Virus record (IMG/VR): IMGVR_UViG_2875703104_000002 | DNA from: a virus | Lineage: Duplodnaviria > Heunggongvirae > Uroviricota > Caudoviricetes | Direction: 5' to 3' (one strand) | Length of the DNA stretch: 37,887 nt | Part shown: positions 1 to 37,887 of the stretch, piece by piece | Position numbering within the stretch: the stretch's first letter is position 1 | Layout of the letters: every line of letters starts with the position of its first letter | Notes under the pieces: model-generated | Databases searched by the model: none | Seen by the model: the letters and a program-made list of their open reading frames with translations, nothing else | Told to the model about the DNA's origin: nothing | Made by a program: the position numbers and the translations under genes

Positions 1-498
1 ATGACAGGAAGTCAGGTCATTGATGCTGAAGAGGACAGGCATAAACTGGTTGTAGAGTACAAGGATGCTCTGCAACCTGCCGATTTTTATCACAATTTCA
101 AACAACGGGGTATCCGCTCCGTACAGCTTATTCCCCATCTTGAATTTGATGACCGGGGCGATCTGACGGCCGCTTCGGTGACAGCAGAGCTGTGGGGGAA
201 ATTTTTAATTGCCCTGTTCGAGTGTTGGGTACGGGCAGATATCAGTCGTATTTCGATTGAGCTTTTTGACGCCACCCTACAAAAATGGTGTGGCAGCGAA
301 AACCCGCAACCGCGTCGTGGCTGCCAGGCGTGCGACTGGCATCGCCTGTGCCCGCACGCTCGGGAGGAGACGCCAGACAACGTGCTTTGTGCGGGCTATC
401 AGGCGTTTTATTCTTACTCCGCGCCGCATATGCGGGTGATGCGTGATCTGATAAAGCAGCATCGTTCTCCCATGGAGCTGATGACGATGCTGCGGTGA
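1..498 (+). CDS. yidF: Host radical-SAM/SPASM-type maturase-like protein (YidF-like); ORF begins at window position 1 so the true start may lie upstream
   Basis: 165-aa ORF with Cys-rich C-terminal cluster (CQACDWHRLCPH...C) typical of anaerobic sulfatase-maturase SPASM domains; convergent with emrD as in E. coli K-12 (from memory, not searched). Confidence 0.5.
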   Translation: MTGSQVIDAEEDRHKLVVEYKDALQPADFYHNFKQRGIRSVQLIPHLEFDDRGDLTAASVTAELWGKFLIALFECWVRADISRISIELFDATLQKWCGSENPQPRRGCQACDWHRLCPHAREETPDNVLCAGYQAFYSYSAPHMRVMRDLIKQHRSPMELMTMLR

Positions 499-505
499 CG
501 TGAGC

Positions 506-1696
506 TTAAACAGGCTGCCCCTGATGCGACATCCGCGTCGCCAGCGGTAGCCAGCACAGCACGATCAACAATCCCATTAAGGTCATCAACAATCCCAGGC
601 TGCCCTGACCGGTTTGCGGCAACATCGCAGAGAGCGACGCCAGCACGCCGGAACCAATGTTTTGCAGACCGCCGACCAGCGCGCCAGCGGTGCCCGCCAG
701 GAAGGGGAACGGCTCCATCGCGCCGCTGGTAGCCAGTGGAAACAGCATCCCGGCACCGAAAAAGAACAGCGCGGCGGGAATGAGCAGCGTCCAGACATTC
801 ATCACGCCAAACCAGTCGGGGATCCACATCAGCAAGCCAGCCAGCAGGCAACAGATAACCGACTGCCACATCAACGTTGAGAAGCGCTTATTGGGACGTC
901 CGGCAAACCATGCGCCAAAAAATGCCGCCGGAATCGGCAGAATAAACAAAATACTGACCGTCATACTGCTCAGCCCTAACACCGCGCCCATCAGCACGCC
1001 GGAGCAGGCTTCAAATGCGGCAATCCCGGCCAGACCGCCAATCAGCATCAGCAAATAACAGTTAAAACCGCTGTTACCGAAAAGCGTTTTATAACTGGTA
1101 AGCAGGCGCGTGCGCGGTGCGTCGACCGGACGCGTTTCCGGCATCCAGCGGGCCATACTGAAAGTCACACCGGCACAAAGAACCAACAAAAAGAGATAAC
1201 AGGCACGCCAGTTCCACATCGTATCCAGCAGACCGCCGATTAGCGGTGCGAGCAGCGGACTGACAAGAATCCCCATGTTTAACAGGCTGTTAGCGTGGCG
1301 CAACTGTGTCCGTTCATATAAATCGCGCGGCAAAGTACGCGCCATTACGCCGCCAACGCCGGTGCCCATCCCCTGCATCGCGCTGGCGGCAATCAATACC
1401 ATCAAACTGGAGGTCGTGACCGCGACCAGCGTTGCCAGCATAAAAATGGACATTCCGACGAGGATCACCGGTCGGCGACCCACGCGGTCGGAAATCGGGC
1501 CATAAAACAGCTGTGAGACACCGTAAGTCAGCAGATAAGCGCCCATTACGCTCTGCACCGCCCCTTCACGGACATTGAGATCGCGCGCCATATCGGCAAT
1601 AGCTGGAATATAAATGGTTTGCGCCATCTGACCGACGGCCACGAGTAATACCAACATCAATAACAAATTGACGTTTCTATGCCTTTTCATTATCAC
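506..1696 (-). CDS. emrD: MFS multidrug efflux transporter EmrD
   Basis: 396-aa ORF, highly hydrophobic with multiple predicted TM helices; sequence recognised as E. coli EmrD (N-terminus MKRHRNVNLLLMLVLLVAVGQMAQTIYIPAIADMARDL). Confidence 0.9.
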   Translation of the reverse strand: MIMKRHRNVNLLLMLVLLVAVGQMAQTIYIPAIADMARDLNVREGAVQSVMGAYLLTYGVSQLFYGPISDRVGRRPVILVGMSIFMLATLVAVTTSSLMVLIAASAMQGMGTGVGGVMARTLPRDLYERTQLRHANSLLNMGILVSPLLAPLIGGLLDTMWNWRACYLFLLVLCAGVTFSMARWMPETRPVDAPRTRLLTSYKTLFGNSGFNCYLLMLIGGLAGIAAFEACSGVLMGAVLGLSSMTVSILFILPIPAAFFGAWFAGRPNKRFSTLMWQSVICCLLAGLLMWIPDWFGVMNVWTLLIPAALFFFGAGMLFPLATSGAMEPFPFLAGTAGALVGGLQNIGSGVLASLSAMLPQTGQGSLGLLMTLMGLLIVLCWLPLATRMSHQGQPV

Positions 1697-1856
1697 GGAT
1701 GCTTTTATAAAAATAATTAGAATAAGTCACTACGCATTCCCATAAATGCGGGAGAGGAATCTATCACATTGATGAATGTTAGCCAGATATACGCCAGGAA
1801 TGGGGAATTGTTTAGCGGCAGAATATGTAAACAAAAGCGGCAATAAATGTTGCCGG

Positions 1857-1906
1857 TGAAGCGGCGCACGAAAAACGCGAAAGCGTTTCACGATAAATGC
1901 GAAAAC
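1857..1906. mobile_element. attR: Mu right-end (attR) terminus with MuA-binding sites R1/R2; terminal dinucleotide 5'-TG at 1857-1858
   Basis: Sequence TGAAGCGGCGCACGAAAAACGCGAAAGCGTTTCACGATAAATGCGAAAAC matches the 50-bp Mu R-end used in MuA in vitro transposition (from memory); host DNA immediately to the left. Confidence 0.85.
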
Positions 1907-1933
1907 TTTAGCTTTCGCGCTTCAAATGAAACA

Positions 1934-1955
1934 GCAGTATTAATTACTGCTTTTT
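1934..1955. terminator. Hairpin (GCAGTA-ttaat-TACTGC) followed by T5, overlapping the mom stop codon; possible bidirectional terminator
   Basis: 6-bp inverted repeat with 5-nt loop at 1934..1950 followed by TTTTT on plus strand and preceded by an A-run (U-run on minus strand). Confidence 0.3.
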
Positions 1956-2697
1956 ATTCATTACATGGGGATCGCTTAGGGTATGGCTGAACCTTGAATA
2001 GTTTGGTATTTAGCCGCTTCCTTGCTCGCTTGTTCAGGAATCTGATGTAGCGATACTGATTAAATTTGTGCACCACGGCACGCTCTTTATTAGCCCGTAA
2101 ATACACGCCTCGTTGTCCACCTCGCTTAATCGCGTTCATCGTTATCTCGTGATACCACTCACCATCCAGCTCGTAGAATGTACTTTCATGACTGCCAATA
2201 AAATCAAAATTCGACGCCTGATACACAACGCCTGCGCGTCCGCAGCGTTCGTCTGCAAAGGACTGAACCCACTCCACTGACGGATACAGTAACCTGATGG
2301 TTTTCAGTGCATAACTGATGACCCGTGATTCAGAGTTGCGGGGCATGTCATCGTGTAGCCACATGCGGTTCAACTCCATATAGCCCCGGTTATCCGTTTC
2401 AAGCACGACACGACGACCTGAGTTGGGGTTAAGGGCATATCCCCACTGGAGAACGCCAACCAGATCGCGTCCGCTGAATACTCCCAGGTGGAGGTAAGAG
2501 TTATTCACAAAACGGCGGGAATAGTGCTTTGTCTGAATAATTGTGCGGGCCAGCCAACAGGATATGGTTTCAACGCGCAGCTCCTTTGAACCATAGCCAA
2601 CAATCTGGCCTTCATACTCAATAACGCACGGTTTCGTCAGAATGCGTGATTTCTTCTCTTTTCCCACAATGTTTCTCCGTGGGATGCTCGCAGGCAT
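1954..2697 (-). CDS. mom: Mom DNA-modification (anti-restriction adenine modification) protein; true start may be downstream of the ORF-track start, near the com stop
   Basis: 247-aa ORF as last gene before the R-end, overlapping the 3' end of the com zinc-finger ORF, preceded by a GATC-cluster regulatory region; matches Mu com-mom architecture. Confidence 0.8.
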
Positions 2698-2806
2698 TCA
2701 GCATTATGATGTGACGTTTGCAACGCGGACACCTGATTTCAATGTGAACAAAGGAATCCGCCTTAAATAACAGTTTGTTGCAGTTTTTACAGCGAATTGA
2801 TTTCAT
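2618..2806 (-). CDS. com: Com, zinc-finger translational activator of mom
   Basis: 62-aa ORF with CxxC...CxxC zinc finger (CKNCNK...CPRCKRH); strong SD AGGAGG 5 nt upstream of ATG; overlaps mom. Confidence 0.8.
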
Positions 2807-2930
2807 CTCACCTCCTTTGCATCAATTCGCCACTATCTTAAAAAACATCATGAGTTGAGTGTGGTTATTGGGGCATAATCGATCTGTATTACCGATCGAT
2901 TCAATTGATTCGATCGTCGTTTTCTATATG
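2807..2930 (-). promoter_or_regulatory. mom/com late promoter region with three clustered Dam GATC sites (2881, 2894, 2912)
   Basis: Three GATC within 35 bp, 75-110 bp upstream of the com start; known Mu Pmom architecture (Dam methylation blocks OxyR; C activates). Confidence 0.6.
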
Positions 2931-3062
2931 TGTTCGCTACGGCTGGGTATCATTTCCGACGAGAATAAACAAAAATTAACCGAGTGGATGCTCTATGCGC
3001 AGAAGGTCGAATATACAGACACCTCCAGCCTGCCAGTAACGTTTCCCGAACAACCAGAATGA
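2931..3062 (+). pseudogene. 3' remnant of an alternative tail-fibre assembly gene (U'-like), convergent with U; N-terminal part missing
   Basis: Plus-strand ORF ends ...LTEWMLYAQKVEYTDTSSLPVTFPEQPE, resembling the conserved C-terminal motif of tail-fibre assembly proteins (compare U C-terminus ...[26 protein letters not shown]); only about 44 codons of homology, upstream part runs into the mom GATC region. Confidence 0.5.
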
Positions 3063-3090
3063 GAGAAGGCCCGGTATCGGGGCTTAATTT

Positions 3091-3618
3091 TTACTCTGGT
3101 TTTTGTGGCCATTCTGGCTTTGCTGTATCCACACGGCTGACCAGAACGCTGTAGCGTTCCCAGGCTTCCAGTCGTGTGCGCTCCTCATCCGTCGCCATAT
3201 TCAGCCTGACAGCGCGTTCCAGCTGCTGGATGACTGATTCAGCTTCGGAAAGCAATGCGGCCTTTTGTAATTCGGCCTGCTGTTGCTGCTCGTCTGCCGT
3301 ATAAATCCGTTTAACCACAGCTCCGTCCTTAAACAGCCACTTTCCTGAATCGTCGGCGCGACGATTGGCGGTGATATCGGGAACTTCGACAACGCTGTAG
3401 CCTGTAGGGTCCAGTGTTGAAGCGTCTCTGGTTACGGCCACAATAATATTGTTCTCGTCGTAAAGAATTTTTATTGTGTCCGGCTGAAAGTTCTTCACTT
3501 CCTCATACCAGTTTTTTCCGTCTTCTGACCACAGCCAGGCAACATTAAAATTTTTTGTTAGCTGATATTGCTCAACGGTTTTTGGATTGCCGGCGACAAT
3601 GTTTTTTAAATGCTGCAT
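3091..3618 (-). CDS. Tail fibre assembly protein (U-like, Tfa family)
   Basis: 175-aa ORF directly downstream of the tail fibre gene; C-terminal Tfa motif W-x-x-Y-x-x-L-x-x-VDT-x-x-PEWP. Confidence 0.8.
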
Positions 3619-3621
3619 AAA

Positions 3622-6266
3622 TTACACCTGTGACACGTTGTACCACGTTCCGTTAATTAACTTTTGTATTGGTCTGAATACTGCCGGATCGTCGCCATCA
3701 ACTTCGCCGACAATGCCAAGCCCGGTAATTACATGGCCTGATTTCTCATACATCACGCCTTTTTGCATGGTCTGAACAACACGTGTGCCAAGTCGGACAT
3801 CCCTCACGTATCGGCCATCAAAATTGCCGTAATCCGAGGGGTTAACGCGCCCCGTAATATTTACGGTTTTATTACTCTGAATGCTGCCGGAAACAAAGCG
3901 CATAACATGGACGTTATTAGCATAAACATCCAGATTACCATCACCATTTTGTTTAAAGCCCGTGTCATTATCACCCAAAACAATCGAATTACCGCCAAGA
4001 GCACTGGATGTTCCTATACCCAGAGCACCATTCAATTGACCACCAGATAACGGCAGTGCACCGACATCTCCCGCTGTAGGTTTTCGCGTTGTGGTATAAA
4101 ACTCAGACCAGTCAGCCTCGAATCCGTAACCGTCACGAGCAGAACGATAAAAAATACCACCGTTCTTATAATTAACGCGAAACTGGGCGGCGGGACAACT
4201 TCCTTCACCGATATTAAAATGAAGAATTAACGTTGATGCCCCACCAATATTTGCGTTATAGGCTCCGCTACTCCAGTTCCATCCAACGGCTTTATCATTC
4301 GCAACGGTGTCTCCTGTTTTTCCTGAAGCAAATGCACCAATATTTTTCGGCGTCAGGTTAATATCTGATGTTCCATCAAACGAAACGTTATTAATTTTAT
4401 TCCTGAAGCAAATGCACCAATATTTTTCGGCGTCAGGTTAATATCTGATGTTCCATCAAACGAAACGTTATTAATTTTACGGGCTGTTTTCAGCTTTGTT
4501 GCTGTCGCCGCATTGCCGGACAGTTCACCAGAAAGGCCAGCACTGAATGCCTGTTTCGCGCCCCATGTCTGGGCTTCGTCAATGATTGGTACTCGTCTTG
4601 TTGTGATCGTGCGGCTTCCCGGATTTCCTGAAATGCGCACCATAAAAAAGCGGTAGTTGGCTTTACTTACAGTGCTGCGCCATACATGCATTGAGCGCCC
4701 CGTACCGGAATCATCACTCGGACCAACTGCGATGTTTATCAGGTTGCCATCAATGACGCCCCAGTCCATACCGTCGGGAATATTGGTCATATTATCCAGC
4801 CGAACGGTTATCAGACTGCCCGGCACAAAATCGTAGGTCTGCCAGTCCAGACTGGATAGTTTTGCCACTGCGCCACCGATGCCCAGATTCAGGGGAAGTG
4901 AATAAGATGTGTAAACTTCCCGCCATTCGCTCCATGAGCTGCCGGTAAAAACGCGCTCAAACGTGCGACCTTTAAGGGTTGTACCTGTTCCGGCAGTTGT
5001 ATAACGCTGCCATACGTTAACACCATCAAAGCGCCTCAACACTTCCAGAATACCGAGGACTGTCACGCCGTTTCCGTCCAGTATTGGACCGTTGGTTGCT
5101 TTACCTGTAACGCTGTAAATACCTGGTGAAGTCACATCATTCAAATCCCCGTCGTAATAACGACTCTCTGACTGATGACCGACTCTTAACCACGGTTCCC
5201 ACTGTGGGTTCTCTGCATTCCATGTAGCAGAAAGGCAGCGAACATATACGTTCCCACGGCGGGTCGTATAGCGTTGCGTGCGTGAGTACCCACCACCCTC
5301 AAGAACTTCAAGGAGTCCCTGACCATAACTTCCTTCTTCCGGATAGTTGCGGTCAAATGAAGCGATAGAGCCACTACTGTTTCGCCATAAACCAAGATGC
5401 TCTGCGCCTCCTAGCGTGTTCAGGTCAATAGCTGTGCTCAGGGGGCGTGTTGCAGACTGAATCTGACGCCAGTAGCTCCACGGACCGTCTGAGCCATTCC
5501 AGGTGCCAGAAAGATTACGCATATAAACATTGCCAGTTCTGGTGGTATAACGCTGCATTCCGGAAAAATTACCGCCATTGAAGACCTCAAGAACACCGAC
5601 TGCACCGTCTTCAGGGAAATTTTTCTCCAGTGTTGCGTTGGAGGATGTGGATTTATACCAGACACCCACATAAGCCTTAACTGGACCAAATGTATTGATA
5701 TCAGCATCAACCGGCATTTCGCCGTTGTTTTTCATAAACGTCAGGCTGGTAACGCCAACATTGTCCAGAAAAGCTGATTTATCCTGGATATCTGCACCAT
5801 TCTGATTTTTCGCCAGACGTGAATTTGCGTTGTCATTTGCTGCCTTGACCGCTTTTGGCGTTGCGGCGAGTGCTTCGGATGTGCTGTTGGTAGCACTACT
5901 TAGCTGAACCAGCCCCTTTTTGCTCACGCTGGCATCATAAATACCCAGATTTTCACGTGCTGTGCGCTGTGCTGATGCCCCGGCAGTTTTTATTTCGCTG
6001 AGGTTATTTTTTATCAGCAGCGCGTTCTTGTTCATGATGGCTTTAATGGACAGTGCAAGCTGGTTTAATTTTGTTTTATCCGGTTGAATACCGGCTTCTT
6101 CCAGCGTGTTTAATAACTCCGCCTGCACAATATTAAACCAGTCCATGCCGGGCCATGTGATAACATTATTCCCGTCACCTTCTGAAAACCAGCGAACGAT
6201 AGCACTACGCTGGGCGGATACGGGCGGCATGACGGTTACGCCGCTGTCGTTATCAATATAAAACAT
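3622..6266 (-). pseudogene. Tail fibre protein (S-like), frameshifted by an 80-bp tandem duplication: 637-aa N-terminal ORF 4353..6266 plus out-of-frame C-terminal continuation 3622..4320
   Basis: Hand translation shows minus-strand frame continuous from 4398 to 3622 with no stop; ORF1 and that frame encode the same peptide KINNVSFDGTSDINLTPKNIGAFASG across the two repeat copies; removing one copy fuses them into about 854 codons. Confidence 0.8.
4320..4479. repeat. Perfect 80-bp tandem direct duplication (copies 4320..4399 and 4400..4479) inside the tail fibre gene
   Basis: Both copies read TTCCTGAAGCAAATGCACCAATATTTTTCGGCGTCAGGTTAATATCTGATGTTCCATCAAACGAAACGTTATTAATTTTA; 80 is not a multiple of 3. 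Confidence 0.97.
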
Positions 6267-6808
6267 TAGTTATCTCCGTCATGGTAAACAAATTTATAAA
6301 TCTGATGCGCGGGTTTATATTTCTCCAGTAAACATTCCAGCGCACCCGATTCATAAACACGTAACGGCGTCAGAACATTATCCAGCACCGTTGCGTTGCG
6401 ATAATTTTTAATACCGTAAATATTGACCTGCGTAACCCACTGGCCTTCTGTGGAATCCGTCAGCCTGACGGTAAAACCGTACTGCGCAGCCAGCCATTCA
6501 TAAAAGCGCCGACTCAGATTGCCGGTCATACGCATTTTATTCGCGGCAGCCCGCTGGCGTTCGGACAGGGTGCCGTTTTCGCTTGTACAGTCCGGCAACC
6601 CCAGAAATGATTCCCACTCCCCCAGATACCAGCGGGATGTGGACGGGAAACGCTCCCGCAGCATTTGCCGCGCATCATCCGCCGCAGTGGCAATCACGTC
6701 GCTGATGGCCTGCGCCAGCGCAGATAATTTGCTGTCGGGGCTTTTATTCCAGGCAAGCCCTGACGGCAGTAATTGCAGAAAGGCCGTCTGATAGGGTGTT
6801 ACAGCCAT
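6266..6808 (-). CDS. Baseplate/tail protein (Mu gp48-like)
   Basis: 180-aa ORF immediately upstream of the tail fibre gene with overlapping stop/start; position and size match Mu gp48. Confidence 0.65.
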   Translation of the reverse strand: MAVTPYQTAFLQLLPSGLAWNKSPDSKLSALAQAISDVIATAADDARQMLRERFPSTSRWYLGEWESFLGLPDCTSENGTLSERQRAAANKMRMTGNLSRRFYEWLAAQYGFTVRLTDSTEGQWVTQVNIYGIKNYRNATVLDNVLTPLRVYESGALECLLEKYKPAHQIYKFVYHDGDN

Positions 6809-7881
6809 TCAATTGTCCCCGGTGTTAACAGTTCCGTATTCTCCGAACGCTGGATCTCTGTCGGGAAACGCACTTCAAAATCATCCAGACCGGTAACACC
6901 TGCCACCGCACGGATAATACGGGAGGGGGCAAGTGCGCCGCCCGGCGTCACCTCATTAAAAAACATGGTATTAATGGCGTGGGTAATAGCCTGTTTCAGT
7001 TCGGCTGTCTTCGGTGATATATAAATCCGTGGATTTACCGGCTTTGCCTTTGGCGCAAATACCGTGACATTTACACCGTCAGGCTGCCCGACAATCAGGC
7101 CGGTTATCGGGTCAGTATGACCGGCGATATAATCCGCCACACGTTCCACGTCTGCCGGTTGTGGAAAAATATTGCTCCGGTTATCCATAACAAACGTCAC
7201 CCCGACTGTGCCACCGCCTTTCCATGTCGGAAAACACCAGGCACGGGTAACGCCGCTGACTTCACGCGCCCAGCGGACGTAATCAAACTGATTACCGCCG
7301 AACGGAGGATACTGGACACGATATTCCAGCCGTGACAGCAGCTCCGCTGCACTCTCAATATCAGCCCCACCGGAAAACCCTTTTACAGTGATGGCATCGG
7401 AAACAACACAGGCAACCGGGGTGATCAACGTTAAAAGGGTATTCTCACCGGTATTTCCTGCCTCACCGGCAGCCAGTGCGGTAACGGTAATTTCCGTCGT
7501 TCCTGCACGGTCAATCACAATGGCATCAGCCAGGCTGTAAACCACACCATCAGCACGCTGCCAGCGTGTACCGGCAGGAATGGTGGTCGCTGCCGATGTG
7601 GTGACAGTCAGCGGGCCGCTGGCGGCTGTCGCCTGTTTGCGGCGCACGCCCCAGAACCGGCAGTGCTCCAGCAACTCATCTTCATCTGCTGTCGACGGGA
7701 TAATCTGCCGTCCAACCCATGAAATATGCTCGTGACAACCGGCAGCAAGGCCCGCCTGAGCATAAGCAATGGCACTCAGCGTTTTTTCACGGGCCTGAGG
7801 CCAGCTACCCGGCAGGCGCTGTTCAATATTCTGTTCTGTACGGGCAATCAGCGATGATAATGTCGGTGGTGAATAAGCCAT
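6799..7881 (-). CDS. Baseplate J-like protein (Mu gp47-like)
   Basis: 360-aa ORF in the baseplate block; size and position match Mu gp47. Confidence 0.7.
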   Translation of the reverse strand: MAYSPPTLSSLIARTEQNIEQRLPGSWPQAREKTLSAIAYAQAGLAAGCHEHISWVGRQIIPSTADEDELLEHCRFWGVRRKQATAASGPLTVTTSAATTIPAGTRWQRADGVVYSLADAIVIDRAGTTEITVTALAAGEAGNTGENTLLTLITPVACVVSDAITVKGFSGGADIESAAELLSRLEYRVQYPPFGGNQFDYVRWAREVSGVTRAWCFPTWKGGGTVGVTFVMDNRSNIFPQPADVERVADYIAGHTDPITGLIVGQPDGVNVTVFAPKAKPVNPRIYISPKTAELKQAITHAINTMFFNEVTPGGALAPSRIIRAVAGVTGLDDFEVRFPTEIQRSENTELLTPGTIEWL

Positions 7882-8319
7882 TTAAACCCCGTTAAATGCT
7901 GCTTTAAACTCATAAGGAATAACGGAACCATCCGGTAATGTCAGTGCAATGTAGAGGTATAACCAGCCCTGATGTAACTGTTCCGCTCTGACGTTAATCG
8001 CACTTACCCGGCCCGCTGTTTTCAGCCATTCCAGCGCCTCTTCGGCATACCCTCTGGCGCGTTCCAGCGTATCCGGTGTGGCTTTTTCACGTGATAACAG
8101 CCACAACCGCGAACCGATGGGGCGGTCGCGGTAACTGTCCCCCCACCATCCACGGCGATCATCTGAACCATCCGGCAGCGTGTCAGAATCCAGCGCGCGC
8201 CGGTCGGTAAACAGGGAGATTGTCACATCGGTTGTCAGGCTGTCGTCGGTCAGCATATCAATGCCATCCTGTGCAATATCGCCGCGTCCGTTCGTCCAGA
8301 TAATGGCTAAATCGGTCAT
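7882..8319 (-). CDS. Baseplate wedge protein (Mu gp46-like)
   Basis: 145-aa ORF, translationally coupled within the baseplate block. Confidence 0.65.
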   Translation of the reverse strand: MTDLAIIWTNGRGDIAQDGIDMLTDDSLTTDVTISLFTDRRALDSDTLPDGSDDRRGWWGDSYRDRPIGSRLWLLSREKATPDTLERARGYAEEALEWLKTAGRVSAINVRAEQLHQGWLYLYIALTLPDGSVIPYEFKAAFNGV

Positions 8320-8909
8320 TGCATTGGCCCCGTGGTTCCGCCGCTGTCGCCACGGTGGATATGCTTATCCGTCGATTTGCCATTGATGATGGCATCCGGG
8401 GCAGTAATATTGCTGTCGAACTGGCTTTTACCTTTAACGCCCAGACCTTTCTGGATCTCAACGTCGCCGGTAAACGTGGTTCTGGGTGTGTCAACGGTCA
8501 TACTTTCATCAGCGTAAACCTCGACCGTTTTACAGGTAATGATGCAGCGTCCGTCCTTTGTCAGCCTGATACGATGCCCCTCATGGTGGTAAATGCCTGC
8601 ATCACCCGGTTCAAGATTTGTCGGGCGGTAGCGGCGGTCTTCCACCACAACGGCGATCCCCTGATCACGTTGTGCACCCACACAGGCAATCAGCGCCTCT
8701 GCGCCCGGCAGGGGAACGCTGAAATGTCCGTAATTTTGCAGGCGCTCCACTTCATCGGATTCCTCATCATCCAGCAGACCGACCTGCAGGTTCTGAACCT
8801 TTCGCCCGTCGTTAATCACGTTAACAACAGCGCGCGCAAGCATCAGGCGCACACGACGCATCAGCGGCGTCAGCAGGCGGTTCAGGGCGGAATCATTTAC
8901 TCTTTCCAC
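8316..8909 (-). CDS. Baseplate hub/spike protein (Mu gp45-like)
   Basis: 197-aa ORF; position and size match Mu gp45. Confidence 0.65.
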   Translation of the reverse strand: MERVNDSALNRLLTPLMRRVRLMLARAVVNVINDGRKVQNLQVGLLDDEESDEVERLQNYGHFSVPLPGAEALIACVGAQRDQGIAVVVEDRRYRPTNLEPGDAGIYHHEGHRIRLTKDGRCIITCKTVEVYADESMTVDTPRTTFTGDVEIQKGLGVKGKSQFDSNITAPDAIINGKSTDKHIHRGDSGGTTGPMQ

Positions 8910-10036
8910 GGCGGTGTTTTCTCCGGGTGTCTGCGATAATAATCTTCAACCAGCGCATCAATACCGCCGTTACTGTCGCCGCCTTTCCTGTTTTTACGGT
9001 CGCTTTCAACCGGCACCAGAAAGCCTTCGCGTGGTGCAAGGCTGACGCGGGTTTTCAGCCCGTCCTGGTCATTCAGTATCAGGGTGACTTTGCTGACCAG
9101 TAATTCCGTGGTTTTGATGGCATATTTCGAGGCATCAATAGTGACCAGCAGGTTCGGCATCCAGAGTTGCCCGTCCTTGCGAGTCCATCCGTCAATTTCA
9201 GCCTCAAAGGTGATGGATTTTGCCAGTCTGCGGCGTTGCTCACGCAGGGCGCGGGCCTGTGCATCCTTCGCCGTAATTTTGCTGTCGGCAATGATGATCA
9301 TCGGTCTGTAACGGGTCACATCACTGTCAGTGGCGGTCCCTTTCCGGGAGACGATACTTTTCGCATCAATATCATCACCCTCAGCACCGTTTGCGCGGGC
9401 ATACCCCTTGACGGTGTATTCGCTGAACCGGTCGCGGAAGTCTTCCTCAAAATCCAGTGTCAGCAGATTTTCTCCGAGAACCAGCTCATCAGTGGCTGTG
9501 CTGGCAGCCCGGCTGAATACCAGCTCTCCGGCGGCATTGCTGGTCATCAGTACACCGCGTGCGCGGGAGGCACGCACCAGCGCCTCATAAACGGTTTCTG
9601 AATGGTCCAGCGTGAAGCCGGGAAAAGCTGCCGAACTTTCCTTATCGGAAAGCTCCCAGCGAACGGTAACGCCATAAGGGGTGCACAGGTCACGCGCAAT
9701 CTGCTCCAGTGTGCGGTTTTTCCACTGTCCGCCACTGTAAACGGCAGCACAGTCAATCAGGTCAGCCGTTTTGTCACGTCCGGCGATAGTGATTTTCATG
9801 CTGTCAGCGGTCATCTGGCGTCGCCGCGAATCGATATAACCGGTGCAGACAATCTGCCCGTCGATTTCCAGCGTGAACGCCTTCCCCGGTGCCAGCCCGG
9901 ATAAATCCGTGCCCGGTGGCACGTTCACCCCCAGCTCAAAATATCCGGCTACGGATTCAATGGAGCGGGTGACAGAAACTGACGACCAGCCGGTAAACAG
10001 CCTGCCATCCGCTCGCAGTGTGACGGTATTACTCAT
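8897..10036 (-). CDS. Baseplate protein (Mu gp44/P-like)
   Basis: 379-aa ORF between the N-like gene and the hub gene; size matches Mu gp44. Confidence 0.7.
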
Positions 10037-11516
10037 TAATCACCTCAATACTGACACCACCGGGAACAAATAACGGGTTGCTGCTGCCATTCCTGCGGGC
10101 CAGCCGTTGCCAGTTCCGGCCGTTTCCTGTGTAACGGTACAGGGCCACCACTGCGGGCATCGTCTCCGGCAGGCTGTGCATTTCACTGCCCGCCAGTTGC
10201 AGTCCGCGTTTTTCCAGGTCAGCAACAACCAGCAGGCGCAGTTGCGTAAGCTGAACGCTGTCTGTCGAAAAACCCTGCTCAGATGCCGTCAGAATGACAC
10301 TGTCCAGTGCGGCCCCCAGCATGGCTGTGGTTTTTTCGATATCGGACACACTTTCAAATACCGGGGGCGTGGCTGTACCACTGTCTGAAAAGGATACCGG
10401 TGAAAAACCGCCGTCCGGGGTTATGGCAGTTAACTGTAACTGTCCCTGTGTGACGGTAGCGGATGTGCTGCTGGCCCCGCTGGCTGTGCCGGTTGTGGTG
10501 GACAGGGCATCCAGTACAGGTGCACGGGCGGCATTATCCATCCGGCGACTGAAATCCAGTGCCGCAGTCAGTGCCTGGCTGGCAGCTTCTGCCCGGTATG
10601 TCTGCGCCGCTGCCAGCATGACGTAGTTCAGTGTGGCAATATTTTTTTCTGCAACCGGACTGTTGTACGAGGTTGTGATTGCCCCCTGTCTGCCTGCGGT
10701 GGCGGCATGGCGACGTTCGAATCGCTGCGCCAGACGGTTCCAGGTGGAAAATGCTGTCCGGGTATCGCATAACGATGAAACGCCGGACAGCGCCCCCATC
10801 AGCGAGGAGGCCAGCATGGCAGGCTGGTTAATCAGGCTGGTCACAGAGCCTTTCATCGCAGAAAGCGATCCCATCAGACCGCTGACAGTCTGCGTAACCC
10901 CCAGATTGTCCACCGCATCACTGATATCATCGATGACACCGGTTACAGCTTCCATCACGGCGGTTGCCGCCGCAGTGCCATCTTTTACGGTCTGCCAGAC
11001 AGAGGACAGCGTATCCCCCAGAGAACCGGTTACAGCAACGGCCTGTGCCGGTACGGCTGCACTGGTGTCTGTCTCTGCGTCCGGGGCAGTATCCTGCAAC
11101 GACGGATAAACGGTAACGGTGAACGCGTAATAATTCAGTTCATCCGCTTTAGTGCGACATTCCCATGAATCCACCATGACGTCCACAGTGCCGAAATCAG
11201 GATGTACCAGTTCACCGCTACCCGGAGCATCAAGAGCATCCATCAGCGCACCCGCTTCATCTCTGGCTGTTTCTGCGTTGCTGTTCAGAATGCAGGCGCT
11301 GAATGTACGGGAGCGAAGCTTTTTCCCCAGGTCATTGACGCCGCCGGTATCACGTAACGGGTACTCGCGTTTAACCAGGCGACGTCCGCCAGCCTGTTTT
11401 TGCTCCTCGATGACGAGAAACGGCACGTTACGGAACGTGCCTTTGCCGGTTGTTTTCTTACCACCGCTGATTTTATCCCGGACAGCATTAACGGCATTTA
11501 AAGCATCTTCAAACAT
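10029..11516 (-). CDS. DNA circularisation protein N-like (Mu gp43-like)
   Basis: 495-aa ORF immediately downstream of the tape measure gene; size and position match Mu N. Confidence 0.7.
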
Positions 11517-11520
11517 GGTT

Positions 11521-14007
11521 TTACCAACCTGTAATGTAGTTATCGCCCGCGTAAATATTCAGCCCCATACCATCCTCGGTGACGCGGGAACTGGTCAGAC
11601 GTAACCCCTCGCCGAGTTCGACGCGCAACGAGGCTTCCGCATTGACTTTTTGTTCCTGCGGTTCCTTATCCGTGGCCGTCCATTTCTGATACAGGTCGGT
11701 TACAAAACCGCCCAGATACTCCCCGGCGACACTGCCCAGCGTGGCACCGGCAACCGTACCCAGCGGTCCGGCAAGGCTGCCAACGGCACCGCCGAGCCAT
11801 GCACCGGCTGTACTGCCAATTGCGCCTGCTTTTTCATGGGTTGACGCCTGTTCATCCATCAGGACGGGGGCAAGCTGGAGTGCCCCCATTACCGGGCCAC
11901 CCAGACGTGACAGGGCACGACCGGCACCTTTCCCCATCCAGCCCAGCGCCCCGGCACCTTTTGTCACAACCCGACCGATCGCACTGCCTGCAAGTTTGTT
12001 TCCGATACCGGAAAACCACCCGCCAACGGCACGCCCGGCATCAGCCAGCTTTCCGACCGTTCCCGTAACCAGTTGCCCGGCAGCACTGCCTGCAAGCCTG
12101 CTCAGAAGACCGGATTTACCGGGCAAAGGCTGTGGCGCAGGGCGTGGTATTACCGGCACGCCCGGAGATGGCACGGGCTGCCTGTTTCCGGCACCGGAAA
12201 GCAGTCTGCTGACAGTACGCCCGGCATCCGCCAGCGTTCCTGCCGCTCCCGTAACCTGCTGCGCGGCAGCGCTGCCTGCCAGCTTGCCCGGAAGACCGGA
12301 TTTAGCGGGCAAAGGGCGTGGCGCGGGGCGTGGTATTACCGGCACGCCCGGAGATGGCGCGGGCTGCCTGTTTCCGGCACCGGAAAGCAGTCTGCTGACA
12401 GTACGCCCGGCATGCGCCAGCGTTCCTGCCGCTCCCGTCACCTGCTGCATGGCAGCGCTGCCTGCAAGCCTGCCCGGAAGACCGGATTTACCGGGTAAAG
12501 GTCGTGGCGCGGGGCGTGCTGCTGCCGGAACGCTGGGTGGGGGTAATGGTGCAGGCCGTGCTGTTACCGGTACGCCGGGTGGGGGTAATGCCAGTACAGG
12601 GCGTGGTGCAGGTAATGCCAGCGGCTGTGGCCCGGACAGCAATAACGGCTGGCGGGGTAACAGCGTGGGCATTCTTCCGCCGCTCCGTACGCGACGACCG
12701 CCGCCACTCCCGTAGCCACCAAATCCACGGGGCCAGTTGATGACAAACACACGCTGAATGCCGATACCCTGCAACAGCGTCTCAGACGTCATGGCATCCG
12801 GGACCGGCAGGCCTGCCTGCCCACGTTTGCGGTTTCGCATCCAGCGCCACATACGACGCCCGGTTTTAAACGGATAACTGGCAACCTGCCATGAGGGTTT
12901 TGCCACGGCCCAGCCTGCTCTCAGGGCTTTATTGGCAAGCCAGACAGACACCAGAACAGCAGCCAGTTTTTTCAGGCTGACAATATTCTGGTCAACCCAT
13001 GCCAGCGCATCTTTACCCGGTTTCAGCCAGCGCCATAATTCCTGCGCCGCGATTTTTACCGTTCTGAACGTGGTCAGAAATTTCTGACCAATGTTTTCTG
13101 CCAGTGCGTCAAGTTCCCCGGATTTATCCGCCATGTCGTGCCAGTTAAGCACCCGGCGCATCTCGTTCTTGATTTCTTCAAAGGGGCCGCTGTTTGCCAC
13201 CTTTATGCGAAATTCAAGCAGGTTGGCTTCCATCTGTGCGAACATCCCGTCCCAGGAGTTCATCGCACTGGCTTGTGCACCTTTTGACTGTTCTGACAGC
13301 GTTCTGAATACCGTCAGAATGGATTTCATGCCCAGCTTGCCCTTTGTACCCAGATCACGGATTTTTTTAACGTCCGTTCCCGTTGCATCCGCCAGCGCCT
13401 GATAAACATTGATACCGTAACCGGTCAGCAGGTTGGCATCCGCCGCCGTGATTTGCTGGCGGGCAAACATCTGTTTCAGTTGCAGTGAGGCACCCTGTGC
13501 AGTGGGTAAATCCCAGCCGTGCATGGCCCCCTGATCCTGCAACATGGTGATGAACTGTTTCGTCTGTTCATCCGTCATGCCGAAGCCTTTCGACGAACGG
13601 ATCTCATCCAGAACACCACTCAGCCCCCACGTGGTGTCCTTCGCGTTCTGCTTCGCCCAGGCCATCATAGCCTGCGCTCTGACCTTATCGCCGTGATACA
13701 GCGAGTTCATAGCGATGATCTGCTGCTCACGCTGGGCGGCTGCACCAATAAACAGTTTATTGGCGGTGTAACCCACGCCAGCGATACCCAGCGCCCCGGC
13801 TGACAGCATTCGGAATGTACGGGTTGACAGAGAACCCATTCTGTCAATTGCACCAGAAACGCGCACAACCTCCATACGCAGGGCTCGCAGGGAACTCTGC
13901 CCACTACGGGACAGGGCGTTTATCTGGCTCGAATACTGGCGGGAACGCCGGGAAAGATTGCCATTAAGATCAATAATGACAGACGCCTTTAAGCGTTTCC
14001 CGGTCAT
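11521..14007 (-). CDS. Tail tape measure protein
   Basis: 828-aa ORF between tail chaperone and baseplate genes; Gly/Ala-rich C-terminal region, Pro-rich linker and internal 62-aa tandem repeats. Confidence 0.85.
11959..12516. repeat. Three tandem 186-bp (62-codon) repeats inside the tape measure gene (12331..12516, 12145..12330, degenerate 11959..12144)
   Basis: Near-identical DNA units starting TGGTATTACCGGCACGCCCGGAGATGG at 12145 and 12331; encoded units RPAPRPLP(G/A)KSGLPG(R/K)LAGSAA...PSPGVPVIP. Confidence 0.85.
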
Positions 14008-14151
14008 AGAGATTTCCTGATTTAACGGTGGTATTGAGAGAGGTTTTTAGCCAGCTGGCAGTGCCGGAAAAAGCGGGACAGCGGGAGAGACAGAACCCAT
14101 TCAGGGCCACTTTTCAGAATAACACCCGTCGCTGTCACCGCTTTCTCAATA

Positions 14152-14586
14152 TCATTCCGGCACCGCAGCCACTCGCCCCCGTTCTTGTGTCAGCGATGCT
14201 GCAACCGCCATGTCGTACATTTCTGTGGCCAGCGACAGACGCTGGAAGTCATCGGCGGACAGCTTACGGATCAGCGCCATTGACAACGGGCCTTTGATGC
14301 AGCCCACGCTGGCAATCTGTCGGCGCAGCATTTCCAGCCCCATCCGGGACGGGGAACTGACCAGCACCGGGCCTTCCTTGCTCATTACCAGCTTTTCAGC
14401 AGCCGCCTGGGCATCAATCAGATCGCCTGCGGTCAGTTCACGCAGCGTCACGTCATACTGCATTTCAGTTTCGTCATCAGTGCCGAACGGCAGGCCGTCT
14501 TTCAGTTTCAGCACGCCGGACTGGATTTCTGCCACAATGCTGTCATGCAGCTCCTGCGCTTCAGGCCCCAGATTCATTTCTTCCAT
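14152..14586 (-). CDS. Tail assembly chaperone-like protein (Mu gp41-like)
   Basis: 144-aa acidic ORF between tail tube and tape measure genes, the usual chaperone position. Confidence 0.6.
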   Translation of the reverse strand: MEEMNLGPEAQELHDSIVAEIQSGVLKLKDGLPFGTDDETEMQYDVTLRELTAGDLIDAQAAAEKLVMSKEGPVLVSSPSRMGLEMLRRQIASVGCIKGPLSMALIRKLSADDFQRLSLATEMYDMAVAASLTQERGRVAAVPE

Positions 14587-14595
14587 CGTTTCCCC

Positions 14596-14952
14596 TTATG
14601 CAATGCGTTTGCTTTGTTTTGCCATCAGTACCAGCGAAATTTCGCCGCCGTCGTTTTTCGGTTCATCTGCCTGCCAGGCATTCGCCATCATCCAGGTTTC
14701 ACCGGTGTCTGCCTGAAACTCTGCCGTGATGTTTTCCCAGCTGATAATTTCATCCAGACCGATATCACCACCGCCCGGAATTTTGCATTCCAGCTTTGCG
14801 GCACGTGGTTTACCTTTCCAGCCATAAACCCGCGAGCCGGTCACTTCTTCACGGGTGATGCCGGAAGGCGTGAAGGAGGCACCTTCCATCGTTTCAAGCT
14901 CCATGCCATTGACACGGATGAACGCCACCCCCTGGCGCTGAGTTCCAGCCAT
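14596..14952 (-). CDS. Tail tube protein (Mu M/gp40-like)
   Basis: 118-aa ORF directly downstream of the sheath gene. Confidence 0.75.
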   Translation of the reverse strand: MAGTQRQGVAFIRVNGMELETMEGASFTPSGITREEVTGSRVYGWKGKPRAAKLECKIPGGGDIGLDEIISWENITAEFQADTGETWMMANAWQADEPKNDGGEISLVLMAKQSKRIA

Positions 14953-14961
14953 AAATACTCC

Positions 14962-16449
14962 TTACAGAATGAACTGAATTTGCGCCGCAAAAATGCGGAA
15001 CTGGTTGATCAGATTCGGGCCGCACAGCACATCAAGACGGTCTTTGTCATCGCTGTTACGTGCAACGTACAGCTCCTCTTTGAACGTGTCGAAATCCTCA
15101 ACCAGCCCGGAGCTTTCCCACTCTTCAAACAGTGCCAGCAGCTCCGTTTTGATCACGGATGGCGTCACCACGGGCTGACCGGTGGCAAAGCGGGTGCCGT
15201 CATTTGCCAGCTTGTAGTTCGGGAATTTCTGCGTGATGCGGGTTCGCAGCGAATAACGCAGATAACTCAGCGTGGCGATGGTATTCACGTTCAGATAAGA
15301 CGGATCACTGTCACCGTACTTGTTTGTGCGGTACATCGTGATCATGCGTTCAATCTGCATTTCACCACCATCATTCACGTTAAACGTGGAGATGCCGTCA
15401 AACAGCAGCGCATTACGTTCTGACCAGGTGAAACGCTCCCCCACCGCAGGCGGCATTCTTCCGGGTAACGTCAGCGTCTGGAGAGGACGCGCCGGGTCGA
15501 TGGAAAGCGCCTGGCTGGCAACGGCACACAGTGTGGCGGCGTACAGATATGACGGTTCCGGTGCACCGGCAATCCCCATACAGGAGATCAGATGGTCATT
15601 ACGACTGACACCAAACGTGGAAATATCCCCATACGTGCCGGACAGCACTGTCACGGCAAAGCCATCAGCCTGATTGACCGGTCCCCAGCGTTCCTGTAAT
15701 TCCGTGCGCAACAGATTCAGGTTCGCTTCATCGGTATAGGGCATCACAATATATTTGTATTGCAGATCGCCCATTCCCGCGATACTTGCGCTGATATCCG
15801 GGTTGCCATTTTTCCCGGAGGCGGCTTTGAATGCCGTGATAATCCCGTAAGGGGTGGTTTCACCCGCGTAATAGTTCCAGCGCACGTCCACGGCAGATAA
15901 TGCACCCGTAAATTTTGCACTCAGAACCACATCTGCATGGGTGTCATCATCTCCGCTGTCTGCGCGAACTTCTGCCGTCACCGGTAAATCAGGCTGGCCT
16001 TTGATTCGGGCAACCAGCAGGTCAGCCAGCGCAGCCCCTGTAGCACCTGCTGCGACAGATACCGTCAGTCGCTGACCGGCAATGTAAGTCACAAGCGAGC
16101 CGTTTTCGCCAGCCGTTCCTGACAGTGAAATTTCACCGACAGCAGCATTACCGGTGCCGTTCCCCTGCGGAATACACCACAGCTCCGCCACGCGGTTAGC
16201 GTTCAGGAATGCAGCTGCCATCAGTGCCAGCATGGAACCCTGACCAAACGCCGCACTGGCCTGTGAGCCGGAACGGATACGGACAGGCACGTTTGGTGCC
16301 GCACTGGCTTTACTTCCGCTTTGCCCGAACATCAGCACGCGCTGACGGGGTGCTGGTGTTCCGCTGACGGCATTACTGTTATCAAATTCGATATACGTCA
16401 GAGGAACGCGAACATCTGACGGGATCGCGTTAAATGAAATATCGCTCAT
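14962..16449 (-). CDS. Contractile tail sheath protein (Mu L/gp39-like)
   Basis: 495-aa ORF upstream of tube gene; size and position match Mu L. Confidence 0.85.
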
Positions 16450-16652
16450 TTCGATTTACTCCGTTTTTTCGGCGCAGCGTCGGTATCATCCGCCGTGTTT
16501 TCGGTGCTCCCGACTTCAACCACATCACCGGCTGCAAGGCGACGTATCCAGAAACTGTTACGGGGCTTTTCTTCTCCCTCCGGAGCCAGTAATTTCATCG
16601 TGAGCGGGTCACGGATGGCTTTTCCCGCTGCGGGTTTAATTTTCAGCATCAT
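16446..16652 (-). CDS. Small head-tail protein (Mu gp38-like)
   Basis: 68-aa ORF overlapping the sheath gene start. Confidence 0.5.
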
Positions 16653-17184
16653 GATCCTTTTCCTGATTCACATTGATATGTGCGGCAAATTCCGGGGTTT
16701 CGTCCGGGAATTTCCAGGTCTGCCAGTGACGCTCGTAATCATCCAGCGAATCCATGTCCACCACGGACGGCAGCGGGGTAGTGCCACTGAACAGAACGCC
16801 GTAAAGCACCACACCGGCATTGATACGGTTGTCGTCACAAAGATTTCTGACCTGCGTCAGTCTCATCCCGGTGGTCGGGCCAAACGTCTGACCGTTAACA
16901 CCGGCAATCAGTCGCTCCACAATCTGATAAATACCGGGCCGGTTTACCGGTTCCCCGTTCAGCAACTCCGCCACGACAAAAAATGCCCAGCGACTTTCAA
17001 CTTCCCGACGCGTACGCCCCTCACCACAGCCCATCCATGCCAGGAATACCGATGGCGGGGTCAGAAAGAGACGGTGCACATCCTCGTTAGTCCATGTGCC
17101 GGTAAGGGGTTCCACCTGCCGCAGGGTTGCCCCAAACAACTCACGAACGCGCGCCAGCAGTGCGGCTTCGGTTTCTTCCAGCAT
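16636..17184 (-). CDS. Head-tail connector/completion protein (Mu gp37-like)
   Basis: 182-aa ORF in the head-tail joining block. Confidence 0.6.
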   Translation of the reverse strand: MLEETEAALLARVRELFGATLRQVEPLTGTWTNEDVHRLFLTPPSVFLAWMGCGEGRTRREVESRWAFFVVAELLNGEPVNRPGIYQIVERLIAGVNGQTFGPTTGMRLTQVRNLCDDNRINAGVVLYGVLFSGTTPLPSVVDMDSLDDYERHWQTWKFPDETPEFAAHINVNQEKDHDAEN

Positions 17185-17609
17185 CAGATAAACCCCTTCT
17201 GTTTTCGTGAGAAGACCGGCGCGTCAGACTGCACCTGCACAAGGTTTTCACCATCCGGCGAGGCTGCCGTCCTGCTTTCCACGCCGGGATCTGTTTTGCC
17301 ATCGCGCACCTGTTCCAGCCAGCGCACCGTGTCCCTGTAAGTTGCGGTGATCTGCTCGGTGGGTTGTGATTCATTCAGATAAAACCAGGCCACCACGCAA
17401 CACTGCCGTTTCAGCAGTGAGGGGACGACGGTAAGCGGCAGAACAAAGCGCGCGGCGAGATAGCCATCAATAAAGGCCGAAGCATCTGCCAGTGCCTGTT
17501 CTGCCACGGCATCATCCGGCTGCCCGTCCGCTGTTTTAGGGCGGGTGAGAATATCCAGCCGCGTACGTGTATAGCGGGCGCACAGGTCATTTACCGTCGC
17601 GTAATTCAT
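17184..17609 (-). CDS. Head completion protein (Mu gp36-like)
   Basis: 141-aa ORF, coupled to neighbours. Confidence 0.6.
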   Translation of the reverse strand: MNYATVNDLCARYTRTRLDILTRPKTADGQPDDAVAEQALADASAFIDGYLAARFVLPLTVVPSLLKRQCCVVAWFYLNESQPTEQITATYRDTVRWLEQVRDGKTDPGVESRTAASPDGENLVQVQSDAPVFSRKQKGFI

Positions 17610-18016
17610 GCATCCGCCTCAGCCAGCGCCGCTTTGATTTGCGCACTGCTCACCGGTTCCCCCAGCGCCGCACTGACGGCTTTCACTTTGGGTTCTCCCC
17701 CTGCGGTAAAGTGCTCCGGGTTTGCCTTATCCAGACCGGCAACGGTCGCACGGATACGGGTATTCAGATCGCCCACACCCAGAACGTCCAGCCCCCCAGC
17801 CTCAGCGAGCGTTTCTGCTGACGATGCAGATACCACAGACAGCACGCTGTCGGCACGAATGATCGCCAGTTGTTCTTCGGTGACTTCCACGGTGTTTTCG
17901 CCACGTGTAAAGGCGATTCCGGCGCGGCGGTAGACCGGACGAAGGCATTTAATAATCGCCGTGCAAGTGATGCGAGAAGTGTCCAGCCGTTGTGAATTAA
18001 GCGAAGTGCCTGACAT
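17606..18016 (-). CDS. Head-associated protein (Mu gp35-like)
   Basis: 136-aa ORF after the capsid gene, preceded by strong SD AAGGAGGAG. Confidence 0.6.
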   Translation of the reverse strand: MSGTSLNSQRLDTSRITCTAIIKCLRPVYRRAGIAFTRGENTVEVTEEQLAIIRADSVLSVVSASSAETLAEAGGLDVLGVGDLNTRIRATVAGLDKANPEHFTAGGEPKVKAVSAALGEPVSSAQIKAALAEADA

Positions 18017-18050
18017 AACACATGCTCCTCCTTTTCCTTTAAATCAGGTT

Positions 18051-18074
18051 AAAAGGCGGTCTGAACCGCCTTTT
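18051..18074 (-). terminator. Hairpin (AAAAGGCGGT-tcag-ACCGCCTTTT) just downstream of the major capsid gene; probable partial terminator/attenuator
   Basis: Perfect 10-bp inverted repeat with 4-nt loop, A/U-rich flanks, 8 nt after the capsid stop codon. Confidence 0.45.
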
Positions 18075-18082
18075 AATGACGG

Positions 18083-19000
18083 TTACAGGTAGTCAGCGAC
18101 AACCAGTTGCAGCTTGCCCTTCATCTCGTTGGAGACGGTGGTATTGCCATCCGCGAACAGTTCACGGTTAAGCAGTTGCTCTGCGGCTTTTTCCAGCCCG
18201 ACCGGTACAACGATATGCGTCGGCTTCAGGCCCAGTTTCTTACCGCCATCACCTTCAAACGCACGCATCAGTTGCCAGCCTTTCCAGAGGTTATCCAGCG
18301 TCAGATCACCTTTTACCGCGACAGCCATCTGCCAGAAGCCGTAACCGGCAGCACGGCGGGCGCTGGCACCAAACAGGAACTCGTTATCCATAAAAACGTG
18401 GTCGTCATCGATACGGGTACGTGCGACCAGTTCCGGTTTGCGGCGCTCCTGGAAAATCAGCGGTTTGACTGCGCGGGAGCAGTCCAGCAGATAGAATGGC
18501 AGACCGCTGAAGCTGTCCTGCTCAACGATGTTGGAGGTATTAACCGCGCTGCCCGTGCCATCCACATTCGGATATACCGGATGCTCCTTGTCGAAGAAGT
18601 TCTGACCGTCATAGCAGGGCTGGGTAAAGCCATCTTTCAGAAGTTTAAAAATCAGTTCATCCGGCTGAACTGCCGCAGAACGGCCCATCTCCTGAAAAAT
18701 CGGCGCATAAATACCCAGATTGTCATCCTCGAAGTCATCACGGGAAATACCCACGGTGCCTTCAAACGTTTTATTGGCGATGGAGTAGCCATGCGCTTCC
18801 ATTTGCTGAATGGTTCGCTTACCCACCCATTCTTTCAGGGTCGGGAATTTACCCAGCCAGCCATAGGTATTACTGCGGGTGGAAGAGTTCACCACCATTG
18901 CAATTTTGCTGTACTGCGACGGGGCGTCTTCAAGACCGCCCTGAAAATCCTTACGGAAGGAGGTCATCAGGGCTTTAATGGATGCCGGGGTGACAATCAT
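18083..19000 (-). CDS. Major capsid protein (Mu T/gp34-like)
   Basis: 305-aa ORF downstream of the protease/scaffold gene with 4-bp overlap. Confidence 0.85.
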   Translation of the reverse strand: MIVTPASIKALMTSFRKDFQGGLEDAPSQYSKIAMVVNSSTRSNTYGWLGKFPTLKEWVGKRTIQQMEAHGYSIANKTFEGTVGISRDDFEDDNLGIYAPIFQEMGRSAAVQPDELIFKLLKDGFTQPCYDGQNFFDKEHPVYPNVDGTGSAVNTSNIVEQDSFSGLPFYLLDCSRAVKPLIFQERRKPELVARTRIDDDHVFMDNEFLFGASARRAAGYGFWQMAVAVKGDLTLDNLWKGWQLMRAFEGDGGKKLGLKPTHIVVPVGLEKAAEQLLNRELFADGNTTVSNEMKGKLQLVVADYL

Positions 19001-20082
19001 TTTTCTTGTTCCTGTTTCATTTTCAGATACTCAGCCTCTGTAATGCCGAGCGCCTTCACTGCTGCCTGTTCATCAGCAGACAGCACCGCCACCGCCGTTT
19101 TTTCCTGCGACGGGATTTTCGCCGTGGTGGTCTGCATGGCAGATAACGCAGCGATGGGCTGTTTTTTCTCAAGCTGTGCCGACAGTGCCGCCACGCCAAT
19201 CTGACCGCCAAGCTGTTCCAGATAGGTACGTTCGCTTTTGAAAATGCGGCCTTCCTGCTCCGCCTTGTCCAGAACGGCGCTCAGGCTGGCAGTGGCGCTT
19301 TGTGCTTTGGCCTGTGCCAGTTCATCAAGCACGGCGTTGTAGCTTTCCACCGGGACGTATTTCGTCAGGTCAACGGCGGCGTTCTGTGCCTTTTCCAGTT
19401 CGGCGGATAACGACGCCACTTTTCCGGCATCTGTTTCGAGCGCATCAAACGCACTCAGGGCCGCGCTGGCCTGTTCATCGGTGATGTCTGCATTTTCGGG
19501 GACCGTCACCCCAAGACGCGCAAGCAGCTTGCGCAGCGTTTCATTCATGGGTTTGTTCTCCTGTTGAAGGATGTCGGGAAGGTCTGCCGCCAGTGCGGTC
19601 AGCTTTTTCATGCCGGTGGCACCGGGGTCATTGGTCAGCGCAGCAAGGCGGATTTGCAGCACCGCACCGGTGGCGGTGTCATACGGAAAAACCGCAGAGA
19701 GATAACCAAATTCGCCGTCATCGATGCGCTGCTGTGCCGCCGCCGTCCAGCGTGGGTGGATAAATAATCCTTCACCTTCACGCCACTGCATTTCATCGGC
19801 GTTAAACCAGCCAGCCGCGACGAGTTGTTCCGGGGGTAATCCTTTGTCCTTACGTAGCTGGTTATGCTCGTAATCAATCAGCACGTCCTGGTTGAGCGCG
19901 CGAACGCCTTCAACCAGACGCCCGGCAATCTCACCGTCAATGAACCACCCCTGACCGCCTGTCACATCAAACGGACGACCATCACGGGCACTGAAATGAC
20001 CGGCAGGCAATAGCTGGCACCAGCCGTCATCGTCAATGGACAGCGCACTCAGTGCGGCAATGCCAATCGCGTGTTTTTTCAT
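18997..20082 (-). CDS. Head maturation protease/scaffold (Mu I/gp32-like)
   Basis: 361-aa ORF; Ala/Glu/Gln-rich coiled-coil-like C-terminal half consistent with a scaffold domain. Confidence 0.8.
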   Translation of the reverse strand: MKKHAIGIAALSALSIDDDGWCQLLPAGHFSARDGRPFDVTGGQGWFIDGEIAGRLVEGVRALNQDVLIDYEHNQLRKDKGLPPEQLVAAGWFNADEMQWREGEGLFIHPRWTAAAQQRIDDGEFGYLSAVFPYDTATGAVLQIRLAALTNDPGATGMKKLTALAADLPDILQQENKPMNETLRKLLARLGVTVPENADITDEQASAALSAFDALETDAGKVASLSAELEKAQNAAVDLTKYVPVESYNAVLDELAQAKAQSATASLSAVLDKAEQEGRIFKSERTYLEQLGGQIGVAALSAQLEKKQPIAALSAMQTTTAKIPSQEKTAVAVLSADEQAAVKALGITEAEYLKMKQEQEK

Positions 20083-20279
20083 GTCCTGCTGCTCATCATG
20101 GTTTGTGAGCAGTCAGTTTGCGGGAGGTGCGGGAAAATCTGGGGTTATGCTATTTGAGTAATGGAGAAAGAAAGTGAAAGGAAGATAAAACGGGATTCAT
20201 ACACCGTTAAATACCGGTTTAAAAATCCCGTGGCGCGTTTTAAAAAATCTGTGCGGCTGATTTTATTACCTGATTCTGT
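20083..20279. promoter_or_regulatory. G-I intergenic region: expected site of the C-dependent late promoter P_I and of the central strong gyrase site
   Basis: 197-bp non-coding gap near the centre of the prophage (about 18-19 kb from the inferred left end); assignment by position from Mu biology, motifs not verified. Confidence 0.4.
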
Positions 20280-20750
20280 TTATTGCCTCAGAGCGGCGCT
20301 GACGCGTTTTCTGATGGCATCAAAAATTTCCTGTTCCCCGGTCTTATCCAGCCCCATATAAGGACGCGCAGGAACGCCTGCCGGGCGGGGTGCCATATCG
20401 GGTGTACCGCCCCACTGATGAATGGCAGCATAAATTTTTGGCGAACCAATCAGGGCATAATCCTGTCCATAATCGGTGGTAATGCTGCGTGCCAGATCGC
20501 CATGCAGGGTAAGGATACTGCCCGGAACAAAACCATGATCCTGACGCCATGCCAGCCACGAATCGCTCCACGCTTCCCAGCCTTTCCCTGTATCCGGGTC
20601 TGCCTGCCGTTCAAATGCCTGTTCCGTGGATGACAGCAGCGCCGCAGCTATCACACGGGGAATGACGCGGTCACGTGTGGCGGTTCCCAGTTCATCCAGC
20701 GCAAGCTGAATACGTCGCACATCCACGGCAACGTTCATATCAAGACTCAC
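20280..20750 (-). CDS. Virion morphogenesis protein (Mu G/gp31-like)
   Basis: 156-aa ORF, 4-bp overlap with upstream F-like gene. Confidence 0.7.
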   Translation of the reverse strand: MSLDMNVAVDVRRIQLALDELGTATRDRVIPRVIAAALLSSTEQAFERQADPDTGKGWEAWSDSWLAWRQDHGFVPGSILTLHGDLARSITTDYGQDYALIGSPKIYAAIHQWGGTPDMAPRPAGVPARPYMGLDKTGEQEIFDAIRKRVSAALRQ

Positions 20751-22102
20751 TTATTCACCTCCACATGCCCCTCCAGTATGTCAATCATCCCGTCAGCAAT
20801 CGCGGCTTCAAGCGACTGTGCAGATACGCGGCTGATACTGACCAGCACATCCGCCCGGTCATTCTGTTTGCTGACAGCCTGCGATGTTCTGACCACAACT
20901 TTTGCAGTGCCGTCGCGGGTTGCCACAACATACAGCAACTGGTGGTTCTCCCTGTCCCACAATACCGCCTGTGGTTTTGCCATCAGTGACGGCAGACGCT
21001 GTAAATCCTCCGGTTTCAGGGCGGCATCAGCAGTGGTCGCCAGACTTTTTCCGTTCATCACAAGCAGACGGGCTGGCATATTCCCGGTGCACTGATATAC
21101 GGCCTCCGCCACGGCTTCCGTCATAAACCCCAGCGCACGGACCTCATGTCCGGCCCGGCGTGATTTCGCCAGACGTTTAAGCCAGAGGGAAAAAGCAAGC
21201 TGACGCTCCCGGCTGTTATTCAGCGTCTGAACAACCTGCTCACGCAGCTGCGCGTCACGAACTTCCACCAGTTTTCGAATCAGTGCCTGATCCGTACCAA
21301 ATGCCGCCGAACCGGGGTTATATGACCAGCCCACATCCGGCGTCATTTTTACCCGACCGTTGTCAAACGTGGTTGACGATGTGCGGAAAATCTCTCCAGT
21401 GCTTTCATCCGTACCGGCATCCACTTCGCGGGTATTCATGAATGACGCACCATAACTGACCTGTAGCCCCAGTTCTTTCATGCGGGCCGCAGACAGCGCC
21501 CGGACGCGACAGCGGCAGTTCCAGCCATTGGGCGGGTAATGCGTTTGCCAGAAAATGTCGTCATACCGGAAAACCATATTATGCAGCCGCGCATGTTCCG
21601 GGCGTGTTCTGCCATCCATAACGGCAACGTACTGCCAGTACGGGTACAAATCGGCGGTATTCATCATCTGCGCATAACGTCCCGCCCCGTACGCCGTACG
21701 GGTATTGACGTTATAAATGGTTGCCAGACGACGCGGACTGCCCAGCTCGATTACCTTTGCGTTTCCGTCTGCATCCACGATGATTTGTTTTCCCCACCAT
21801 CCGAGTTTTTGCAGCCGTGGGGCCAGTGTGCGGGTAAATTCCTCACGGGTGATGCCTTCACTGACAGCCCGCTCCACTTCCTCACGGATAGTGGTCAGTA
21901 CATCCATCCGGGTGGCTTTGGCAACGGTAAAGGCGCGGGCGTGCGCGTCTGCCAGTTGTTCGTACCAGTTCCAGGTGATGTTGTAGCCTTTGGCGCGGAA
22001 ATACGCGACAGCCTCCTTTGGCGGGAGGCGTGCGGCATACGCCAGATCAATGGTCTGCTGCGGCATCCAGACGCCCCCATATATCGGCAACAAAAATGGC
22101 AC
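20747..22102 (-). CDS. Minor head protein (Mu F/gp30-like); start may be internal (alternative ATG near 22066)
   Basis: 451-aa ORF downstream of portal gene. Confidence 0.75.
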   Translation of the reverse strand: MPFLLPIYGGVWMPQQTIDLAYAARLPPKEAVAYFRAKGYNITWNWYEQLADAHARAFTVAKATRMDVLTTIREEVERAVSEGITREEFTRTLAPRLQKLGWWGKQIIVDADGNAKVIELGSPRRLATIYNVNTRTAYGAGRYAQMMNTADLYPYWQYVAVMDGRTRPEHARLHNMVFRYDDIFWQTHYPPNGWNCRCRVRALSAARMKELGLQVSYGASFMNTREVDAGTDESTGEIFRTSSTTFDNGRVKMTPDVGWSYNPGSAAFGTDQALIRKLVEVRDAQLREQVVQTLNNSRERQLAFSLWLKRLAKSRRAGHEVRALGFMTEAVAEAVYQCTGNMPARLLVMNGKSLATTADAALKPEDLQRLPSLMAKPQAVLWDRENHQLLYVVATRDGTAKVVVRTSQAVSKQNDRADVLVSISRVSAQSLEAAIADGMIDILEGHVEVNK

Positions 22103-23585
22103 GGGTCAGCATGTCGATAAGTTCTGCATCATCCATCTGCGGATATAATGAAGCGGCTTTGTTCATGGCGGCTTCCGGGCCATCTTTCAGCACAGAAAAA
22201 ATGACGGGTTTCAGCAGGGGATCAACCGAACGCTGCCAGTCTTCCGGTGAGACGCCCATCCGGTCGATATCATCCTCCTGCGGGATATCTTCAGCGGATA
22301 ATGCAGCCTCTTTCTGCGGACCGTTATCCATGACGACCGGTTGAGCAGTAAACACGGCTTCATCACCGACCGGCTGCGGAATATGGAGTTTTTCCTGTAT
22401 CCAGGAGACGGGAATACGCATTCCCGCCGCCAGTTTCGGAATGGCGTCAGACAGTGCCGTAATATCACCCGCTTCGCTGGTATCAAATACAATGCCCGGC
22501 AGGCGGTTAATATCAATGGTGCTGTCACTGTTCAGTGCCAGCAGGGGATAAATCAGGTCACGGTTAATACTGCGGGCAAGCTGGCCCACATCCGCGTTAC
22601 GGATTTCCCGGCGAACCTCATCATGCACTTCACCCAGCGACCGTGCACCTTTATCGCCAGCCTCTGTGGTCAGGGTGCCGCCCAGAATGGCTTTTGAAAT
22701 CGCTTTTTCTGCCCAGCCAATCATCGCCATAAAGGGGTCTGACTGACCATCTGCAGCGCTCTGAAAATCCAGCGTCATCCCCATCGGAATAATGCCACCG
22801 GCACGTCGCCCGATATCCATCACAGCCTGCATCAGCGTGGCTTTCTCACGGTTCGTGGAGCCGGTCGGATATTTACCGACGCGCATGGGAAGTCCGTAAA
22901 TTTCCAGGAACTCTGCAAAATCACGCACGGAATAGTTTTTAAAAATAAAAGGCCAGATAAGCGTGCGCACAAGGCCATTGGTGCCGACATATCCGGTGCG
23001 GGATTTGGCCCGGTGCATAAACCAGCCGAACGGTTGCAGCTCCAGCCCGTGATAAGACGCATCACGCAGGCGTAATTCGTTCAGATTGTCGGGGTTCGCG
23101 CAGAACAGCGCCGGATCGCGATGATGCAGCGCCACCGGCACGCGCATTTTCCCCAGCCACCCCCATTCAATCTCCTGCATGGAATAGCCCTTGAGAATGG
23201 CATCACCGGCATCAAACAGGGCATCTTCAAACCACGCCGCATCATGCAGATATTCATTCAGCATGTCGGCGTCTTTTTTCTCCTGTGCGCTGGCATCACG
23301 TGCCGGAGCGATGCGCCATTCCAGCGCCTGAATGGCAAGGCGGCGCTTGCTCAGTTCGGAAAAAAGGTGGGTGTCCTTTTCTTCCATATCAAAGGCCAGG
23401 TCAGCCTGTGCGGTCAAATCACCGCGTTCGGCATCACGCAGCATCTGCGCGGCCCGGTTCGGCGTCACACCACTGGAAGGATGCTCCTGCGTGCGCTTCA
23501 TGACCATTGCCAGCTCATCGCTGCGGGTCTGCATTTCATCGTCAAAATCAAACGGCTGCCCGGAAATATCCAGAATACGGCCCAT
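22047..23585 (-). CDS. Portal protein (Mu H/gp29-like)
   Basis: 512-aa ORF directly downstream of large terminase with overlapping stop/start. Confidence 0.8.
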   Translation of the reverse strand: MGRILDISGQPFDFDDEMQTRSDELAMVMKRTQEHPSSGVTPNRAAQMLRDAERGDLTAQADLAFDMEEKDTHLFSELSKRRLAIQALEWRIAPARDASAQEKKDADMLNEYLHDAAWFEDALFDAGDAILKGYSMQEIEWGWLGKMRVPVALHHRDPALFCANPDNLNELRLRDASYHGLELQPFGWFMHRAKSRTGYVGTNGLVRTLIWPFIFKNYSVRDFAEFLEIYGLPMRVGKYPTGSTNREKATLMQAVMDIGRRAGGIIPMGMTLDFQSAADGQSDPFMAMIGWAEKAISKAILGGTLTTEAGDKGARSLGEVHDEVRREIRNADVGQLARSINRDLIYPLLALNSDSTIDINRLPGIVFDTSEAGDITALSDAIPKLAAGMRIPVSWIQEKLHIPQPVGDEAVFTAQPVVMDNGPQKEAALSAEDIPQEDDIDRMGVSPEDWQRSVDPLLKPVIFSVLKDGPEAAMNKAASLYPQMDDAELIDMLTRAIFVADIWGRLDAAADH

Positions 23586-25306
23586 TACCAGCCCCCTCGT
23601 TCAAACTGGTGATAATCATCAAAATCATCGTTATCAACATCATCACCACGGTGGCGTGGTGGCAGCGCCTGTATGCTGTCCTCGTCGATAACAAAACCAT
23701 TCATATAAGACGCCCTGACAGCCATACAGAGCGCCACGGCAAAGTCGCCATGTCGTCGGCCTTTACCGCCTTCATCTTTTGTGCGCCCCTTATCAATCTG
23801 CGGAATACCTTTGTCCACCTTGATGTGGAGCAGGTCATCAAGTGTGGTCTGGTGCCGGGCAATCGTGATGTTCTGCGCTTCAAACTCGCCTTTCAGTTTC
23901 GGCATCCACTCCTGATACCAGGATGCGGTCAGATTCACACAGTCGATCATCTCCGGGCCATAAATCAGACGGGCGGCTTCTGCCAGATAACCGCCGTTAC
24001 CGGTGGCATCAAATGCAGCGCCGGTAAAACGGGGCAAACGGGACAGAATGAATAAAAGGATTTGTCGCTGCTGGTCATAGGTCACATTACGCAGCTCCAC
24101 GCGGAAACATTCGCGTTTGCGTAAGTCAGGAGTGATGGCAAGCGGAACAAACACCGTAAGGTCACCACGGCGTGCAAAGTCTTCGCCCAGTACGTGTTTA
24201 TTGAGCGGCGACAGCGCATCGAGCAACGGGAGCAGCTCCTGTTCACACCAGTCCTGAACGATGCCGTGGCGCATTTGTGGTGTCAGCGATTCAAAATCGT
24301 CCGGGGCTTCAAAACGCAGAATCGGGATATCCCGCGCTGGCGTCATGGCGGCTTCAATCAGCACGCGTGACAGATAAGCGCCCCCGGATTTTTTAGGAAT
24401 GCAGCCGTATTCCTCGTCGGCACTCTCTTTATTCGGCGCATTCCGGTACAGGCCATCACGCCAGGCTTTTTCCGCTTCCGGCGACCACGGCTGATTCGTG
24501 ACGTAACAGATACGTCGGTACAACCCGTCAGCGATGGCATCATCCAGCGTGATGCGGTGAACGCTGTAATCCTTGCGCCCCTCGCGCGCATCCTGAATGT
24601 ACTGGTTAAACAGGTTATCGACGCCGTTATGTGTCGATATGATCCGCACGCGGGCACCCCACATGGTGAGAGCAAAAGCCGCTTTCAGCAGTTCGTCCAG
24701 GGCTTCATGAAATGCCGCCTCATCAATCACCACGTCCCCCTGCAAACCACGCAGGTTAGACGGACGGCTTGACAGCGCCTGCACCTTAAATCCGCTGTTA
24801 GGGAAACGGATCATATAAGTGAGGATTTCTTCTTTTTTGTCGCTGTCCCAGAAGGTCTGCTCCCATACGTCAGCCTTTGCCAGTTGGTTAAAGGCGCGGG
24901 CAAACAGGGCACAGGCGGCAATGTATTCCAGCGCCATTTCCTGACGGGAACCCACATAAAAAACGTTGCGACCGCCACGGCGACGCGGCTTTGCTGCCGT
25001 CATGACATTGCGGCCCGCTTCGGCCCATGTCAGACCGGTACGACGGGATTTTTCAGCAATACAAATCTGGCTTTCATCCTCAAACCAGCGGCGCTGATAG
25101 CCCAGAAAAACCGGTTCATTAGATGGCTGGGCGTTAGTGATGTCTGTAACGATCTCGACACCAAGTTTGGTTGCTTCTTCCTGAAGATCAATCTGACGGG
25201 GTTCACTTGACGGAATCAGTTTTTTGCCCCGGCTATTTTTTTCATACCCCATTATTTTTTCAGCCATAATACTTCGGTTTTCTTTAAATACCTGAGGGAA
25301 CGTCAT
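23585..25306 (-). CDS. Terminase large subunit (Mu gp28-like); alternative start at 25267 (MAEKIMGYE...)
   Basis: 573-aa ORF at the head of the structural block; acidic C-terminus; the ATG at 25304..25306 shares two bases with the plus-strand ATG at 25305..25307. Confidence 0.85.
   Translation of the reverse strand: MTFPQVFKENRSIMAEKIMGYEKNSRGKKLIPSSEPRQIDLQEEATKLGVEIVTDITNAQPSNEPVFLGYQRRWFEDESQICIAEKSRRTGLTWAEAGRNVMTAAKPRRRGGRNVFYVGSRQEMALEYIAACALFARAFNQLAKADVWEQTFWDSDKKEEILTYMIRFPNSGFKVQALSSRPSNLRGLQGDVVIDEAAFHEALDELLKAAFALTMWGARVRIISTHNGVDNLFNQYIQDAREGRKDYSVHRITLDDAIADGLYRRICYVTNQPWSPEAEKAWRDGLYRNAPNKESADEEYGCIPKKSGGAYLSRVLIEAAMTPARDIPILRFEAPDDFESLTPQMRHGIVQDWCEQELLPLLDALSPLNKHVLGEDFARRGDLTVFVPLAITPDLRKRECFRVELRNVTYDQQRQILLFILSRLPRFTGAAFDATGNGGYLAEAARLIYGPEMIDCVNLTASWYQEWMPKLKGEFEAQNITIARHQTTLDDLLHIKVDKGIPQIDKGRTKDEGGKGRRHGDFAVALCMAVRASYMNGFVIDEDSIQALPPRHRGDDVDNDDFDDYHQFERGGW
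25241..25270 (+). promoter_or_regulatory. Putative sigma70-like promoter for the plus-strand gene (-35 TTCATA 25241..25246, -10 CATAAT 25265..25270)
   Basis: Hexamers with 18-bp spacing read by eye about 35 bp upstream of ATG; lies within the 5' end of the terminase ORF on the opposite strand. Confidence 0.3.
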
Positions 25307-25793
25307 GTCACCAAAAGCAATAAAACTACTTGAAATATTTTGTGAAACAGAATTAAAGCAATCTATGGATACTGTTCAATTTGTCTCAATAAACGGATGG
25401 GAAACACTTCAGCGCCTTTGGCCCCTGAATGAACGATTCACACCACGCATAGAGCAAATCAGAACGATTAGCTACAGAAAGCAATTTGAAAAAGCCGCAG
25501 ATAACGCCATTGAGGATTTTCTGATGAAGGATGATGACTGGTCAGAAATTCCATTAGTTGTCTGGCGTGTTCTTCTGGAACGCCATAATCAAGCAACGAT
25601 TCTCTGCGTAACTAATGCACTCGCCAATAACACCGAACTTATGCACATCCCTGTCGGACTTTCTCAGTCGGCACAAACAAAATTTGCAGTAGCTTATTTG
25701 TATTACGCAATGAAGCTCCCATATAAAGTGCTCGGTGAATCACAGCTTGACATTGAATCACCGTTTGAGTATCTGAACACCCGGCTACAGTAA
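25305..25793 (+). CDS. Hypothetical protein (162 aa), reverse-oriented accessory gene between terminase subunit genes; function unknown
   Basis: Only plus-strand ORF in a non-coding gap of the minus-strand late operon; SD GAGGGA 6 nt upstream of ATG; strongly AT-rich (first 60 nt about 27% GC); followed by hairpin terminator; no TM segments or catalytic motifs recognised. Confidence 0.75.
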   Translation: MSPKAIKLLEIFCETELKQSMDTVQFVSINGWETLQRLWPLNERFTPRIEQIRTISYRKQFEKAADNAIEDFLMKDDDWSEIPLVVWRVLLERHNQATILCVTNALANNTELMHIPVGLSQSAQTKFAVAYLYYAMKLPYKVLGESQLDIESPFEYLNTRLQ

Positions 25794-25806
25794 AAGCCTT
25801 TCGATG

Positions 25807-25839
25807 GGCGCTGATTAGCAGCGCCTTGTAATCATTTTT
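25807..25839 (+). terminator. Rho-independent-like terminator (GGCGCTG-attag-CAGCGCC then TTGTAATCATTTTT) downstream of the plus-strand gene
   Basis: 7-bp perfect stem, 5-nt loop, T-rich tail, 14 bp after the stop codon. Confidence 0.5.
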
Positions 25840-25852
25840 CATAACGTAACTC

Positions 25853-26443
25853 CTACGCTTTACCCAGCAACACATCACGGATACGCTGCTCCAGTTCTTC
25901 GCTGATACCATCCTGCCCGCGCAGTTCTTCACTGACGGCGTTTGCCGCTTCTTCTGCGAATGCCTGGCGGATTTCTTTCTCGCGCCGGTGGCTGGACATT
26001 GCCGTGGATTCCAGACGCTGTGCCGCCAGCATGGCATTTTTCAGCAGGTCAATATCCACGTCAGATTCCGGGTTTTCGATTTGCCGCATCATGGCCTTAA
26101 AAAGCTGGCTGCGGGCCATTTCCAGAATCAGCTTTGTGGTTTCTCCCATTGGCTTGTCGCCAAGTTCTGCGGTCAGTGCTGACGTCATTTCACGCATCTG
26201 TCGCAGGTTATGGCCTACCTGTTCGACGTTCGTCGCGTAACGGTTCAGACCGGAACGGGAGAGTTTCATCTCATCCGGCAGGCCAGCGTCTTCAATCAGT
26301 GCGTTAATTTCTTCCAGAATGCGGGCCTGTGGGATCGCTTTATCACGCAGCATTTCATGCAGCGTTTTACGTACGTTTTCTGGCAGTAAATCCACTTTTG
26401 AAGCCCGGCCCCGTGTTTTCCTGTCCATCACGCCTCCTGTCAT
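25853..26443 (-). CDS. Terminase small subunit-like DNA-binding protein (Mu gp27-like)
   Basis: 196-aa ORF immediately upstream (in transcription order) of the large terminase region. Confidence 0.65.
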   Translation of the reverse strand: MTGGVMDRKTRGRASKVDLLPENVRKTLHEMLRDKAIPQARILEEINALIEDAGLPDEMKLSRSGLNRYATNVEQVGHNLRQMREMTSALTAELGDKPMGETTKLILEMARSQLFKAMMRQIENPESDVDIDLLKNAMLAAQRLESTAMSSHRREKEIRQAFAEEAANAVSEELRGQDGISEELEQRIRDVLLGKA

Positions 26444-26730
26444 GCACGGGGACGAGGACGCTTGACACCGGTAACGCGGGCACGACCTTCTGCCACATCC
26501 TGACCACGGGAGGTCAGCGTTACGACATAAAAGCCGCGCAGGTTTTCCACGGTGACCAGTTGCTGCTCTGCCAGCCAGTCAATCTGGCCGCGAACCACAT
26601 CGCGGGAAACGTTGTGTCCGTATGCATCCAGACAGTCCTGAAGGATGGACTCGTTTGCTTCGTTATTGCAGTCCATCAGGGAACGCAGGATGACCAGACG
26701 ACGGTCTTCGGTCAGAATATCGTTAATCAT
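26440..26730 (-). CDS. Hypothetical protein (Mu gp26-like)
   Basis: 96-aa ORF, coupled to neighbours in the late operon. Confidence 0.55.
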   Translation of the reverse strand: MINDILTEDRRLVILRSLMDCNNEANESILQDCLDAYGHNVSRDVVRGQIDWLAEQQLVTVENLRGFYVVTLTSRGQDVAEGRARVTGVKRPRPRA

Positions 26731-27044
26731 GAATTACTCCGGTTTACTGCGTTTTCAAGCAGCAGCTCCAGTTGATGGGAAAATGACTGCACCCGCTGGG
26801 ACAGCACCCGGATATCGCCGGACAGCTCTGCAATTCGCAGGCGCATTTCGTGTACATCTTCTGTGCCAGGGATGCTGGCGTAGCGGGTTTCCATTTCGGT
26901 CATCCGGTTTTCAAGACGCTCCACACGCTCAGTGCTGGCAAAACTACGACGCATTGCCCAGACGGCCCCACCGGCCACAACAGGCAACAGGTAAGGCCAT
27001 AACGCTAAAACTGAAATCAAATCCATTATTCTGCTCCACGGCAC
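26727..27044 (-). CDS. Membrane protein, possible lysis-associated (Mu gp25-like)
   Basis: 105-aa ORF with N-terminal hydrophobic segment (LISVLALWPYLLPVVAGGAVWA). Confidence 0.55.
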   Translation of the reverse strand: MPWSRIMDLISVLALWPYLLPVVAGGAVWAMRRSFASTERVERLENRMTEMETRYASIPGTEDVHEMRLRIAELSGDIRVLSQRVQSFSHQLELLLENAVNRSNS

Positions 27045-27220
27045 CAGTGGCAGTAGTTCGCCATCGGCTGCTGTCTCAGCACATCAGGCCGCAGCTCACG
27101 ACCGCAACTGGCACACAATACAGGCAGGTCATACGCCGCCGGGCGGGGAATATCACGGGTATCCCCCTGCCAGAGTTCAGCGAGCAGCAGCGCCACCGCC
27201 CGGTTCTGGTCTTCGTTCAT
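27026..27220 (-). CDS. Small zinc-ribbon protein (Mu gp24-like)
   Basis: 64-aa ORF with CxxC (CASCGRE) and CxxC (CHWCRG) pairs. Confidence 0.5.
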   Translation of the reverse strand: MNEDQNRAVALLLAELWQGDTRDIPRPAAYDLPVLCASCGRELRPDVLRQQPMANYCHWCRGAE

Positions 27221-27518
27221 AAATTTCTTTCCTTCGGGTCTCCTGTTCCCGGACTGATGCCTTGTCGCGGTTGCACTGCCCGAGCGCCATCAACAGGTCA
27301 GCATTCCAGAGAAGGGATGCTCCCCACGTCAGGGGCTGTGGCATGGGCGGAACGGGCGTTGCTTCCGTCAGTTCTGCATCAGTTTCGGGCAGGATCACCA
27401 CCGATGGCACGGGTGCGTTTTTCGAGTTCCCGCAACCTGTCAGCAGCAACGGCAGGCACAGGACGAGTGCTGCAATTGTCACCGGTAATGGCGGTTGTAA
27501 TTTTTTCTTTTGCATCAT
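27177..27518 (-). CDS. o-spanin (outer-membrane lipoprotein, Rz1-like), overlapping the i-spanin gene in another frame
   Basis: 113-aa ORF starting MMQKKK with lipobox LLLTGC and Pro-rich mature region. Confidence 0.7.
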   Translation of the reverse strand: MMQKKKLQPPLPVTIAALVLCLPLLLTGCGNSKNAPVPSVVILPETDAELTEATPVPPMPQPLTWGASLLWNADLLMALGQCNRDKASVREQETRRKEIYERRPEPGGGAAAR

Positions 27519-27765
27519 GATGTTCTGTCTCATCTGCCAGCCGTGCGGCACGATTTGCGGCACGGATAGCGGAAAATACCTGCATCGTCTGTTCCTGACC
27601 GTGTAACAACCATTCAGCCGTGTTGCGGGCCTGTTGCGCCGTCTGTAATTCACGGCGCAGCGTCTGGTTATCGTGGCGGGTGCTGTCCAGCCTGTGCCAC
27701 AACACCCCGGACAGAACGGCGGCAAACACGGCTGCCAGCAGTAAACTTTTACTGGCGAAGGTCAT
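27379..27765 (-). CDS. i-spanin (inner-membrane, Rz-like)
   Basis: 128-aa ORF with N-terminal TM helix (LLLAAVFAAVLSGVLW) and charged helical periplasmic domain; directly after endolysin. Confidence 0.7.
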   Translation of the reverse strand: MTFASKSLLLAAVFAAVLSGVLWHRLDSTRHDNQTLRRELQTAQQARNTAEWLLHGQEQTMQVFSAIRAANRAARLADETEHHDAKEKITTAITGDNCSTRPVPAVAADRLRELEKRTRAIGGDPARN

Positions 27766-28267
27766 CCGCCCCCCTGATATTCCAGATAGCCATTTCCACT
27801 TCGCGACGGTTCATCAGTCCTTTCCATTTATGGCCTGCGGCAAACACCCAGCGGGCCATCTGGTCACGCGCTCCGGCATAATCACCGGCATTGAGTTTTT
27901 TCAGCAGCGTTGATTTACTGAATGCGGTAACACCGGTGTTGAAAATAAACGTTGCCAGCGCTGTTTTCTGATATGGCGTCAGCGGCACCCTGACAAGACG
28001 ATCGATTGCCGCATAAACCGGTTTTAAATCACTGTCGAGGAGAGCCATACACTCCGCATGGCTGTAACGGCGCATTTCGATATCCGGCCCGGTATGTCCC
28101 ACACAGACCGTAAGCACACCGGCAATATCGCGGTAAGGCATATAAGCGATATTTTCCAGATGGATCAGAGACTGACGGGTCATTTCCTGATAACCACCCA
28201 CACCGCCACCGGCAATCGTTGCCGCCAGCAGTGCGGCTTTCAGTTTTTTTGGTATCCCCGCCATCAT
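27749..28267 (-). CDS. lys: SAR endolysin (T4 lysozyme-like muramidase with N-terminal signal-anchor-release domain)
   Basis: 172-aa ORF; Ala/Gly-rich weakly hydrophobic N-terminus (KAALLAATIAGGGVGG) followed by E-x8-D-x5-T catalytic-type motif (ENIAYMPYRDIAGVLTVCVGHTG). Confidence 0.85.
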   Translation of the reverse strand: MMAGIPKKLKAALLAATIAGGGVGGYQEMTRQSLIHLENIAYMPYRDIAGVLTVCVGHTGPDIEMRRYSHAECMALLDSDLKPVYAAIDRLVRVPLTPYQKTALATFIFNTGVTAFSKSTLLKKLNAGDYAGARDQMARWVFAAGHKWKGLMNRREVEMAIWNIRGADDLRQ

Positions 28268-28337
28268 GCTTCCCTGAAAAAATGCTCTGATGGCAGTCTA
28301 AAAAATCAGATGGCAGGTGCGGGATTATGGTGACAGG
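28268..28337 (-). promoter_or_regulatory. Late promoter region upstream of lys (expected C-dependent Plys)
   Basis: 70-bp gap between the C-gene terminator hairpin and the lys start; assignment by position. Confidence 0.4.
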
Positions 28338-28364
28338 AAATAACCGGCAGGATGCCGGTTATTT
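28338..28364 (-). terminator. Hairpin (AAATAACCGGCA-tcc-TGCCGGTTATTT) at the 3' end of the C gene
   Basis: Perfect 12-bp inverted repeat with 3-nt loop overlapping the C stop codon; stem ends in UUAUUU. Confidence 0.5.
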
Positions 28365-28781
28365 CTGGCTTTCAGGTGAGAACAGATCAGGCTGATGACG
28401 TCGTGTATGCAGCTTTCTCTGGCGGGCAATAATCTGGTAGATCTGCGGCTGGGACAGGCGATACTGGCGACGCAGTTCTTCCATGTTACGACCATTGAAC
28501 TGGCAGTAAAGCAAATCGTCGCGTAACGCGGTCAGGATCGTATCGCCGCAGGGGATGTAAAACTGCCGTCCGCCCAGAAAACAGGACAGGGCAACGGCCT
28601 GTTTACGGGCAAGCTCACGGGGATTGCTGACGTTCTGGCGTTTCAGTTCGTTTTCCAGAACATCAATCAGATCAACCACCGAACGGGGCCAGCGTGATTC
28701 CAGTTCCGGGGCCGGAATGTTATCAATATGTCCGATTAACTGGCGAATTGCCGGATCGTGTTCAAATAAATCATGCTGCAT
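28359..28781 (-). CDS. C: Late transcription activator C
   Basis: 140-aa ORF with C-terminal HTH-like region, paralogous to the Mor-like ORF (shared motifs such as FNGRN...EL...Y and QxYIP); position upstream of lys. Confidence 0.85.
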   Translation of the reverse strand: MQHDLFEHDPAIRQLIGHIDNIPAPELESRWPRSVVDLIDVLENELKRQNVSNPRELARKQAVALSCFLGGRQFYIPCGDTILTALRDDLLYCQFNGRNMEELRRQYRLSQPQIYQIIARQRKLHTRRHQPDLFSPESQK

Positions 28782-28793
28782 ATTTTCCCCCGG

Positions 28794-28913
28794 TTAACAG
28801 ACAGAAAGATACACCACGGCACTGATGGTTATCAGAACCACAAGGGCAATCACTTTTATCGCACTCATCAGCGTGGACGGCCCGAAACATTCATCACTGA
28901 ATTTTCTGTACAT
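28794..28913 (-). CDS. Small membrane peptide (39 aa), not in ORF track
   Basis: Hand-translated MYRKFSDECFGPSTLMSAIKVIALVVLITISAVVYLSVC, with a single hydrophobic helix. Confidence 0.4.
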   Translation of the reverse strand: MYRKFSDECFGPSTLMSAIKVIALVVLITISAVVYLSVC

Positions 28914-28922
28914 GGTGCCCCT

Positions 28923-29285
28923 TTACCCGAACAGACGAGCGCGAAAACGAAAGGAGAGCCAGAACGTCAGCAATCCGGCCATCGCCCAGATGACATGCTC
29001 AGGACCCGTTTTCAGTTGAGACGTTGCCATCACGGCTAATCCCAGCCCGGACAGACTCCCCAGCCAGGTCAGCGGCCAGACGAACCGGGCAAAATGTTCA
29101 GGCACCCGGCAGCTCATTATCAGCGCATCCAGACAATCACCGGCAACACATAAAGCAACACTGAAAACCGAGGCACAGCAAAACATCAGCGCGCGCCAGC
29201 CACAAAACAGACTTATCCACAATAACAGCGCCAGTAACACCACCGATAAAAAATCAGGCCACTGACGAGCAGAACGCTCAGACAT
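28923..29285 (-). CDS. Membrane protein (about 120 aa from internal ATG; Mu gp19-like)
   Basis: Multiple hydrophobic segments; internal ATG at 29283..29285 preceded by SD GGGAGA. Confidence 0.55.
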   Translation of the reverse strand: MSERSARQWPDFLSVVLLALLLWISLFCGWRALMFCCASVFSVALCVAGDCLDALIMSCRVPEHFARFVWPLTWLGSLSGLGLAVMATSQLKTGPEHVIWAMAGLLTFWLSFRFRARLFG

Positions 29286-29496
29286 AATGTTTCTCCCTGT
29301 AAAGCAGGCAATGATGAAGAATTTCCGGCATATCAACTGACTGCCAGCCTTTCATGTAATAACTGCCGTGGGTGCCATCATGACCGGTATAGTCGCGGGG
29401 CGCAGGCCGTGGCCCACCGGCGACACGGTGCAAAACCTCCTGACGCAGCCGCTCACGTCTGCCAAGATGAAAGGATGCATTCCAGCCTTTACCCAT
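29278..29496 (-). CDS. Hypothetical protein (72 aa)
   Basis: ORF directly downstream of the early terminator. Confidence 0.45.
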   Translation of the reverse strand: MGKGWNASFHLGRRERLRQEVLHRVAGGPRPAPRDYTGHDGTHGSYYMKGWQSVDMPEILHHCLLYREKHYV

Positions 29497-29540
29497 AATG
29501 ATTTCCCCCGGTACGGTTATTCATCACAGGATATTGAGGA

Positions 29541-29568
29541 CGTAAAAAAAGCCGGATTAACCGGCTTT
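29541..29568 (-). terminator. Rho-independent terminator immediately downstream of mor (AAAGCCGG-ttaat-CCGGCTTT followed by U-run); candidate early-operon terminator
   Basis: 8-bp stem, 5-nt loop and run of 7 T on the transcribed strand, 6 bp after the mor stop codon; about 9.3 kb from the inferred left end. Confidence 0.6.
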
Positions 29569-29573
29569 ACTGT

Positions 29574-29963
29574 TTACAGAAGTGAGGGCTGGTACTGGCG
29601 GTATTTCAGCCGTCGCATCCGGCGAATGGCCTTGTAAACCGTATTGAAAGTGACACCATAACGGGTGGTCAGTTCGCTGACGTTGCGACCGTTAAAATCA
29701 TTCCAGATACGCAAATCCCGAATCAGCGAGTCCAGAACCTGACCGCGTGGAATGTAGACCTGACCGCCGCCCAGATGCTTACAGATAGCCACAACAATCT
29801 CCAGTGAATGGGCAGGATCAACACCCAGCCGGGACAATTCCCCGCGTAGTAAATCGTTCAGCTCCGCCAGCAGTGCCGGAAAGCGTGACGTATCCTCTGC
29901 GGGATTGTCAAGATGTGCCAGGATGGTGTCATCCTGCAAATCACCAAATAAATCTTCCGTCAT
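29574..29963 (-). CDS. mor: Middle operon regulator Mor
   Basis: 129-aa ORF paralogous to C; last gene before the strong terminator. Confidence 0.85.
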   Translation of the reverse strand: MTEDLFGDLQDDTILAHLDNPAEDTSRFPALLAELNDLLRGELSRLGVDPAHSLEIVVAICKHLGGGQVYIPRGQVLDSLIRDLRIWNDFNGRNVSELTTRYGVTFNTVYKAIRRMRRLKYRQYQPSLL

Positions 29964-30511
29964 TGTGCCATCCTCCGTGTCTTTCTGGCATGGGCATAAG
30001 CCGCCATCATGGCATCATAGCCGCGCAGTTCACGACCGGACGGACTGACCGGCAATGGAAGCCCGTGACGGGAAAAGGCTTCACGAATACAGCGGATGTG
30101 CCACTGTTTGAGTGTTTCGAGGACTGTCAGCAGCGTGTCGCCATGACACCACGCCAGTGTGGAAACACCCTGTCCACCGTTGCGTTTCGCCGTCAGGCGT
30201 TGAACGTATCTGTCCAGCGCCACATCACTGCCGTCGGTAATAAACCCGTCTTCTGCCATCTGCTGCCAGACTTTGTACACCTTCTCGCGGGGCGTGACAT
30301 GTTCCTTAAAGCGTCGGCGTGGGTGTTTATTCTGCTTCTTAAAGCCGCGTTCTTTCATGGCATCGAGCACCTGTTCCAGTTGCGTGACCGTCAGCTCGCG
30401 GCAACTGATTTTGCCCGTTTTCTGCATCAGAAAAGCGCGGTAAGTGTCGTCGTCGAGTTGTAGCTCCCGACGGGCGACATGGATTAATTTAATCAGGGAT
30501 GTGCGACTCAT
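29960..30511 (-). CDS. gemA: GemA-like protein
   Basis: 183-aa basic ORF directly upstream of mor with 4-bp overlap. Confidence 0.7.
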   Translation of the reverse strand: MSRTSLIKLIHVARRELQLDDDTYRAFLMQKTGKISCRELTVTQLEQVLDAMKERGFKKQNKHPRRRFKEHVTPREKVYKVWQQMAEDGFITDGSDVALDRYVQRLTAKRNGGQGVSTLAWCHGDTLLTVLETLKQWHIRCIREAFSRHGLPLPVSPSGRELRGYDAMMAAYAHARKTRRMAQ

Positions 30512-30530
30512 GATCGTACCTCCGGAAAGA

Positions 30531-30550
30531 GGCGGTGCTGCAACACCGCC
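30531..30550 (-). other. Hairpin (GGCGGTG-ctgcaa-CACCGCC) in the 100-bp gap upstream of gemA
   Basis: 7-bp perfect inverted repeat; no clear U-run, so possibly an RNA processing/stability element rather than a terminator. Confidence 0.3.
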
Positions 30551-30613
30551 TGAATTTACACATCAATCAGAGTGGATTTTATGGAAAATAATGTTTTAGT
30601 TTCATTATTCATA

Positions 30614-30796
30614 TTATTCACCTTCACAATTCATGCACGCCGTGTCATCGCCCATATCGCAGTGGTTGCATTTCTGCCCACCACAATGAGGGCACTCTTT
30701 CAGATATTCAGGGTTTTCATTACCGCAGGTCGGACATTCCTGCTTCACAGTGGTAAATGTCCCCAGCCACGAATACGATGTTTCATTGTTTTCCAT
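30614..30796 (-). CDS. Small zinc-finger protein (60 aa)
   Basis: Eight Cys in CPTCG...CPHCG...CNHC...CMNC arrangement. Confidence 0.55.
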   Translation of the reverse strand: MENNETSYSWLGTFTTVKQECPTCGNENPEYLKECPHCGGQKCNHCDMGDDTACMNCEGE

Positions 30797-31313
30797 TGTT
30801 TACCTCCGCCTGTTTTTGCGCCCGGATAAATTCGTCAGAAAGGATTTCAGTCATGCGGCCTTGTGCGGGCGTCATCCCCGTCATGACGTAAATCACATCA
30901 CCAACACGGAACCACTGGAGAGGTCCGAATATTGTTGCGCTGAAATCCAGTCCCAGTGCGGGTAAGAGAGCATCTGTGCGGGCATAAGTGACCGGAATAT
31001 TCTCCTGCCATATTTTCGCCAGCTCTTTTGCCTGCTCCCTGAGATGAACAGGTATCCGCGAAGTTCTGGGCCTGCAACTATTACCTGATGCGGGCCGTTG
31101 TACGGTCCACAGCTCCCGCGAGAAAGGGCGCTCATTCCCCGGAAAGTTCACACCATGAAAATAACGCCCACCAATACCTGTGCTGAATACTGACCGGCAA
31201 CCACAACCCAGAACCTTATCAAGATGGCGGGCTTCTTCGCGTAGTTTCAGACAGTCCGCCATAAACTGGTCCCACGCCAGCAGTGCTGCGGGATTTGACG
31301 TTTTAAAAAACAT
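30783..31313 (-). CDS. Hypothetical early protein (176 aa from ATG at 31311..31313; ORF-track start is an upstream TTG)
   Basis: ATG overlaps the upstream stop (TGATG) and is preceded by SD GGAGG. Confidence 0.55.
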   Translation of the reverse strand: MFFKTSNPAALLAWDQFMADCLKLREEARHLDKVLGCGCRSVFSTGIGGRYFHGVNFPGNERPFSRELWTVQRPASGNSCRPRTSRIPVHLREQAKELAKIWQENIPVTYARTDALLPALGLDFSATIFGPLQWFRVGDVIYVMTGMTPAQGRMTEILSDEFIRAQKQAEVNNGKQ

Positions 31314-31843
31314 CACGCCACCTCCTGCACCGCTGCGGGAGCCGGAGAACAATCAAGAATGAGATAACGCAGTACATGGTCGGTGATATTCCAGGCGCTT
31401 GAACTGCAAATAAAACGCCCCAGCCGGATATCGATATAAGCCATCACAAAACGGGGCATTCCCTGTTCGCACATTCTGTTATCCACCTCAGCAACAATGT
31501 GGACTGACTCACAGGTCAGCACGCCCGTCGCAAACTCTTTTGCCAGCGCGGGGATGGTATTACCTTCCACCCAGGGTAATGAGCGACGCCAGTTGCACCA
31601 CACCGCATCATCAACAGCAGGCTGCTCAGTTGCGTTTCGTCTTACAGGCGGCGTCGGACGCGGGCGCGGAACGTCATAAAATCCGTTGCATTCGGTGAGC
31701 ACTCCGGCATCAACCGCATCACGCAGGAAATACACCATTGACGAGGGCAGCATATTCATTTTTTCAGCCAGAACTCCGCAGGTCAGGCGTCCGTAAGTCC
31801 GTAATAATGTGCTGACACCATTCAGAATTTTTGCATCAACCAT
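31313..31843 (-). CDS. Hypothetical early protein (176 aa)
   Basis: ORF downstream of gam in the semi-essential early region. Confidence 0.55.
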   Translation of the reverse strand: MVDAKILNGVSTLLRTYGRLTCGVLAEKMNMLPSSMVYFLRDAVDAGVLTECNGFYDVPRPRPTPPVRRNATEQPAVDDAVWCNWRRSLPWVEGNTIPALAKEFATGVLTCESVHIVAEVDNRMCEQGMPRFVMAYIDIRLGRFICSSSAWNITDHVLRYLILDCSPAPAAVQEVA

Positions 31844-31941
31844 GTTTTATTCCTCAGTAATCTGTTTCAGGCGCGAGCAATCCCCTGACGTATCGCGCCA
31901 TAATTAAAAGAATGTGAATTAATTAAATATTAATGGTGGTA

Positions 31942-32466
31942 TTAAATACCGGCTTCCTGTTCAAATGGAATAATAGAAAAATCCTCAATGCCTGATTTAA
32001 CTGTAATTCCGGCAACGCCTGCGACCGCTTTCGGTTCCAGTAAAATCGCTTCCTTGTTGATTTCCTGCTTCGTGCGAATAAAGCGTTGCAGGCCAAGACG
32101 CTCCAGCGTTTCCATCACTGCATCCATACCACGAATACTTACTGATGGCGGACGGACCCGCCACGATACATCACCGGTGACAAGATTCGCCGTCTTCACT
32201 TTGCCGCCGTTCGTCAGTTCGTCGCGGTTCGCTTCACACCATCCCTGAACGCCTTTTGAAAGGGTTTCAATATCGGTTTTAATCGGTGCAATCCGGGCTG
32301 CAAATTTTTCCGTAATTTCCGCGATGGCATCATTCATTTCCGTTTCCAGACGTGATGCTTCGCGCTGTAAATCCCCGATGCGTTTAATATCGGTAATCAC
32401 CGCATCGCGGTTTTGTGGCACATAAGCCGCTGCGGCACTTTTGATACGTTTTGCTGGTTTAGCCAT
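31942..32466 (-). CDS. gam: Gam, DNA-end-binding (Ku-like) protein that protects ends from RecBCD
   Basis: 174-aa ORF beginning MAKPAKRIKSAAAAYVPQNRDAVITDIKRIGDLQRE, recognised as Mu Gam. Confidence 0.85.
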   Translation of the reverse strand: MAKPAKRIKSAAAAYVPQNRDAVITDIKRIGDLQREASRLETEMNDAIAEITEKFAARIAPIKTDIETLSKGVQGWCEANRDELTNGGKVKTANLVTGDVSWRVRPPSVSIRGMDAVMETLERLGLQRFIRTKQEINKEAILLEPKAVAGVAGITVKSGIEDFSIIPFEQEAGI

Positions 32467-32485
32467 AAATTAAAGCTCCTGTTAA

Positions 32486-32785
32486 TTAATATCCGCTGTA
32501 TACAATGCTGGATACAGCTCGATTGCTTAATTCCATCTTTCGGGCAATGACATGAATATCCAGTCCTTCTTTATAAAGTTCACGACATAAATATTTGTCG
32601 TGTTCACTGATTCGGTATACACACAATGATATTCCGTGCCTTCTGGCATGTGCCCGGAGGGCGGTTGTGGCGACTTTCAGTTTTTCCGCCATTTCTTCAA
32701 TGGTCATTTTCCCGACGTTGGCTTCGATAAATTCCCGGTCTTCGCGTGACCAGCGCTTACGATTACACTTCATGTCAGTCACCAT
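32486..32785 (-). CDS. Hypothetical early protein (99 aa), possible DNA-binding
   Basis: ORF in the semi-essential region; C-terminal helix-rich region. Confidence 0.5.
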   Translation of the reverse strand: MVTDMKCNRKRWSREDREFIEANVGKMTIEEMAEKLKVATTALRAHARRHGISLCVYRISEHDKYLCRELYKEGLDIHVIARKMELSNRAVSSIVYSGY

Positions 32786-33205
32786 TCAGTACAGCAGAGG
32801 CTCGCGCAGTGATGCCGGAATATGCCGCAGCGATAACTGAACCGCTTTCAGGGCAAGCGAGGAATAACAGCAGCGCGCCCAGCCTTTTGCCATTAACCGG
32901 TAATCGCGCCAGATACGCTGCCACATTTCACGGGCTTCAGGGTCTGATGCGCAGATGTATTCCCGGTCCATGACGTACTCCCATAAATCCACGTTGAACG
33001 CACCGCCAAATGCAATGGCGCGGGATATGCTTTCGCCGCAATAACGCGCACAGATGCTGTAATGGTCGAAAGCAATCAGGTAAGTCTTTTCACCACAATC
33101 ATCAACTTTTCGGGCGCAAATAAACTCGCGTAATTCACCACCGTTGTTATTGCGTTCCTGAATTCGGATTAATGCCTGAATTTCATTTCGGATTTTGACG
33201 TTCAT
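32786..33205 (-). CDS. Hypothetical Cys-rich early protein (139 aa)
   Basis: ORF with multiple Cys and aromatic residues. Confidence 0.5.
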   Translation of the reverse strand: MNVKIRNEIQALIRIQERNNNGGELREFICARKVDDCGEKTYLIAFDHYSICARYCGESISRAIAFGGAFNVDLWEYVMDREYICASDPEAREMWQRIWRDYRLMAKGWARCCYSSLALKAVQLSLRHIPASLREPLLY

Positions 33206-33225
33206 TGTCAGCGTTCCTTTGCGAA

Positions 33226-33495
33226 TTAATGTTTAACCGCATTCACCGGATGTGGTACTAAATCACATTCAGCCTCCATACCCACTTTCTTCATAGTGGT
33301 CAGCATCTCATCTTTGGCCTTTTTAATAATTTCAGGAGCCATAGTCAGGACGATATTTGCCAGTAAATCATGAGGCCCGGTATTTTCCGTTGGCGAGATA
33401 TCTGCAAGACATGCTTTTGCATCCAGAACTTCTCTGCGCCCATTGCAACCTTCACTACTTTCCAGCCATGTAAACTCAAAGATAACTTTTGCCAT
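33226..33495 (-). CDS. Hypothetical early protein (89 aa)
   Basis: ORF in the semi-essential region. Confidence 0.5.
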   Translation of the reverse strand: MAKVIFEFTWLESSEGCNGRREVLDAKACLADISPTENTGPHDLLANIVLTMAPEIIKKAKDEMLTTMKKVGMEAECDLVPHPVNAVKH

Positions 33496-33506
33496 TTTGC
33501 GTCTCC

Positions 33507-33761
33507 TTATTGATTCTGAATAACTGCGCTGGCTTTTACCTTCGCGCCTTTTACCTGCTTAAAGAAAACCGCGCTGCACCACGGACAACATGCAAAGGAG
33601 TCCCATACTTCATTTTCTGGTGAGCATTGCGTCATAATTTGCTCTTTGCATTTGGGGCAATTAAATGCAGTCAGAGCCACATTGTTATTCTGTACCCGTT
33701 TAACCCATTCAATATATTTTTCAGCTTTAGTACACATCGTTATCTCCAGATAATCTGGCAA
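33507..33761 (-). CDS. Zinc-ribbon early protein (84 aa)
   Basis: CPKCKEQ...CCPWCSAVF motif. Confidence 0.5.
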
Positions 33762-33967
33762 CCATTAAGACGGGCCGTCCATACAGAACGGGCCACCCCG
33801 GACTTATGCTCCATAATTCTGACCGCGTTTTTTACCAGTTCCACCGGTGGGTAAGTGATTTCAAGAATCGGACGCGCCACGCCGAGATATGATTCATTTA
33901 CATGACTCCCGCGCGCCTGTAACCAGTTCTGCGCATCCGTTGCCATTTTTATGTTTCGGGCTATCAT
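33740..33967 (-). CDS. kil: Kil-like protein (host killing/cell division inhibitor)
   Basis: 75-aa ORF immediately downstream of B, the position of Mu kil. Confidence 0.5.
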
Positions 33968-33982
33968 AATTTCTTCTCCTTC

Positions 33983-34921
33983 TTAATTACGCAGCAGCGT
34001 TGAAATATCAACGTCCAGGTCTAATTCACGGAAAGCCTGACGCAGATAATCTTCGTTAACACGCTCACCTTTACCGTGAGCCGTCATGGCGGCAAGGCGA
34101 AGTGAATGATTCAGAATGCGAAGCGCACCTGGTTTCTGCGCAATCTGCTGTAATAACTCCAGTTCATTTTCGCCGTTAATCTGCCAGGCATCCGCAATAG
34201 CTTTTACATCGGCTTTTTTGGTTTTATTAATTGCAGTGCGCTTTGCAATACGGGAAAACAGACGGGCAAATTCAACCGTTCTGTTACCCCCCGTCATATT
34301 TGAATAAACCCGGTGATTTCCCATCAGCACAAGGCCAGTGCGGGTTGATTCCTGTAACAGGCGGAGTTCTTCCAGAACTTCGGCACCAAGATGATCAGCT
34401 TCGTCGATGATAACCAGCCCCTGTGTACCTTCAAGGCGACGTCGCAGGGCGCGGGAGAGCGGCCCTTTACGGCGTGGTGCGTCATTCATTCCCAGCTCAA
34501 ACGCCAGTTCAGTAAGACATTCCAGAACGCTGGCACAGGATGGCGTAATGGTGATCATCCAGACATTGTTATTGGTGCGGCGATATTCACGGGCCGCTTC
34601 GGTTTTGCCCACACCAGGATTGCCACATACAACAGCAATACTTTCAGTCAGGCTGGCAAAACGCATACTTGTCCAGATTTGTTTTACCGTCTGCGTTTCC
34701 ACAAAGCGGGGCGGTTCAGGTAGTTCTGCAACTGCATGATATTTTTCCAGCCAGCGTTGCAGAATTTGTGAAACACGCTCGTTATCCCCGTTGTACTTAT
34801 CATTGATAAAACTACTGATAGTTCCGGTAGAAAGTCCGCTCTCAAGAGCAATTTGTTTAAAGGTGGTTTCTTCATTTTCTACAAGCGTGCGCAGTCCTGC
34901 GCGAATATCGGAAATATTCAT
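33983..34921 (-). CDS. B: Transposition target-DNA activator MuB (AAA+ ATPase)
   Basis: 312-aa ORF with Walker A GNPGVGKT and N-terminal HTH; directly downstream of the transposase. Confidence 0.9.
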   Translation of the reverse strand: MNISDIRAGLRTLVENEETTFKQIALESGLSTGTISSFINDKYNGDNERVSQILQRWLEKYHAVAELPEPPRFVETQTVKQIWTSMRFASLTESIAVVCGNPGVGKTEAAREYRRTNNNVWMITITPSCASVLECLTELAFELGMNDAPRRKGPLSRALRRRLEGTQGLVIIDEADHLGAEVLEELRLLQESTRTGLVLMGNHRVYSNMTGGNRTVEFARLFSRIAKRTAINKTKKADVKAIADAWQINGENELELLQQIAQKPGALRILNHSLRLAAMTAHGKGERVNEDYLRQAFRELDLDVDISTLLRN

Positions 34922-34959
34922 CTGAATAACCTCGTAATTAAATTTTGTTTAAACGTTAA

Positions 34960-36948
34960 TTAAATGGCTTTTTTACGTCTGTTCTGTTCCAGAATATCCA
35001 GCGAATGATTCAGATATTCATCACGCTCAGTTTCGTATTCATCATCACGCTCCTGATTCTTCACCCGTTCCATATTACCGGAAGGCCGGAAAATGCCGAC
35101 AATTCGTGATTCTGGTGCTTCAGGTTCGGCTATCTGCGGCAGCAGCTCTGCCACTTCCAGTGCATCCATTTGTTTCTGTGCCTTAATCGCTGCTTTCGTC
35201 GCAGATTTCAGTTGTTTCTGGCGGCGACGATATTCACGGCCTGCCGCAGCATCATTAAACGCAACAGGTGCCAGACATTCCGCTTCACAGATAAACCGAC
35301 CGTCCAGGGTGTAGCAATAAACCGTGCTGTGTAACTGCTGTGGATCAAATCTGACCACAACTTTTTTCACTCCGGCATTCATTAACGCCATGTTGTAATA
35401 AACGTTTTTCGCACCTTTAAGGGAGCCGCCAACTTTAAGCGCGAACTCGCCTTTACGTGAAACGTTCACCGCCTCGGCAGGCAGTAACAGCATCCGTTTT
35501 TGCTCTTCGGTAGGCTTACGCACAATCGTTCTGGCGTATTCACGCTCAAAAACGTCATCAAACGAAAGTTTGCCTCCGCACATTTCTGTTTCACGGCCTG
35601 TTCTGGCATTGAACATCGCCACACCTTCGGCAAGGGTTTTCAGAAACAGCTCTGCATCAACAGCGCGGTCGCCATAGTTATCAGGTTTTGCCTGCGGATT
35701 AGGCCCCGTATATGCGCCAGCCAGTGCCGGATGCTTATCAACGTATTCCTCAAGCCCACCAACACCGAAAGCACGTTCAACAGGTTTTGCCTGGCCCCAG
35801 CCTTTACCAGCAACAACGCTTGTCCAGTGCATTTTCGCCCCCATCAGTAAAAACAGTCCCTTTGGGTCGTCCTCTTTTACCTTAAAGCGGTAGCGATTGG
35901 GCGCGCCTCCCGTCAGCCATTTATTCGCAGCACCACGGGTGTTATCAATGGTGATGTGAAAATCCTCCGGGATACCGTAGCGAGTCACAACATCCATGAA
36001 CGAGAGGCGAATTGAATCAATGTTCTCGCTCACATCGCAGCGCCAGCCCAGAATTTTTCGGGTTTTCACATCCTGCCAGAACCATGTTTTCGGGCGGATC
36101 ACATCACCGTTAAACCAGCGTACAAAGACGTTATGCAGATAACCGTCGCCGTTGATCCACTGCATGGCGTCCAGGTGTTCCACAGTTCGCTGCTGTGCCG
36201 GTATCAGATGCATCAGTGCATGTTCACCTTCACGGCAGGCAACAACCATTGCCTCGTCCAGTTGCTGAATCCGGCGAAAGGCCGTGGCACGGGAGGGAAT
36301 ACTCCAGCCATGCTCGCGGGCTGCCAGTTCCAGACGCTCATAACATTTGCGGAAGGCGGGTTTTTCCGGTCGCAGATAATCTGCAATCAGAAACTGCCAG
36401 GCATCCTCGTCAAATTCACTTTTGTGAACATTGCGACGGGATGCTCCACGTCCATCAACAAGTGCAGCCGCCCAGTCAGGCTTCGCAAGCTTCTGTACCT
36501 GGTAATACTTGTCCCGCAAAGTGGATGCGCTGACCTGGTAATGCCCTGCAACGGTCGCAAAAGCCGTTTTCGTTGAAATCCCCTGGTTCAGCATTTCGTC
36601 TGCAGCCTGAACAGCAGGCAACCATTTTTCAGCAAGTCTGCGCTGGGAATCGCTGGCGTTATCCCATTTGCTCCACAGTGCCTCACGATCATAATCATGG
36701 GCTTCCAGCGTGGGGCGGGCGATTTCAAAATACCCCTGACTTGTTTCAATTCTCCCTTGTTGCAACAGAATTTCAGCACGTAATGCGACAGGGAATGATT
36801 TGATATTGAATTCAAATGATACACCTTTAGTCCCTGCAACCTGCCTGAACTCCCAGCCTTCTCTTTGTGCCTTACGTGTAATGTTAGTGGCTTGCTTTGG
36901 TAAACCTGCCAAACCGAGCAACTCTTTTGCTGTATACCATTCTTTCAT
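34960..36948 (-). CDS. A: DDE transposase MuA
   Basis: 662-aa ORF; N-terminal winged-helix domain ([30 protein letters not shown]) is paralogous to the N-terminus of the adjacent repressor ([30 protein letters not shown]); acidic C-terminal tail. Confidence 0.95.
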
Positions 36949-36955
36949 AGCGCAC

Positions 36956-37177
36956 CTAGTATCGAGACGGCCAAATATCTTGCGGTGTCATTCCCAGTGC
37001 ATCTGCAATGATTTTCTCCGCTTTCGGATATCTCTTATCCAAAGCATTTTTTAATGTTGAAGACGAAAGATGATTAGATCTTCCCAATTCAGCTAGTGAC
37101 ATATTGCGTTTTCGTAGCTCTGCAACGATGTCAGCTCTGTGCCAATCTTGGCGGTTAGTTCTTTTATTCATATGCAT
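36956..37177 (-). CDS. ner: Ner, early negative regulator (D108 type)
   Basis: 73-aa ORF with [13 protein letters not shown]...WPSRY motifs, first gene of the early operon, preceded by an 11-8-11 palindromic operator. Confidence 0.85.
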
Positions 37178-37362
37178 TTCATGTAATCCTTTCAGATTCC
37201 CCCGTGAGCTACGCTATAAAGTAGCTCACGGCATATCGTGCAATGTAGTGTGGAATCATTTTTAAATCAATAGTGATTTGAAAGGATTTATCATGATTTC
37301 ATATAACAGCATGATTTTTATATGAATTTATTTTGTCTCTATTGAAATCACTAGGATTTTAA
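37178..37362. promoter_or_regulatory. Immunity/operator region between ner and c (divergent Pe and Pc promoters, repressor and Ner operators)
   Basis: 185-bp AT-rich divergent intergenic region with repeated TTGAAA/TTTCA-type motifs and a perfect palindrome. Confidence 0.6.
37202..37231. promoter_or_regulatory. Ner operator: 11-bp inverted repeats CCGTGAGCTAC / GTAGCTCACGG separated by 8-bp AT-rich spacer
   Basis: Perfect palindrome 25-54 bp upstream of the ner start; matches the architecture recalled for the D108 Ner site. Confidence 0.6.
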
Positions 37363-37887
37363 ATGATGTCTTTTGAAATCAAAGAATGGTTTAATGCGAA
37401 AGAGCTGGAAGGGATGCCTGGTGTACCAAAGTTGGCGACTAACATTACCAGGAAAGCTGTGGCGGAAGATTGGGTAAAACGTCAGCGTCACGGTGGGAAA
37501 GGTGTCGCTTATGAGTATCACATCAACAGTCTGCCAGAAGAAACACGCAGGGCCATTAAAGGAGCCTCACTTTCTGATAAACCAGTGCATACATCAATCG
37601 TCCATACAGTTGATGAGAGGCTAATTTATGCAATGAGTTTCTTAACACCAGATGAGCAGGCCGCAGCAGTGGAGATCATTCGTGTAGCAGGGATTAAAGG
37701 ACTTATGCCTACAATTGTCAGTAAAGATAAGGCATTAGAGGCATTAGGGATTACTGTGGAGCAACAGAAAACCCTGCAAACTCTTCAGGCATTACCACCG
37801 GAAAAAGTGAGAGAGATTTTGTCTCAGTATGAAGGCAAAGAACATAATTTCCCTGTAAGAGAAAACGATGTAAAGAAAGCTGTATAA
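37363..37887 (+). CDS. c: Lysogeny repressor c (D108-like)
   Basis: 174-aa ORF divergent from ner; N-terminal DNA-binding domain paralogous to the MuA N-terminus; C-terminus ...VKKAV. Confidence 0.8.
   Translation: MMSFEIKEWFNAKELEGMPGVPKLATNITRKAVAEDWVKRQRHGGKGVAYEYHINSLPEETRRAIKGASLSDKPVHTSIVHTVDERLIYAMSFLTPDEQAAAVEIIRVAGIKGLMPTIVSKDKALEALGITVEQQKTLQTLQALPPEKVREILSQYEGKEHNFPVRENDVKKAV

What the first reader, a model, noticed from the sequence alone, without database searches (positions are those of the whole stretch)
1697..1906. Mu-type prophage end lies about 160 bp upstream of emrD, within its likely promoter region
The prophage terminus (5'-TG at 1857, followed by the R1/R2 MuA-binding sequence) directly adjoins host DNA 160 bp upstream of the emrD start codon. 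Insertion by transposition rather than site-specific integration is supported by the Mu R-end and the absence of an integrase or tRNA. The insertion separates emrD from its native upstream sequence and places the mom end and a hairpin next to it, so efflux-pump expression may be altered. The 5 bp just outside the end (GCCGG, 1852..1856) should recur as a target-site duplication at the other junction, outside this window.
Basis: partly seen in the sequence, partly recalled or inferred. Interest (0 to 1): 0.45.

Follow-up and report, generated by a model that had tools for sequence, protein, structure and literature searches.

The report
Mu-like prophage junction upstream of emrD
This is the right end of an ordinary Mu-family transposable prophage that jumped cleanly into the spacer between the E. 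coli genes emrD and ivbL, with the expected 5-bp duplication on both sides, and it most likely leaves the emrD promoter region intact.

Summary
Window 1857 (5'-TG) aligns to the last base of phage Mu, and the next 78 nt, which hold the MuA-binding sites, are identical to Mu. Host DNA runs up to 1856.

The window is CP035330.1 (E. coli chromosome) 525,900-563,786. The same record gives the left junction 339 bp past the window end: ...CAATACA|GCCGG|AAACAGTG..., followed by ivbL-ilvB, the native neighbour of emrD. The predicted 5-bp duplication GCCGG is therefore confirmed.

- The prophage is 36,370 bp.
- Removing it plus one GCCGG copy gives a 60-mer found at 100% identity in 303 prophage-free E. 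coli genomes.
- MuA and MuB are present. There is no tRNA, and no integrase was found.
- Prophages with the identical repressor sit at 10 different chromosomal sites.

The functional suggestion is weak.

- The end lies 166 bp, not 160, upstream of the annotated emrD ATG.
- That point is the distal edge of the only emrD-upstream block shared by E. coli lineages. K-12 and B2 strains diverge 2-3 bp further on.
- The one published emrD promoter candidate (sigma-54 type, window 1779-1796) is retained.
- A terminator-like host hairpin (1838-1855) is also retained between Mu and emrD.

This is a textbook Mu-type insertion and is probably neutral for emrD.

The parts
506..1690 (-). emrD (MFS multidrug efflux pump, 394 aa from the ATG at 1690)
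   Evidence: Pfam MFS_1 at E=2e-41. RefSeq annotation of the identical region in CFT073. Called gene in CP035330.1.
1691..1856 (.). The 166 bp of native emrD-upstream host DNA retained next to the prophage. It is the block conserved across E. coli lineages.
   Evidence: Identical to CFT073 and K-12 up to the insertion point. K-12 (REP + tisB/istR) and B2-type strains diverge 2-3 bp beyond it. 5421 of 5426 genomes match window 1500-1860.
1772..1846 (+). ysdE, an annotated 24-aa small protein gene divergent from emrD. Its CDS is intact, and its stop codon lies 10 bp before the Mu end.
   Evidence: RefSeq annotation in CFT073 and K-12. Called as a 24-aa gene in CP035330.1.
1779..1796 (-). Published candidate sigma-54 (-24/-12) promoter element for emrD, TGGCGTATATCTGGCTAA. 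It is retained.
   Evidence: Sequence listed for b3673 emrD at -100..-83 in PMC2831329. Located in the window. emrD is listed among RpoN targets in PMC8743547.
1838..1855 (-). Host terminator-like hairpin (CGGCAA-CATTTA-TTGCCG followed by CTTTTGTTTA), oriented towards emrD. It is left intact between the Mu end and emrD.
   Evidence: Terminator scan. dG -7.5 kcal/mol. Present in the empty sites of CFT073 and K-12.
1852..1856 (.). Right-hand copy of the 5-bp target-site duplication GCCGG. The left-hand copy lies at window-equivalent 38227-38231 (L007 6865-6869).
   Evidence: The single-copy empty site is found at 100% identity in 303 genomes.
1857..1934 (.). Mu right end (attR). It has the terminal 5'-TG and the MuA-binding repeats: R1 about 1862-1883, R2 about 1884-1905, R3 about 1912-1933 (inverted).
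   Evidence: 78/78 identical to the Mu right tip. Position 1857 aligns to Mu 36717. Matches to the consensus YMYNWRAARYRCGAAAR at 1867-1883 (+) and 1912-1928 (-), and the core GCGAAAA at 1899. The R1/R2/R3 boundaries are taken from my own knowledge of Mu.
1933..1951 (.). Prophage hairpin just downstream of mom, terminator-like on both strands.
   Evidence: dG -8.4 on the minus strand, -9.2 on the plus strand.
1954..2697 (-). mom (DNA modification), transcribed towards the right end and therefore in the same direction as emrD.
   Evidence: Pfam Mom at E=3e-75. 97.6% identical to Mu mom/com DNA.
2618..2806 (-). com (translational activator of mom)
   Evidence: Called gene with Pfam Zn_ribbon_Com in L013, coordinates converted to the window.
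33983..34921 (-). MuB transposition ATPase
   Evidence: Pfam Phage-MuB_C at E=6.5e-34 plus AAA domains.
34960..36948 (-). MuA DDE transposase (D108 type)
   Evidence: Pfam DDE_2 at E=2e-136, HTH_Tnp_Mu_1/2 and Mu-transpos_C. The early region is 96.5% identical to D108.
37363..37887 (+). c-type repressor (D108 immunity type). The window ends at its stop codon, and the prophage left end lies 339 bp further on.
   Evidence: Pfam HTH_Tnp_Mu_1 at E=3e-52. L007 continuation.
1857..37887 (-). Body of the Mu-like prophage, 36,370 bp in all. It continues to window-equivalent 38226, outside the window.
   Evidence: Colinear with Mu and D108 at 96-98% identity except in the tail-fibre/gin and gp27/28 regions.

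Best explanation
A 36,370-bp Mu-family (Muvirus) prophage inserted by MuA/MuB-mediated transposition into the emrD-ivbL divergent intergenic spacer of a B2-type E. coli chromosome (CP035330.1). It has a D108-type early/immunity region and left end, and a Mu-type right end.

Shown: staggered strand transfer at a preferred target (GCCGG, central CCG/CGG) duplicated 5 bp. One copy now flanks the right end (window 1852-1856) and the other flanks the left end (339+ bp beyond the window). The insertion is simple. Host DNA on both sides is the native, colinear sequence.

Inferred: the right end lies 166 bp upstream of the emrD ATG and the left end 239 bp upstream of the ivbL ATG. The prophage therefore pushes apart two divergent promoter regions without cutting either core promoter. 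The conserved emrD-proximal block is retained, including ysdE, the candidate sigma-54 promoter and a terminator-like hairpin. In a lysogen the adjacent mom operon should be silent, so emrD expression is most likely unchanged.
For: Shown:
- Window 1857 aligns to the last base of Mu and SfMu. The right tip is identical to Mu for 78 nt, and the left tip is identical to D108 for 130 nt.
- MuA, MuB, the c-type repressor and Mom are identified by Pfam. There is no tRNA. The prophage is colinear with Mu/D108, which leaves no room for an integrase. The Pfam listings for the called genes show none.
- L007 and L013, both from CP035330.1, are base-for-base identical to the window's last 6525 nt and first 12266 nt. 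L007 shows ...CAATACA|GCCGG|AAACAGTG followed by ivbL-ilvB-ilvN-uhpA.
- Deleting the prophage plus one GCCGG copy recreates the CFT073 site with 2 SNPs in 700 bp. The resulting 60-mer occurs at 100% identity in 303 RefSeq E. coli genomes.
- Prophages encoding the identical repressor lie at 10 different loci. Nine of the 10 flanking pentamers fit N-Y-(G/C)-R-N. Mu prefers a central CGG in its 5-bp duplication (PMC3292447).

Inferred (effect on the promoter):
- The K-12 and B2 arrangements diverge 2-3 bp beyond the insertion point.
- The sigma-54 candidate at 1779-1796 is retained.
- Terminator-like hairpins lie at 1951-1933 and 1855-1838 on the emrD strand.
- No promoter-like site is predicted on the minus strand in 1400-2800.
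Against: - No experimentally mapped emrD transcription start was found in the literature available here.
- The sigma-54 element is a microarray plus motif candidate. A sigma-54 promoter would normally need an upstream enhancer, which could lie beyond -166.
- The gSELEX RpoN peak in K-12 was assigned to the istR/tisB spacer, not to the emrD-proximal site.
- Both hairpins are modest (dG -7.5 to -8.4), so late mom transcripts could read into emrD during induction.
- Expression was not and cannot be measured here.
Confidence: 0.9

Rival explanations
1. The insertion changes emrD expression. It could do so by removing upstream regulatory DNA, by read-through from mom, or by the Mu end acting as a barrier or domain boundary.
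For: mom and emrD are on the same strand, with only about 260 nt and two modest hairpins between them. A sigma-54 promoter candidate would normally depend on an upstream enhancer, and one beyond -166 would now be 36 kb away.
Against: - Sequence beyond the insertion point already differs completely between natural E. coli lineages, with tisB/istR+REP in K-12 and an unrelated 160 bp in B2. No conserved upstream element can therefore lie there.
- The candidate core promoter, ysdE and the host hairpin are all retained.
- mom is a late, C-dependent gene that is silent in lysogens (established Mu biology, from my own knowledge).
- gin and its promoter are absent.
- No outward promoter is predicted.
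Confidence: 0.12
2. The junction results from a Mu-mediated rearrangement (inversion, deletion or replicon fusion) or from an assembly chimera, not from a simple insertion.
For: Mu replication is known to generate such rearrangements. The window itself contains only one junction.
Against: The other junction in the same 5.11-Mb record carries the same pentamer and the native neighbour ivbL-ilvBN-uhpAB in the native orientation. The reconstructed empty site is identical to 303 genomes.
Confidence: 0.02
3. The prophage integrated by site-specific recombination at a fixed attachment site near emrD.
For: None beyond the intergenic location.
Against: - There is no tRNA, and no integrase was found.
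- The ends are Mu/D108 att ends with MuA sites.
- The duplication is 5 bp, not an att core.
- Prophages with the identical repressor lie at 10 different loci.
- None of 5426 complete E. coli genomes has a prophage at this site.
Confidence: 0.01

Closest known systems
Escherichia phage Mu (NC_000929) right end / attR with mom-com
   Same: The terminal 78 nt, including the 5'-TG and the R1-R3 MuA sites, are identical. mom/com are 97.6% identical. Mechanism and 5-bp duplication are the same. The prophage is colinear with Mu at 96-98% identity over most of its length.
   Different: - The early/immunity region and left end are D108-type, about 80% identical to Mu over the first 360 nt.
- gin and the S'/U' half of the G segment are missing.
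- The variable tail-fibre part and its assembly gene are P2-like.
- The tape-measure gene is longer (828 aa versus 690 aa).

Escherichia phage D108 (NC_013594)
   Same: The left end is 130/130 identical. The first 7.6 kb (c, ner, A, B, early genes) is 96.5% identical.
   Different: D108 has an extra gene 56 between mom and the right end, and a divergent right tip. This prophage has the Mu-type right end without gene 56.
IS/transposon insertions upstream of efflux genes that alter expression (for example IS1/IS2 activation of acrEF)
   Same: A mobile element lies in the upstream region of an efflux-pump gene.
   Different: No outward promoter is predicted here. The insertion is distal to the candidate promoter and to a terminator-like hairpin. 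No resistance phenotype or expression change is known. The acrEF examples are cited in PMC9783932.

Membership tests
Mu-type (Muvirus) transposable prophage insertion | Element termini read 5'-TG inward at both ends | tested here: met
   TG at window 1857-1858. The left end reads TGTATTG... in L007, ending at 6864.
Mu-type (Muvirus) transposable prophage insertion | MuA-binding repeats (R1-R3, L1...) at the ends | tested here: met
   The right tip is 78/78 identical to Mu. Consensus matches at 1867-1883 (+) and 1912-1928 (-). The left tip is 130/130 identical to D108.
Mu-type (Muvirus) transposable prophage insertion | Encodes a MuA DDE transposase and the MuB ATPase | tested here: met
   Pfam DDE_2 at E=2e-136, HTH_Tnp_Mu_1/2 and Mu-transpos_C. 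Phage-MuB_C at E=6.5e-34.
Mu-type (Muvirus) transposable prophage insertion | 5-bp target-site duplication flanking the element | tested here: met
   GCCGG at 1852-1856 and directly after the left end, at L007 6865-6869. It is single-copy in 303 empty-site genomes.
Mu-type (Muvirus) transposable prophage insertion | Target fits the Mu preference N-Y-(G/C)-R-N with a central CGG/CCG | tested here: met
   G-C-C-G-G fits. Nine of 10 related insertions fit, against 12.5% expected by chance per site. The preference is documented in PMC3292447.
Mu-type (Muvirus) transposable prophage insertion | No fixed attachment site; no integrase or tRNA target | tested here: met
   0 tRNAs. Ten loci with the identical repressor lie in 10 different chromosomal contexts. 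No integrase domain is listed for the called genes, and the prophage is colinear with Mu/D108.
Mu-type (Muvirus) transposable prophage insertion | Element is transpositionally active and inducible | not testable with these tools
   ORF lengths match the Mu/D108 genes. This suggests an intact prophage, but activity needs an induction experiment.
Promoter-altering mobile-element insertion upstream of an efflux gene | Insertion lies between the gene and its promoter, or removes a required cis element | tested here: inconclusive
   The candidate sigma-54 promoter (1779-1796) and the whole lineage-conserved block are retained. No experimentally mapped emrD transcription start could be found.
Promoter-altering mobile-element insertion upstream of an efflux gene | Element supplies an outward-reading promoter or unterminated transcript | tested here: not met
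   No promoter-like site on the emrD strand in 1400-2800. Four terminator-like hairpins (two within attR) lie between the mom stop codon and emrD. This rests on consensus scans only.
Promoter-altering mobile-element insertion upstream of an efflux gene | Measured change in expression or phenotype | not testable with these tools
   Needs qRT-PCR, a reporter or MIC tests in the lysogen versus an empty-site strain.

The most novel reading that the evidence does not exclude
The Mu-like prophage alters expression of emrD, or of the divergent ilvBN operon on its other side. One route is read-through of late mom transcripts into emrD during induction. The other is separation of the two divergent promoter regions by 36 kb of repressor-bound, domain-forming prophage DNA. 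Either would give this lysogen a changed efflux or branched-chain amino-acid phenotype.
Probability: 0.1. Interest if true: 0.3.

Novelty: new member of a known kind. Interest (0 to 1): 0.1.

Why it matters
It matters little beyond annotation. The result fixes the exact boundaries of a Mu-family prophage in a public E. coli chromosome (36,370 bp, duplication GCCGG). It shows that the insertion is a clean transposition and that the neighbouring efflux gene keeps its conserved upstream block. The prophage itself is a mosaic: D108-type early region, Mu-type right end, no gin, P2-like fibre module. That is of modest interest for Muvirus diversity.

Tried and rejected
- **Junction search in complete genomes.** A megablast of the junction against 5,426 complete RefSeq E. 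coli genomes found no record carrying it. The source genome was found instead through an exact-protein look-up of the repressor and the tail fibre.
- **Mapped emrD transcription start.** I looked for one without success. Full-text searches gave only the sigma-54 candidate of Zhao et al. The 'putative TSS' cited in PMC9783932 refers to that same prediction. The supplements of Kim et al. 2012 contain no emrD entry. Thomason et al. 2015 is not held.
- **Sigma-70 promoter scans.** The tool's scan and a laxer scan of my own (at least 8 of 12 matches) found no promoter on the emrD strand in 1691-1856.
- **Rfam scans.** Scans of both junction regions at E<=1 gave only sub-threshold chance hits.
- **The base after the left-hand duplication.** It is A here but G in CFT073 and K-12, and I considered that it might be an insertion-associated mutation. 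I rejected this because the exact A-allele empty site occurs in 303 genomes.
- **A gene cut by the insertion.** Only mechanical, unannotated ORFs span the site, namely 12 and 29 aa on the plus strand and 63 aa on the minus strand. No annotated feature spans it in CFT073 or K-12.
- **Literature on the source record and ysdE.** A search for CP035330 found nothing. A search for ysdE found nothing informative.

Full report
**1. What is at the coordinates**

The window opens with the 3' part of host gene yidF (1-498, +). emrD follows on the minus strand at 506-1690. It gives a Pfam MFS_1 match at E=2e-41 and has the same coordinates as the RefSeq annotation in CFT073.

From 1691 to 1856 the sequence is ordinary E. 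coli DNA. Window 1500-1860 matches 5421 of 5426 complete E. coli genomes, 4991 of them at 99% identity or more. The alignments appear to run to 1860 only because the next host bases (GAA) resemble the first Mu bases (TGAA) once a 1-nt gap is allowed.

At 1857 the sequence becomes TGAAGCGGCGCACGAAAAACGCGAAAGCGTTTCACGATAAATGCGAAAAC.... A blastn search against phage records aligns window 1857 to the very last base of Mu (36717) and of SfMu (37146), at 97.6-97.7% identity over the 844 nt that cover mom and com. Read inward from the tip, the first 78 nt are identical to Mu, and the only differences in the first 130 nt are at positions 79, 80 and 118. Matches to the MuA-site consensus used in the D108 record (YMYNWRAARYRCGAAAR) lie at 1867-1883 (+) and 1912-1928 (-). 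A further core, GCGAAAA, lies at 1899.

There is one correction. The annotated emrD start is the ATG at 1690, so 166 host bp separate it from the Mu end.

**2. Where the window comes from, and the other junction**

An exact-protein look-up of the repressor at the window's end (37363-37887) returned ten loci. In one of them, L007 (CP035330.1, a 5.11-Mb chromosome, assembly GCA_004116855.1), the repressor is followed by ivbL, ilvB, ilvN, uhpA and uhpB. These are the native neighbours of emrD.

L007 positions 1-6525 are identical to the last 6525 nt of the window. The prophage tail-fibre protein (4353-6266) occurs on only one contig in the whole collection, which is the same record. The reverse complement of that locus, L013, is identical to window 1-12266. 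The window is therefore CP035330.1 525,900-563,786.

Reading on in L007, the left end ...CTTCAAGTGAATCAATACA finishes at L007 6864, which is window-equivalent 38226. It is followed by GCCGG and then AAACAGTGATGG... and ivbL. The 130-nt left tip is identical to D108.

The prophage is 36,370 bp long.

**3. Comparison with the empty site**

In CFT073 the site reads ...AAATGTTGCCGG|GAACAGTGATGG.... Removing the prophage and one GCCGG copy from the lysogen recreates this sequence with only 2 mismatches in 700 bp.

One of those mismatches is the base immediately after the duplication, which is A here and G in CFT073 and K-12. This is a natural allele. The reconstructed 60-mer, including the A, is found at 100% identity in 303 complete E. 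coli genomes, among them ATCC 11775.

The event is a clean, simple insertion. It is not a rearrangement or an assembly chimera.

**4. Transposition versus site-specific integration**

- The prophage encodes MuA (34960-36948: DDE_2 at E=2e-136, plus both Mu HTH domains and the C-terminal domain) and MuB (33983-34921).
- ARAGORN finds no tRNA in the window.
- The element is colinear with Mu and D108 at 96-98% identity, apart from a gp27/28 segment and the tail-fibre region. The Pfam labels of the called genes include no integrase.
- The ten loci that encode the identical repressor all end 339 bp after the repressor stop codon, but they lie in ten different chromosomal contexts.
- Nine of their ten flanking pentamers fit Mu's N-Y-(G/C)-R-N rule, where 12.5% per site is expected by chance.
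- GCCGG has the central CCG/CGG triplet that Mu prefers (PMC3292447).

**5. Is the emrD promoter hit?**

Several lines of evidence argue against this.

(a) The 166 retained bp are identical in K-12 and in B2 strains. Two to three bp beyond the insertion point, however, the lineages carry entirely different DNA. K-12 has a REP element, the tisB terminator, tisB and istR. CFT073-type strains have about 160 bp of unrelated sequence before the shared ivbL promoter. PMC2577331 describes the K-12 layout. About 1060 of 5426 genomes have the tisB-less arrangement. Any cis element shared by E. coli emrD genes must therefore lie in the block that is still attached.

(b) The only emrD promoter proposal I could find is a sigma-54 -24/-12 candidate, TGGCGTATATCTGGCTAA (PMC2831329). 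It is also the 'putative TSS' reference in PMC9783932. It maps to window 1796-1779 on the emrD strand, inside the retained block. PMC8743547 counts emrD among RegulonDB's experimentally supported RpoN targets. Its gSELEX peak, however, was assigned to the istR/tisB spacer, which this strain lacks in any case.

(c) ysdE (1772-1846, +) is intact.

(d) A host hairpin at 1855-1838 is followed by CTTTTGTTTA on the emrD strand and has dG -7.5. It survives because the duplication regenerates its outer arm.

(e) mom points towards emrD. It is followed by its own hairpin at 1951-1933 (dG -8.4). Consensus scans found no promoter-like site on that strand between 1400 and 2800. From established Mu biology (my own knowledge), mom is a late, C- and Dam-dependent gene that is silent in lysogens. 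The usually constitutive gin transcript cannot exist here because gin is deleted.

The weaknesses are these. No mapped transcription start was available. A sigma-54 promoter would need an enhancer whose position is unknown. The hairpins are modest.

On the other side of the prophage, the left end lies 239 bp upstream of the ivbL ATG.

**6. Comparison with known systems, novelty and verdict**

Mechanistically and by every testable defining feature, this is a Mu-type transpositional insertion. The features checked were the TG ends, the MuA sites, MuA and MuB, the 5-bp duplication, the target preference and the lack of a fixed attachment site.

The element is a mosaic member of Muvirus. It has a D108-type left end and early region, and a Mu-type right end without D108 gene 56. 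It has no gin and no S'/U', it carries a P2-like fibre module, and its tape-measure gene is lengthened. No phage record covers 80% or more of window 1857-6000.

The junction itself is a textbook case. The suggestion that the emrD promoter is disturbed is not supported by the comparative evidence and cannot be settled without expression measurements.

Interest is low.

Noticed in passing
window 2936-5788 (tail-fibre region; ORFs 3091-3618, 3622-4035, 4353-6266, all on the minus strand): The prophage has no gin invertase and no S'/U' half of the invertible G segment. Mu homology resumes only in the last ~36 nt of gin. The variable part of the tail fibre, a 137-aa ORF and the fibre-assembly gene resemble P2-like phages (up to 92% identity to Peduovirus records). 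Host range is therefore presumably fixed, not switchable. The 637-aa fibre protein occurs on only one contig in the public protein-position index.
   Followed up: partly
window 12031-12518 (inside the 828-aa tape-measure ORF 11521-14007, minus strand): A 186-bp unit is tandemly repeated 2.6 times at 91% match. The tape-measure protein is 828 aa here against 690 aa in Mu and D108, which predicts a longer tail.
   Followed up: partly
window 1856/1857 and L007 6865-7030; compare L001 1858-2020 and L002: The insertion point lies 2-3 bp from the boundary of a natural structural polymorphism. K-12 carries REP + tisB/tisA + istR between emrD and ivbL. This strain and about 1060 of 5426 complete E. 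coli genomes instead carry about 160 bp of unrelated sequence with no annotated feature. I did not examine whether that 160-bp segment encodes anything.
   Followed up: partly
window 31362-37887 and L007 6526-6864: The immunity/early region (c, ner, A, B) and the left end are D108-type: 96.5% identity over 7.6 kb, and the left tip is 130/130 identical. The right end is Mu-type and lacks D108-specific gene 56. The prophage is thus a Mu/D108 mosaic. The identical 174-aa repressor is indexed in 1060 blocks of the public assembly collection.
   Followed up: partly
L005 (GCA_900449075.1) 3857-6864: One locus with the identical repressor has mom and com directly next to a truncated 283-aa MuA N-terminal fragment. 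It appears to be a heavily deleted Mu-like remnant, about 3 kb between the ends, near uvrD/xerC.
   Followed up: no
window 25165-25838 (prophage coordinates 12389-13062): A segment of about 670 bp at the gp27/gp28 (terminase) boundary has no nucleotide similarity to Mu or D108. The neighbouring large ORF is 573 aa, against 551 aa for Mu gp28.
   Followed up: no
window 1 and 37887: The window begins exactly at the yidF start codon and ends exactly at the repressor stop codon, so it was cut on gene boundaries. The prophage left end and the second duplication copy fall 339-344 bp outside it.
   Followed up: yes

Follow-up and report, generated by a model that had tools for sequence, protein, structure and literature searches.

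A probable Mu-type com-mom operon retained beside a lost inversion system at the right end of an Escherichia coli prophage

The com-mom DNA modification system of coliphage Mu is a textbook one, and the module described here is already known in that form. The target of Com is a short hairpin with a CC(N)2-3GAG motif in its 6-nucleotide loop, located beside the stem that holds the GUG start of mom (PMC6483171). In Mom, mutagenesis has identified R111, S124, D149, R151, H58, Y59, W48, Y159 and W181 as essential or important residues (PMC13219725). The literature on Mu mom also describes a distal Fis site at -123 that is dispensable for repression in vitro. In the agn43 and gtr switches, methylation of the GATC sites clustered in the operator blocks OxyR binding (PMC2909390).

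The window, by which we mean the whole stretch of 37,887 nucleotides analysed here, begins with host DNA (positions 1..1856, with yidF and emrD) that is 100% identical to many E. coli genomes, and 7.1 kb of the window are identical to GenBank CP035330.1. The prophage that follows is read on the minus strand and has its right end at 1857. Its left end lies about 340 bp outside the window, and no Mu left end was found in the window with up to 3 mismatches allowed. Positions 2936..1857 (minus strand) align gap-free with Mu 35638..36717 over 1080 bp at 97.7% DNA identity. A previous reading of the same DNA from its letters alone, hereafter the sequence-only reading, had delimited the module as 1954..2930; this was essentially correct, the Mu homology actually running from 2936 down to the prophage end at 1857. 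On these sequence data we regard it as very likely that the minus-strand segment 1857..2936 represents the com-mom operon of a Mu-type transposable prophage, located at its right end within the E. coli chromosome, and that the operon most likely works as it does in Mu. The earlier identification of a Mu com-mom module under Dam/OxyR, C and Com control was supported at the DNA, protein and RNA-structure levels, and the module appears to belong to the Mu com-mom family by every such criterion examined. The weight of this evidence lies in the sequence identity of the elements, the intact ORFs, the conservation of essential residues, the purifying selection and the presence of the C gene. The operon and its end comprise the following features:

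2811..2816, minus strand: com Shine-Dalgarno sequence AGGAGG, 6 nucleotides 5' of the com ATG, matching the ribosome-binding site annotated at Mu 35758..35762.
2806..2618, minus strand: com, an uninterrupted 62-codon ORF for the 62-residue CCCC zinc-finger translational activator of mom.
2667..1954, minus strand: mom, an uninterrupted ORF starting at GUG, for the tRNA(Gly)-dependent adenine N6 modification enzyme.
1951..1933: a 7-bp hairpin directly after the mom stop codon.
1857..1953, minus strand: mom 3' region and Mu right end (attR), identical to the Mu terminus ending in CGTGCGCCGCTTCA; the last prophage base is 1857.

The hairpin after the mom stop (1933-1951) has a perfect 7-bp stem here and an imperfect one in Mu. 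The prophage as a whole is a mosaic: its left (immunity) end (36760-37887) resembles D108 and not Mu, some 476 bp of the early region (Mu 7673..8148) are missing at window position 30594/30595, and a stretch of about 186 bp is repeated in the tape-measure gene (12165-12369).

Mom is 237 residues long when read from GUG 2667 and 247 when read from the upstream in-frame ATG 2697, the start that genome annotators use; its overlap with com is 50 or 80 nucleotides, respectively. The exact protein has already been deposited and named in public databases. It matches the GNAT-fold family Pfam PF25680 of tRNA(Gly)-dependent adenine N6 aminoacyltransferases over profile positions 1-202 of 202 (E=3.4e-75, 252.6 bits with a cut-off of 27.1), PHROG 1384 (E=1.5e-84) and the crystallised Mu Mom, PDB 8BV8 (E=1.5e-157). 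NCBIfam gave no match for either Com or Mom, though RefSeq annotators name both. Numbered as in the 241-residue Mom of the recent structural paper, a scheme we follow throughout, the protein departs from Mu Mom at two positions, A126V and V133T (229 of 231 residues identical); in addition, CGA stands in place of the Mu stop codon TGA and extends the protein by the six residues RSPCNE. Residues Y28, W48, H58, Y59, R111, S124, D149, R151, Y159 and W181 are all conserved, and residues 134-241, which cover the HTH-like insertion (about 175-209) needed for activity, are identical to 8BV8. The module had been described as intact. Frameshifts and loss of catalytic residues in Mom were looked for by alignment to Mu Mom and neither is present, nor do com or mom contain internal stops; therefore Mom appears intact by its reading frame and its essential residues. 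That much of the description stands, with the lost stop codon and A126V as its caveats.

To place these changes we used an alignment of 64 sequences, consisting of this Mom and 63 diverse homologues retrieved by searching a set of 1.8 billion representative proteins. H58, Y59, R111 and Y159 are invariant in it, column 124 always holds S or T, and D149 is found in 63 of the 64. Valine is the second most common residue in column 126, and column 133 is highly variable. The C-terminal tails past K241 range from 0 to 140 residues, those of the D108, Salmonella, Shigella, Cronobacter and E. marmotae Moms being 4-7 residues long. A126V, located two residues after the essential Ser124, occurs in none of the 15 close relatives compared and is lineage-specific. 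Nonetheless, A126V, V133T and the six-residue tail all fall within the natural variation of the family. The dN/dS of mom is 0.06-0.08 in comparisons with Mu, D108, SfMu and the S6 prophage.

Com had been recognised as a zinc-finger protein with a strong Shine-Dalgarno sequence and a gene overlapping mom, all of which was borne out. Aligned to Mu Com it shows two substitutions, D20V and K52E (60 of 62 residues identical), and the zinc-binding cysteines Cys6, Cys9, Cys26 and Cys29 are all conserved. It scores 31.4 bits with Pfam PF10122 (Zn_ribbon_Com, cut-off 22.9) and matches PHROG 13819 (E=3.2e-44), and a PDB search returned no match for it. The exact Com sequence is present on at least 1000 contigs, as one of the common natural alleles.

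The segment 2747..2654, which spans the mom start, is identical to Mu. Two predicted RNA elements are located in it:

2684..2697, minus strand: Com target hairpin AUGC-CUGCGA-GCAU with a 6-nucleotide loop, as predicted by folding; 100% identical to Mu.
2663..2683, minus strand: translation inhibition structure with the stem CCCACGG/UUGUGGG, predicted at -9.5 kcal/mol; 100% identical to Mu.

A CC(N)3GAG motif at 2694..2687 lies across the loop and closing pairs of the hairpin, and the inhibition stem is predicted to sequester part of the mom Shine-Dalgarno sequence (GGAG, 2678..2675) together with the GUG start (2667..2665). Folding of a 41-nucleotide segment gives exactly the two published hairpins, while folding of 96 nucleotides around the mom start gives an alternative pairing with a z-score of only -0.45. 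The argument from RNA structure rests on the identity to Mu and not on energy, because only the 41-nucleotide fold yields the published hairpins. An Rfam scan of 1700..3300 gave nothing near the gathering score. On this reading the mom start lies at GUG 2667, the Com hairpin at 2697..2684 and the start-hiding stem at 2683..2663, within the region 2600..2700 in which they were to be sought.

Upstream of com, the control region of mom consists of the following elements, to which the gene of the phage activator is added:

2828..2865, minus strand: core mom promoter, identical to Mu except for C>T at 2853 (about -25).
2856..2885, minus strand: predicted site of binding by the late activator C, spanning about -28 to -57 and containing GATTATGCCCCAATAACC; identical in sequence to Mu.
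2881..2915, no strand: three Dam (GATC) sites, a putative methylation-sensitive OxyR operator, assigned by Mu identity.
28359..28781, minus strand: gene of the late activator C, needed in trans by the mom promoter; 98.6% identical to Mu C over 140 residues by tblastn.

The promoter has a poor -35 element (ACCACA, 2865..2860), a 19-bp spacer with a T6 run and a -10 element TAAGAT (2840..2835), and because of these features it would need the phage activator C. The C protein encoded in the window belongs to the Pfam Mor family (E=9.5e-34). The footprint coordinates of C (about -28 to -57) and of OxyR are those established for the Mu promoter Pmom. The mom transcription start is placed near 2828 from the -58..+20 fragment (PMC4461284, PMC3378877). 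Between the deletion junction (2936) and the start of com, four bases depart from the Mu sequence. Three of them, at -105, -103 and -74, are shared with D108, SfMu or S6; the change at -74 (2902, A>G), where D108 and SfMu vary too, turns the gin stop TAA into TGA. The C>T at -25, in the promoter spacer, is lineage-specific among the sequences compared.

As the sequence-only reading had noticed, three GATC sites are found within 35 bp in this region, at 2881-2884, 2894-2897 and 2912-2915. They correspond to Mu 35690, 35677 and 35659 and lie about 56, 69 and 87 bp upstream of the mom start. The cluster could have arisen by chance, or have been left behind from the gin coding sequence, and play no part in regulation: the first site is located in the gin remnant described below, and when the 72 sites of the window are placed at random, about 10% of trials contain three sites as close as 35 bp, so that the cluster by itself is weakly unusual, the next tightest triple in the window spanning 155 bp. 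However, the window is otherwise strongly depleted of GATC (72 sites against 137±11 expected from dinucleotide-preserving shuffles), the positions and flanks of the three sites match those of the Mu operator, which has been characterised experimentally, and recur in D108, SfMu and S6, and three of the four best sites of the window in a scan with the OxyR tetramer consensus fall here, at 2882-2940. These consensus matches are modest, with 13 of 20 positions each, and are consistent with OxyR binding rather than proof of it. The weight of the triad comes from its identity to the characterised Mu sites, and we judge a chance cluster or gin leftover without regulatory role to be extremely improbable. 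E. coli normally has Dam and OxyR; the host is E. coli by the flanking DNA, and dam and oxyR lie outside the window.

If the three sites are the operator that they appear to be, the module would work, by homology with Mu, in the following way. In the prophage state the promoter would be silent, with Fis further excluding RNA polymerase, and OxyR would bind the GATC operator and repress the promoter unless Dam has fully methylated the three sites. During late lytic growth, C (28781..28359) would activate the promoter to give a bicistronic com-mom mRNA, on which Com would bind the hairpin 2697..2684 and open the adjacent stem hiding the mom ribosome-binding site and GUG, allowing Mom to be translated. 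Mom would then move glycine from Gly-tRNA(Gly) to the N6 of adenine in double-stranded DNA, in the SAS context, and the glycyl product would rearrange to N6-carbamoylmethyl-adenine, which may block many restriction enzymes; according to the literature on Mu, the modification would replace about 15-25% of dA. Expression, OxyR binding, Com binding and DNA modification are thus what we infer for this locus from its likeness to Mu.

The region beyond the operator is where the prophage departs from Mu, and two remnants meet there:

2901..2936, minus strand: gin remnant, the last 36 nucleotides of the gene, ending in HIENDDRIN and the stop codon; it holds the first GATC and aligns to Mu 35638..35673.
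2936..3062, plus strand: U' remnant, the last 127 nucleotides of the alternative tail-fibre assembly gene of the G segment; it aligns to Mu 33531..33657.

The sequence between them in Mu, 33658..35637, is missing. It comprises most of U', the alternative fibre end S', the right gix and, save for its last 36 nucleotides, gin, whose CDS is annotated in Mu at 35092..35673. The 34-bp Mu gix repeat was not found with up to 3 mismatches allowed, and no inverted repeats of at least 20 bp were detected in 1857..7200. The site corresponding to the left gix is occupied by unrelated sequence, the left gix being absent because the fibre gene diverges from Mu S just before it, and the tail fibre is of the non-invertible type. 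The loss of the neighbouring inversion system, which had been proposed earlier, is therefore more complete than was claimed, with both gix sites gone. A deletion mediated by Gin was considered and rejected: the breakpoints (Mu 33657/35638) share only about 1 nucleotide of homology and, since they are not at gix, point to an illegitimate deletion and not to a Gin reaction. In E. coli S6 and 1290, where the same junction occurs, the U' remnant carries the annotation of a partial pseudogene. A 67-codon chimeric ORF (2859-3062, plus strand) begins antisense to the mom promoter and ends in the last 42 codons of U'. It runs in the direction of the divergent momP2 promoter of Mu, is probably meaningless, and is followed by a terminator-like hairpin with a T-run (3067-3085, plus strand).

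The junction is located at about -108, 21 bp upstream of the first GATC, so that the deletion removes the distal Fis site (-123) and leaves the rest of the mom control region in place. It also puts com-mom 263 nucleotides downstream of the late tail-fibre/U operon (U stop at 3091, mom start at about 2828). This raises the alternative that com and mom are functional under a changed control, in which late read-through from the fibre and U genes bypasses the Dam/OxyR check. The hairpin between U and the U' remnant (3067-3085) might indeed be a poor barrier to such transcripts, as it has a C-C mismatch and no U-tract, is predicted at -15.8 kcal/mol here compared with -25.4 in S6 and -18.5 in Mu, and scores as a terminator on the opposite strand only. 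This is, however, a purely structural inference, and the conservation of the whole Pmom/OxyR/C region argues for its continued use. Moreover, read-through transcripts would be made late and depend on C as well, which might leave the phenotype unchanged, and translation of mom would still require Com. We therefore hold functional genes with such a bypass to be rather unlikely. The fuller proposal that the deletion rewired mom control by read-through, and that A126V and the six-residue tail might in addition have shifted the activity or specificity of Mom, seems to us unlikely as well. Control of the Mu type from Pmom remains the preferred reading.

The lineage that carries this arrangement has evidently been mobile. 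The exact 247-residue Mom is found on 17 E. coli contigs, and in ten E. coli assemblies the 1244-nucleotide gin-less module is 100% identical and located at ten different chromosomal sites. The gene order in the ten contigs is baseplate, fibre, U, com and mom, with gin absent, and the prophages are at least 99.8% identical over 5 kb (window 1857-6900), while the DNA past the right end differs in each. The insertion sites are near dhaK, aroC, emrD, napA, bcsG, rtcA, pgaA, leuD and rhaB, with one inside a lambdoid prophage, and most of the 5-bp sequences beside the right ends fit the Mu target preference N-Y-S-R-N. An identical module at different insertion sites suggests recent spread by infection or transposition. 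More widely, the com-mom module was found in 105 of 5426 complete E. coli genomes, where most of the best-matching copies adjoin gin. A literature search for gin-less E. coli Mu-type phages found nothing specific.

The copy in the window carries a lesion of its own. An 80-nucleotide tandem duplication (4317-4396 and 4397-4476, the copies about 99% identical) frameshifts the tail-fibre gene (6266..4353, minus strand), leaving a truncated product of 637 residues and an orphan C-terminal ORF (4035..3622, minus strand). Unless the duplication collapses, this prophage copy is probably non-infectious, and in view of the frameshift selection probably does not act on it as an infectious phage. This lesion, together with an A126V private to the lineage among close relatives and the loss of the Mu mom stop codon, would fit a module that is a decaying relic, com-mom surviving in a defective prophage for lack of time and Mom being perhaps impaired. 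Yet the lesion is private to the strain of the window: the nine sister prophages, at nine other sites, have the identical module and an uninterrupted fibre gene of 854 residues. V126 and variable tails are common in the Mom family, com and mom are free of frameshifts and internal stops, and the dN/dS of mom is about 0.06. The recent spread likewise speaks against a dead relic, although it is no proof that mom is in use, since the gene is non-essential in Mu. On balance we consider decay very unlikely, and keep to a module that most likely works as in Mu.

Selection for counter-defence in this lineage, which had been proposed as the reason for the retention of com-mom, is plausible. The low dN/dS (about 0.06) is compatible with it, and no more than compatible, because purifying selection on mom is general to Mu-type phages; a single deletion together with the need for the right end explains the retention equally well. 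The same proposal had been extended to a defence role of a novel gene elsewhere in the prophage, and this part was not sustained, as nothing was found that links com-mom to the ORF at 25305..25793. That ORF, which is probably the gene meant, encodes 162 residues on the plus strand, opposite to all phage genes, and lies in an insertion of about 600 bp that is absent from Mu and separates the small terminase gene (26443..25853) from the large one (25306..23585). It had no match in Pfam, NCBIfam or PHROG, and only a chance-level one in PADLOC (Csx15, E=0.008). What the locus does offer is a recently mobile lineage in which the host-range inversion switch is gone and the anti-restriction operon has been kept with its control elements. 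It also provides natural variants for studies of mom regulation and of the tolerance of the enzyme to change, namely A126V with the six-residue tail, C>T at -25 and the loss of the Fis site at -123.

In comparison with described systems, the com-mom operon of phage Mu (AF083977, 35693..36602) has the same gene order, overlap, GUG start and position at the right end as the one reported here. It also shares the promoter layout, the C site, the three GATC sites, the Com hairpin and the start-hiding stem. The prophage differs from Mu in A126V, V133T and the added RSPCNE of Mom, in D20V and K52E of Com and in the C>T at -25 of the promoter; beyond about -108 the U' remnant replaces gin and the Fis site at -123 is gone. 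The modules of phage D108 (GQ357916) and Shigella phage SfMu (KP010268) are about 97% identical to that of the window. D108 Mom has T133, as here, and a C-terminal tail of four additional residues (SSSD), which indicates that Mom tails are natural. In contrast to the prophage described here, both D108 and SfMu retain gin and the invertible G segment. The gin-less arrangement is shared by the E. coli S6 (CP107134) and 1290 (CP184007) prophages, which have an identical U'/gin junction and the order fibre, U, com, mom without gin, at other chromosomal sites than that of the window. Their mom region is 97.2% identical to that of the window (dS 0.14), and they differ from it in a Mom tail of four additional residues (STPD), in having A126 and in carrying another type of right end. 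Finally, the agn43 and gtr systems resemble mom of Mu in having an OxyR operator with clustered GATC sites. They phase-vary heritably; mom additionally needs C and Com.

Follow-up and report, generated by a model that had tools for sequence, protein, structure and literature searches.

Inversion of the G segment is a textbook feature of phage Mu, which shares the Gin/Hin/Cin/Pin type of switch with the C segment of P1 and the P segment of e14. Laboratory Mu derivatives that are gin-negative and locked in G are engineered or selected mutants with a fixed fibre type and host range. In typical Mu-type prophages of E. coli, e.g. those of E24377A, W, SE11 and JNEC-KY180, gin is retained; these prophages have the same com-mom region as the locus described here (97–98% identity) and the same convergent U/U′ junction. 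In the literature searched, no natural gin-less Mu-type prophage was found described; the search turned up only the SfMu paper, and SfMu possesses gin and the G segment.

Here we analyse a stretch of 37,887 nucleotides (referred to as the window) that shares with Mu and D108 the gene order, the right end, the com-mom operon and the three-GATC control region, but differs from them by the loss of most of U′, S′v, gixR, gin and gixL, as well as by a P2-type variable part of S together with U, an extra 162-aa ORF and a longer tape measure. The central U–terminator–U′ joint is 92–98% identical to that of the Gin/Hin/Cin/Pin switches, whereas none of their working parts is retained. Among the Mu-type prophages compared, the gin-less junction is found only in E. 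coli S6, in 1290 and in the genome of the window. The phenotype expected is the same as for the G-locked laboratory derivatives, except that here the deletion is natural and present at three chromosomal sites. P2-like prophages and phages (e.g. loci L006–L015 and phage PhiR44_2, with UTI89 as an undeleted relative) have likewise lost the switch, and their gpH/gpG genes are 98–100% identical to S-U of the window; they belong to a different phage family with P2 tail and baseplate genes, have another junction sequence and another invertase tail, and lack an adjoining com-mom.

Prophage identity and gene layout

By every feature that could be tested in its sequence, the window belongs to the Mu/D108-type transposable prophages, lying in reverse orientation. 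Blastn gave 97–98% nucleotide identity to Mu (NC_000929) over nearly the whole genome, while D108-type sequence (99.7%; NC_013594) makes up the immunity region and the beginning of transposase gene A, and c and ner are likewise of D108 type. A, B and the late genes produced full-length tblastn matches at 93–100%, and the Mu late gene order is kept. Every Mu protein with a counterpart here is matched over its full length, S excepted, with the match of gp42 counted as two collinear pieces across its internal repeat; for Mu gp7, gp14 and gp15, tblastn found no counterpart in the window. The Mu right end (attR side) occupies 1857..1953 on the minus strand, base 1857 aligning with the last base of Mu (36717), and window 2936..1857 corresponds to Mu 35638..36717 at 97.7% identity (blastn). 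Left of 1857, the host flank carries the MFS transporter gene emrD (506–1696) and a 165-aa ORF. At the opposite side, the window reaches D108 coordinate 340, inside the left end, so that 339 bp of the phage left end lie beyond it.

Several minor differences from Mu were observed along the way. The semi-essential-region genes gp7, gp14 and gp15 are replaced by other small ORFs at window 33226–33495 and 30511–30617. The tape-measure gene gp42 contains a 186-bp tandem repeat (12031–12518, 2.6 copies, 91% matches) and is about 2.5 kb long here vs 690 codons in Mu, both matched parts sharing one frame. A 162-aa ORF (25305–25793, plus strand) is located in an insert of about 615 bp that separates the terminase genes gp27 (25853–26443) and gp28 (23585–25306). 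It reads against the direction of the Mu late genes and is not present in Mu. This ORF gave zero tblastn matches among 50,697 phage records, D108 and SfMu included, no Pfam or PHROG assignment, and a weak, sub-threshold PADLOC match to Csx15 (E = 0.008), and a search of 5,426 complete E. coli genomes did not find the insert DNA. Nevertheless, 486 blocks of a large collection contain the exact protein, and in all six places listed it sits at this site of a Mu-type prophage. The ORF may be cargo, either a moron or a defence gene.

Structure of the gap between U and com

The genes on either side of the gap are intact. On the minus strand, com (2618..2806), the translational activator of mom, aligns over 62/62 residues with Mu Com (96.8%, tblastn), and mom (1954..2697), encoding the DNA adenine modification enzyme, over 241/241 residues with Mu Mom (99.2%, tblastn; Pfam Mom). 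U (3091..3618, minus strand), the tail-fibre assembly protein, is of P2 gpG type and matches Pfam Caudo_TAP with E = 7.6e-36. The U and com ORFs are 284 bp apart, and the ORF coordinates on which a preliminary description of this DNA had based that distance, 3091 for U and 2806 for com, hold.

Within the gap, a plus-strand ORF (2859–3062) ends in …TEWMLYAQKVEYTDTSSLPVTFPEQPE and matches positions 90–131 of the 131 positions of Caudo_TAP (PF02413) with E = 3.5e-11, over the gathering score, indicating that the domain is incomplete and represented by its C-terminal part alone. Residues 132–177 of Mu U′ match this fragment at 87% (46 codons, 2922–3062; tblastn). We define the U′ remnant as 2937..3062 on the plus strand, comprising the last ~42–46 codons (the tblastn match starts at 2922); it is a pseudogene convergent with U, and 3 of its 126 nt differ from the complete U′ of a Mu-type prophage that has gin. 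The fragment had been recognized before as U′-like and convergent with U, and the domain match, the similarity to Mu U′ and a base-for-base alignment of the junction with Mu bear this out. In the S6 and 1290 relatives, NCBI PGAP already calls it 'tail fiber assembly protein, incomplete, missing N-terminus'. No function is evident for the U′ stub itself, a pseudogene.

Next to the U′ remnant, the last 11 codons of gin and its stop (…AHIENDDRIN, then stop; 33 bp, 2904..2936, minus strand) overlap the distal mom control region and include the outermost GATC site. On the other side, a hairpin at 3067..3085, between U and the U′ remnant, forms a terminator-like site with folding z-scores of −3.1 and −4.3; it is conserved, and the D108 record annotates two terminators at its position. 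We consider it a candidate bidirectional terminator, at which the late transcript of S-U should stop before reaching the mom control region.

Alignment to Mu defines the missing part. Window 3620..2936 corresponds to Mu 32973..33657 at 87% identity and runs without interruption through U, the 28-bp spacer with the hairpin and the 3′ end of U′. The adjoining 1,980 bp of Mu, a contiguous block at 33658–35637, have no counterpart in the window (blastn); they comprise the first ~131 of the 177 U′ codons, S′v, gixR and gin codons 1–182. The 30-mer across the resulting junction is CAGCCGTAGCGAACRCATATAGAAAACGA. A deletion from mid-U′ through S′v, the right recombination site and gin had been proposed for this locus: the contiguous loss agrees with that proposal, while the break falls not in the middle of U′ but about three quarters of the way along it, at codon ~131 of its 177.

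Loss of the inversion system

No serine invertase of the gin/hin/cin/pin family was found in the 37.9-kb window by tblastn with Mu Gin at E values up to 10, the sole match being Gin residues 183–193 at 2936..2904. The earlier claim that gin is missing is therefore correct as far as an invertase is concerned and has to be amended for the 33 bp (11 codons plus stop) that remain. The window contains zero gix-like sites within three mismatches; the best gix match in the fibre region, 15/26, equals the shuffle expectation (mean 15.7), and the position homologous to gixL (about 5757) is without gix sequence. Long inverted repeats flanking the fibre genes are not present in the window either. A second, oppositely oriented S′v-U′ cassette is absent, in line with the preliminary description: the window holds the 46-codon U′ fragment and no S′v.

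With invertase and gix sites both absent, the fibre cannot be switched by inversion, as had been suspected. Judged by its sequence, the locus falls outside the Gin-type inversion systems, their working parts, i.e. the invertase, the crossover sites, the enhancer and the second fibre gene, all being gone. A single fibre type should be made, and host range should be alterable only when the fibre genes mutate or the cassette is exchanged; an invertase provided in trans would find no sites to recombine.

The tail-fibre gene and its P2-type cassette

The fibre gene S spans 3622..6266 on the minus strand. Its N-terminal constant part (5791–6266) is of Mu type and the remainder of P2 gpH type; that the S-U module is of P2 and not of Mu type had been missed in the preliminary description. 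Homology to Mu stops at 5788, and homology to P2-like gpH-gpG covers 5907 down to 2936. The two overlap at 5788..5907 (minus strand) in the conserved fibre 'collar', a Phage_fiber_2 motif (Pfam PF03406, residues 113–154).

The relationship of the cassette to P2-like prophages is close. The exact U protein occurs in 1,768 index blocks in public assemblies, and nine of the ten places listed are P2-like prophages; against the P2-like locus L012, U of the window is 98.6–100% identical at the nucleotide level. Comparing the window with L012 and with the prophage of S6 resolves a mosaic. Identity to L012 is 99–100% from about 5000 in S through U and 93.7% in the U′ remnant. Identity to S6 is 97–99.5% from com through the U′ remnant, 82–87% in U and 80–84% in S 5001–5790, a part in which S6 and L012 are 95–98% identical to each other. 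These mosaic identities indicate that the S-U cassette was swapped with P2-like prophages after the junction had formed. The crossovers would have been placed, on the left, in the fibre collar and, on the right, in the zone formed by the U 3′ end and stop, the terminator and the U′ remnant. Near-identical fibre cassettes in Mu-type and P2-type prophages represent a clear case of fibre exchange across families.

In the window, a perfect tandem duplication of 80 bp at 4320..4479 (2.0 copies; TRF period 80, 100% matches) shifts the frame of S and leaves two ORFs, of 637 and 137 aa. With one copy removed, the gene encodes 854 aa that align collinearly and without gaps with the S6 protein at 92.9% identity. 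Within a large collection, the truncated 637-aa product is found in CP035330.1, the genome of the window, only. Because the two copies are 100% identical and occur in one assembly, the frameshift is either recent or an assembly error; it is a private event, unrelated to the loss of gin. A short TTTT microhomology can be seen by eye at the borders of the duplication, which may represent either a reversible off-state or an error of assembly.

A parallel deletion in P2-like prophages

The remnant-bearing P2-like prophages show such a loss as well. In these, a 141-bp U′ remnant, 14 bp longer than that of the window, is fused to the last ~59 bp of their own Gin-like invertase, implying a parallel deletion and not the same one. 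The 30-mer across the P2-type junction is CCCCATAGGCGATATACAGACTG. Compared with the window, the endpoints are 14 nt apart in U′ and a few nt apart in the invertase, where the breakpoint falls just after the conserved His-Pro codons in both lineages. The repeats before the P2-type break are CCCCATAG and CCCTGTAG, and microhomology at both breaks would account for the near-coincidence of the endpoints. A U′ remnant is absent from P2 itself, and in the P2-like prophage of UTI89 gpG is separated from the tail genes by a complete invertible segment and a Gin-like invertase.

The parallel deletions hint at a recurrent route to a locked host range. We tentatively consider, as a possibility short of a probable one, a deletion hot spot in which short imperfect direct repeats in the U′ 3′ region and after the invertase His-Pro codons would drive losses of about 2 kb independently in Mu-type and P2-type phages, the stub and the terminator then serving as the right homology arm when these unrelated families trade cassettes. 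If so, occasional module exchange would replace programmed inversion as the means of changing host range.

A further rearrangement was observed at the same place. In many P2-like prophages and phages (L006–L015, L003 PhiR44_2, L037 UTI89) the FI-FII-E-T-U tail block is inverted relative to P2 (L018). At its breakpoint, where P2 has neither, lies the invertible segment with its invertase (UTI89) or the deleted remnant (the others).

Origin of the deletion

The observations on the window are probably best accounted for by a single in-situ deletion, roughly 2 kb long, in an ancestor of Mu type, giving rise to a rare lineage that lost the G-inversion switch and later swapped in a P2-like cassette. 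The anatomy of the gap, the absence of gin and gix, the junction shared at three sites and the mosaic identities are direct observations on which this reading builds, while the course of the deletion itself is deduced from them. The ancestor would have been a Mu-type phage with a normal G segment, in which the deletion fused U′ codon ~131 to gin codon ~183, removing S′v, gixR and the invertase along with the Fis-dependent enhancer that lies within gin, and leaving behind the 126-bp U′ pseudogene, the U/U′ terminator hairpin and the 33-bp gin tail. The gin tail would have survived because it doubles as the distal edge of the mom control region. One fibre set would be expressed from then on, and its S-U module would since have been exchanged, by homologous recombination with P2-like prophages, for one of P2 gpH/gpG type.

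As to how the deletion arose, an imperfect direct repeat precedes the Mu-type junction, ACCCAGCCGTAGC in U′ antisense and ACCCCGCCAAAC in gin, as read from the proxy parents Mu and the E. coli JNEC-KY180 prophage; the junction repeat is ACCCNGCC. The presence of short direct repeats before the break in both parents points to a microhomology-mediated deletion, which would have taken place at these short imperfect direct repeats. Aberrant action of Gin at quasi-gix sites was considered and set aside, as the resemblance of the junction flanks to gix half-sites, judged by eye, is poor (8/12 and 4/12).

Two comparisons favour an event in situ. The gin tail is of Mu type and equals the gin allele of the JNEC-KY180 Mu-type prophage, CGAACGCATATAG, which resides in a complete genome with a normal gin and G-segment layout. 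The U′ remnant is nearer to Mu-type U′ (3/126 nt) than to the P2-like remnant, from which it differs at 8 of 126 nt. As a counterpoint, the left endpoint is only 14 nt from the end of the P2-like U′ remnant, and this near-coincidence could reflect a shared origin instead of an independent deletion.

The alternative closest to this counterpoint is that a Mu-type phage exchanged its whole G segment and gin for a non-invertible gpH-gpG-U′ module of a P2-like prophage, through a homologous crossover at the collar on the left and an illegitimate join at the gin 3′ end on the right. The small difference in remnant length, the 98–100% identity of S-U to P2-like prophages and the wide occurrence of the exact U protein among them are all compatible with such an import. 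We nevertheless regard it as unlikely, since the P2-like prophages have the remnant joined to an invertase tail of their own, GCGATATACAG…, the window lacks the 14 bp TGTGAGCCCCATAG and keeps Mu-type gin (CGAAC…) further 5′ than any hybrid with the P2 junction could, and the high identity to P2-like prophages ends at the U stop codon, the remnant being 93.7% identical and closer to full-length Mu-type U′ than to the P2-like sequence. For the same reasons, i.e. the fusion to the P2-like prophages' own invertase and the Mu-type haplotype of the remnant, a P2-like module that already carried the remnant was downgraded as a source.

Distribution of the junction and the question of decay

An in-situ deletion in an ancestral phage is consistent with the occurrence of the junction elsewhere. 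The same junction, with one base different, is present in E. coli S6 and 1290 (assemblies NZ_CP107134.1 and NZ_CP184007.1), whose prophages are 99.8–100% identical to each other over com–S and carry the fibre gene as an intact 854-aa ORF. The S6 copy is a simple insertion between ydcV and patD, the 1290 copy splits ydcO, and the copy in the window adjoins emrD. The finding of the same junction at three chromosomal sites, with an intact fibre gene at two of them, implies that the deletion predates the insertions and is an inherited trait of the lineage. The immunity region of S6 and 1290 is unlike that of the window, and by these sequences recombination between lineages has affected the early regions or, alternatively, the right-end region. 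The S6 and 1290 loci (L019, L020) encode a 695-aa transposase A, with an N-terminus unlike that of the window, and a 194-aa repressor; the window is D108-type here.

The junction is rare. At a coverage of at least 80% of the query, the com region was found in 46 of 5,426 complete E. coli genomes; in 44 of these the match stops exactly where gin continues, with a recombinase annotated there in all that were listed, and the gin-less junction is seen in the other two, S6 and 1290. Among ten distinct genomic contexts examined for the exact Com protein, nine hold gin and two convergent assembly genes, the tenth being the genome of the window. The junction gave zero matches when genome_contigs, viral_contigs and metagenome_contigs were scanned for its exact pattern, and no phage record in INPHARED covers it. 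The junction is known from only three genomes, the frequency estimates resting on complete E. coli genomes and exact-protein look-ups. Judging from this lineage, the switch is dispensable in nature, and nearly all sampled E. coli Mu-type prophages retain it.

The preliminary description had taken the missing switch together with the frameshifted fibre as signs of a decaying or domesticated prophage. On this account, the loss of the invertase would be part of the general decay of a dead prophage and the fibre frameshift a second symptom. S is indeed frameshifted in the genome of the window, and a hallmark function, gin and G(−), is lost. Decay is an improbable explanation, however: the junction is common to copies with intact fibres at two other insertion sites, the frameshifting duplication is private to one assembly and consists of 100% identical copies, the transposase, B, the repressor and the right end are present, and the Mu proteins with a counterpart match over their full length, S excepted. 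The suggestion of decay is thus not upheld, and neither is the use of the fibre frameshift as a sign of it. Instead, the deletion is a real and ordinary inherited trait of a rare lineage that inserts at several sites, presumably as an active phage. For annotation, this means that the fragment is a pseudogene and not by itself a ground for scoring the prophage as degraded.

An assembly artefact, i.e. a collapse of the inverted-repeat-rich G region into a false deletion, is very improbable. The inverted homologous pairs U/U′ and S/S′ may confuse assemblers, but the same junction is found, base for base, in CP035330.1, NZ_CP107134.1 and NZ_CP184007.1, which are independent complete assemblies from different laboratories and countries, and it joins U′ to the non-homologous gin tail, a product that the collapse of a repeat would not yield. 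The notion that the lineage never had gin and a second cassette, and that Mu gained both later, is hardly credible: many Mu-like phages outside the enterics do not have a G segment, but a loss has left direct traces in the truncated U′ and in the end of gin, stop codon included, and the rest of the genome is 97–98% identical to Mu.

The mom control region

The deletion halts just short of the mom control region, which overlaps the gin 3′ end. The promoter and control region (2807..2936, minus strand) has 3–4 substitutions relative to Mu between the junction and com. The cluster of three GATC sites that the preliminary description had placed in the gap is there, at 2881–2884, 2894–2897 and 2912–2915. 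For mapping coordinates, we used the mom promoter primer and the BstUI and PvuI landmarks (PMC3378877). The two PvuI sites that are 18 bp apart (PMC3378877) correspond to window 2893–2898 and 2911–2916. By this mapping, mom transcription would start near 2827, placing the GATC sites at about −54/−57, −67/−70 and −85/−88 and the deletion junction at about −109.

With this numbering, the deletion costs the region one element, a Fis site with its centre at −123, and the sites at −98, −49, −38 and +3 are retained. The −123 site is dispensable for repression in vitro (PMC3378877). Since all Dam sites are kept, along with the C-binding and promoter sequence and the whole stretch between about −109 and the start of mom, regulation of mom by Dam/OxyR, C and Com is expected to be unchanged from Mu. 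The OxyR footprint reportedly ends near −104; if this limit holds, the deletion would stop a few bases outside the footprint. A sigma-70 promoter scan of 2600–3300 returned nothing, as expected for the activator-dependent mom promoter. At window 2853, about −26 in the mom promoter spacer, we observed a private C-to-T change relative to Mu and to S6/1290.

What the first reader, a model, noticed from the sequence alone, without database searches (positions are those of the whole stretch)
4320..4479. Perfect 80-bp tandem duplication frameshifts the tail fibre gene
Two identical 80-bp copies sit head to tail inside the tail fibre gene. Because 80 is not a multiple of 3, the 637-codon N-terminal ORF (4353..6266) terminates 15 codons into the second frame. 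Hand translation shows the downstream frame is open from 4398 to 3622 and encodes the same junction peptide (KINNVSFDGTSDINLTPKNIGAFASG). Precise loss of one copy would restore an uninterrupted fibre of about 854 codons. As sequenced, the fibre lacks its distal (receptor-binding) part, so virions would be adsorption-defective. Tandem duplications revert at high frequency, so this could act as a reversible ON/OFF switch for infectivity, or it is a recent inactivating lesion or an assembly artefact.
Basis: seen in the sequence. Interest (0 to 1): 0.7.

Follow-up and report, generated by a model that had tools for sequence, protein, structure and literature searches.

The report
Private 80-bp duplication breaks Mu-like fibre gene
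A perfect 80-bp tandem duplication, seen only in this one E. coli assembly, frameshifts the tail-fibre gene of an otherwise intact Mu-like prophage, so it is an ordinary fresh knockout mutation or an assembly error, not an evolved infectivity switch.

Summary
Window 4320..4479 holds two identical head-to-tail 80-bp copies inside a minus-strand tail-fibre gene. The ORF 4353..6266 stops 15 codons after the junction. Removing one copy gives an 854-aa fibre.

The window is a complete Mu-like prophage in E. coli ST1193 chromosome CP035330.1, inserted between emrD and ivbL with a 5-bp target duplication. All other Mu genes are full length.

The restored 854-aa fibre is identical, residue for residue, to a protein found on 75 other contigs. 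Ten of those places carry the same prophage at ten different chromosomal sites. Eight of them differ from the window by 1 SNP in 14,330 bp once the extra copy is removed.

The two-copy junction was found nowhere else: 0 of 5,426 complete E. coli genomes, and 0 in phage, viral, metagenome and species-representative collections. The duplication is therefore derived, private and very recent.

It also lies in a 187-bp stretch shared exactly with P2-like fibre genes, where draft assemblies often break. An assembly artefact therefore stays a strong rival (about 40%).

Reversion by loss of one copy is expected. Nothing supports an evolved ON/OFF switch. Interest is low.

The parts
4400..4479 (-). Copy 1 of the 80-bp unit (first in gene direction). 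It is read in the native frame as (R)KINNVSFDGTSDINLTPKNIGAFASG.
4320..4399 (-). Copy 2 of the 80-bp unit (second in gene direction). It is read out of frame by the upstream ORF (IKLITFRLMEHQILT, then stop). In its native frame it continues into the distal fibre.
4353..6266 (-). Truncated fibre ORF of 637 aa (RefSeq WP_250188905.1, known from this one contig only). Residues 1-172 match the constant part of Mu S (87%). The rest is P2 H-like.
3622..4437 (-). Orphaned distal reading frame of 271 open codons. It encodes fibre residues 597-854 from position 4398. It has no start codon before the TTG at 4035.
4395..4398 (-). A-AAA run just after the junction. A -1 slip of tRNA-Lys here would restore the distal frame and give a fibre with 27 extra residues. 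This is theoretical only. It is not a canonical heptamer and is not conserved as a frameshift site.
   Evidence: sequence; the rest is inference
3091..3618 (-). Tail fibre assembly chaperone (Mu U / P2 G type), 175 aa, intact.
   Evidence: Pfam PF02413 E=7.6e-36; 87% identical to Mu U
2936..3059 (+). Remnant of the inverted chaperone gene U' (last 42-46 codons). At 2936 it is fused to the last 36 nt of gin. This is the deletion that froze the former invertible G segment.
   Evidence: the same layout is annotated in E. coli 1290
1852..1883 (.). 5-bp target duplication GCCGG (1852..1856) followed by the Mu right end starting TGAAGCGGCGCACG at 1857. The matching left end ...TCAATACA|GCCGG lies 339 bp beyond the window end.

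Best explanation
This is a derived, strain-private and very recent 80-bp tandem duplication. It knocks out gene S, the tail fibre gene, of an otherwise intact and recently acquired Mu-like prophage. It is an ordinary spontaneous loss-of-function mutation.

Shown:
- The extra 80 nt (27 codons minus 1 nt) shift the frame.
- Translation ends 15 codons later.
- The distal 232 residues (623-854) are not made from this ORF.
- The distal frame has no start codon of its own.

Inferred:
- That distal part carries the receptor-binding tip and the site where the Tfa chaperone binds to drive trimerisation. Induced particles would therefore lack working fibres and fail to adsorb.
- The prophage can still replicate by transposition and lyse the cell.
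- Two perfect adjacent 80-bp copies are a good substrate for RecA-independent template switching. Precise loss of one copy would therefore restore the wild-type gene in a small fraction of genome copies.
- Forward formation, with no flanking microhomology, is rare. This makes it a revertible lesion and not a two-way switch.
For: - Anatomy of the duplication and frameshift.
- It is the only lesion. tblastn finds every Mu protein other than S, S', U' and Gin as one full-length match, or at its full length where the gene is diverged or expanded.
- The prophage is complete, with Mu ends and a GCCGG target duplication.
- It is derived. The restored protein is identical to P0001, which lies on 75 contigs.
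- Ten such places (L004-L013) carry the same prophage at ten different chromosomal sites with a single-copy 854-aa gene.
- With one copy removed, the window aligns without gaps over 14,330 bp. It shows 1 mismatch to 8 of the 10.
- Window 15305..35793 is 100.000% identical over 20,489 bp to L024.
- It is private. The 637-aa product is on one contig only.
- The junction 60-mer has 0 matches in 5,426 complete E. coli genomes and 50,697 phage records. The restored 140-mer is found in 199 genomes.
- The junction 40-mer is absent from the genome, viral and metagenome collections.
- The insertion site is empty in the best-matching complete genomes listed, which cover only query 1..1856, up to the prophage end. 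This points to recent lysogeny.
- About 35 kb compared with relatives shows no indels. The local sequence is therefore not noisy.
- Literature: 101-bp tandem repeats are deleted at high frequency without RecA (PMC8378479).
- Literature: Mu Tfa binds the distal fibre to ensure assembly and trimerisation (PMC9608196).
Against: - There is no read-level evidence. Everything rests on one assembly.
- The duplication has zero junction microhomology. That is less typical of slippage-born duplications and is what an untrimmed contig overlap would produce.
- It lies inside a 187-bp block shared exactly with the P2-like fibre gene of another ST1193 strain.
- Draft assemblies of relatives break at fibre residues 593, 604 and 633, next to the unit at 597-622. 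A random real mutation would hit such paralogous sequence only about 3-7% of the time (my estimate from the block lengths).
- The assembly is absent from the RefSeq complete-genome set used here, for unknown reasons.
Confidence: 0.55

Rival explanations
1. Assembly or finishing artefact. The genome really has one copy. The extra 80 bp arose when two contigs that overlapped in this repeat-rich stretch were joined without trimming, or when local reassembly or polishing went wrong because reads from the co-resident P2-like fibre gene were mis-mapped.
For: - The copies are perfectly identical and the junction has 0 nt of microhomology, as expected for an untrimmed overlap.
- The unit lies within a 187-bp exact block (restored coordinates 4283..4469) shared with the P2-like prophage fibre of ST1193 strain MDBZ1340. 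The source strain is ST1193.
- Contig-truncated relatives end at fibre residues 593, 604 and 633, so short-read assemblies do break here.
- The allele exists in one assembly only.
- The assembly is not in the RefSeq complete-genome collection.
Against: - The ends of the unit (4320, 4399) do not coincide with the ends of the exact block in any of the six paralogues compared. The simplest 'shared node written twice' model is therefore not met.
- About 35 kb of the prophage is free of indels against relatives.
- No other perfect tandem duplication turned up in about 18 kb of flanking chromosome from the same assembly.
- 80 nt is not an overlap length that any assembler known to have been used here would produce. 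The assembly method is not visible with these tools.
Confidence: 0.4
2. Evolved or exploited reversible switch. The duplication is real and serves as an OFF state of infectivity. It flips back to ON by precise deletion, in the manner of pneumococcal cap3A capsule phase variation.
For: - The frameshifting tandem duplication sits inside an ORF.
- Tandem repeats of about 100 bp delete at high frequency (PMC8378479).
- A precedent exists for duplication-based ON/OFF switching (Waite 2001, as cited in PMC11163986).
- Mu makes many genome copies per lytic cycle (my own knowledge), which gives many chances for reversion.
Against: - There is no recurrence. 0 of 199 E. coli genomes carrying this sequence have two copies. 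There are 0 in phages, viral contigs and metagenomes.
- The intact allele is on 75 contigs and the broken one on 1.
- No flanking direct repeats exist to promote re-duplication, so the ON-to-OFF step would be rare.
- The ancestral host-range switch of this locus, G inversion by Gin, has been deleted.
Confidence: 0.04
3. Leaky expression. A -1 ribosomal slip on A-AAA (4398..4395), directly after the junction, produces some full-length fibre with a 27-residue repeat insertion, so the phage keeps low infectivity without reversion.
For: The sequence allows perfect re-pairing of tRNA-Lys in the -1 frame, which is the distal frame. An in-frame repeat of this conserved motif might be tolerated, since such motifs recur in fibres (inference).
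Against: - The site has only four A's and is not an X XXY YYZ heptamer.
- No stimulatory element was examined, and none is expected in a sequence that is a fresh accident.
- Relatives have no frameshift to conserve.
- The expected efficiency is very low, and the fibre must trimerise from full-length chains.
Confidence: 0.01

Closest known systems
Spontaneous short tandem-duplication frameshift (ordinary pseudogenising mutation in a prophage gene)
   Same: - A perfect head-to-tail copy whose length is not a multiple of 3.
- A premature stop.
- The only difference from otherwise identical relatives.
- Revertible by precise loss of one copy.
   Different: Nothing of substance. The only unusual points are the lack of junction microhomology and the position inside a stretch shared with a paralogous fibre gene.
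Pneumococcal capsule phase variation by tandem duplication in cap3A / wchA (Waite et al. 2001, 2003, as cited in PMC11163986 and PMC4022640)
   Same: The OFF state is a tandem duplication inside the ORF. The ON state is precise reversion.
   Different: In the pneumococcal case, duplications arise repeatedly and reversibly within cultures. Here there is a single occurrence in one assembly, no recurrence in relatives and no population data.
Mu G-segment inversion by Gin (host-range switch of the same locus in phage Mu)
   Same: It is the same gene position. Mu's constant S N-terminus is retained (residues 1-172, 87%). The chaperone U lies downstream, and a U' remnant is present.
   Different: There is no gin, no S'v and no right gix, because Mu 33658..35637 is deleted. 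The variable part is P2 H-like. The 80-bp repeat is direct and tandem, not inverted.
Untrimmed contig-overlap or repeat-induced misassembly
   Same: Perfect identity, no microhomology, location in an inter-paralogue exact repeat where assemblies break, and uniqueness to one assembly.
   Different: The unit ends do not match the repeat-block ends in the paralogues tested. The rest of the locus is clean.

Membership tests
Tandem-duplication phase variation (cap3A type) | A duplication inside the ORF abolishes the product. | tested here: met
   80-bp x2 repeat, frameshift, stop after 15 codons.
Tandem-duplication phase variation (cap3A type) | The OFF alleles arise recurrently (independent duplications in different isolates or cultures). 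| tested here: not met
   The junction is absent from 5,426 E. coli genomes, 50,697 phages and the viral, metagenome and species-representative contigs. The single-copy form is in 199 genomes. The 637-aa product is on 1 contig, against 75 contigs for the intact protein.
Tandem-duplication phase variation (cap3A type) | Precise reversion at measurable frequency, and mixed ON/OFF populations. | not testable with these tools
   This needs reads, PCR or plaque assays. Only the general instability of 101-bp tandem repeats is documented (PMC8378479).
Mu G-segment / Gin invertible switch | An adjacent serine invertase gene (gin). | tested here: not met
   tblastn with Mu Gin gives no match in the window. 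Only the last 36 nt of gin remain.
Mu G-segment / Gin invertible switch | Two alternative Sv-U gene sets in opposite orientation, bounded by inverted gix sites. | tested here: not met
   Only 42-46 codons of U' remain. S'v and the right gix lie in the deleted interval Mu 33658..35637.
Programmed -1 ribosomal frameshift | The two-frame arrangement is conserved in relatives. | tested here: not met
   All relatives have one continuous 854-aa ORF.
Programmed -1 ribosomal frameshift | A slippery X XXY YYZ heptamer in the overlap. | tested here: not met
   Only A-AAA is present at 4398..4395.
Muvirus (transposable Mu-like prophage) | Transposase A and B genes, Mu-type ends and a 5-bp target duplication. 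| tested here: met
   A is 93% and B 99% identical to Mu. The right end is TGAAGCGGCG... at 1857, the left end is ...TCAATACA, and both are flanked by GCCGG. Identity to Mu and D108 is 97-98% over 23.7 kb.
Myovirus tail fibre with Tfa chaperone (Mu S/U, P2 H/G type) | Fibre repeat motif, and a Caudo_TAP chaperone gene immediately downstream. | tested here: met
   PF03406 E=3.2e-19 in the fibre and PF02413 E=7.6e-36 in the 175-aa downstream ORF. Identity to P2-like H/G genes is 88-94% at the DNA level.

The most novel reading that the evidence does not exclude
The duplication is real, and the lysogen carries a 'standby' phage. Induction yields mostly fibre-defective particles. Precise loss of one 80-bp copy during Mu's many rounds of replicative transposition regenerates a small infectious fraction in every burst. 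The lesion would then act as a population-level throttle on infectivity and not as a dead end.
Probability: 0.04. Interest if true: 0.4.

Novelty: already known. Interest (0 to 1): 0.12.

Why it matters
It matters little beyond this one genome.

If the duplication is real, it shows a prophage at the very first step of decay. A circulating Mu-like phage has been disabled by a single, still revertible, mutation shortly after lysogenising an ST1193 strain.

If it is an artefact, it is a caution. Fibre genes shared between co-resident prophages are places where 'complete' assemblies can carry perfect small duplications that annotation pipelines then turn into truncated proteins. Here that protein is WP_250188905.1, known from one genome only.

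Neither reading opens a new question.

Tried and rejected
1. 'The unit is the exact stretch shared with a co-resident paralogue, written twice.' I compared the restored region with five P2-like fibre genes, including an ST1193 strain, and with the Mu-like prophage of strain 1290. The unit lies inside long exact blocks (187-219 bp), but its ends never coincide with mismatches. The hypothesis is not supported, though the source strain's own paralogue could not be read.

2. The private SNP as a sign of read mixing. Window 12414 lies in the 186-bp repeat array of the tape-measure gene. However, its base is not that of the neighbouring repeat unit, so it says nothing about an artefact.

3. Other perfect tandem duplications in the same assembly. 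None were found in about 18 kb of host flank. This is too little sequence to be decisive, and I could not walk further along CP035330.1.

4. Look-up with the portal protein to find sister prophages. It returned other Mu-like phages and was of no use. The orphan 162-aa ORF worked instead.

5. Protein-level census of the new C-terminal tail. A 41-aa query found no candidates, which is a limit of the tool. A 151-aa query returned 14 short partial proteins, and none carries the IKLITFRLMEHQILT tail. This search had low power.

6. Literature search for the accession. It gave only the strain's sequence type and country, not the assembly method.

7. Independent translation of the distal frame. I rejected this because no start codon occurs before the TTG at 4035.

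Full report
**Observation**

Window 4320..4479 contains two identical 80-bp copies placed head to tail. Tandem Repeats Finder gives period 80, 2.0 copies, 100% matches and score 320 (sequence). Identity does not extend by even one base beyond either end, so the junction has no microhomology.

The gene runs on the minus strand. The ORF 4353..6266 encodes 637 aa. After the junction it reads 15 new residues, IKLITFRLMEHQILT, and then stops.

The distal frame re-encodes KINNVSFDGTSDINLTPKNIGAFASG from 4398 and continues to 3622. It is open back to a TAA at 4438..4440. It has no start codon before a TTG at 4035.

Deleting one copy in silico gives one ORF of exactly 854 aa.

**Context**

The window is a Mu-like prophage in reverse orientation. 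It is 97-98% identical to Mu and D108 over 23.7 kb.

tblastn with all Mu proteins finds each gene as one full-length match, or at its full length where the gene is diverged or expanded. The exceptions are S, S', U' and Gin.

The Mu right end starts at 1857, next to emrD. The left end lies 339 bp beyond the window, next to ivbL. Both ends are flanked by GCCGG, the 5-bp target duplication of a simple Mu insertion.

The source is E. coli chromosome CP035330.1, assembly GCA_004116855.1. A paper describes it as an ST1193 strain from Brazil (PMC11888992). It is not in the RefSeq complete-genome set available here.

The best-matching complete E. coli genomes listed match only up to 1856, so the site is empty in them. 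This points to recent lysogeny.

**The fibre locus**

- Residues 1-172 match the constant part of Mu S at 87%.
- The rest of the fibre, and the chaperone gene at 3091..3618, are P2 H/G-like, at 88-94% DNA identity.
- Mu coordinates 33658..35637 are deleted, with the joint at window 2936. This interval covers most of U', all of S'v, the right gix site and nearly all of gin.
- The former invertible G segment is therefore frozen. Relatives share this layout.

**Is the two-copy state ancestral, conserved or private?**

The restored 854-aa protein is identical to database protein P0001, which is found on 75 contigs.

Ten places were fetched (L004-L013). They carry the same prophage at ten different chromosomal sites, each with a continuous 854-aa fibre gene.

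With one copy removed, the window aligns without gaps over 14,330 bp, from the sheath gene to the Mu right end. It shows one mismatch to eight of the ten. That mismatch is a private SNP at window 12414.

Window 15305..35793 is 100.000% identical over 20,489 bp to another such prophage.

By contrast, the 637-aa product is known from this contig alone.

| Query | Collection | Result |
|---|---|---|
| 60-mer across the junction | 5,426 complete E. coli genomes | 0 matches |
| 60-mer across the junction | 50,697 phage records | 0 matches |
| Restored single-copy 140-mer | complete E. coli genomes | 199 genomes |
| Junction 40-mer | species-representative genomes | absent |
| Junction 40-mer | viral contigs | absent |
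| Junction 40-mer | JGI metagenomes | absent |

The 40 listed E. coli rows, and all 11 phage relatives with at least 80% coverage, align in two pieces. Where I checked the spans, they are exactly 80 nt shorter than the query.

The duplication is therefore derived, private and extremely recent. It is the only lesion in a phage that is otherwise circulating actively.

**Consequence**

As sequenced, residues 623-854 are not made. In Mu-type fibres the Tfa chaperone binds the distal part to ensure assembly and trimerisation, and it contributes to receptor recognition (PMC9608196). I infer that the truncated product would give no working fibre, so particles would not adsorb. Replication and lysis functions are intact.

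A -1 slip on A-AAA at 4398..4395 would in principle restore the frame. However, it is not a canonical site, and nothing suggests it is used.

**Switch or accident?**

Perfect tandem repeats of about 100 bp are lost at high frequency in E. coli by RecA-independent template switching (PMC8378479). Revertants are therefore expected if the duplication is real.

A switch also needs a frequent forward step, and some sign that the state recurs or is maintained. There are no flanking repeats, no second occurrence anywhere, and no conservation of the split arrangement.

The known precedent is pneumococcal cap3A/wchA phase variation (PMC11163986 and PMC4022640). It is defined by recurrent duplication and reversion within cultures, and that feature is not met here. 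I rate the switch reading at about 4%.

**Real or artefact?**

This cannot be settled without reads.

For an artefact:
- The copies are perfectly identical, with zero microhomology.
- The unit lies inside a 187-bp block shared exactly with the P2-like fibre gene of another ST1193 strain.
- Contig-truncated relatives end at fibre residues 593, 604 and 633, right beside the unit at 597-622. This is a spot where assemblies break.
- A random real mutation would fall in such paralogous sequence only about 3-7% of the time. This is my estimate from the block lengths.

Against an artefact:
- The unit ends do not coincide with block ends in any of six paralogues.
- About 35 kb of the prophage has no indel against relatives.
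- No other perfect tandem duplication was seen in about 18 kb of flanking chromosome.

I put a real mutation at about 55% and an artefact at about 40%.

**Verdict**

This is a known, ordinary kind of event, and its interest is low.

Noticed in passing
window 2936..3062 and 5788..6266; Mu (L003) 33658..35637: The invertible G segment of Mu is frozen here. A 1,980-bp deletion relative to Mu removes most of U', all of S'v, the right gix site and nearly all of gin. It leaves a 42-46 codon U' remnant on the + strand. The variable part of S is replaced by a P2 H-like sequence behind Mu's constant N-terminus. Sister prophages share this layout.
   Followed up: partly
L004-L013; L024: Essentially the same phage clone (0-2 SNPs in 14.3 kb, and 0 in 20.5 kb) sits at ten or more different chromosomal sites in different E. 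coli assemblies. It therefore looks like an actively spreading Mu-like phage with a non-invertible fibre.
   Followed up: partly
window 12031..12518 (tape-measure gene 11521..14007, minus strand): There is a 186-bp tandem repeat array (2.6 copies, 91% matches) inside the tape-measure gene. Relatives have tape-measure proteins of 828, 766, 690 and 681 aa. Tail length may therefore vary by repeat number.
   Followed up: partly
window 12414: This is the only base substitution separating the window from eight sister prophages over 14.3 kb. It lies in the tape-measure repeat array but is not copied from the neighbouring unit.
   Followed up: yes
window 25305..25793 (+ strand): A 162-aa ORF lies antisense between the gp27 and gp28 (terminase) genes and is absent from Mu. 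The exact protein occurs in 486 blocks of the assembly collection. It has no PHROG match and only a chance-level PADLOC match. It may be a moron of unknown function.
   Followed up: partly
window 36959..37171 and 37363..37887: The repressor c is only 30% identical to Mu c, and Ner is 49% identical, while the transposase is 93% identical. The phage therefore has a different immunity type from Mu.
   Followed up: no
proteins P0124, P0128, P0130, P0132, P0133: Many draft assemblies end contigs inside this fibre gene, at residues 593-711. This fits exact repeats shared with P2-like fibre genes in the same cell, and it is a general annotation hazard for fibre genes.
   Followed up: partly
L031 7857..10525 (GCA_900449075.1): This is a Mu-like remnant in which the repressor gene and a 283-aa stump of the transposase are joined directly to com-mom. 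It is an internally deleted prophage that keeps both ends.
   Followed up: no

Follow-up and report, generated by a model that had tools for sequence, protein, structure and literature searches.

A modular in-frame expansion in the tape measure gene of a Mu-type prophage and its predicted effect on tail length

Does a set of in-frame tandem repeats in the tape measure gene lengthen the ruler for the contractile tail of a Mu-type prophage, and is the array still changing in size? The DNA that raises this question (hereafter the window, 37,887 nucleotides in its entirety) carries an Escherichia coli prophage of the Mu type, collinear with Mu across the whole window and nearly identical to it. 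The gene at 11521..14007 (minus strand, 828 aa; taken from the ORF list, exact protein WP_129017337.1 / QAU80625.1) is the ortholog of Mu gp42. Its assignment as a tape measure gene, made in the preliminary description from the letters alone, is borne out by a match to the Pfam family TMP_3 (PF20155) above the gathering cut-off (60.5 bits versus 41, E 2.3e-16; 13210..13692, minus strand, aa 106-266) and by 98% nucleotide and 99% amino acid identity to Mu gp42 (NP_050646.1) outside an insertion; compared with Mu 24131-26203, nucleotide identity is 98.2% over the shared 85%. The gene order is likewise that of Mu: downstream of sheath (14965-16449) and tube (14599-14952), the gene is placed between the tail assembly chaperone gene (gp41, 14155-14586) and the baseplate hub genes, with gp43 at 10032-11516 and gp44 at 8900-10036, and sheath, tube, gp41, gp43 and gp44 are all full length at 94-99% amino acid identity to Mu.

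Anatomy of the repeat array

The TMP_3 domain lies inside an N-terminal part (aa 1-395) with 1% Pro, drawn as helices (DSSP) in a very low-confidence AF2 model. Next comes a Pro/Gly-rich linker (12586..12822, minus strand, aa 396-474), which varies more between allele lineages than any other part of the protein (alignments A1 and A2). The preliminary description had placed a Pro-rich stretch ahead of the repeats, and aa 396-502, just upstream of the units, do contain 21% Pro and 14% Gly. It had, however, overlooked a 42-bp tandem mini-repeat at aa 475-502, which encodes two Pro-rich 14-mers in succession: P14a (12544..12585, minus strand, aa 475-488), of the Mu type and present in Mu, and P14b (12502..12543, minus strand, aa 489-502).

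Relative to the 690 aa of Mu gp42, the window protein carries an insertion of 414 bp or 138 aa (12130..12543, minus strand, aa 489-626), composed of two 62-aa units and one duplicated 14-aa Pro-rich mini-unit. This insertion aligns as a single clean gap in Mu (alignments A1 and A2), and the BLAST alignment to Mu breaks at window 12165-12542. It starts with P14b, followed by extra unit 1 (12316..12501, minus strand, aa 503-564), a 48-aa Gly/Ala-rich core plus the 14-mer P14c, and by extra unit 2 (12130..12315, minus strand, aa 565-626), a second core plus P14d. Since a Pro-rich 14-mer also ends each 62-aa unit, the motif is present four times, and the module order reads 14-mer, second 14-mer, 48-aa core, 14-mer, 48-aa core, 14-mer, native core. 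The inserted modules contain 16% Pro and 15% Gly.

The in-frame 186-bp units of the preliminary description are also found by Tandem Repeats Finder (12031-12518, period 186, 2.6 copies, 91% matches, no indels, score 808), and just one other strong tandem array exists anywhere in the window. In the register used there, in which the units translated on the minus strand run to PSPGVPVIP, 12145-12330 and 12331-12516 are identical at 176/186 nucleotides (94.6%) and 57/62 residues, while 11959-12144 shares 70-71% of nucleotides and 57-58% of residues with either. The third copy had been called degenerate. At about 70% identity, the copy is homologous over the first ~48 aa only, with identity at an offset of 186 falling off below ~11990, and is in fact the single native unit found in every Mu isolate: its core (11986..12129, minus strand, aa 627-674) is 99% identical in nucleotides to that of Mu and 78-79% identical to units 1 and 2. 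A fourth, ancient and degenerate copy of the core was detected with a core HMM (hmmsearch independent E-value 2e-4) at 11902..11997 (minus strand, aa 671-702), corresponding to aa 533-564 of Mu. The last 17 residues (11524..11574, minus strand, aa 812-828, Mu 674-690) are invariant in alignment A2. The window protein shares with Mu gp42 both the native unit and the C-terminal tail that binds the hub; what sets it apart are the 138 aa, absent from all sequenced Mu-type isolates.

The long plus-strand ORF antisense to the repeats (11741..12715, 324 aa) had been regarded as spurious, and we agree that it is a by-product of composition. An antisense open stretch as long or longer arose in 51 of 500 synonymous-codon shuffles, and no Pfam family was found for the ORF; a real antisense gene was rejected on these two grounds. 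The antisense open stretch in Mu is 203 codons, which equals 341-138.

Alleles, age and loss of units

The 690-aa allele is found in 13/13 Mu-type phage isolates and in 39/44 complete E. coli genomes. An 814-aa allele (WP_096956390.1; E. coli 1290 and S6), identical in two complete genomes and also present on contigs of 5.27-5.36 Mb, carries a pair of additional 62-aa units that occupy the place of those in the window and are orthologous to them, in a prophage whose gin-less tail-fibre region is likewise similar (92%); it differs in having no duplicated 14-mer and in a linker and unit 3 of another type; in the window, the sequence flanking the extra modules on either side is of the Mu type. 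The window lineage itself comprises length classes of 828, 766 and 704 aa. The exact 828-aa protein occurs on a 5.11-Mb E. coli contig, and a second 828-aa variant with one residue different is indexed in 37 blocks of the sequence collection. Copy number is therefore not a fixed feature of the relatives, whose lengths of 690, 814 and 828/766/704 aa are at odds with the equal copy number that would have marked an ancient, invariant array.

The near-identity of the two units had been taken as a sign of recent duplication, and this claim does not hold. Between the 828- and 814-aa alleles the second units are 99% and the first units 96% identical in nucleotides, versus 94-96% for units 1 and 2 within an allele. 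Because the units are positionally orthologous between the alleles, the two-unit duplication cannot be younger than the divergence of the two lineages, which differ at 104/2445 aligned nucleotides (~4%); inside the insertion, the window and strain 1290 differ at 20/372. Judged by this orthology, the duplication is not recent and predates the 828/814 split, the recent event being loss.

The distribution of informative sites shows how the long allele was apparently put together. Up to nt 1415 of the gene the window equals Mu at almost all of them, with 6/45 matching the 814 type; at nt 1479-1505, in P14b, nine consecutive informative sites match the 814 type; and at nt 1904-2035 the window again equals Mu at every informative site, with a mixed pattern from there to the 3′ end. 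On this pattern the allele is a mosaic, with a Mu-type backbone enclosing a segment akin to the 814-aa allele, namely the second 14-mer and the two 62-aa units. A BLASTN search for distant matches among 50,697 phage records turned up no donor phage for the extra units, only Mu-family unit 3 at 78-80%, and a scan of one genome per species gave no confirmed relative of the 138-aa insertion. An exhaustive profile search with the three units, run on 1.84 billion representative proteins, yielded six matches: two fragments of one-unit Mu gp42, one weak match of the Gly/Ala core in a distant 2258-aa tape measure protein, and three in transferrin/WAP, RTX and similar proteins, which we rejected as low-complexity chance matches. 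So few matches mean that the 62-aa unit is no widespread domain, and at the depth of these searches it is private to Mu gp42.

The preliminary description had further proposed that the site is prone to expansion and contraction. The second half of this proposal is supported by near-identical genes that differ in copy number, with 3, 2 and 1 units in the window lineage and 3 and 2 in the 814 lineage; for the first half, nothing longer than 828 aa was found among the sequences compared. The 766-aa gene L007 and the 704-aa gene L010 have no nucleotide differences from the window gene besides exact gaps of 186 bp (24-bp junction identity) and 372 bp (19-bp junction identity), respectively, and the 752-aa gene L008 has none from the 814-aa gene L002 besides a 186-bp gap (51 bp of junction identity), although all 2-unit alleles and the 704-aa allele come from draft or metagenome assemblies only. 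The 752-aa alleles fall into three junction classes. Comparison of these genes shows that the array shrinks, by what would be recombination or slippage between units. The 766-aa set cannot, for the most part, be read as a clean copy-number ladder: thirteen distinct mosaics of unit variants are among its proteins, several of them on equally long contigs from one project, and they look like a consensus over a collapsed repeat. Only the 766-aa allele of P0011/L007, seen in several independent assemblies, is taken to be probably real.

Tail length and the alternatives

In Mu, the tail has 30 rings with a rise of ~35 Å, trimeric gp42 fills the tube lumen, and only residues 674-690 of gp42 could be modelled by cryo-EM, bound to the hub gp44 and the spike gp45 (PMC11915804). 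The 690 aa at 1.5 Å per residue give 1035 Å versus 30 x 35 Å = 1050 Å, or ~23 aa per ring. With the gp42 trimer filling the lumen and its C-terminus anchored in the hub, the insertion, being ~200 aa upstream of the hub anchor, would lie inside the lumen and lengthen the ruler. At the Mu ratio the 138 aa would add ~6 tube and sheath rings, for a predicted ~36 rings and ~126 nm versus ~105 nm in Mu, and the gains predicted in the same way for the other alleles are +0.6 (704 aa), +2.7 (752 aa), +3.3 (766 aa) and +5.4 rings (814 aa). The rise per residue in the inserted segment could lie below 1.5 Å if the chain is folded back and reach about 3 Å in an extended chain. What seems to count is length rather than sequence, since units 1 and 2 differ at 10 codons, 6 nonsynonymous and 4 synonymous, while every allele keeps the reading frame. 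The reading that we consider the likeliest, with reasonable though far from complete confidence, is that this Mu-type prophage has a modular, mosaic and contracting 138-aa in-frame expansion of gp42 that extends the ruler and predicts a longer tail.

Precedents for such a ruler come from several systems. In TP901-1, tail length scales linearly with tape measure deletions (Mahony et al. 2016, PMC5099701), and tape measure length also sets tail length in T4 (gp29; Abuladze 1994) and lambda (gpH; Katsura & Hendrix 1984), as cited in PMC13585406. Siphophage tape measures have variable-number 11-aa repeats (Belcaid et al. 2011, PMC3271669; TP901-1, PMC5099701), which resemble the window array in being in-frame tandem units whose copy number varies between related phages by duplication and loss; in the siphophage case, removing units shortens the tail linearly. 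The window unit differs in its 62 aa (14-aa Pro-rich plus 48-aa Gly/Ala-rich) and in belonging to a contractile tail, and the 11-aa Trp/Phe periodicity of the Belcaid and TP901-1 type is absent from units 1 and 2, which have no W, F or Y. Most myovirus tape measure proteins have no tandem repeats, according to a 2026 survey (PMC13585406). Our literature searches returned no account of gp42 length polymorphism in Mu-type prophages. The duplications and deletions of T4 gp29 and lambda gpH are reportedly laboratory constructs, whereas the lengths of 690, 704, 752, 766, 814 and 828 aa form a natural series, isogenic in part.

An alternative that we regard as unlikely, yet as the most serious competitor, is that the modules, lying in a flexible Pro/Gly-rich stretch of gp42, are slack or fold back within the lumen and do not affect tail length; their role, if any, would then come after ejection, in spanning the periplasm or helping to form the DNA conduit, with module number tuning the crossing of the envelope. 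Tape measure proteins are indeed ejected, presumably to form a channel (PMC5099701), and that of Mu is ejected on contraction (PMC11915804). The AF2 model of the 828-aa protein draws aa 398-645 as non-helical coil, which would fit slack, but at very low confidence (14-sequence alignment, mean pLDDT 30.3, pTM 0.20), too low for a fold search. The Gly/Ala-rich cores also resemble the region downstream, which gives a weak glycine-zipper match (PF13488, aa 730-767, E 0.003, 17.9 bits versus a gathering score of 25), the only one in the protein and outside the units. Against slack, the units have no hydrophobic stretch, the only segment with KD19 > 1.2 lying at aa ~350, and the 690 aa of Mu, the Pro-rich linker of that protein counted in, already span 30 x 35 Å at 1.52 Å per residue, leaving little room for it. 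Furthermore, in-frame insertions or deletions away from the termini scale tail length in every tested system (PMC5099701; T4 and lambda as cited in PMC13585406).

If the modules do extend the ruler, the isogenic 704/766/828 series and the parallel 752/814 pair could represent discrete tail-length morphs of Mu-type phages, with ~30, 33 and 36 rings, circulating in E. coli. A long morph, the commonest in its lineage, might be kept by selection, for example for reaching the outer membrane through thicker surface layers, or module number might tune the ejected gp42 conduit across the periplasm; we put this forward as speculation and consider it unlikely. As all 13 sequenced Mu-type phage isolates carry the short allele, the long-allele genes are known from prophage sequences alone, which, like the frameshifted tail-fibre gene described next, counts against the main reading of a longer tail.

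We consider it improbable that the prophage is decaying, with a tape measure gene free of selection, and that the added modules are neutral junk of no functional consequence. The tail-fibre gene of the window prophage is frameshifted by a perfect 80-bp tandem duplication (window 4320-4479), and units 1 and 2 do not show a low dN/dS, as the codon counts above indicate. However, the remaining head and tail genes all have their full length and are 94-100% identical to those of Mu, the frame is kept in every tape measure allele, and the near-identical L010 prophage has an intact fibre gene of 854 aa. Long-allele prophages moreover occupy several sites in the chromosome, which fits a phage that actively transposes: gene calls reveal different neighbours beyond mom in L011 and in L012, and the window and L010 diverge in sequence beyond the right end of Mu.

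A spurious expansion in the window's assembly is hardly credible: short-read drafts do struggle at the locus, many database tape measure proteins being partial and ending at aa ~440-530 and one project yielding the 766-aa mosaics described above, but units 1 and 2 differ at 12/186 positions (PLPGKSG register; 10/186 in the earlier one) with a longest exact common run of 54 bp, and an independent lineage holds a separate ortholog of each. The frame is also uninterrupted, two complete genomes have 3-unit genes identical to one another, and the 828-aa protein recurs on the 5.11-Mb contig and, as the one-residue variant, in the 37 collection blocks, with varying neighbouring genes at the loci that were read. 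Assembly doubt weighs more on some of the shorter draft alleles than on the window.

Significance for Mu-type phages

Because the locus fragments or garbles short-read assemblies, tape measure lengths from draft genomes of Mu-type prophages are unreliable unless long reads are used. In other respects this is the expected type of variation in a well-understood protein class, a real yet fairly ordinary length-variable ruler gene. Mu is nevertheless a model contractile-tail phage with a whole-virion cryo-EM structure, in which gp42 is resolved only in its last 17 residues, and gp42 lengths that form a natural and in part isogenic series provide ready material for testing the ruler model on contractile tails, bearing on the number of residues per ring and on whether Pro-rich and Gly/Ala-rich modules count like helix.

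The repeat array in the Mu tape measure gene

The repeats lie within a minus-strand ORF (11521–14007, 828 aa) that shares 98.2% identity with gene 42 of phage Mu, which encodes the tail length tape measure protein (gp42, 690 aa), with Mu covering only 85% of the window gene. The product also matches the Pfam family TMP_3 at 60.5 bits (cut-off 41). By BLASTN, the entire window represents a reverse-oriented Mu-type prophage. It is collinear with Mu at 97–98% apart from 12165–12542, the tail-fibre region and some short stretches; host DNA occupies 1–1856 and the Mu right end lies at ~1857. The sheath, tube, gp41, gp43, gp44 and other head and tail genes are full length, with 94–100% amino acid identity to Mu. 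Since the window ends inside the repressor gene, the left prophage end lies outside it. The immunity region (36959–37884) is unlike that of Mu, the repressor sharing only 30% identity with Mu c, and Ner 49%, and two short stretches (25120–25860 and 33220–33485) have no BLASTN match to Mu. Between the gp41 chaperone and the tape measure start there are 144 bp without a called gene (14008–14151), as in Mu (23987–24130); in many phages this position holds a frameshifted extension of the chaperone.

Tandem Repeats Finder placed an array at 12031–12518 (period 186, 2.6 copies, 91% matches, no indels, score 808); the 37.9-kb window has only one other strong tandem array. The repeats are real, and their location and gene assignment are as given in a preliminary description, which had reported three 186-bp copies at 11959–12516, with minus-strand units ending ...GVPVIP. 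In that register, 12145–12330 and 12331–12516 match at 176 of 186 nt (94.6%) and 57 of 62 aa, and 11959–12144 matches either of them at 70–71% of nt and 57–58% of aa. Identity at an offset of 186 fades below ~11990, and the third copy is thus homologous only over approximately its first 48 residues.

Aligned with Mu gp42, the window protein contains a single clean insertion of 138 aa (aa 489–626, window 12130–12543), outside of which the two are 99% identical. The modules are a Pro-rich 14-mer, present four times (P14a–d, starting at aa 475, 489, 551 and 613), and a 48-aa Gly/Ala-rich core, present three times (PLPGKSGL...SGAGNRQPA), in the order P14a-P14b-core1-P14c-core2-P14d-core3. Mu contains only P14a-core3; therefore the copy previously regarded as degenerate is the native unit (u3), and it is the near-identical pair (u1 and u2) that is extra. 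P14b, an additional 42 bp, had been missed. A core HMM detected a fourth, very degenerate core copy right after core 3 (aa 671–702, window 11902–11997, independent E-value 2e-4). Since this copy is also present in all Mu gp42 proteins (aa 533–564 in Mu), this part of the protein would have been made by older duplications, and the C-terminal third of gp42 seems to have been built through repeated duplication of one motif. Proline makes up 1% of the N-terminal 395 aa and 21% of aa 396–502; the two extra units (aa 503–626) are 16% Pro, 15% Gly and 17% Ala.

The antisense ORF over the repeats (11741–12715, plus strand, in an open stretch of 341 codons) had been considered spurious, and rightly so: 51 of 500 synonymous-codon shuffles produced an antisense open stretch of at least 341 codons, and the ORF has no family match. 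The corresponding stretch in Mu is 203 codons, i.e. 341 minus 138. The ORF stays open because Gly/Ala/Pro-rich sense sequence rarely yields stop codons on the opposite strand.

Length variation, contraction and origin of the extra units

All 13 Mu-type phage isolates (Mu, D108, SfMu, Yersinia phages and others) have the one-unit 2073-bp gene. Among 5,426 complete E. coli genomes, 44 carry the gene: it is ~2073 bp in 39, 2112 bp in three (SE11 type, with a different Pro-rich linker) and 2445 bp in two, strains 1290 and S6, which share an identical 814-aa gene. In a large protein collection the Mu length of 690 aa accounts for 98 of the 120 clusters listed, and longer alleles form a ladder of 704 (+14), 752 (+62), 766 (+76), 814 (+124) and 828 aa (+138); no allele longer than 828 aa was found among those examined in this collection and the complete E. 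coli genomes. The exact window protein is WP_129017337.1, on a 5.11-Mb contig. A variant differing by one residue is listed on 34 contigs and indexed in 37 collection blocks, and 814-aa variants are listed on ~190 contigs in total, some of 5.27–5.36 Mb. With relatives carrying long alleles in complete genomes and large contigs, the array is real and not an artefact of the window assembly.

The predicted variability of copy number among relatives is thus supported, as loss and not gain. The 704-aa allele (locus L010) has no nucleotide difference from the window over 2115 aligned positions and lacks exactly 372 bp, the deletion junction showing 19 bp of identity; the 766-aa allele (L007, protein P0011) has none over 2301 positions and one exact 186-bp gap, with 24 bp at the junction. 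Similarly, the 752-aa allele L008 equals the 814-aa allele L002 save for a gap of 186 bp, at whose junction 51 bp are identical, and 752-aa proteins fall into three junction classes. Since u1 and u2 differ at 12 positions, they could not be regenerated from a one-unit gene, which sets the direction as contraction. Taken together, these sequences would count as five or more separate products of contraction, spread over two lineages.

All of the shorter contraction alleles derive from draft or metagenome assemblies. A large number of the proteins in databases are partial and end at aa ~440–530, indicating that contigs break at the repeat. The 766-aa proteins of one project are mosaics that combine unit variants in thirteen different ways, several of them lying on contigs that are all 96,247 bp long; we read these as consensus over a collapsed repeat. 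The L010 and L007 alleles are probably real, since a junction identity of 19–24 bp is not long enough to make a k-mer assembler jump and P0011 occurs in several independent assemblies. For Mu-type prophages, short-read drafts are not a reliable source of tape measure length.

The proposal that the duplication is recent does not hold. Over the 138-nt core, u2 is 99% and u1 96% identical between the 828- and 814-aa alleles, compared to 94–96% between u1 and u2 within one allele and 78–82% between either extra unit and u3. The units are therefore positionally orthologous, and the u1/u2 duplication predates the split of lineages that now differ by ~4% (104 of 2445 aligned nt).

We scored in the window gene the 78 sites that distinguish Mu from the 814-aa allele. 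The window agrees with Mu at 39 of the 45 informative sites up to gene nt 1415 (814 type at six), at nt 1479–1505 (P14b) it is of 814 type at nine consecutive sites, and at nt 1904–2035, after the two extra units, it agrees with Mu at 15 of 15; the last nine sites are mixed (four Mu, five 814 type). Inside the insertion, 20 of 372 nt differ from strain 1290. By these sites the window allele is a mosaic. The pattern fits an out-of-register exchange by which a P14-u1-u2 patch from an 814-type relative would have entered a Mu-type gene. It also fits a common P14a-P14b-u1-u2-u3 ancestor of both, in which case the short form in Mu would be a deletion. No donor outside the family was found in the phage collection, where the best match was Mu's own unit (78–80%).

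Long-allele prophages and the tail-fibre region

The L010 prophage is 99.8–99.96% identical to that of the window over 22 kb but borders on other host DNA at the Mu right end; in L011 and L012, which carry the other 828-aa variant, the neighbouring genes differ again. Such independent insertions argue that phages with long alleles assemble and infect. In the window, the minus-strand tail-fibre gene contains a perfect 80-bp tandem duplication (4320–4479, 2.0 copies, 100% identity). As 80 is not a multiple of three, the frame is shifted and the fibre cut from 854 to 637 aa, leaving ORF pieces at 4353–6266 and 3622–4035. In L010 the duplication is missing and the 854-aa fibre intact. Unless the duplication results from a sequencing error, the window prophage probably has a defective fibre.

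The region 1954–6266 contains neither the gin invertase nor the alternative S'/U' genes, its order being fibre, fibre-assembly protein, com and mom; the host-range switch of the Mu G segment is therefore absent. This layout is common to the examined prophages with 814-, 828- and 704-aa tape measures, with fibres of 851–854 aa.

Predicted effect on tail length

In the Mu tail, tube gp40 and sheath gp39 form 30 hexameric rings that rise by ~35 Å each, and trimeric gp42, described as the length determinant, fills the lumen; only residues 674–690 are resolved, bound to the hub gp44 and the spike gp45 (PMC11915804). In TP901-1, tape measure deletions give linear tail shortening (PMC5099701), and T4 and lambda precedents are cited in PMC13585406. 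From 1050 Å (30 × 35 Å) per 690 aa we obtain 1.52 Å per residue, or ~23 aa per ring. The insertion would lie ~200 aa (~9 rings) above the hub anchor, hence inside the lumen, where it should lengthen the ruler. The predicted gain is ~6.0 rings for 828 aa (~36 rings, ~126 nm), ~5.4 for 814, ~3.3 for 766, ~2.7 for 752 and ~0.6 for 704 aa, a reasonable inference. By our own estimates, the gain could reach ~9 rings if each unit's 26 Pro-rich residues adopt an extended form of ~3 Å per residue, or be as low as 2–3 rings if the cores fold back; the AF2 model (mean pLDDT 30) is too poor to choose between the two. That the modules are instead length-neutral slack with a role after ejection appears unlikely.

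Siphophage tape measures have variable in-frame repeats of 11-aa units with aromatic markers (PMC3271669; PMC5099701). The window unit falls outside this class, being 62 aa long with no aromatic residue in u1 and u2, and a 2026 survey describes myovirus tape measures as mostly without tandem repeats (PMC13585406). When 1.84 billion representatives were searched exhaustively with a profile, only gp42 fragments and one weak distant TMP were found, by which the unit is private to Mu gp42. We found no description of gp42 length polymorphism in the literature. We file the polymorphism under a known kind, natural variation of repeat number in a ruler protein, here in a model contractile-tail phage.

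What the first reader, a model, noticed from the sequence alone, without database searches (positions are those of the whole stretch)
25241..25852. Reverse-strand AT-rich 162-aa gene with its own signals, inserted between the small and large terminase genes
Every other gene across about 33 kb of the late operon is on the minus strand. At the gp27-like/terminase boundary there is a single plus-strand ORF (25305..25793) with a good SD (GAGGGA), a candidate sigma70 promoter and a hairpin plus T-tract terminator. Its AT content is far above the surrounding phage genes (first 60 nt about 27% GC against roughly 50% or more for the flanks). Its ATG shares two bases with a candidate terminase start on the opposite strand. 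From memory, canonical Mu has gp27 directly followed by gp28 with no gene here. This is the classic signature of a horizontally acquired moron that could be expressed from the repressed prophage. The protein has no TM segments and no motif I recognise. Plausible roles are superinfection exclusion, abortive infection or other defence, or an anti-defence or conversion factor. I consider this the best candidate in the window for an undescribed function.
Basis: partly seen in the sequence, partly recalled or inferred. Interest (0 to 1): 0.8.

Follow-up and report, generated by a model that had tools for sequence, protein, structure and literature searches.

The report
Tab-like defence cassette in Mu prophage
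The reverse-strand gene is a real, conserved accessory gene, and it overlaps a hidden small late gene; the layout matches a known prophage "defence plus antidote" pair, but the proteins are unrelated to it and the function is untested.

Summary
A 162-aa plus-strand gene (25305..25793, 41% GC against 53% for the window) lies in a 672-bp segment. That segment replaces 70 bp at the small/large terminase junction of an E. coli prophage that is otherwise about 97% identical to Mu/D108.

It is not a one-off. Homologues (49-99% identity, about 162 aa) sit at the same junction on the opposite strand in every related prophage examined (Escherichia, Salmonella, Aeromonas, metagenomes).

A 67-aa late-strand ORF (25842..25639) starts 10 nt after the small-terminase stop and runs antisense through codons 113-162 of the big gene. 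It is open in every intact locus. Synonymous variation in the overlap drops from 0.55 to 0.34. It has annotated homologues in prophages that lack the big gene. It is homologous to the N-terminal segment of the MuF head protein (hhalign E 1e-7).

The layout matches the published Tab/anti-Tab system of Pseudomonas Mu-like phage JBD26, but neither protein shows sequence homology to it.

Best reading: a non-homologous defence plus counter-defence pair, possibly aimed at head assembly. Function is inferred, not shown.

The parts
25166..25837 (.). Accessory cassette: 672-bp low-GC (about 41%) segment that replaces 70 bp of Mu at the gp27/gp28 junction
   Evidence: blastn breakpoints against Mu; composition; megablast against Mu/D108/SfMu
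25305..25793 (+). orf162: 162-aa helical cytoplasmic protein of unknown family. It sits in the Tab position (opposite strand to the late operon).
   Evidence: ORF. 16 homologue clusters at 51-99% identity and 8 IMG/VR loci, all at the same junction. AF2 pLDDT 83. No Pfam, PHROG, PADLOC or NCBIfam hit.
25241..25270 (+). Candidate sigma-70 promoter of orf162 (TTCATA-18-CATAAT). The -10 hexamer overlaps the large-terminase start codon.
   Evidence: Scan. CATAAT is unchanged in all 14 upstream regions inspected and absent in Tongde, which lacks orf162. Predicted only.
25294..25299 (+). Shine-Dalgarno GAGGGA of orf162, 5 nt before the ATG
   Evidence: Sequence; purine-rich element at the same place in related loci
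25806..25826 (+). Conserved GC-rich hairpin 13 nt after the orf162 stop: a likely terminator or 3'-end stabiliser of the orf162 mRNA. It lies inside codons 6-13 of the small late ORF.
   Evidence: Fold. 96% paired, 3 of 8 pairs with compensatory changes, 0/500 shuffles reach the covariation score. Stem is degraded (-3.8 kcal/mol) in the three loci that have the small ORF but lack orf162.
25639..25842 (-). Small late-strand ORF (67 aa, MKNDYKALLISAHRKAF...). It sits in the anti-Tab position. It overlaps orf162 convergently by 155 nt and is a homologue of the MuF N-terminal segment.
   Evidence: Open with ATG plus SD in all intact orf162 loci. Antisense frame is stop-free only in codons about 113-163. 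P(open | synonymous shuffle) is 0.04-0.29 per locus. Synonymous diversity is 0.553 versus 0.336, P<5e-5. Homologues exist without orf162 in Tongde, RM8082 (PGAP-annotated) and A21. hhalign against MuF N-terminus: E 1e-7, probability 94%.
25850..25854 (-). Shine-Dalgarno AGGAG of the small ORF, overlapping the small-terminase TAG stop (25853..25855), 7 nt before its ATG
   Evidence: Sequence; equivalent SD in the other loci
25853..26443 (-). Small terminase subunit (Mu gp27 family); upstream neighbour in the late operon
   Evidence: Pfam Phage_Mu_Gp27 1.4e-52; phrog_426
23585..25267 (-). Large terminase subunit (Mu gp28 homologue). Its first ~34 codons belong to the cassette. Likely start at 25267, 37 nt from the orf162 ATG.
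   Evidence: phrog_2 and Pfam Terminase_6N; conserved MAEK/MTDK start and gap; breakpoint

Best explanation
The region is a two-gene accessory cassette at the small/large terminase junction of a Mu-type prophage. It is organised like the Tab/anti-Tab defence/counter-defence system of Pseudomonas phage JBD26 but is built from unrelated proteins.

Shown:
- orf162 is a real, conserved protein gene on the strand opposite the late operon. Its start is 37 nt from the large-terminase start.
- A 67-aa gene lies on the late strand 10 nt after the small-terminase stop.
- The two genes converge and overlap by 155 nt, and the overlap carries a dual-coding signature.
- The small protein is homologous to residues about 33-85 of the MuF (gp30) minor head protein.

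Inferred:
- orf162 is transcribed from its own weak sigma-70 promoter in the lysogen. The -10 hexamer overlaps the terminase start codon, and the transcript ends at the conserved hairpin.
- The orf162 protein blocks a late step of superinfecting Mu-like phages.
- When the prophage itself is induced, late-operon transcription runs antisense through orf162 and produces the small protein together with terminase. The small protein then neutralises orf162.

Most speculative: because the antidote looks like the MuF N-terminus, it may act as a decoy. The target would then be MuF or its partner the portal, that is, head assembly.
For: Architecture is the same as JBD26. There, TerS is at 12877..13377, atab at 13377..13628 on the late strand, tab at 13582..13833 on the opposite strand (47-nt convergent overlap, start 30 nt from TerL), and TerL starts at 13864. 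The paper's text says the same.

Conservation of position and orientation across every examined locus with DNA context.

The small ORF is real. It is open with SD and ATG in all intact loci. Stops are absent only in the overlap. Shuffle probabilities are 0.04-0.29 per locus. Synonymous variation is suppressed, 0.336 against 0.553, with no 50-codon block elsewhere below 0.52. A PGAP-annotated homologue exists in E. coli RM8082, with further homologues in Tongde and A21 that have no orf162.

Asymmetry as in tab/atab. orf162 never occurs without the small ORF (every locus examined). Late-strand partners do occur as orphans.

A second, unrelated pair with the same layout sits at the same junction in E. 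coli SE11 and RM8082: m64/65 on the late strand and p61/64 on the reverse strand.

The hairpin and the CATAAT hexamer travel with orf162, not with the small ORF.

MuF homology of the small ORF: hhalign E 1e-7, E 1.7e-4; blastp 5e-5 and 1e-3; phrog_220 'minor head protein' 3e-4.

SPP1 gp7, a MuF protein, binds the portal (PMC5576092).
Against: - There are no expression or phenotype data.
- There is no sequence or profile similarity to Tab or anti-Tab, and no hit in PADLOC or any defence family.
- The promoter is weak (9/12) and the scan is not above chance.
- The physical overlap forces co-inheritance, so the complete co-occurrence is not independent evidence of a functional link.
- Among the complete E. 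coli genomes searched, the small ORF was found without orf162 (9 A21-type genomes and RM8082) but never with it. It may therefore have a function of its own in head assembly.
- The MuF-decoy idea has no direct support.
Confidence: 0.45

Rival explanations
1. Two unrelated genes that merely share a hot spot. orf162 would be a lysogeny-expressed moron with some other role (host fitness, regulation, nucleic-acid binding). The small MuF-like protein would be an optional head-assembly or packaging accessory of the late operon with no link to orf162.
For: The small ORF occurs without orf162 in Tongde, A21-type (9 genomes) and RM8082. It resembles a virion protein. orf162 has no defence-family hit. 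Its best fold match is HI1480 from a Mu-like prophage region.
Against: orf162 is never seen without the small ORF. The layout matches tab/atab point for point. A second unrelated pair shows the same late-gene plus reverse-gene arrangement at the same junction.
Confidence: 0.25
2. Single-gene moron. The small antisense ORF would not be translated. Its openness and the reduced synonymous variation would reflect RNA-level constraints, such as the terminator hairpin, mRNA 3'-end structure or antisense pairing with the late transcript.
For: A conserved hairpin lies in this region. The per-locus probability of an open frame is only 0.04-0.29. No gene caller annotated the small ORF in loci that carry orf162.
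Against: - The hairpin covers 21 nt outside orf162, whereas the synonymous constraint spans about 150 nt inside it.
- ATG plus SD are conserved right after the TerS stop in all loci.
- Protein-level homologues exist where there is no orf162 and no DNA similarity, one of them annotated by PGAP.
- There is profile homology to MuF.
Confidence: 0.08
3. Regulatory module. The main product would be convergent transcription. The orf162 transcript or promoter would damp leaky expression of terminase in the lysogen, or time the TerS/TerL ratio, with the proteins being secondary.
For: The orf162 promoter overlaps the TerL start codon. The transcripts are fully convergent. 371 nt of the late strand between the small ORF and TerL is untranslated.
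Against: orf162 shows strong purifying selection at the protein level (position 3 varies far more than positions 1 and 2) and has a confident fold. Mu, D108 and 31 E. coli prophages do without any such module.
Confidence: 0.1
4. orf162 is an anti-defence or host-takeover protein made early in infection from its own promoter. It would act against host immunity rather than against other phages.
For: It is a small helical orphan protein in a phage accessory hot spot, and the timing of expression is unknown.
Against: An early anti-defence gene would not need a late-expressed partner and would normally sit in the early region. The reverse orientation inside the late operon matches prophage-expressed morons.
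Confidence: 0.07

Closest known systems
Tab / anti-Tab of Pseudomonas aeruginosa Mu-like phage JBD26 (Patel et al. 2024, Nat Commun 15:1644, PMC10884400)
   Same: [quoted passage not shown]
- One gene on the strand opposite the late operon, starting 30-37 nt from the TerL start.
- A small partner gene immediately after TerS on the late strand.
- Convergent 3' overlap of the two genes.
- The partner can occur as an orphan, whereas the reverse gene is never found alone.
   Different: - No detectable sequence or profile similarity.
- orf162 is 162 aa, not 83.
- The overlap is 155 nt, not 47.
- The partner starts 10 nt after the TerS stop rather than overlapping it by 1 bp.
- The partner is a MuF-fragment homologue.
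- Hosts are Enterobacteriaceae and Aeromonas.
- The target is unknown (Tab targets the tape measure protein).
- Nothing has been tested experimentally here.
MuF / gp30 / SPP1 gp7 minor head proteins (Pfam PF04233 family)
   Same: The small ORF aligns to residues about 33-85 of MuF in the same and related phages, sharing the AH.(R/K)AFTVA ... G(A/I)(S/T) motif.
   Different: It is only a 57-71-aa stand-alone fragment. It lies after TerS rather than after the portal. It does not reach the Pfam threshold. The full-length MuF gene is present elsewhere in the same prophage.
Phage morons (Juhala et al. 2000 definition; e.g. HK97 gp15)
   Same: It is an extra gene absent from close relatives, with deviant GC, its own predicted promoter and a downstream hairpin, embedded in the late operon.
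   Different: It comes as an overlapping pair with a late-strand gene, and it is an old, diverging module in some lineages rather than a recent one-off.
HI1480 of Haemophilus influenzae (PDB 1mw5)
   Different: 6% identity. It was not recovered by Foldseek or by sequence profile. Its genomic position could not be checked here.

Membership tests
Tab/anti-Tab defence system (JBD26) | Encoded between small and large terminase genes of a Mu-like phage | tested here: met
   gp27-family TerS at 25853..26443 and TerL at 23585..25267 flank the cassette. JBD26 map.
Tab/anti-Tab defence system (JBD26) | Defence gene on the strand opposite the late operon, with its own promoter giving constitutive prophage expression | tested here: inconclusive
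   Orientation is met. The promoter is only a 9/12 consensus match with a conserved -10 hexamer. Expression is not testable here.
Tab/anti-Tab defence system (JBD26) | [quoted passage not shown] | tested here: met
   The small ORF ATG is 10 nt after the TerS stop and its SD overlaps the stop. This holds in all intact loci.
Tab/anti-Tab defence system (JBD26) | Sequence homology of the reverse-strand protein to Tab (phrog_14530) | tested here: not met
   hhalign probability 0.06%. orf162 has no significant PHROG hit, whereas Tab hits phrog_14530 at 1e-58.
Tab/anti-Tab defence system (JBD26) | Sequence homology of the late-strand partner to anti-Tab (phrog_13614) | tested here: not met
   hhalign probability 0.12%; different PHROG hits.
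Tab/anti-Tab defence system (JBD26) | Blocks tail assembly via the tape measure protein; the partner binds and neutralises it | not testable with these tools
   Needs plaque assays, electron microscopy and interaction assays.
MuF (PF04233) minor head protein family, for the small ORF | Significant similarity to the MuF domain region | tested here: inconclusive
   Profile-profile E 1e-7, probability 94%, over 53 columns against MuF residues 33-85. The Pfam hit is only E 0.15 in 1 of 10 members. PF04233 maps to MuF residues 59-188, so only about 27 residues fall inside the Pfam domain.
MuF (PF04233) minor head protein family, for the small ORF | Full-length head protein encoded directly after the portal gene | tested here: not met
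   It is 67 aa and encoded after TerS. The true MuF gene is at 20747..22066, after the portal.
Moron | Present in this phage but absent from close relatives; atypical base composition | tested here: met
   Absent from Mu, D108, SfMu and from all 44 Mu-type prophages in complete E. coli genomes. GC 41% against 53%.
Moron | Own promoter and terminator allowing expression from the repressed prophage | tested here: inconclusive
   Conserved -10-like hexamer and covarying hairpin, but no canonical T-tract and no expression data.
Known anti-phage defence families (PADLOC-DB) | HMM match to a catalogued defence protein | tested here: not met
   Only a chance-level Csx15 hit, E 0.008 at 14 bits.

The most novel reading that the evidence does not exclude
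The terminase junction of transposable (Mu-like) phages, from Pseudomonas to E. coli, Salmonella and Aeromonas, may be a dedicated slot for non-homologous 'assembly-blocker plus antidote' pairs. In this pair, orf162 would be a prophage-expressed blocker of head assembly that recognises the MuF/portal step. The overlapping 67-aa late protein would be a MuF N-terminal mimic that acts as a decoy antidote. Lytic Mu-like phages such as Tongde would collect orphan antidotes to escape.
Probability: 0.25. Interest if true: 0.8.

Novelty: new variant of a known kind. Interest (0 to 1): 0.65.

Why it matters
If the reading is right, three things follow.

- The Tab/anti-Tab principle would extend beyond Pseudomonas. 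The prophage keeps a constitutive blocker of virion assembly, and a late-operon antidote spares the prophage itself. Tab homologues are so far reported only in close relatives of JBD26. This cassette would carry the principle to enterobacterial and Aeromonas Mu-like phages using unrelated proteins.
- The terminase junction would be shown to be a conserved hot spot. At least five states were found among E. coli Mu-type prophages.
- The homology of the candidate antidote to MuF gives a concrete, testable guess about the target, for a protein family (MuF/gpF) whose own function is still unclear.

Independently of function, the pair is a clean example of two protein genes overlapping antisense over 50 codons, with a measurable dual-coding signature. 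Annotation pipelines miss it.

Tried and rejected
Family and similarity searches for orf162:
- Pfam, PHROGs, NCBIfam and PADLOC found nothing significant.
- tblastn against 50,697 phage and 72,556 plasmid records found no match.
- megablast of the cassette against 5,426 complete E. coli genomes found no match.
- PDB searches by sequence and by profile gave only chance hits.

Structure searches for orf162:
- Foldseek against PDB and BFVD gave nothing (E>0.3, TM about 0.2).
- The afdb50 library was unavailable.

Searches that failed:
- The search for related loci with the small-ORF alignment returned nothing, although the ORF is visibly present in IMG/VR loci.

Small ORF:
- The single-sequence AF2 model was low confidence (pLDDT 60) and I did not use it.
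- The PDB profile search gave only a designed-repeat artefact.

Homology tests that were negative:
- Tab against orf162 and anti-Tab against the small ORF.
- The L009 68-aa gene against Tab, and Tongde m64 against anti-Tab.

Ideas rejected:
- That the hairpin is a canonical intrinsic terminator. There is no conserved T-tract in either direction.
- That the small ORF's conservation is only a by-product of orf162.
- That 25306 is the terminase start.
Full report
**What is there**

The window is an E. coli chromosome segment. The host flank emrD-yidF-yidG occupies 1..1856 at 100% identity. It is followed by a prophage that is about 97% identical to Mu and D108 over most of its length, with all phage genes on the minus strand.

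At the junction between the small terminase (gp27 family, 25853..26443, Pfam 1.4e-52) and the large terminase (23585..25267) there is a plus-strand ORF, 25305..25793, of 162 aa.
- The first 60 nt are 26.7% GC. The ORF is 41% GC (GC3 38%), against 53% for the window and GC3 of about 57% in both terminase genes.
- GAGGGA lies 5 nt before the ATG.
- TTCATA-18-CATAAT lies at 25241..25270.
- A GC-rich hairpin follows the stop codon.

Mu has only 7 bp between gp27 and gp28. By blastn, window 25166..25837 (672 bp) replaces 70 bp of Mu, including the first ~25 codons of the terminase.

**It is a real gene and a conserved module**

A search of 5.8 billion proteins found 16 clusters at 51-99% identity, nearly all 162-163 aa. 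They come from Escherichia, Salmonella enterica, Aeromonas and uncultured phages, and all are 'hypothetical'. The exact sequence is on 246 public E. coli contigs. IMG/VR added eight loci at 49-73% identity.

In every locus with context the gene sits between TerS and TerL on the opposite strand. This includes phages whose TerS belongs to a different family (DUF1804). In codons 1-112, third positions vary far more than first and second positions (0.57 against 0.30 and 0.21).

So relative to Mu this is an insertion, but it is an old cassette that has diverged with Mu-like phages. It is rare in E. coli. None of the 44 Mu-type prophages in 5,426 complete genomes carries it.

**The protein**

No Pfam, PHROG, NCBIfam or PADLOC family matches. 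AlphaFold2 with the 17-sequence alignment gives a confident helical model (pLDDT 83, pTM 0.78) with a low-confidence tail at 139-162.

**A second, overlooked gene**

On the late (minus) strand an ORF starts at 25842. Its AGGAG overlaps the TerS TAG stop, and its ATG lies 10 nt after that stop. It runs to 25639 (67 aa), antisense to codons 113-162 of orf162. The evidence that it is a gene:

1. An equivalent ORF of 57-71 aa, with ATG and SD directly after TerS, is present in every intact orf162 locus, down to 49% identity.
2. In that antisense frame each locus has 4-10 stops in codons 1-120 and none afterwards. The other two antisense frames do have stops in the overlap.
3. Given each protein sequence, random synonymous codon choice leaves the frame open with probability 0.04-0.29 per locus. 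That is roughly 1e-7 jointly for seven well-separated lineages.
4. Among sequence pairs with the same amino acid, codons differ in 55% of cases outside the overlap and 34% inside it. No 50-codon block outside falls below 52% (P<5e-5). Amino-acid diversity is similar in both parts.
5. Homologues exist where orf162 is absent:
   - Yersinia phage Tongde: an unannotated 58-aa ORF, 42% identical over its full length, with no DNA similarity beyond the first 17 codons.
   - E. coli RM8082: 63 aa, annotated by PGAP as WP_238013955.1, 49% identical.
   - The A21-type junction found in nine complete E. coli genomes.

Both strands therefore encode protein over 155 nt.

**What the small protein resembles**

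Weak hits to a 'minor head protein' PHROG (3e-4) and to Pfam Phage_Mu_F (0.15) led me to compare it with the prophage's own MuF/gp30 protein (20747..22066). The motif SAHRKAFTVAG...HRAL.MGAS aligns with DAHARAFTVAK...ERAVSEGIT at MuF residues 33-85.
- blastp: 1e-3 and 5e-5.
- Profile against single sequence: 1.7e-4.
- Profile against a profile of seven MuF N-termini: E 1e-7, probability 94%, 53 columns.

It is a stand-alone homologue of the MuF N-terminal segment, not a MuF protein. MuF's own role is unclear. Its SPP1 homologue gp7 binds the portal.

**Signals that travel with orf162**

The hairpin 25806-25826 is strong (-8.6 to -20 kcal/mol) in all 14 orf162 loci. It is 96% paired, with compensatory changes at three of eight pairs. 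In the three loci that keep the small ORF but lack orf162 it is degraded to a 4-bp stem (-3.8 kcal/mol).

The CATAAT hexamer overlaps the start codon of the first late gene after the cassette. It is unchanged in all 14 upstream regions inspected and absent in Tongde. These are best read as the 3' end and the -10 element of an independent orf162 transcript. A T-tract is not conserved, and the promoter is weak.

**Comparison with what is known**

Patel et al. 2024 (PMC10884400) described Tab in the Pseudomonas Mu-like phage JBD26. It is an 83-aa protein encoded between TerS and TerL on the strand opposite the late operon, with its own promoter. It is made constitutively by the prophage and blocks tail assembly of invading phages.

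Anti-Tab is encoded immediately after TerS on the late strand. It is made only in the lytic cycle, binds Tab, and could not be deleted alone.

The JBD26 record shows atab and tab converging with a 47-nt overlap, and tab starting 30 nt from TerL. The window has the same plan with a 155-nt overlap and a 37-nt gap. Neither protein is detectably related to its JBD26 counterpart. The authors state that Tab homologues are known only in close relatives of JBD26.

**The junction is a hot spot**

Among the 44 Mu-type prophages in complete E. coli genomes:
- 31 have the bare Mu junction.
- 9 have only the small MuF-like ORF.
- 3 (SE11 type) have a different pair. A 64-aa late gene comes directly after TerS, and a 61-aa reverse-strand gene converges on it with an 11-nt overlap.
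- 1 (RM8082) has the small MuF-like ORF plus that second pair.

Tongde carries both late-strand genes and no reverse gene. Reverse-strand genes are thus always accompanied by a specific late partner, while late partners occur as orphans. This is the asymmetry expected of a blocker and its antidote. However, the physical overlap also forces co-inheritance.

**Mechanism proposed**

Shown: the gene pair, its conservation, the dual coding, the MuF homology, and the architectural identity with tab/atab.

Inferred (confidence about 0.45): orf162 is expressed from the lysogen and interferes with a late step of superinfecting Mu-like phages. On induction, late transcription reads antisense through orf162 and delivers the small protein together with terminase to neutralise it.

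Speculative (about 0.25): the small protein is a decoy of the MuF N-terminus, so the target is MuF or the portal, that is, head assembly.

The rivals are listed separately:
- two unrelated genes sharing a hot spot;
- a single-gene moron with RNA-level constraints;
- a purely regulatory convergent-transcription module;
- an early anti-defence gene.

**Verdict**

The cassette is best classed as a new, non-homologous variant of a known kind of prophage defence/counter-defence system. All functional claims await experiment.

Noticed in passing
L028 (E. coli SE11, NC_011415.1) 588..1026; L025 (E. coli RM8082) 1886..2500: Other Mu-type prophages carry a different pair at the same terminase junction. 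A 64-65-aa late-strand gene (phrog_21398) converges on a 61-64-aa reverse-strand gene, with 11-26 nt of 3' overlap. The RM8082 reverse gene is annotated as 83 aa, but its homology to SE11 starts at its Met20.
   Followed up: partly
L001 (Yersinia phage vB_YpM_Tongde, MT591577.1) 2173..2346, minus strand: An unannotated 58-aa ORF directly after the small terminase gene, homologous to the window's small ORF. It is followed by a tightly coupled, annotated 64-aa gene. Tongde thus carries both candidate antidote genes and no reverse-strand gene.
   Followed up: partly
L009 5757..5963; L017, L019, L020, L022, L023 just upstream of the orf162 homologue: In the more distant loci (L009 has a DUF1804-type TerS), a third small late-strand gene (65-69 aa, MADKLI..., phrog_19649, unknown function) lies between orf162 and TerL. 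Its first codons (MA[DE]K) match the chimeric N-terminus of TerL in the window lineage.
   Followed up: partly
window 25166..25267: The first ~34 codons of the large terminase belong to the cassette and differ from Mu (MAEKIMGYEKNSRGKK... against MNTRENNLKALHAP...). The enzyme therefore has a chimeric N-terminus.
   Followed up: partly
window 1954..6266: This prophage lacks Mu's invertible G segment and gin. The tail-fibre region is a 637-aa fibre gene plus 137- and 175-aa genes, all on the minus strand, next to a 247-aa ORF where Mu has mom.
   Followed up: no
window 1..1856: Host flank is E. coli emrD-yidF-ysdE-yidG (100% identical to several strains). By alignment with Mu, the prophage right end falls at about 1857.
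   Followed up: partly
L018 5001..5485: One IMG/VR relative has a single-base frameshift. It truncates orf162 at residue about 118 and at the same time extends the small antisense ORF to 84 aa. It may be a real pseudogene or an assembly error.
   Followed up: no
L005 15004..15420 (+); L010 9675..9992 (+): Related prophages carry other reverse-strand ORFs (138 and 105 aa, no Pfam hit) next to gemA/mor in the middle region. These may be further morons.
   Followed up: no
window 25853..25945 (TerS C-terminus) and 25642..25842: phrog_30922 (82-aa profile, unknown function) weakly matches the small ORF with its first half (E 0.017) and the TerS C-terminus with its second half (E 4e-4). This order is opposite to the genomic order and is unexplained.
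   Followed up: no

Follow-up and report, generated by a model that had tools for sequence, protein, structure and literature searches.

By its sequence, the stretch of DNA analysed here (the window, 37,887 nucleotides) is a Mu/D108-family transposable phage lying on the minus strand, and the part between the transposition gene B and the middle activator gene mor is best explained as the semi-essential early (SE) region of a phage of the Mu/D108 type. Taken as a whole, this explanation is regarded as probable. The region is already known, and the window holds one more mosaic copy of it. A preceding sequence-only reading had placed at least nine tightly coupled small ORFs between B and mor and described them as the early semi-essential region of a phage like Mu. 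Sequence identity and gene order shared with Mu, D108 and Yersinia phage vB_YpM_5 (YpM_5) bear this out, and ten genes were found where the ORFs had been located, all on the minus strand in the order kil, gp6, gp7, gp8, gp9, gam, gp11, gp12, gp13 and gemA. The features of the region, and one gene elsewhere in the window, are as follows.

33983-34921, minus strand: B, the upstream border of the ten-gene block
33740-33967, minus strand: kil (75 aa), host-killing and septation-inhibition protein; 98.7% identical to Kil of Mu and D108; PHROG 2743, E 6.7e-43
33507-33737, minus strand: gp6 (76 aa), predicted C4 zinc ribbon (CPxC-x19-CCPWC), basic, its tail rich in Lys
33226-33495, minus strand: gp7 (89 aa), hypervariable cassette; three deep alleles exist
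32786-33205, minus strand: gp8 (139 aa), orphan restricted to Muvirus
32486-32785, minus strand: gp9 (99 aa), small HTH protein, 'D5-like transcriptional regulator'; PHROG 323, E 6e-29
31942-32466, minus strand: gam (174 aa), Ku-like protein that binds DNA ends; PF07352, E 4e-42; 100% identical to Mu Gam
31870-31899, minus strand: GC-rich hairpin within the gam|gp11 spacer of 98 nt, an insertion hot spot
31313-31843, minus strand: gp11 (176 aa), conserved N-terminal region and Gp11_C domain; PF25754, E 1.5e-40
30783-31313, minus strand: gp12 (176 aa), Phage_Mu_Gp12 family; PHROG 2314, E 7e-80
30614-30796, minus strand: gp13 (60 aa), acidic, predicted double zinc module with four CxxC pairs
30556-30612, minus strand: 18-codon remnant ORF (MNNETK...) marking the gp14/gp15 deletion, junction 30595|30594
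30530-30551, minus strand: 9-bp GC hairpin just upstream of gemA, at the right edge of the variable slot; z-score -2.1
29960-30511, minus strand: gemA (183 aa); PF06252, E 2e-32; 96% identical to Mu GemA
29574-29963, minus strand: mor (129 aa), activator of the middle operon and final gene on the early transcript; 99% identical to Mu Mor
29548-29568, minus strand: intrinsic terminator after mor, matched in position by an annotated rho-independent terminator of D108
2618-2806: Com; PF10122, E 1.3e-7

In its position between B and mor, its gene order, its single strand and its arrangement as one coupled string of genes, the block corresponds to the SE region of Mu and D108 (Mu gp5-gp17: kil, gp6-gp9, gam, gp11-gp15, gemA, mor). 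For each gene there is an annotated counterpart ORF in Mu, D108 or YpM_5. Gene-by-gene comparison with Mu gp5-gp13, gemA and mor showed nine genes at 93-100% identity (kil, gp8, gp9, gam, gp11, gp12, gp13, gemA and mor), gp6 at 77% and gp7 as a homologue at 28%; the terminator after mor is shared as well. The spacers within the block range from -14 to +20 nt, except at gam|gp11 and gp13|gemA, where the gap is about 100 nt. A GGAG-type ribosome-binding site precedes nine of the ten genes, and the start of gp9 directly follows the gp8 stop codon. All ten genes show pN/pS values of 0-0.6 relative to Mu, D108, SfMu and E. coli prophages, and therefore all ten ORFs are real genes beyond chance ORFs.

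The Mu SE region is dispensable for growth, hence the name 'semi-essential'. Kil inhibits cell division, Gam shields DNA ends from RecBCD by capping them, GemA influences ligase- and gyrase-related functions of the host and Mor switches on the middle genes. By synteny with Mu, from which alone early expression is deduced, all ten genes would lie on one long early transcript that starts at Pe and ends at the terminator after mor, with translation probably coupled through overlapping or near-abutting start and stop codons. The members so far without function would be dispensable accessory proteins of the same kind as Kil, Gam and GemA, acting on host DNA metabolism or physiology. For Mu, the SE genes have been described as transcribed from Pe, with functions 'largely unknown' in a 'largely uncharacterized' region (PMC3820752).

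The suggestion that only Gam is recognisable among these proteins proved too strong. Gam matches PF07352 with 144.1 bits (Pfam gathering cut-off 28.3), but Kil (PHROG, 7e-43), GemA (Pfam, 2e-32), gp11 (PF25754, 1.5e-40) and gp9 (PHROG 323, 6e-29) can also be identified. Gp9, and possibly gp11, may be small DNA-binding proteins: HTH matches of gp9 in Pfam and NCBIfam are weak and under their cut-offs, and the N-terminal region of gp11 may form a winged helix, its best PDB profile match being a MarR regulator (E 0.54). Gp11 is 58-69% identical in distant Mu-like prophages. For gp12, PF26885 is recorded on homologues, and the real start is the ATG at 31313, which overlaps the gp11 stop codon. That most of the small proteins have no assigned function holds true, as RefSeq labels gp6, gp7, gp8, gp11, gp12 and gp13 'hypothetical' and the PHROG matches of the same six are all of 'unknown function'. 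Rfam and NCBIfam scans of the region gave no useful matches, single-sequence or profile searches of the PDB with gp6, gp8, gp11, gp12 and gp13 gave nothing significant, and literature searches found no functional study of Mu gp6-gp13. The outcome named beforehand as refuting a host-takeover or anti-defence role, a match of all ORFs to characterised Mu proteins with non-defence functions, is half realised: every ORF has a match in the Mu family, but the proteins matched are uncharacterised.

It had also been suggested that the set may differ from that of canonical Mu. By sequence comparison this copy differs in four ways, namely an immunity region of the D108 type (99.4% identity), a diverged gp6 allele, the gp7 allele and the deletion of gp14/gp15. 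Gp7 belongs to the YpM_5 type (98-100% identity) and is far from the D108 type (42%) and the Mu/SfMu type (28%); similarity to Mu at the DNA level is lost exactly across 33220-33476, and tblastn of the gp7 allele in Mu gave no match at E<=1e-3. The genes gp14/gp15 are cleanly deleted between gp13 and gemA, leaving the 18-codon remnant, and a prophage of E. coli FDAARGOS_1058 (L006) has the identical junction. The gp13-gemA interval measures 102 nt here versus at least 559 nt in all 35 IMG/VR relatives having both genes, and the cargo of this slot differs between phages; the 9-bp hairpin upstream of gemA is conserved in Mu and YpM_5. In SfMu and several IMG/VR loci a DUF5420 gene is inserted in the gam|gp11 spacer. 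The three alleles of gp7 (28-42% identity) and the two of gp6 (77%) reassort independently within a backbone that is 93-99% identical. Three exchange hot spots can thus be located, gp6/gp7, gam|gp11 and the end of gp12 to gemA, at which alleles or whole genes are swapped among phages otherwise 93-99% identical.

Regions of genomic plasticity have been described in the left arm of Mu-like phages of Pseudomonas (PMC4378225). With these and with the lambda nin region, both clusters of small accessory genes in temperate phages, the block shares small, tightly arranged early ORFs that are dispensable and either unique or common to some members only, as well as insertions, deletions and allele swaps at fixed slots. 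In contrast to these clusters, most of the present block (gp8, gp9, gp11, gp12 and gp13) is conserved rather than variable. The Pseudomonas ORFs share no sequence similarity with the block, and the anti-CRISPR genes of those phages are located elsewhere, in the late region.

Three of the small proteins had been singled out as Cys-rich or zinc-binding. Gp6 had been read as an 84-aa zinc ribbon at 33507-33761. The zinc-ribbon part of this reading is confirmed at the sequence level, since C27, C30, C50, C51 and C54 (CPxC...CCPWC) are invariant in nine homologues down to 64% identity, but the length is not. The longer ORF exists with a TTG start inside kil, whereas in Mu, D108 and YpM_5 the gene starts at the ATG at 33737, 2 nt past the kil stop codon and preceded by GGAG; judged from the sequence, the true protein has 76 aa. 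Gp6 is 100% identical to the YpM_5 version and 77% to those of Mu and D108, it has a pI of 8.7, and PF26833 is precomputed on its homologues. It would fold around one Zn(Cys)4 site and probably binds nucleic acid or a nucleic-acid-bound protein. A specific relationship to gp13 or Com was dropped, as the generic zinc knuckle alone aligns.

Gp8 had been described as a Cys-rich protein of 139 aa. The present copy does contain seven Cys, but this is not a conserved feature: within Muvirus only C52 and C56, together with H48, are invariant, and no Cys is conserved in two remote homologues (P0051, P0052). All 24 clusters of gp8 consist of Enterobacterales Mu prophages. An exhaustive HMMER search with gp8 gave 11 matches, comprising one full-length 50% cluster and two remote relatives at 31-33% identity; a further candidate for a distant homologue (P0024) was rejected as a frameshifted copy. 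The AlphaFold2 model, built from a 13-sequence alignment, was too poor for use (pLDDT 46.5). Lacking a conserved set of Cys/His ligands, gp8 is, as far as its sequence indicates, not a credible metal binder.

The third protein, a 60-aa product with eight Cys at 30614-30796, was confirmed in full as gp13. Its eight Cys are arranged as four CxxC pairs and are all invariant across 13 homologues down to 58% identity. The core of 40 aa is the most constrained early protein, with dN/dS of about 0.03-0.09 versus 0.16-0.35 for B, Gam and GemA, and it is still 75-92% identical where B is only 44-49% and GemA 39-47% identical. In four of 42 IMG/VR loci gp13 occurs in a C-terminal fusion with an unrelated domain of about 170 aa, it is retained where gp12 is deleted (L028/L030), it directly follows Gam in a distant Mu-like phage (L009), and it is also found in non-Mu prophages. 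In these four respects gp13 behaves like a mobile module. The idea that gp12 and gp13 form an obligate pair or a frameshift fusion was rejected, as gp13 has its own GGAGG site and the overlap contains no slippery heptamer; the loci with gp13 but without gp12 and the one with gp13 after Gam also contradict a pair. An ASCH protein of Esc31 was rejected as a carrier of the module, having no CxxC motifs.

Gp13 would fold around two Zn(Cys)4 sites, with an acidic character and a near-invariant core of 40 residues. Tested against families for a double zinc ribbon or a DnaJ-type CXXCXGXG zinc domain, it scored below the Pfam gathering thresholds (PF13240, 18.8 vs 25 bits; PF00684, 19.2 vs 32.7; PF12773, 17.2 vs 27.3), and its homologues carry no precomputed Pfam domain. 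The AlphaFold2 model was too poor for use (pLDDT 59.2), and Foldseek of this model against the PDB returned only uninterpretable matches with E>1 (PHD, FYVE and RBR-type two-zinc fingers). In the PDB the top match of the gp13 profile is RadA, at a non-significant E of 0.02-0.04 over 23 aligned residues and driven by the Cys motif. The N-terminal C4 zinc finger of RadA/Sms is a RecA-interaction module (PMC5512693). The first half of gp13 shares with it CxxCG-x3-P-x-[YW]-L-x2-CPxCG at an equal 10-residue spacing; unlike RadA, gp13 has a second CxxC...CxxC site and neither helicase nor Lon-like domains. The resemblance may serve as a lead only. YacG is a 65-aa zinc-finger inhibitor of DNA gyrase. 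It resembles gp13 in size, in a CPTCG knuckle and in an aligned [KR]C...D[ML]G[DE] stretch, in a match that is not significant (E 0.08-0.1) and is driven by the Cys motif. In contrast to gp13, YacG has one C4 site, and its Trp-containing C-terminal tail is unmatched in the aligned part. YacG is thematically close, GemA having been linked to gyrase and ligase functions (PMC3820752, and the reference list of PMC12407980).

Gp13 would most likely act as a small adaptor with a conserved host protein as its partner, plausibly one from repair, recombination or topology, the pathways of its neighbours. In a more specific form, which is speculative and as a whole unlikely, the 40-residue module would be a conserved mobile early effector that binds one invariant host protein of recombination, repair or topology. 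This might be RecA, through the RadA-C4-like finger, or gyrase, as for YacG, in transposable and some lambdoid phages of Enterobacterales, and the module may act by itself or serve a larger protein as its targeting domain. The extreme constraint, acidic surface, fusion, spread beyond Mu-like phages and sub-threshold resemblance to RadA and YacG are consistent with such an effector.

It had been proposed that early-expressed small proteins in this position are prime candidates for host-takeover or anti-defence factors. In the anti-defence form of this proposal the small zinc proteins, together with gp7, would be dedicated early inhibitors of immune defences like restriction-modification, retrons, CBASS or Gabija. 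This form is doubtful. The genes do lie in the first-expressed operon beside Gam, which counters RecBCD, and homologues of Mu-type Gam and GemA determine Gabija sensitivity (PMC12407980); the independent reassortment of gp7 and gp6 and the differing cargo of the gp13-gemA slot point in the same direction. However, PADLOC gave nothing significant for a defence-related profile, its only two matches having E>0.003 (gp9 and gemA), PHROGs held no anti-defence annotation, and for the zinc proteins PADLOC, Pfam, NCBIfam and PHROG gave no functional matches, leaving the proposal unsupported. Moreover, purifying selection on gp13, gp8, gp11 and gp12 is strong, and the four proteins are nearly invariant across hosts, a constancy unlike that of most inhibitors tracking variable immune proteins; for gp13 the selection is very strong and does not resemble arms-race-like turnover. 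The gp14/gp15 cargo is lost altogether in the present phage. Anti-defence remains a guess, for which the variable slots gp6/gp7 and gp13-gemA would be the most plausible places, and strain-specific host-interaction or counter-defence functions would most likely reside in the three hot spots.

It is more doubtful still that gp6 and gp13 regulate phage gene expression or transposition by binding phage RNA or DNA through zinc fingers, in the manner of Mu Com or P2 Ogr. Com and Ogr are likewise small zinc-ribbon proteins with CxxC...CxxC from the same kind of phage (gp13 and gp6 have 60-76 aa). Mu already employs the 62-aa zinc ribbon Com, which is present in the window, as a translational activator, gp6 is basic with its Lys-rich tail, and the neighbouring gp9 resembles a DNA binder, as gp11 may be. 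Com acts late, on mom mRNA, whereas gp6 and gp13 are early genes, and neither has a specific sequence relationship to Com or Ogr (gp6 vs Com: hhalign probability 18%, CxxC knuckle only). In addition, gp13 is acidic (pI 4.4, net charge -8) with two predicted metal sites and is also found in non-Mu prophages, whose regulatory set-up differs, and the dispensability of the SE region for Mu growth also argues against regulators. That the ORFs or their Cys patterns arose by chance in non-coding or wrongly framed sequence is hardly conceivable: the mostly lineage-specific Cys of gp8 and the unlikely TTG start of the 84-aa gp6 would fit, but the ribosome-binding sites, pN/pS well under 1, the conservation of early-region genes in dozens of prophages and the finding that gp13 alone, of the window's 307 six-frame ORFs with 40 aa or more, has four CxxC pairs, all of them invariant, speak against it, and for gp6 and gp13 it is already refuted.

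The preferred reading of the block as an SE region of the Mu/D108 type also has a practical yield: gp13, gp6 and the gp7 alleles are worth testing, gp8 as a metal protein is not, and the exchange hot spots are located. Although Mu ranks among the textbook phages, about eight genes in the early operon are still without function, and finding the binding partners of gp13 or gp6 would close a decades-old gap. Proteins related to Gam and GemA interact with the RecBCD/Gabija axis (PMC12407980). As these relatives set the sensitivity to Gabija, a result on gp13 or gp6 could link the replication of transposable phages to the repair and immunity pathways of their hosts.

The window carries, in minus-strand orientation, the genome of a Mu-family (Muvirus) phage. 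An ORF listing together with BLAST placed the repressor gene c, A, B and mor and also identified ner, C and lys. Over the stretch singled out by the sequence-only reading (30614-33761) the DNA is 98.5% identical to the Yersinia phages vB_YpM_5 and vB_YpM_6, 97.3% identical to Mu across 93% of its length and 93.1% identical to D108. With 99.4% identity to D108, the immunity/transposase end (34900-37887), which comprises c, ner and the beginning of A, is of the D108 type. D108-type immunity is combined with gp6 and gp7 of the vB_YpM_5 (YpM_5) type, a mosaic that as such is absent from the phage and E. coli complete-genome collections. The right end of the phage lies at approximately position 1857, and positions 1-1856 (~1.86 kb) beyond it are presumably host flank. 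The last bases of the window are the stop codon of c, so that ~340 bp of the phage's left end (attL) are missing. Across positions 1-9000, which contain the tail-fibre, G-segment and mom region, high-identity matches to Mu or D108 span only ~55%, and the tail-fibre module differs.

Ten genes were found from B to mor, named according to the RefSeq annotation of Mu and D108.

Genes of the early block and its surroundings
37363-37887, plus strand, repressor c
34960-36948, A
33983-34921, B
33740-33967, minus strand, kil (75 aa)
33507-33737, minus strand, gp6 (76 aa)
33226-33495, minus strand, gp7 (89 aa)
32786-33205, minus strand, gp8 (139 aa)
32486-32785, minus strand, gp9 (99 aa)
31942-32466, minus strand, gam (174 aa)
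31313-31843, minus strand, gp11 (176 aa)
30783-31313, minus strand, gp12 (176 aa)
30614-30796, minus strand, gp13 (60 aa)
29960-30511, minus strand, gemA (183 aa)
29574-29963, mor

Spacing ranges from a 14-nt overlap to 20 nt, except for two gaps of ~100 nt located 3' of gam and 5' of gemA. A GGAG-type ribosome-binding site precedes nine of the ten genes, and the start of gp9 abuts the stop codon of gp8. In comparison with orthologues from Mu, D108, the Mu-like phage SfMu, YpM_5 and E. coli prophages, pN/pS was 0-0.6 for all ten genes, which indicates that they are genuine coding sequences. An intrinsic terminator is positioned 3' of mor (29568-29548), and one is annotated at the matching place in D108.

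The sequence-only reading had regarded Gam as the sole recognizable product, but profile searches also identified four others. Gam (100% identical to Mu Gam) matches PF07352 (E 4e-42), Kil matches PHROG 2743 (E 7e-43), GemA matches PF06252 (E 2e-32), the C-terminal domain of gp11 matches PF25754 (E 1.5e-40) and gp9 matches PHROG 323, a D5-like helix-turn-helix family (E 6e-29). Homologues of Kil, gp6 and gp12 bear newer, name-only Pfam annotations (PF26843, PF26833 and PF26885, respectively). PADLOC, NCBIfam and Rfam scans gave no useful match, and sequence and profile searches of the PDB yielded no significant relative of gp6, gp8, gp11, gp12 or gp13.

Exchange between relatives is concentrated at three hot spots. 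At the first, formed by gp6 and gp7, similarity to Mu DNA is lost exactly over 33220-33476 (gp7), and tblastn detected no Mu counterpart of gp7. Alignment nevertheless places gp7 in a single family with three deep alleles (Mu/SfMu type, D108 type and window/YpM_5 type) sharing 28-42% identity between types and 98-100% within a type. The gp6 alleles have a pS of ~0.3, roughly ten times that of the flanking kil and gp8, and are therefore old alleles brought in by recombination; among IMG/VR prophages they assort independently of the gp7 alleles. The 84-aa ORF first proposed for gp6 is present, but it begins at a TTG inside kil, whereas the start that is both conserved and annotated is an ATG at 33737. 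Its assignment as a zinc ribbon is upheld: the CPxC-x19-CCPWC arrangement is invariant, and gp6, which is basic with a Lys-rich tail, is predicted to be a classical C4 zinc ribbon.

The second hot spot extends from the end of gp12 to gemA, and its cargo varies by phage.

Cargo of the slot between the end of gp12 and gemA
Mu: gp14 and leftward gp15 (Mu locus, L001:4818-5084)
D108: gp14
YpM_5 and SfMu: two rightward genes and one leftward gene
One E. coli prophage: leftward DUF2513 gene (L004:3962-4378)
Another E. coli prophage: ASCH-domain protein and a 113-aa protein in place of gp13

The window carries no cargo in this slot. Through a deletion, codon 6 of gp14 is followed by approximately codon 5 of gp15 (junction 30595|30594), which leaves an 18-codon ORF as remnant, and the identical junction occurs in the prophage of E. 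coli FDAARGOS_1058. The distance between gp13 and gemA is 102 nt, versus at least 559 nt in all 35 IMG/VR relatives harboring both genes. Between gp13 and gemA there is often a gene, deleted here, that runs opposite to the early operon; it would require a separate promoter and could be active in lysogens in a moron-like manner. The third hot spot is the spacer between gam and gp11, where SfMu and others harbor an inserted DUF5420 gene. This spacer contains a GC-rich hairpin (31870-31899), and another lies a short distance 5' of gemA (30530-30551), on the right edge of the slot between gp13 and gemA; at these two insertion/deletion hot spots they may act as RNA-stabilizing or attenuating elements or as recombination landmarks. 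The early set thus differs from canonical Mu, as had been suspected, in its gp7 allele, its empty gp12-end-to-gemA slot and its gp6 (77% protein identity, against 93-100% for nine genes).

The two further proteins singled out for their cysteines proved very different. Of the seven cysteines in the window copy of gp8, C52 and C56 alone are invariant within Muvirus. An HMMER search covering 1.84 billion representative proteins exhaustively yielded a single full-length cluster plus two remote relatives (31-33% identity), neither of which conserves any of the cysteines. Accordingly, gp8 is a lineage-restricted orphan and not a conserved metal protein. Its AlphaFold2 model, based on an alignment with only 13 close sequences, was too weak for use (pLDDT 46.5). 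An apparent homologue of 149 aa (P0024, "45% identical") was rejected as a frameshifted copy of gp8, in which identical blocks alternate with an alternative reading frame.

The 60-aa protein encoded at 30614-30796, gp13, does carry the eight cysteines ascribed to it, arranged as four CxxC pairs, a pattern unique among the window's 307 six-frame ORFs of 40 aa or more. Two minus-strand ORFs elsewhere contain two CxxC pairs each: Com (2618-2806; PF10122, E 1.3e-7) and a 64-aa ORF near the lysis genes (27026-27220) with sub-threshold Pfam matches only. In 13 homologues of gp13, down to 58% identity, all eight cysteines are invariant together with a CDMGDD..C.NCE motif. The protein is acidic (pI 4.4). 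In distant Mu-like prophages its core retains 75-92% identity, versus 44-49% for B, 54-59% for Gam and 39-47% for GemA. The core shows a pN of 0.05-0.14 and a dN/dS of ~0.03-0.09, with synonymous sites near saturation, and dN/dS of B, Gam and GemA is 0.16-0.35. No other protein of the early region is as constrained as gp13. Its best PDB profile match, below significance, is the C4 zinc finger of RadA (E 0.02-0.04), with which it shares CxxCG-x3-P-x-YL-x2-CPxCG and which is required for the RadA-RecA interaction (PMC5512693). The gyrase inhibitor YacG follows, likewise below significance (E 0.08-0.1). Both resemblances are taken as leads from profile comparison. The AlphaFold2 model of gp13 was too weak for use (pLDDT 59.2), and all its Foldseek matches had E>1.

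Relatives of gp13 occur in 42 IMG/VR contigs. In four of 42 loci the module is found as the C-terminal domain of a larger protein (231 aa, PHROG 6418), whose N-terminal ~170 residues take the place of gp12, to which they are unrelated, and have no Pfam match. This in-frame fusion is located at L012:5476-6171 and in L013, L024 and L025, which are some of the D108-like prophages. In two further loci (L028 and L030) gp13 is retained despite a clean deletion of gp12. There gp11 (5463-6014) is fused to the final residues of gp12 (…VNNGKQ), which keeps the overlapping gp13 start and so retains gp13 without gp12. In a distant metagenomic Mu-like phage without gp11 and gp12, gp13 directly follows Gam. 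Outside Mu-like phages, gp13-like eight-Cys proteins are encoded in a lambdoid-like early region (L052:6001-6159) and in a Buttiauxella contig (L081:5001-5132) with an ASCH-domain gene ~4.5 kb away. Neighbors of the former are a cI-like repressor, a DnaQ-like exonuclease and a DNA methyltransferase. Thus gp13 behaves as a portable module. Two Salmonella Mu-like prophages (L010 and L011) encode a DUF3164 protein (212 aa; 2757-3395) at the expected position of Gam, followed by DUF5420, gp11, gp12, two extra ORFs and gp13.

In the literature this block is known as the semi-essential region of Mu, which lies on the long Pe transcript, with low-level transcription even in lysogens; its functions are "largely unknown" save for Gam, which is Ku-like, and gem, which is linked to host ligase and gyrase functions (PMC3820752). 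In Pseudomonas a Mu-type Gam and a GemA homologue each render phage sensitive to Gabija because RecBCD no longer acts on the phage DNA (PMC12407980). Host pathways for DNA ends, repair and topology are thus the targets of the known members. The evidence best supports a reading in which the remaining members would be accessory early proteins of the same general kind, among which gp6 and gp13 would be small zinc-stabilized binding modules. Three properties of gp13 (acidity, extreme constraint and occurrence outside Mu-like phages) favor a conserved host protein as its putative partner. They speak against a function tied specifically to Mu transposition and against an immune antagonist that evolves fast. 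The proposed anti-defence function appears to fit the variable slots (gp6/gp7 alleles and gp13-gemA cargo) better than the conserved zinc proteins. The sequence-only reading was largely right in its observations, apart from the start of gp6, the cysteines of gp8 and the idea that Gam alone is recognizable, and its interpretation is partly supported. Similar accessory clusters have been described for the nin region of lambda and for the left arm of Mu-like phages of Pseudomonas (PMC4378225). The region itself is already known and near-identical to sequenced phages; the analysis contributes by mapping its mosaic hot spots, ranking the candidates and recognizing gp13 as an unusually constrained, portable module with a predicted double-zinc fold.

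Follow-up and report, generated by a model that had tools for sequence, protein, structure and literature searches.

The DNA analysed here is a stretch of 37,887 nucleotides (the window) that runs from the E. coli chromosome into a Mu-family prophage. Host sequence occupies positions 1-1856, where emrD, yidF, ysdE and yidG are 100% identical to many complete genomes, and the insertion site is the emrD / yidF / yidG region of the chromosome. The prophage spans 1857-37887 in reverse orientation, and its minus strand carries, in order, mom, then the tail, head, lysis and early genes, and then B, A and ner. Because the window ends exactly at the stop codon of the repressor gene c (37887), attL is absent from it, about 340 bp including that end falling beyond. 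The last kilobase of the prophage holds c and ner in divergent orientation, with the transposase gene A directly beyond ner and a long palindrome between ner and c.

Genes of the immunity region

The repressor gene c (37363..37887, plus strand) encodes 174 aa and ner (36956..37177, minus strand) encodes 73 aa, the reading frames and lengths that an earlier note on this DNA, made from the sequence alone, had given them. Both are of the D108 type in protein alignment: the repressor is identical to D108 c at 173 of 174 residues and 31% identical to Mu c, while Ner matches D108 Ner at every position (73/73) and Mu Ner at 49%. Pfam places c in HTH_Tnp_Mu_1 (E 3e-52, 177 bits, gathering cutoff 23.3) and Ner in HTH_35, the Mu Ner family (E 1.2e-28, 99.3 bits, gathering cutoff 25). 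A sequence search of the PDB matched the N-terminus of c to the I-alpha domain of MuA (1tns) and to the DNA-binding domain of Mu c (1g4d), and Ner to the NMR structure of Mu Ner (1neq/1ner) and to the Ner-like EnrR (7f9h). Ner is predicted to be a Cro-like negative regulator of early and repressor transcription.

The transposase A (34960..36948, minus strand; 662 aa), identified by its reading frame, protein alignment and Pfam, contains DDE_2, HTH_Tnp_Mu_2 and Mu-transpos_C, together with HTH_Tnp_Mu_1 over residues 8-141 (142.5 bits, cutoff 23.3). It agrees with D108 A at 660 of 662 residues, with no difference in residues 1-90, and is 93.4% identical to Mu A; divergence from the latter is confined to residues 1-71, residue 71 being the last N-terminal difference, and the two proteins are identical beyond. 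The adjoining B (34921-33983, minus strand) is identical to D108 B at 311 of 312 residues, and c, ner, A and B are all intact full-length reading frames whose products are 99.4-100% identical to the D108 proteins.

The D108-specific 5' part of A (36760..36948, minus strand) corresponds to the I-alpha domain, which binds operator and enhancer and is paralogous to the N-terminus of c. A local protein alignment of the two N-termini scores 164 across 60 residues, and the paralogy persists in the DNA as a 49-nt inverted pair, 71% complementary, formed by 36900-36948 and 37378-37426. The earlier note was right in calling the A N-terminus both paralogous to the repressor and divergent from Mu. Judging by its title, as cited in PMC3820752, the 1986 study of Mizuuchi, Weisberg and Mizuuchi had already described the repressor and transposase N-termini as alike in both D108 and Mu.

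At the nucleotide level, 36900-37887 is 99.9% identical to D108, 100% to Mu_3F6 and 85.9% to SfMu, and blastn of the same interval against phage Mu returned no match. All 490 sites in the immunity region that discriminate D108 from Mu are D108-like, with 0 Mu-like. The alignment of 36900..37887 and the A N-terminus with Mu and D108 is D108-type throughout, a Mu-type outcome was not seen, and the claim that the immunity region is D108-type rather than Mu-type stands.

The palindrome and candidate operators between ner and c

Upstream of ner lies a perfect 11-bp inverted repeat (37202..37231), the putative Ner operator. Its arms, CCGTGAGCTAC at 37202-37212 and GTAGCTCACGG at 37221-37231, are 100% complementary over their 11 nt and are separated by 8 nt (GCTATAAA), and its near edge at 37202 is 24 nt upstream of the ner ATG (37177). 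The repeat and its AT-rich spacer are just as the earlier note had described them, and its attribution to D108 architecture was also correct, since the same 30-mer occurs in the D108 record (position 996); Mu_3F6 has it as well, and Mu does not. The window contains perfect inverted repeats of 11 bp or more, with a spacer of 0-20, at only 3 places. The other two, near 18049 and 28337, follow the major head gene and mor, where the D108 and Mu records place rho-independent terminators. In sequences simulated from the window with a first-order Markov model, such repeats averaged 0.25 (maximum 3), and the palindrome exceeds chance expectation.

Related prophages preserve the arrangement. In SfMu and RM13745, where the region is about 87% identical, both arms are unchanged and 3 of the 8 spacer bases have changed. 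E. coli SA53-3 has TCAGCTAC-GCCGCAAG-GTAGCTGA at the equivalent position, with paired changes in both arms and the 8-bp spacing kept, which indicates that dyad symmetry and spacing have been retained despite changes on both arms. From the biochemistry of D108, we take the palindrome to be a binding site of D108 Ner, which reportedly protects it (Tolias and DuBow 1985; Kukolj et al. 1989; Benevides et al. 1994, the last cited in PMC10434027). The Ner of this prophage would be expected to bind it too, repressing early and repressor transcription.

In one respect the comparison drawn in the earlier note has to be corrected. It held that Mu Ner uses tandem 12-bp direct repeats, but the Mu sequence has its 12-mers in inverted orientation, one on the plus strand (1029-1040) and the other on the minus strand (1047-1058), reading AGCTAGCTAAGT and the reverse complement of ATTTAACTAAGT. 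Unlike the site in the window, the Mu Ner site thus has imperfect dyad symmetry, its two ANYTARCTAAGT 12-mers standing 6 bp apart, and a search for that pattern across the window found none. Since the Mu 12-mers are inverted, both phages would use dyad-symmetric Ner sites that differ in sequence and spacing.

From the Ner site to the start of c runs a dense array of KGATTT/AAATCM motifs (37253..37381), a candidate operator cluster for the c repressor and for A I-alpha, for which it may be the enhancer. Exact KGATTT matches number 8 in 37264-37381, compared with 105 across the whole 37.9-kb window. D108 has exactly the same sequence between ner and c, and SfMu and RM13745 retain the motif blocks. 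By analogy, the array would supply the operators of c and the transposition enhancer recognised by A I-alpha. With the criteria used, a consensus promoter scan of 36900-37887 placed no sigma-70 site between ner and c; by eye, TTGATT-17-TACATT on the minus strand, just upstream of the palindrome, may be the early promoter, and TTGAAA-18-TATAAC on the plus strand may be the repressor promoter. The exact IHF consensus WATCAANNNNTTR has no match anywhere in the window.

The junction within A and the patchwork beyond it

Nucleotide homology to Mu begins abruptly at window position 36760, which corresponds to Mu 1519 and to about codon 63 of A. The BLAST breakpoint, a five-way alignment and the protein view together place the cassette junction at 36745..36765 (minus strand), within A codons ~63-67. 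In the five-way alignment (Mu, D108, SfMu, SA53-3 and the window) all sequences converge at one point, from about column 204. The junction is thereby common to the four immunity types compared (Mu, D108, SfMu and SA53-3), and it coincides with the end of the I-alpha domain, the PDB chain 1tns having 76 residues.

That D108, SfMu and SA53-3 share this junction argues for a standard cassette boundary rather than a joint particular to this prophage. The window, moreover, keeps following D108 past it, with 48 D108-like against 11 Mu-like sites in the next 3.3 kb (33476-36760), which speaks against a prophage-specific joint formed by D108-to-Mu recombination. We regard the junction as the point at which an exchangeable immunity cassette normally ends on its right-hand side, and its position inside the transposase gene would follow from the need for A I-alpha to recognise the repressor's operators. 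The earlier note had proposed a mosaic boundary in the 5' part of A; the location was well chosen, but the same boundary with Mu is found in D108 itself. It was already implicit in the 1986 comparison of Mu and D108, as far as the title cited in PMC3820752 tells.

Outside the immunity region the prophage is a patchwork. In collinear blocks, 330 discriminating sites are D108-like and 312 are Mu-like, in alternating runs that include a D108-type allele of gene 7 (33226-33495) and a long Mu-like block at ~30110-32050, with 54 consecutive Mu-like sites at 31400-31775. One structural trait is clearly of the Mu type, namely the right end (attR; 1857..1976, minus strand), which begins TGAAGCGGCGCACGAAAAACGCG and directly follows mom, the D108-specific gene 56 of the mom-attR interval being missing; the alignment with Mu extends to Mu 36717 (window 1857), whereas that with D108 ends at D108 36636 (window 1976). 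The 'Mu-like remainder' of the earlier note is an apt description of this end but not of the rest, which is mixed. A nearly even division of sites over many alternating runs points to a single gene pool whose members have exchanged segments repeatedly, and not to one graft, and the prophage thus appears to be one more recombinant from the common Mu/D108 pool.

Several other differences lie along the prophage. An insertion of ~670 bp separates the terminase genes, and the reading frame of the terminase large subunit is intact (573 aa). Mu 7672-8149, which covers the region of genes 14 and 54 next to gemA on its upstream side, is missing at 30594/30595, and the window has 45 bp in a slot that holds 611 bp in D108. 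Mu_3F6 and 22KM0354 carry antisense reading frames there, one of them for a DUF2513 protein, which suggests that the slot is a variable accessory site of the early region. Searches of Pfam and PHROGs with a 162-aa antisense reading frame found nothing, and its single PADLOC match, to Csx15, is marginal (E 0.008). Within the tape measure gene, a 186-bp tandem repeat (12031-12518; 2.6 copies, 91% matches) has one extra unit of ~79% identity, about 62 codons, relative to Mu and D108; with the additional unit the tape measure protein would be longer, and the tail possibly so too. The invertible G-segment and tail-fibre region (2936-5788) is largely unrelated to those of Mu, D108 and Mu_3F6, with patches of 68-89% identity, and an S-like tail fibre reading frame at 4353-6266 encodes 637 aa. 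The divergence of this region suggests that the host range may differ.

The D108 immunity cassette and its relatives

We consider it almost certain that the Muvirus prophage in the emrD-yidG region of E. coli has, at 36760-37887, the immunity cassette of the Mu family in the form of the D108 allele. Five parts would make up the cassette: c, its operators, the divergent early and repressor promoters, Ner with its palindromic operator, and the first ~65 codons of A. Its left boundary, like attL, falls beyond the end of the window. Their proposed interplay is based on identity with D108 and analogy with Mu. Bound to the AT-rich KGATTT operators, c would hold the early promoter off, maintaining lysogeny and conferring immunity to superinfecting D108-type phages. 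Once early transcription begins, a Ner oligomer would occupy the 11-8-11 palindrome, which separates the early promoter from the ner start codon, and by lowering repressor and early transcription would commit the phage to the lytic cycle. A paralogue of the DNA-binding domain of c, the A I-alpha domain would also recognise the operator DNA of c, which would then serve as a transposition enhancer. Since a match is needed among c, A I-alpha and the operators, as well as between Ner and its palindrome, the parts would be expected to move as one exchangeable unit. We also infer, on what we regard as sound grounds, that the prophage would be heteroimmune to Mu, its lysogen resisting D108 and admitting Mu, given that c and the operators agree with those of D108 and that homology to the Mu operators is lacking.

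The abrupt start of Mu homology, the Mu-type right end without gene 56 and the long Mu-like block would also fit a recent graft of the D108 immunity region onto a Mu genome, by a crossover in the 5' part of A, as the earlier note implied. Such an origin seems unlikely to us, given that D108, SfMu and SA53-3 have exactly this junction with Mu, that the sequence past it remains D108-like for 3.3 kb and includes the gene 7 allele, and that a prophage of E. coli 22KM0354 likewise joins D108 immunity to a right end without gene 56; the site counts, too, argue against the whole remainder of the genome from A codon ~65 clustering with Mu. We are similarly doubtful that the prophage is a defective remnant whose immunity region no longer functions. 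The loss of Mu 7672-8149, the insert between the terminase genes and the position of attL outside the window could be taken in that sense, but c, ner, A, B, the right end and the large terminase reading frame are all intact, and the deleted stretch belongs to a variable accessory part of the early region that differs in Mu_3F6 and 22KM0354 as well.

A further alternative concerns the palindrome, whose chief role might be that of a hairpin in the leader RNA at the 5' end of the early (ner-A-B) transcript, affecting mRNA stability or attenuation, for instance, and not that of a protein operator. The minus-strand transcript could indeed form an 11-bp stem with an 8-nt loop (-23.4 kcal/mol, z = -4.65, with 0 of 200 shuffles as stable), and constant arms around a variable loop, like the two-sided change in SA53-3, suit a hairpin and a dyad operator equally well. 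We nevertheless give this explanation very little weight. At the equivalent place Mu, with a different Ner, has a different, imperfect dyad with another spacing, as would fit protein-specific recognition, and a role confined to RNA sits poorly with the binding of D108 Ner to this site, which biochemical work is reported to have demonstrated. No run of T follows the stem on either strand, and a function as an intrinsic terminator was rejected on that ground. Operator and hairpin roles are not mutually exclusive.

As the D108 allele of an immunity cassette, the feature is one already known, and the observation is correct but ordinary. The control region of D108 was sequenced in 1986 and its genome has been public since 2009. 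Assignment to the D108-type immunity group predicts which Mu-family phages can superinfect the strain and which repressor and Ner specificities apply, and its main value is correct annotation. A broader regularity is, in our judgement, somewhat favoured by the comparisons: among E. coli Mu-family prophages, c, its operators, ner and A I-alpha would be swapped as a block through a junction at A codons ~58-67, with at least three types (Mu, D108/SfMu, and SA53-3 with TCAGCTAC-N8-GTAGCTGA), the D108 type being the commonest in nature. Were that general, the window would be one further example, and any novelty would lie in the rule and not in the locus.

Among 5426 complete E. coli genomes, 45 have a D108-type region (80-100% identical) and 25 the Mu type by a criterion of at least 80% coverage, many of the Mu-type carriers coming from laboratory lineages such as BW2952 and W derivatives. 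None of the complete E. coli genomes is identical to the window, the best reaching 99.8% over the 1188-bp region, and the best 25-kb match among them shows ~98% identity over 94-97% of the query.

Phage Mu (AF083977) has the same general plan, with c leftward, ner-A-B rightward, a Ner dyad just upstream of ner, paralogous c and A N-termini and the same Pfam families; it differs in the size of c (196 aa) and Ner (75 aa), and has no detectable nucleotide homology to the window before A codon ~63. A third immunity type is seen in SA53-3 (1279-2212 of the locus examined), where c has 171 aa and Ner 72 aa and the junction in A is the same. FDAARGOS_1303 (1488-2319 of the locus examined) has a D108-like Ner of 70 aa and, upstream of ner, a half-site GGCTAGCTAAGT that agrees with the Mu 12-mer at 11 of 12 positions.

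Closer to the window are SfMu (KP010268) and the RM13745 prophage, whose D108-related immunity regions are 85.9-87.1% identical to it, with the same A junction, identical palindrome arms and a Ner that differs at 1 residue; they depart from it in the spacer (TCTGCAAA rather than GCTATAAA) and in a diverged operator array and C-terminal half of c. The same D108-like pattern emerges from published values for SfMu, in which c is 89% and Ner 98% identical to D108 (PMC4406740). Mu_3F6 (LR595867) is closer still, at 100% over 36900-37887 and 98.1% over the first 7.3 kb, but has a gene-56-like reading frame at its right end (36587-37033) and an antisense reading frame (8012-8371) where the window has its deletion.

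The sole difference in c from the D108 record is at residue 50 (window 37510-37512), which is Tyr in the window, Mu_3F6, E92, E24377A, 22KM0354, RM13745, SfMu and SA53-3 and Asn in the D108 record; as a speculation, the D108 that was deposited may have acquired this change in the DNA-binding domain of c in the laboratory, possibly as a cts allele. D108 (GQ357916 / NC_013594), which the ICTV assigns to the species Muvirus mu, differs from the prophage in having gene 56 and another G segment, in lacking the ~670-bp terminase insert, and at about half of the D108/Mu-discriminating sites outside the cassette, which are Mu-like in the window. Apart from the one residue in c and two in A, its left-end control region of c, ner and A, its palindrome and its junction with Mu are as in the window.
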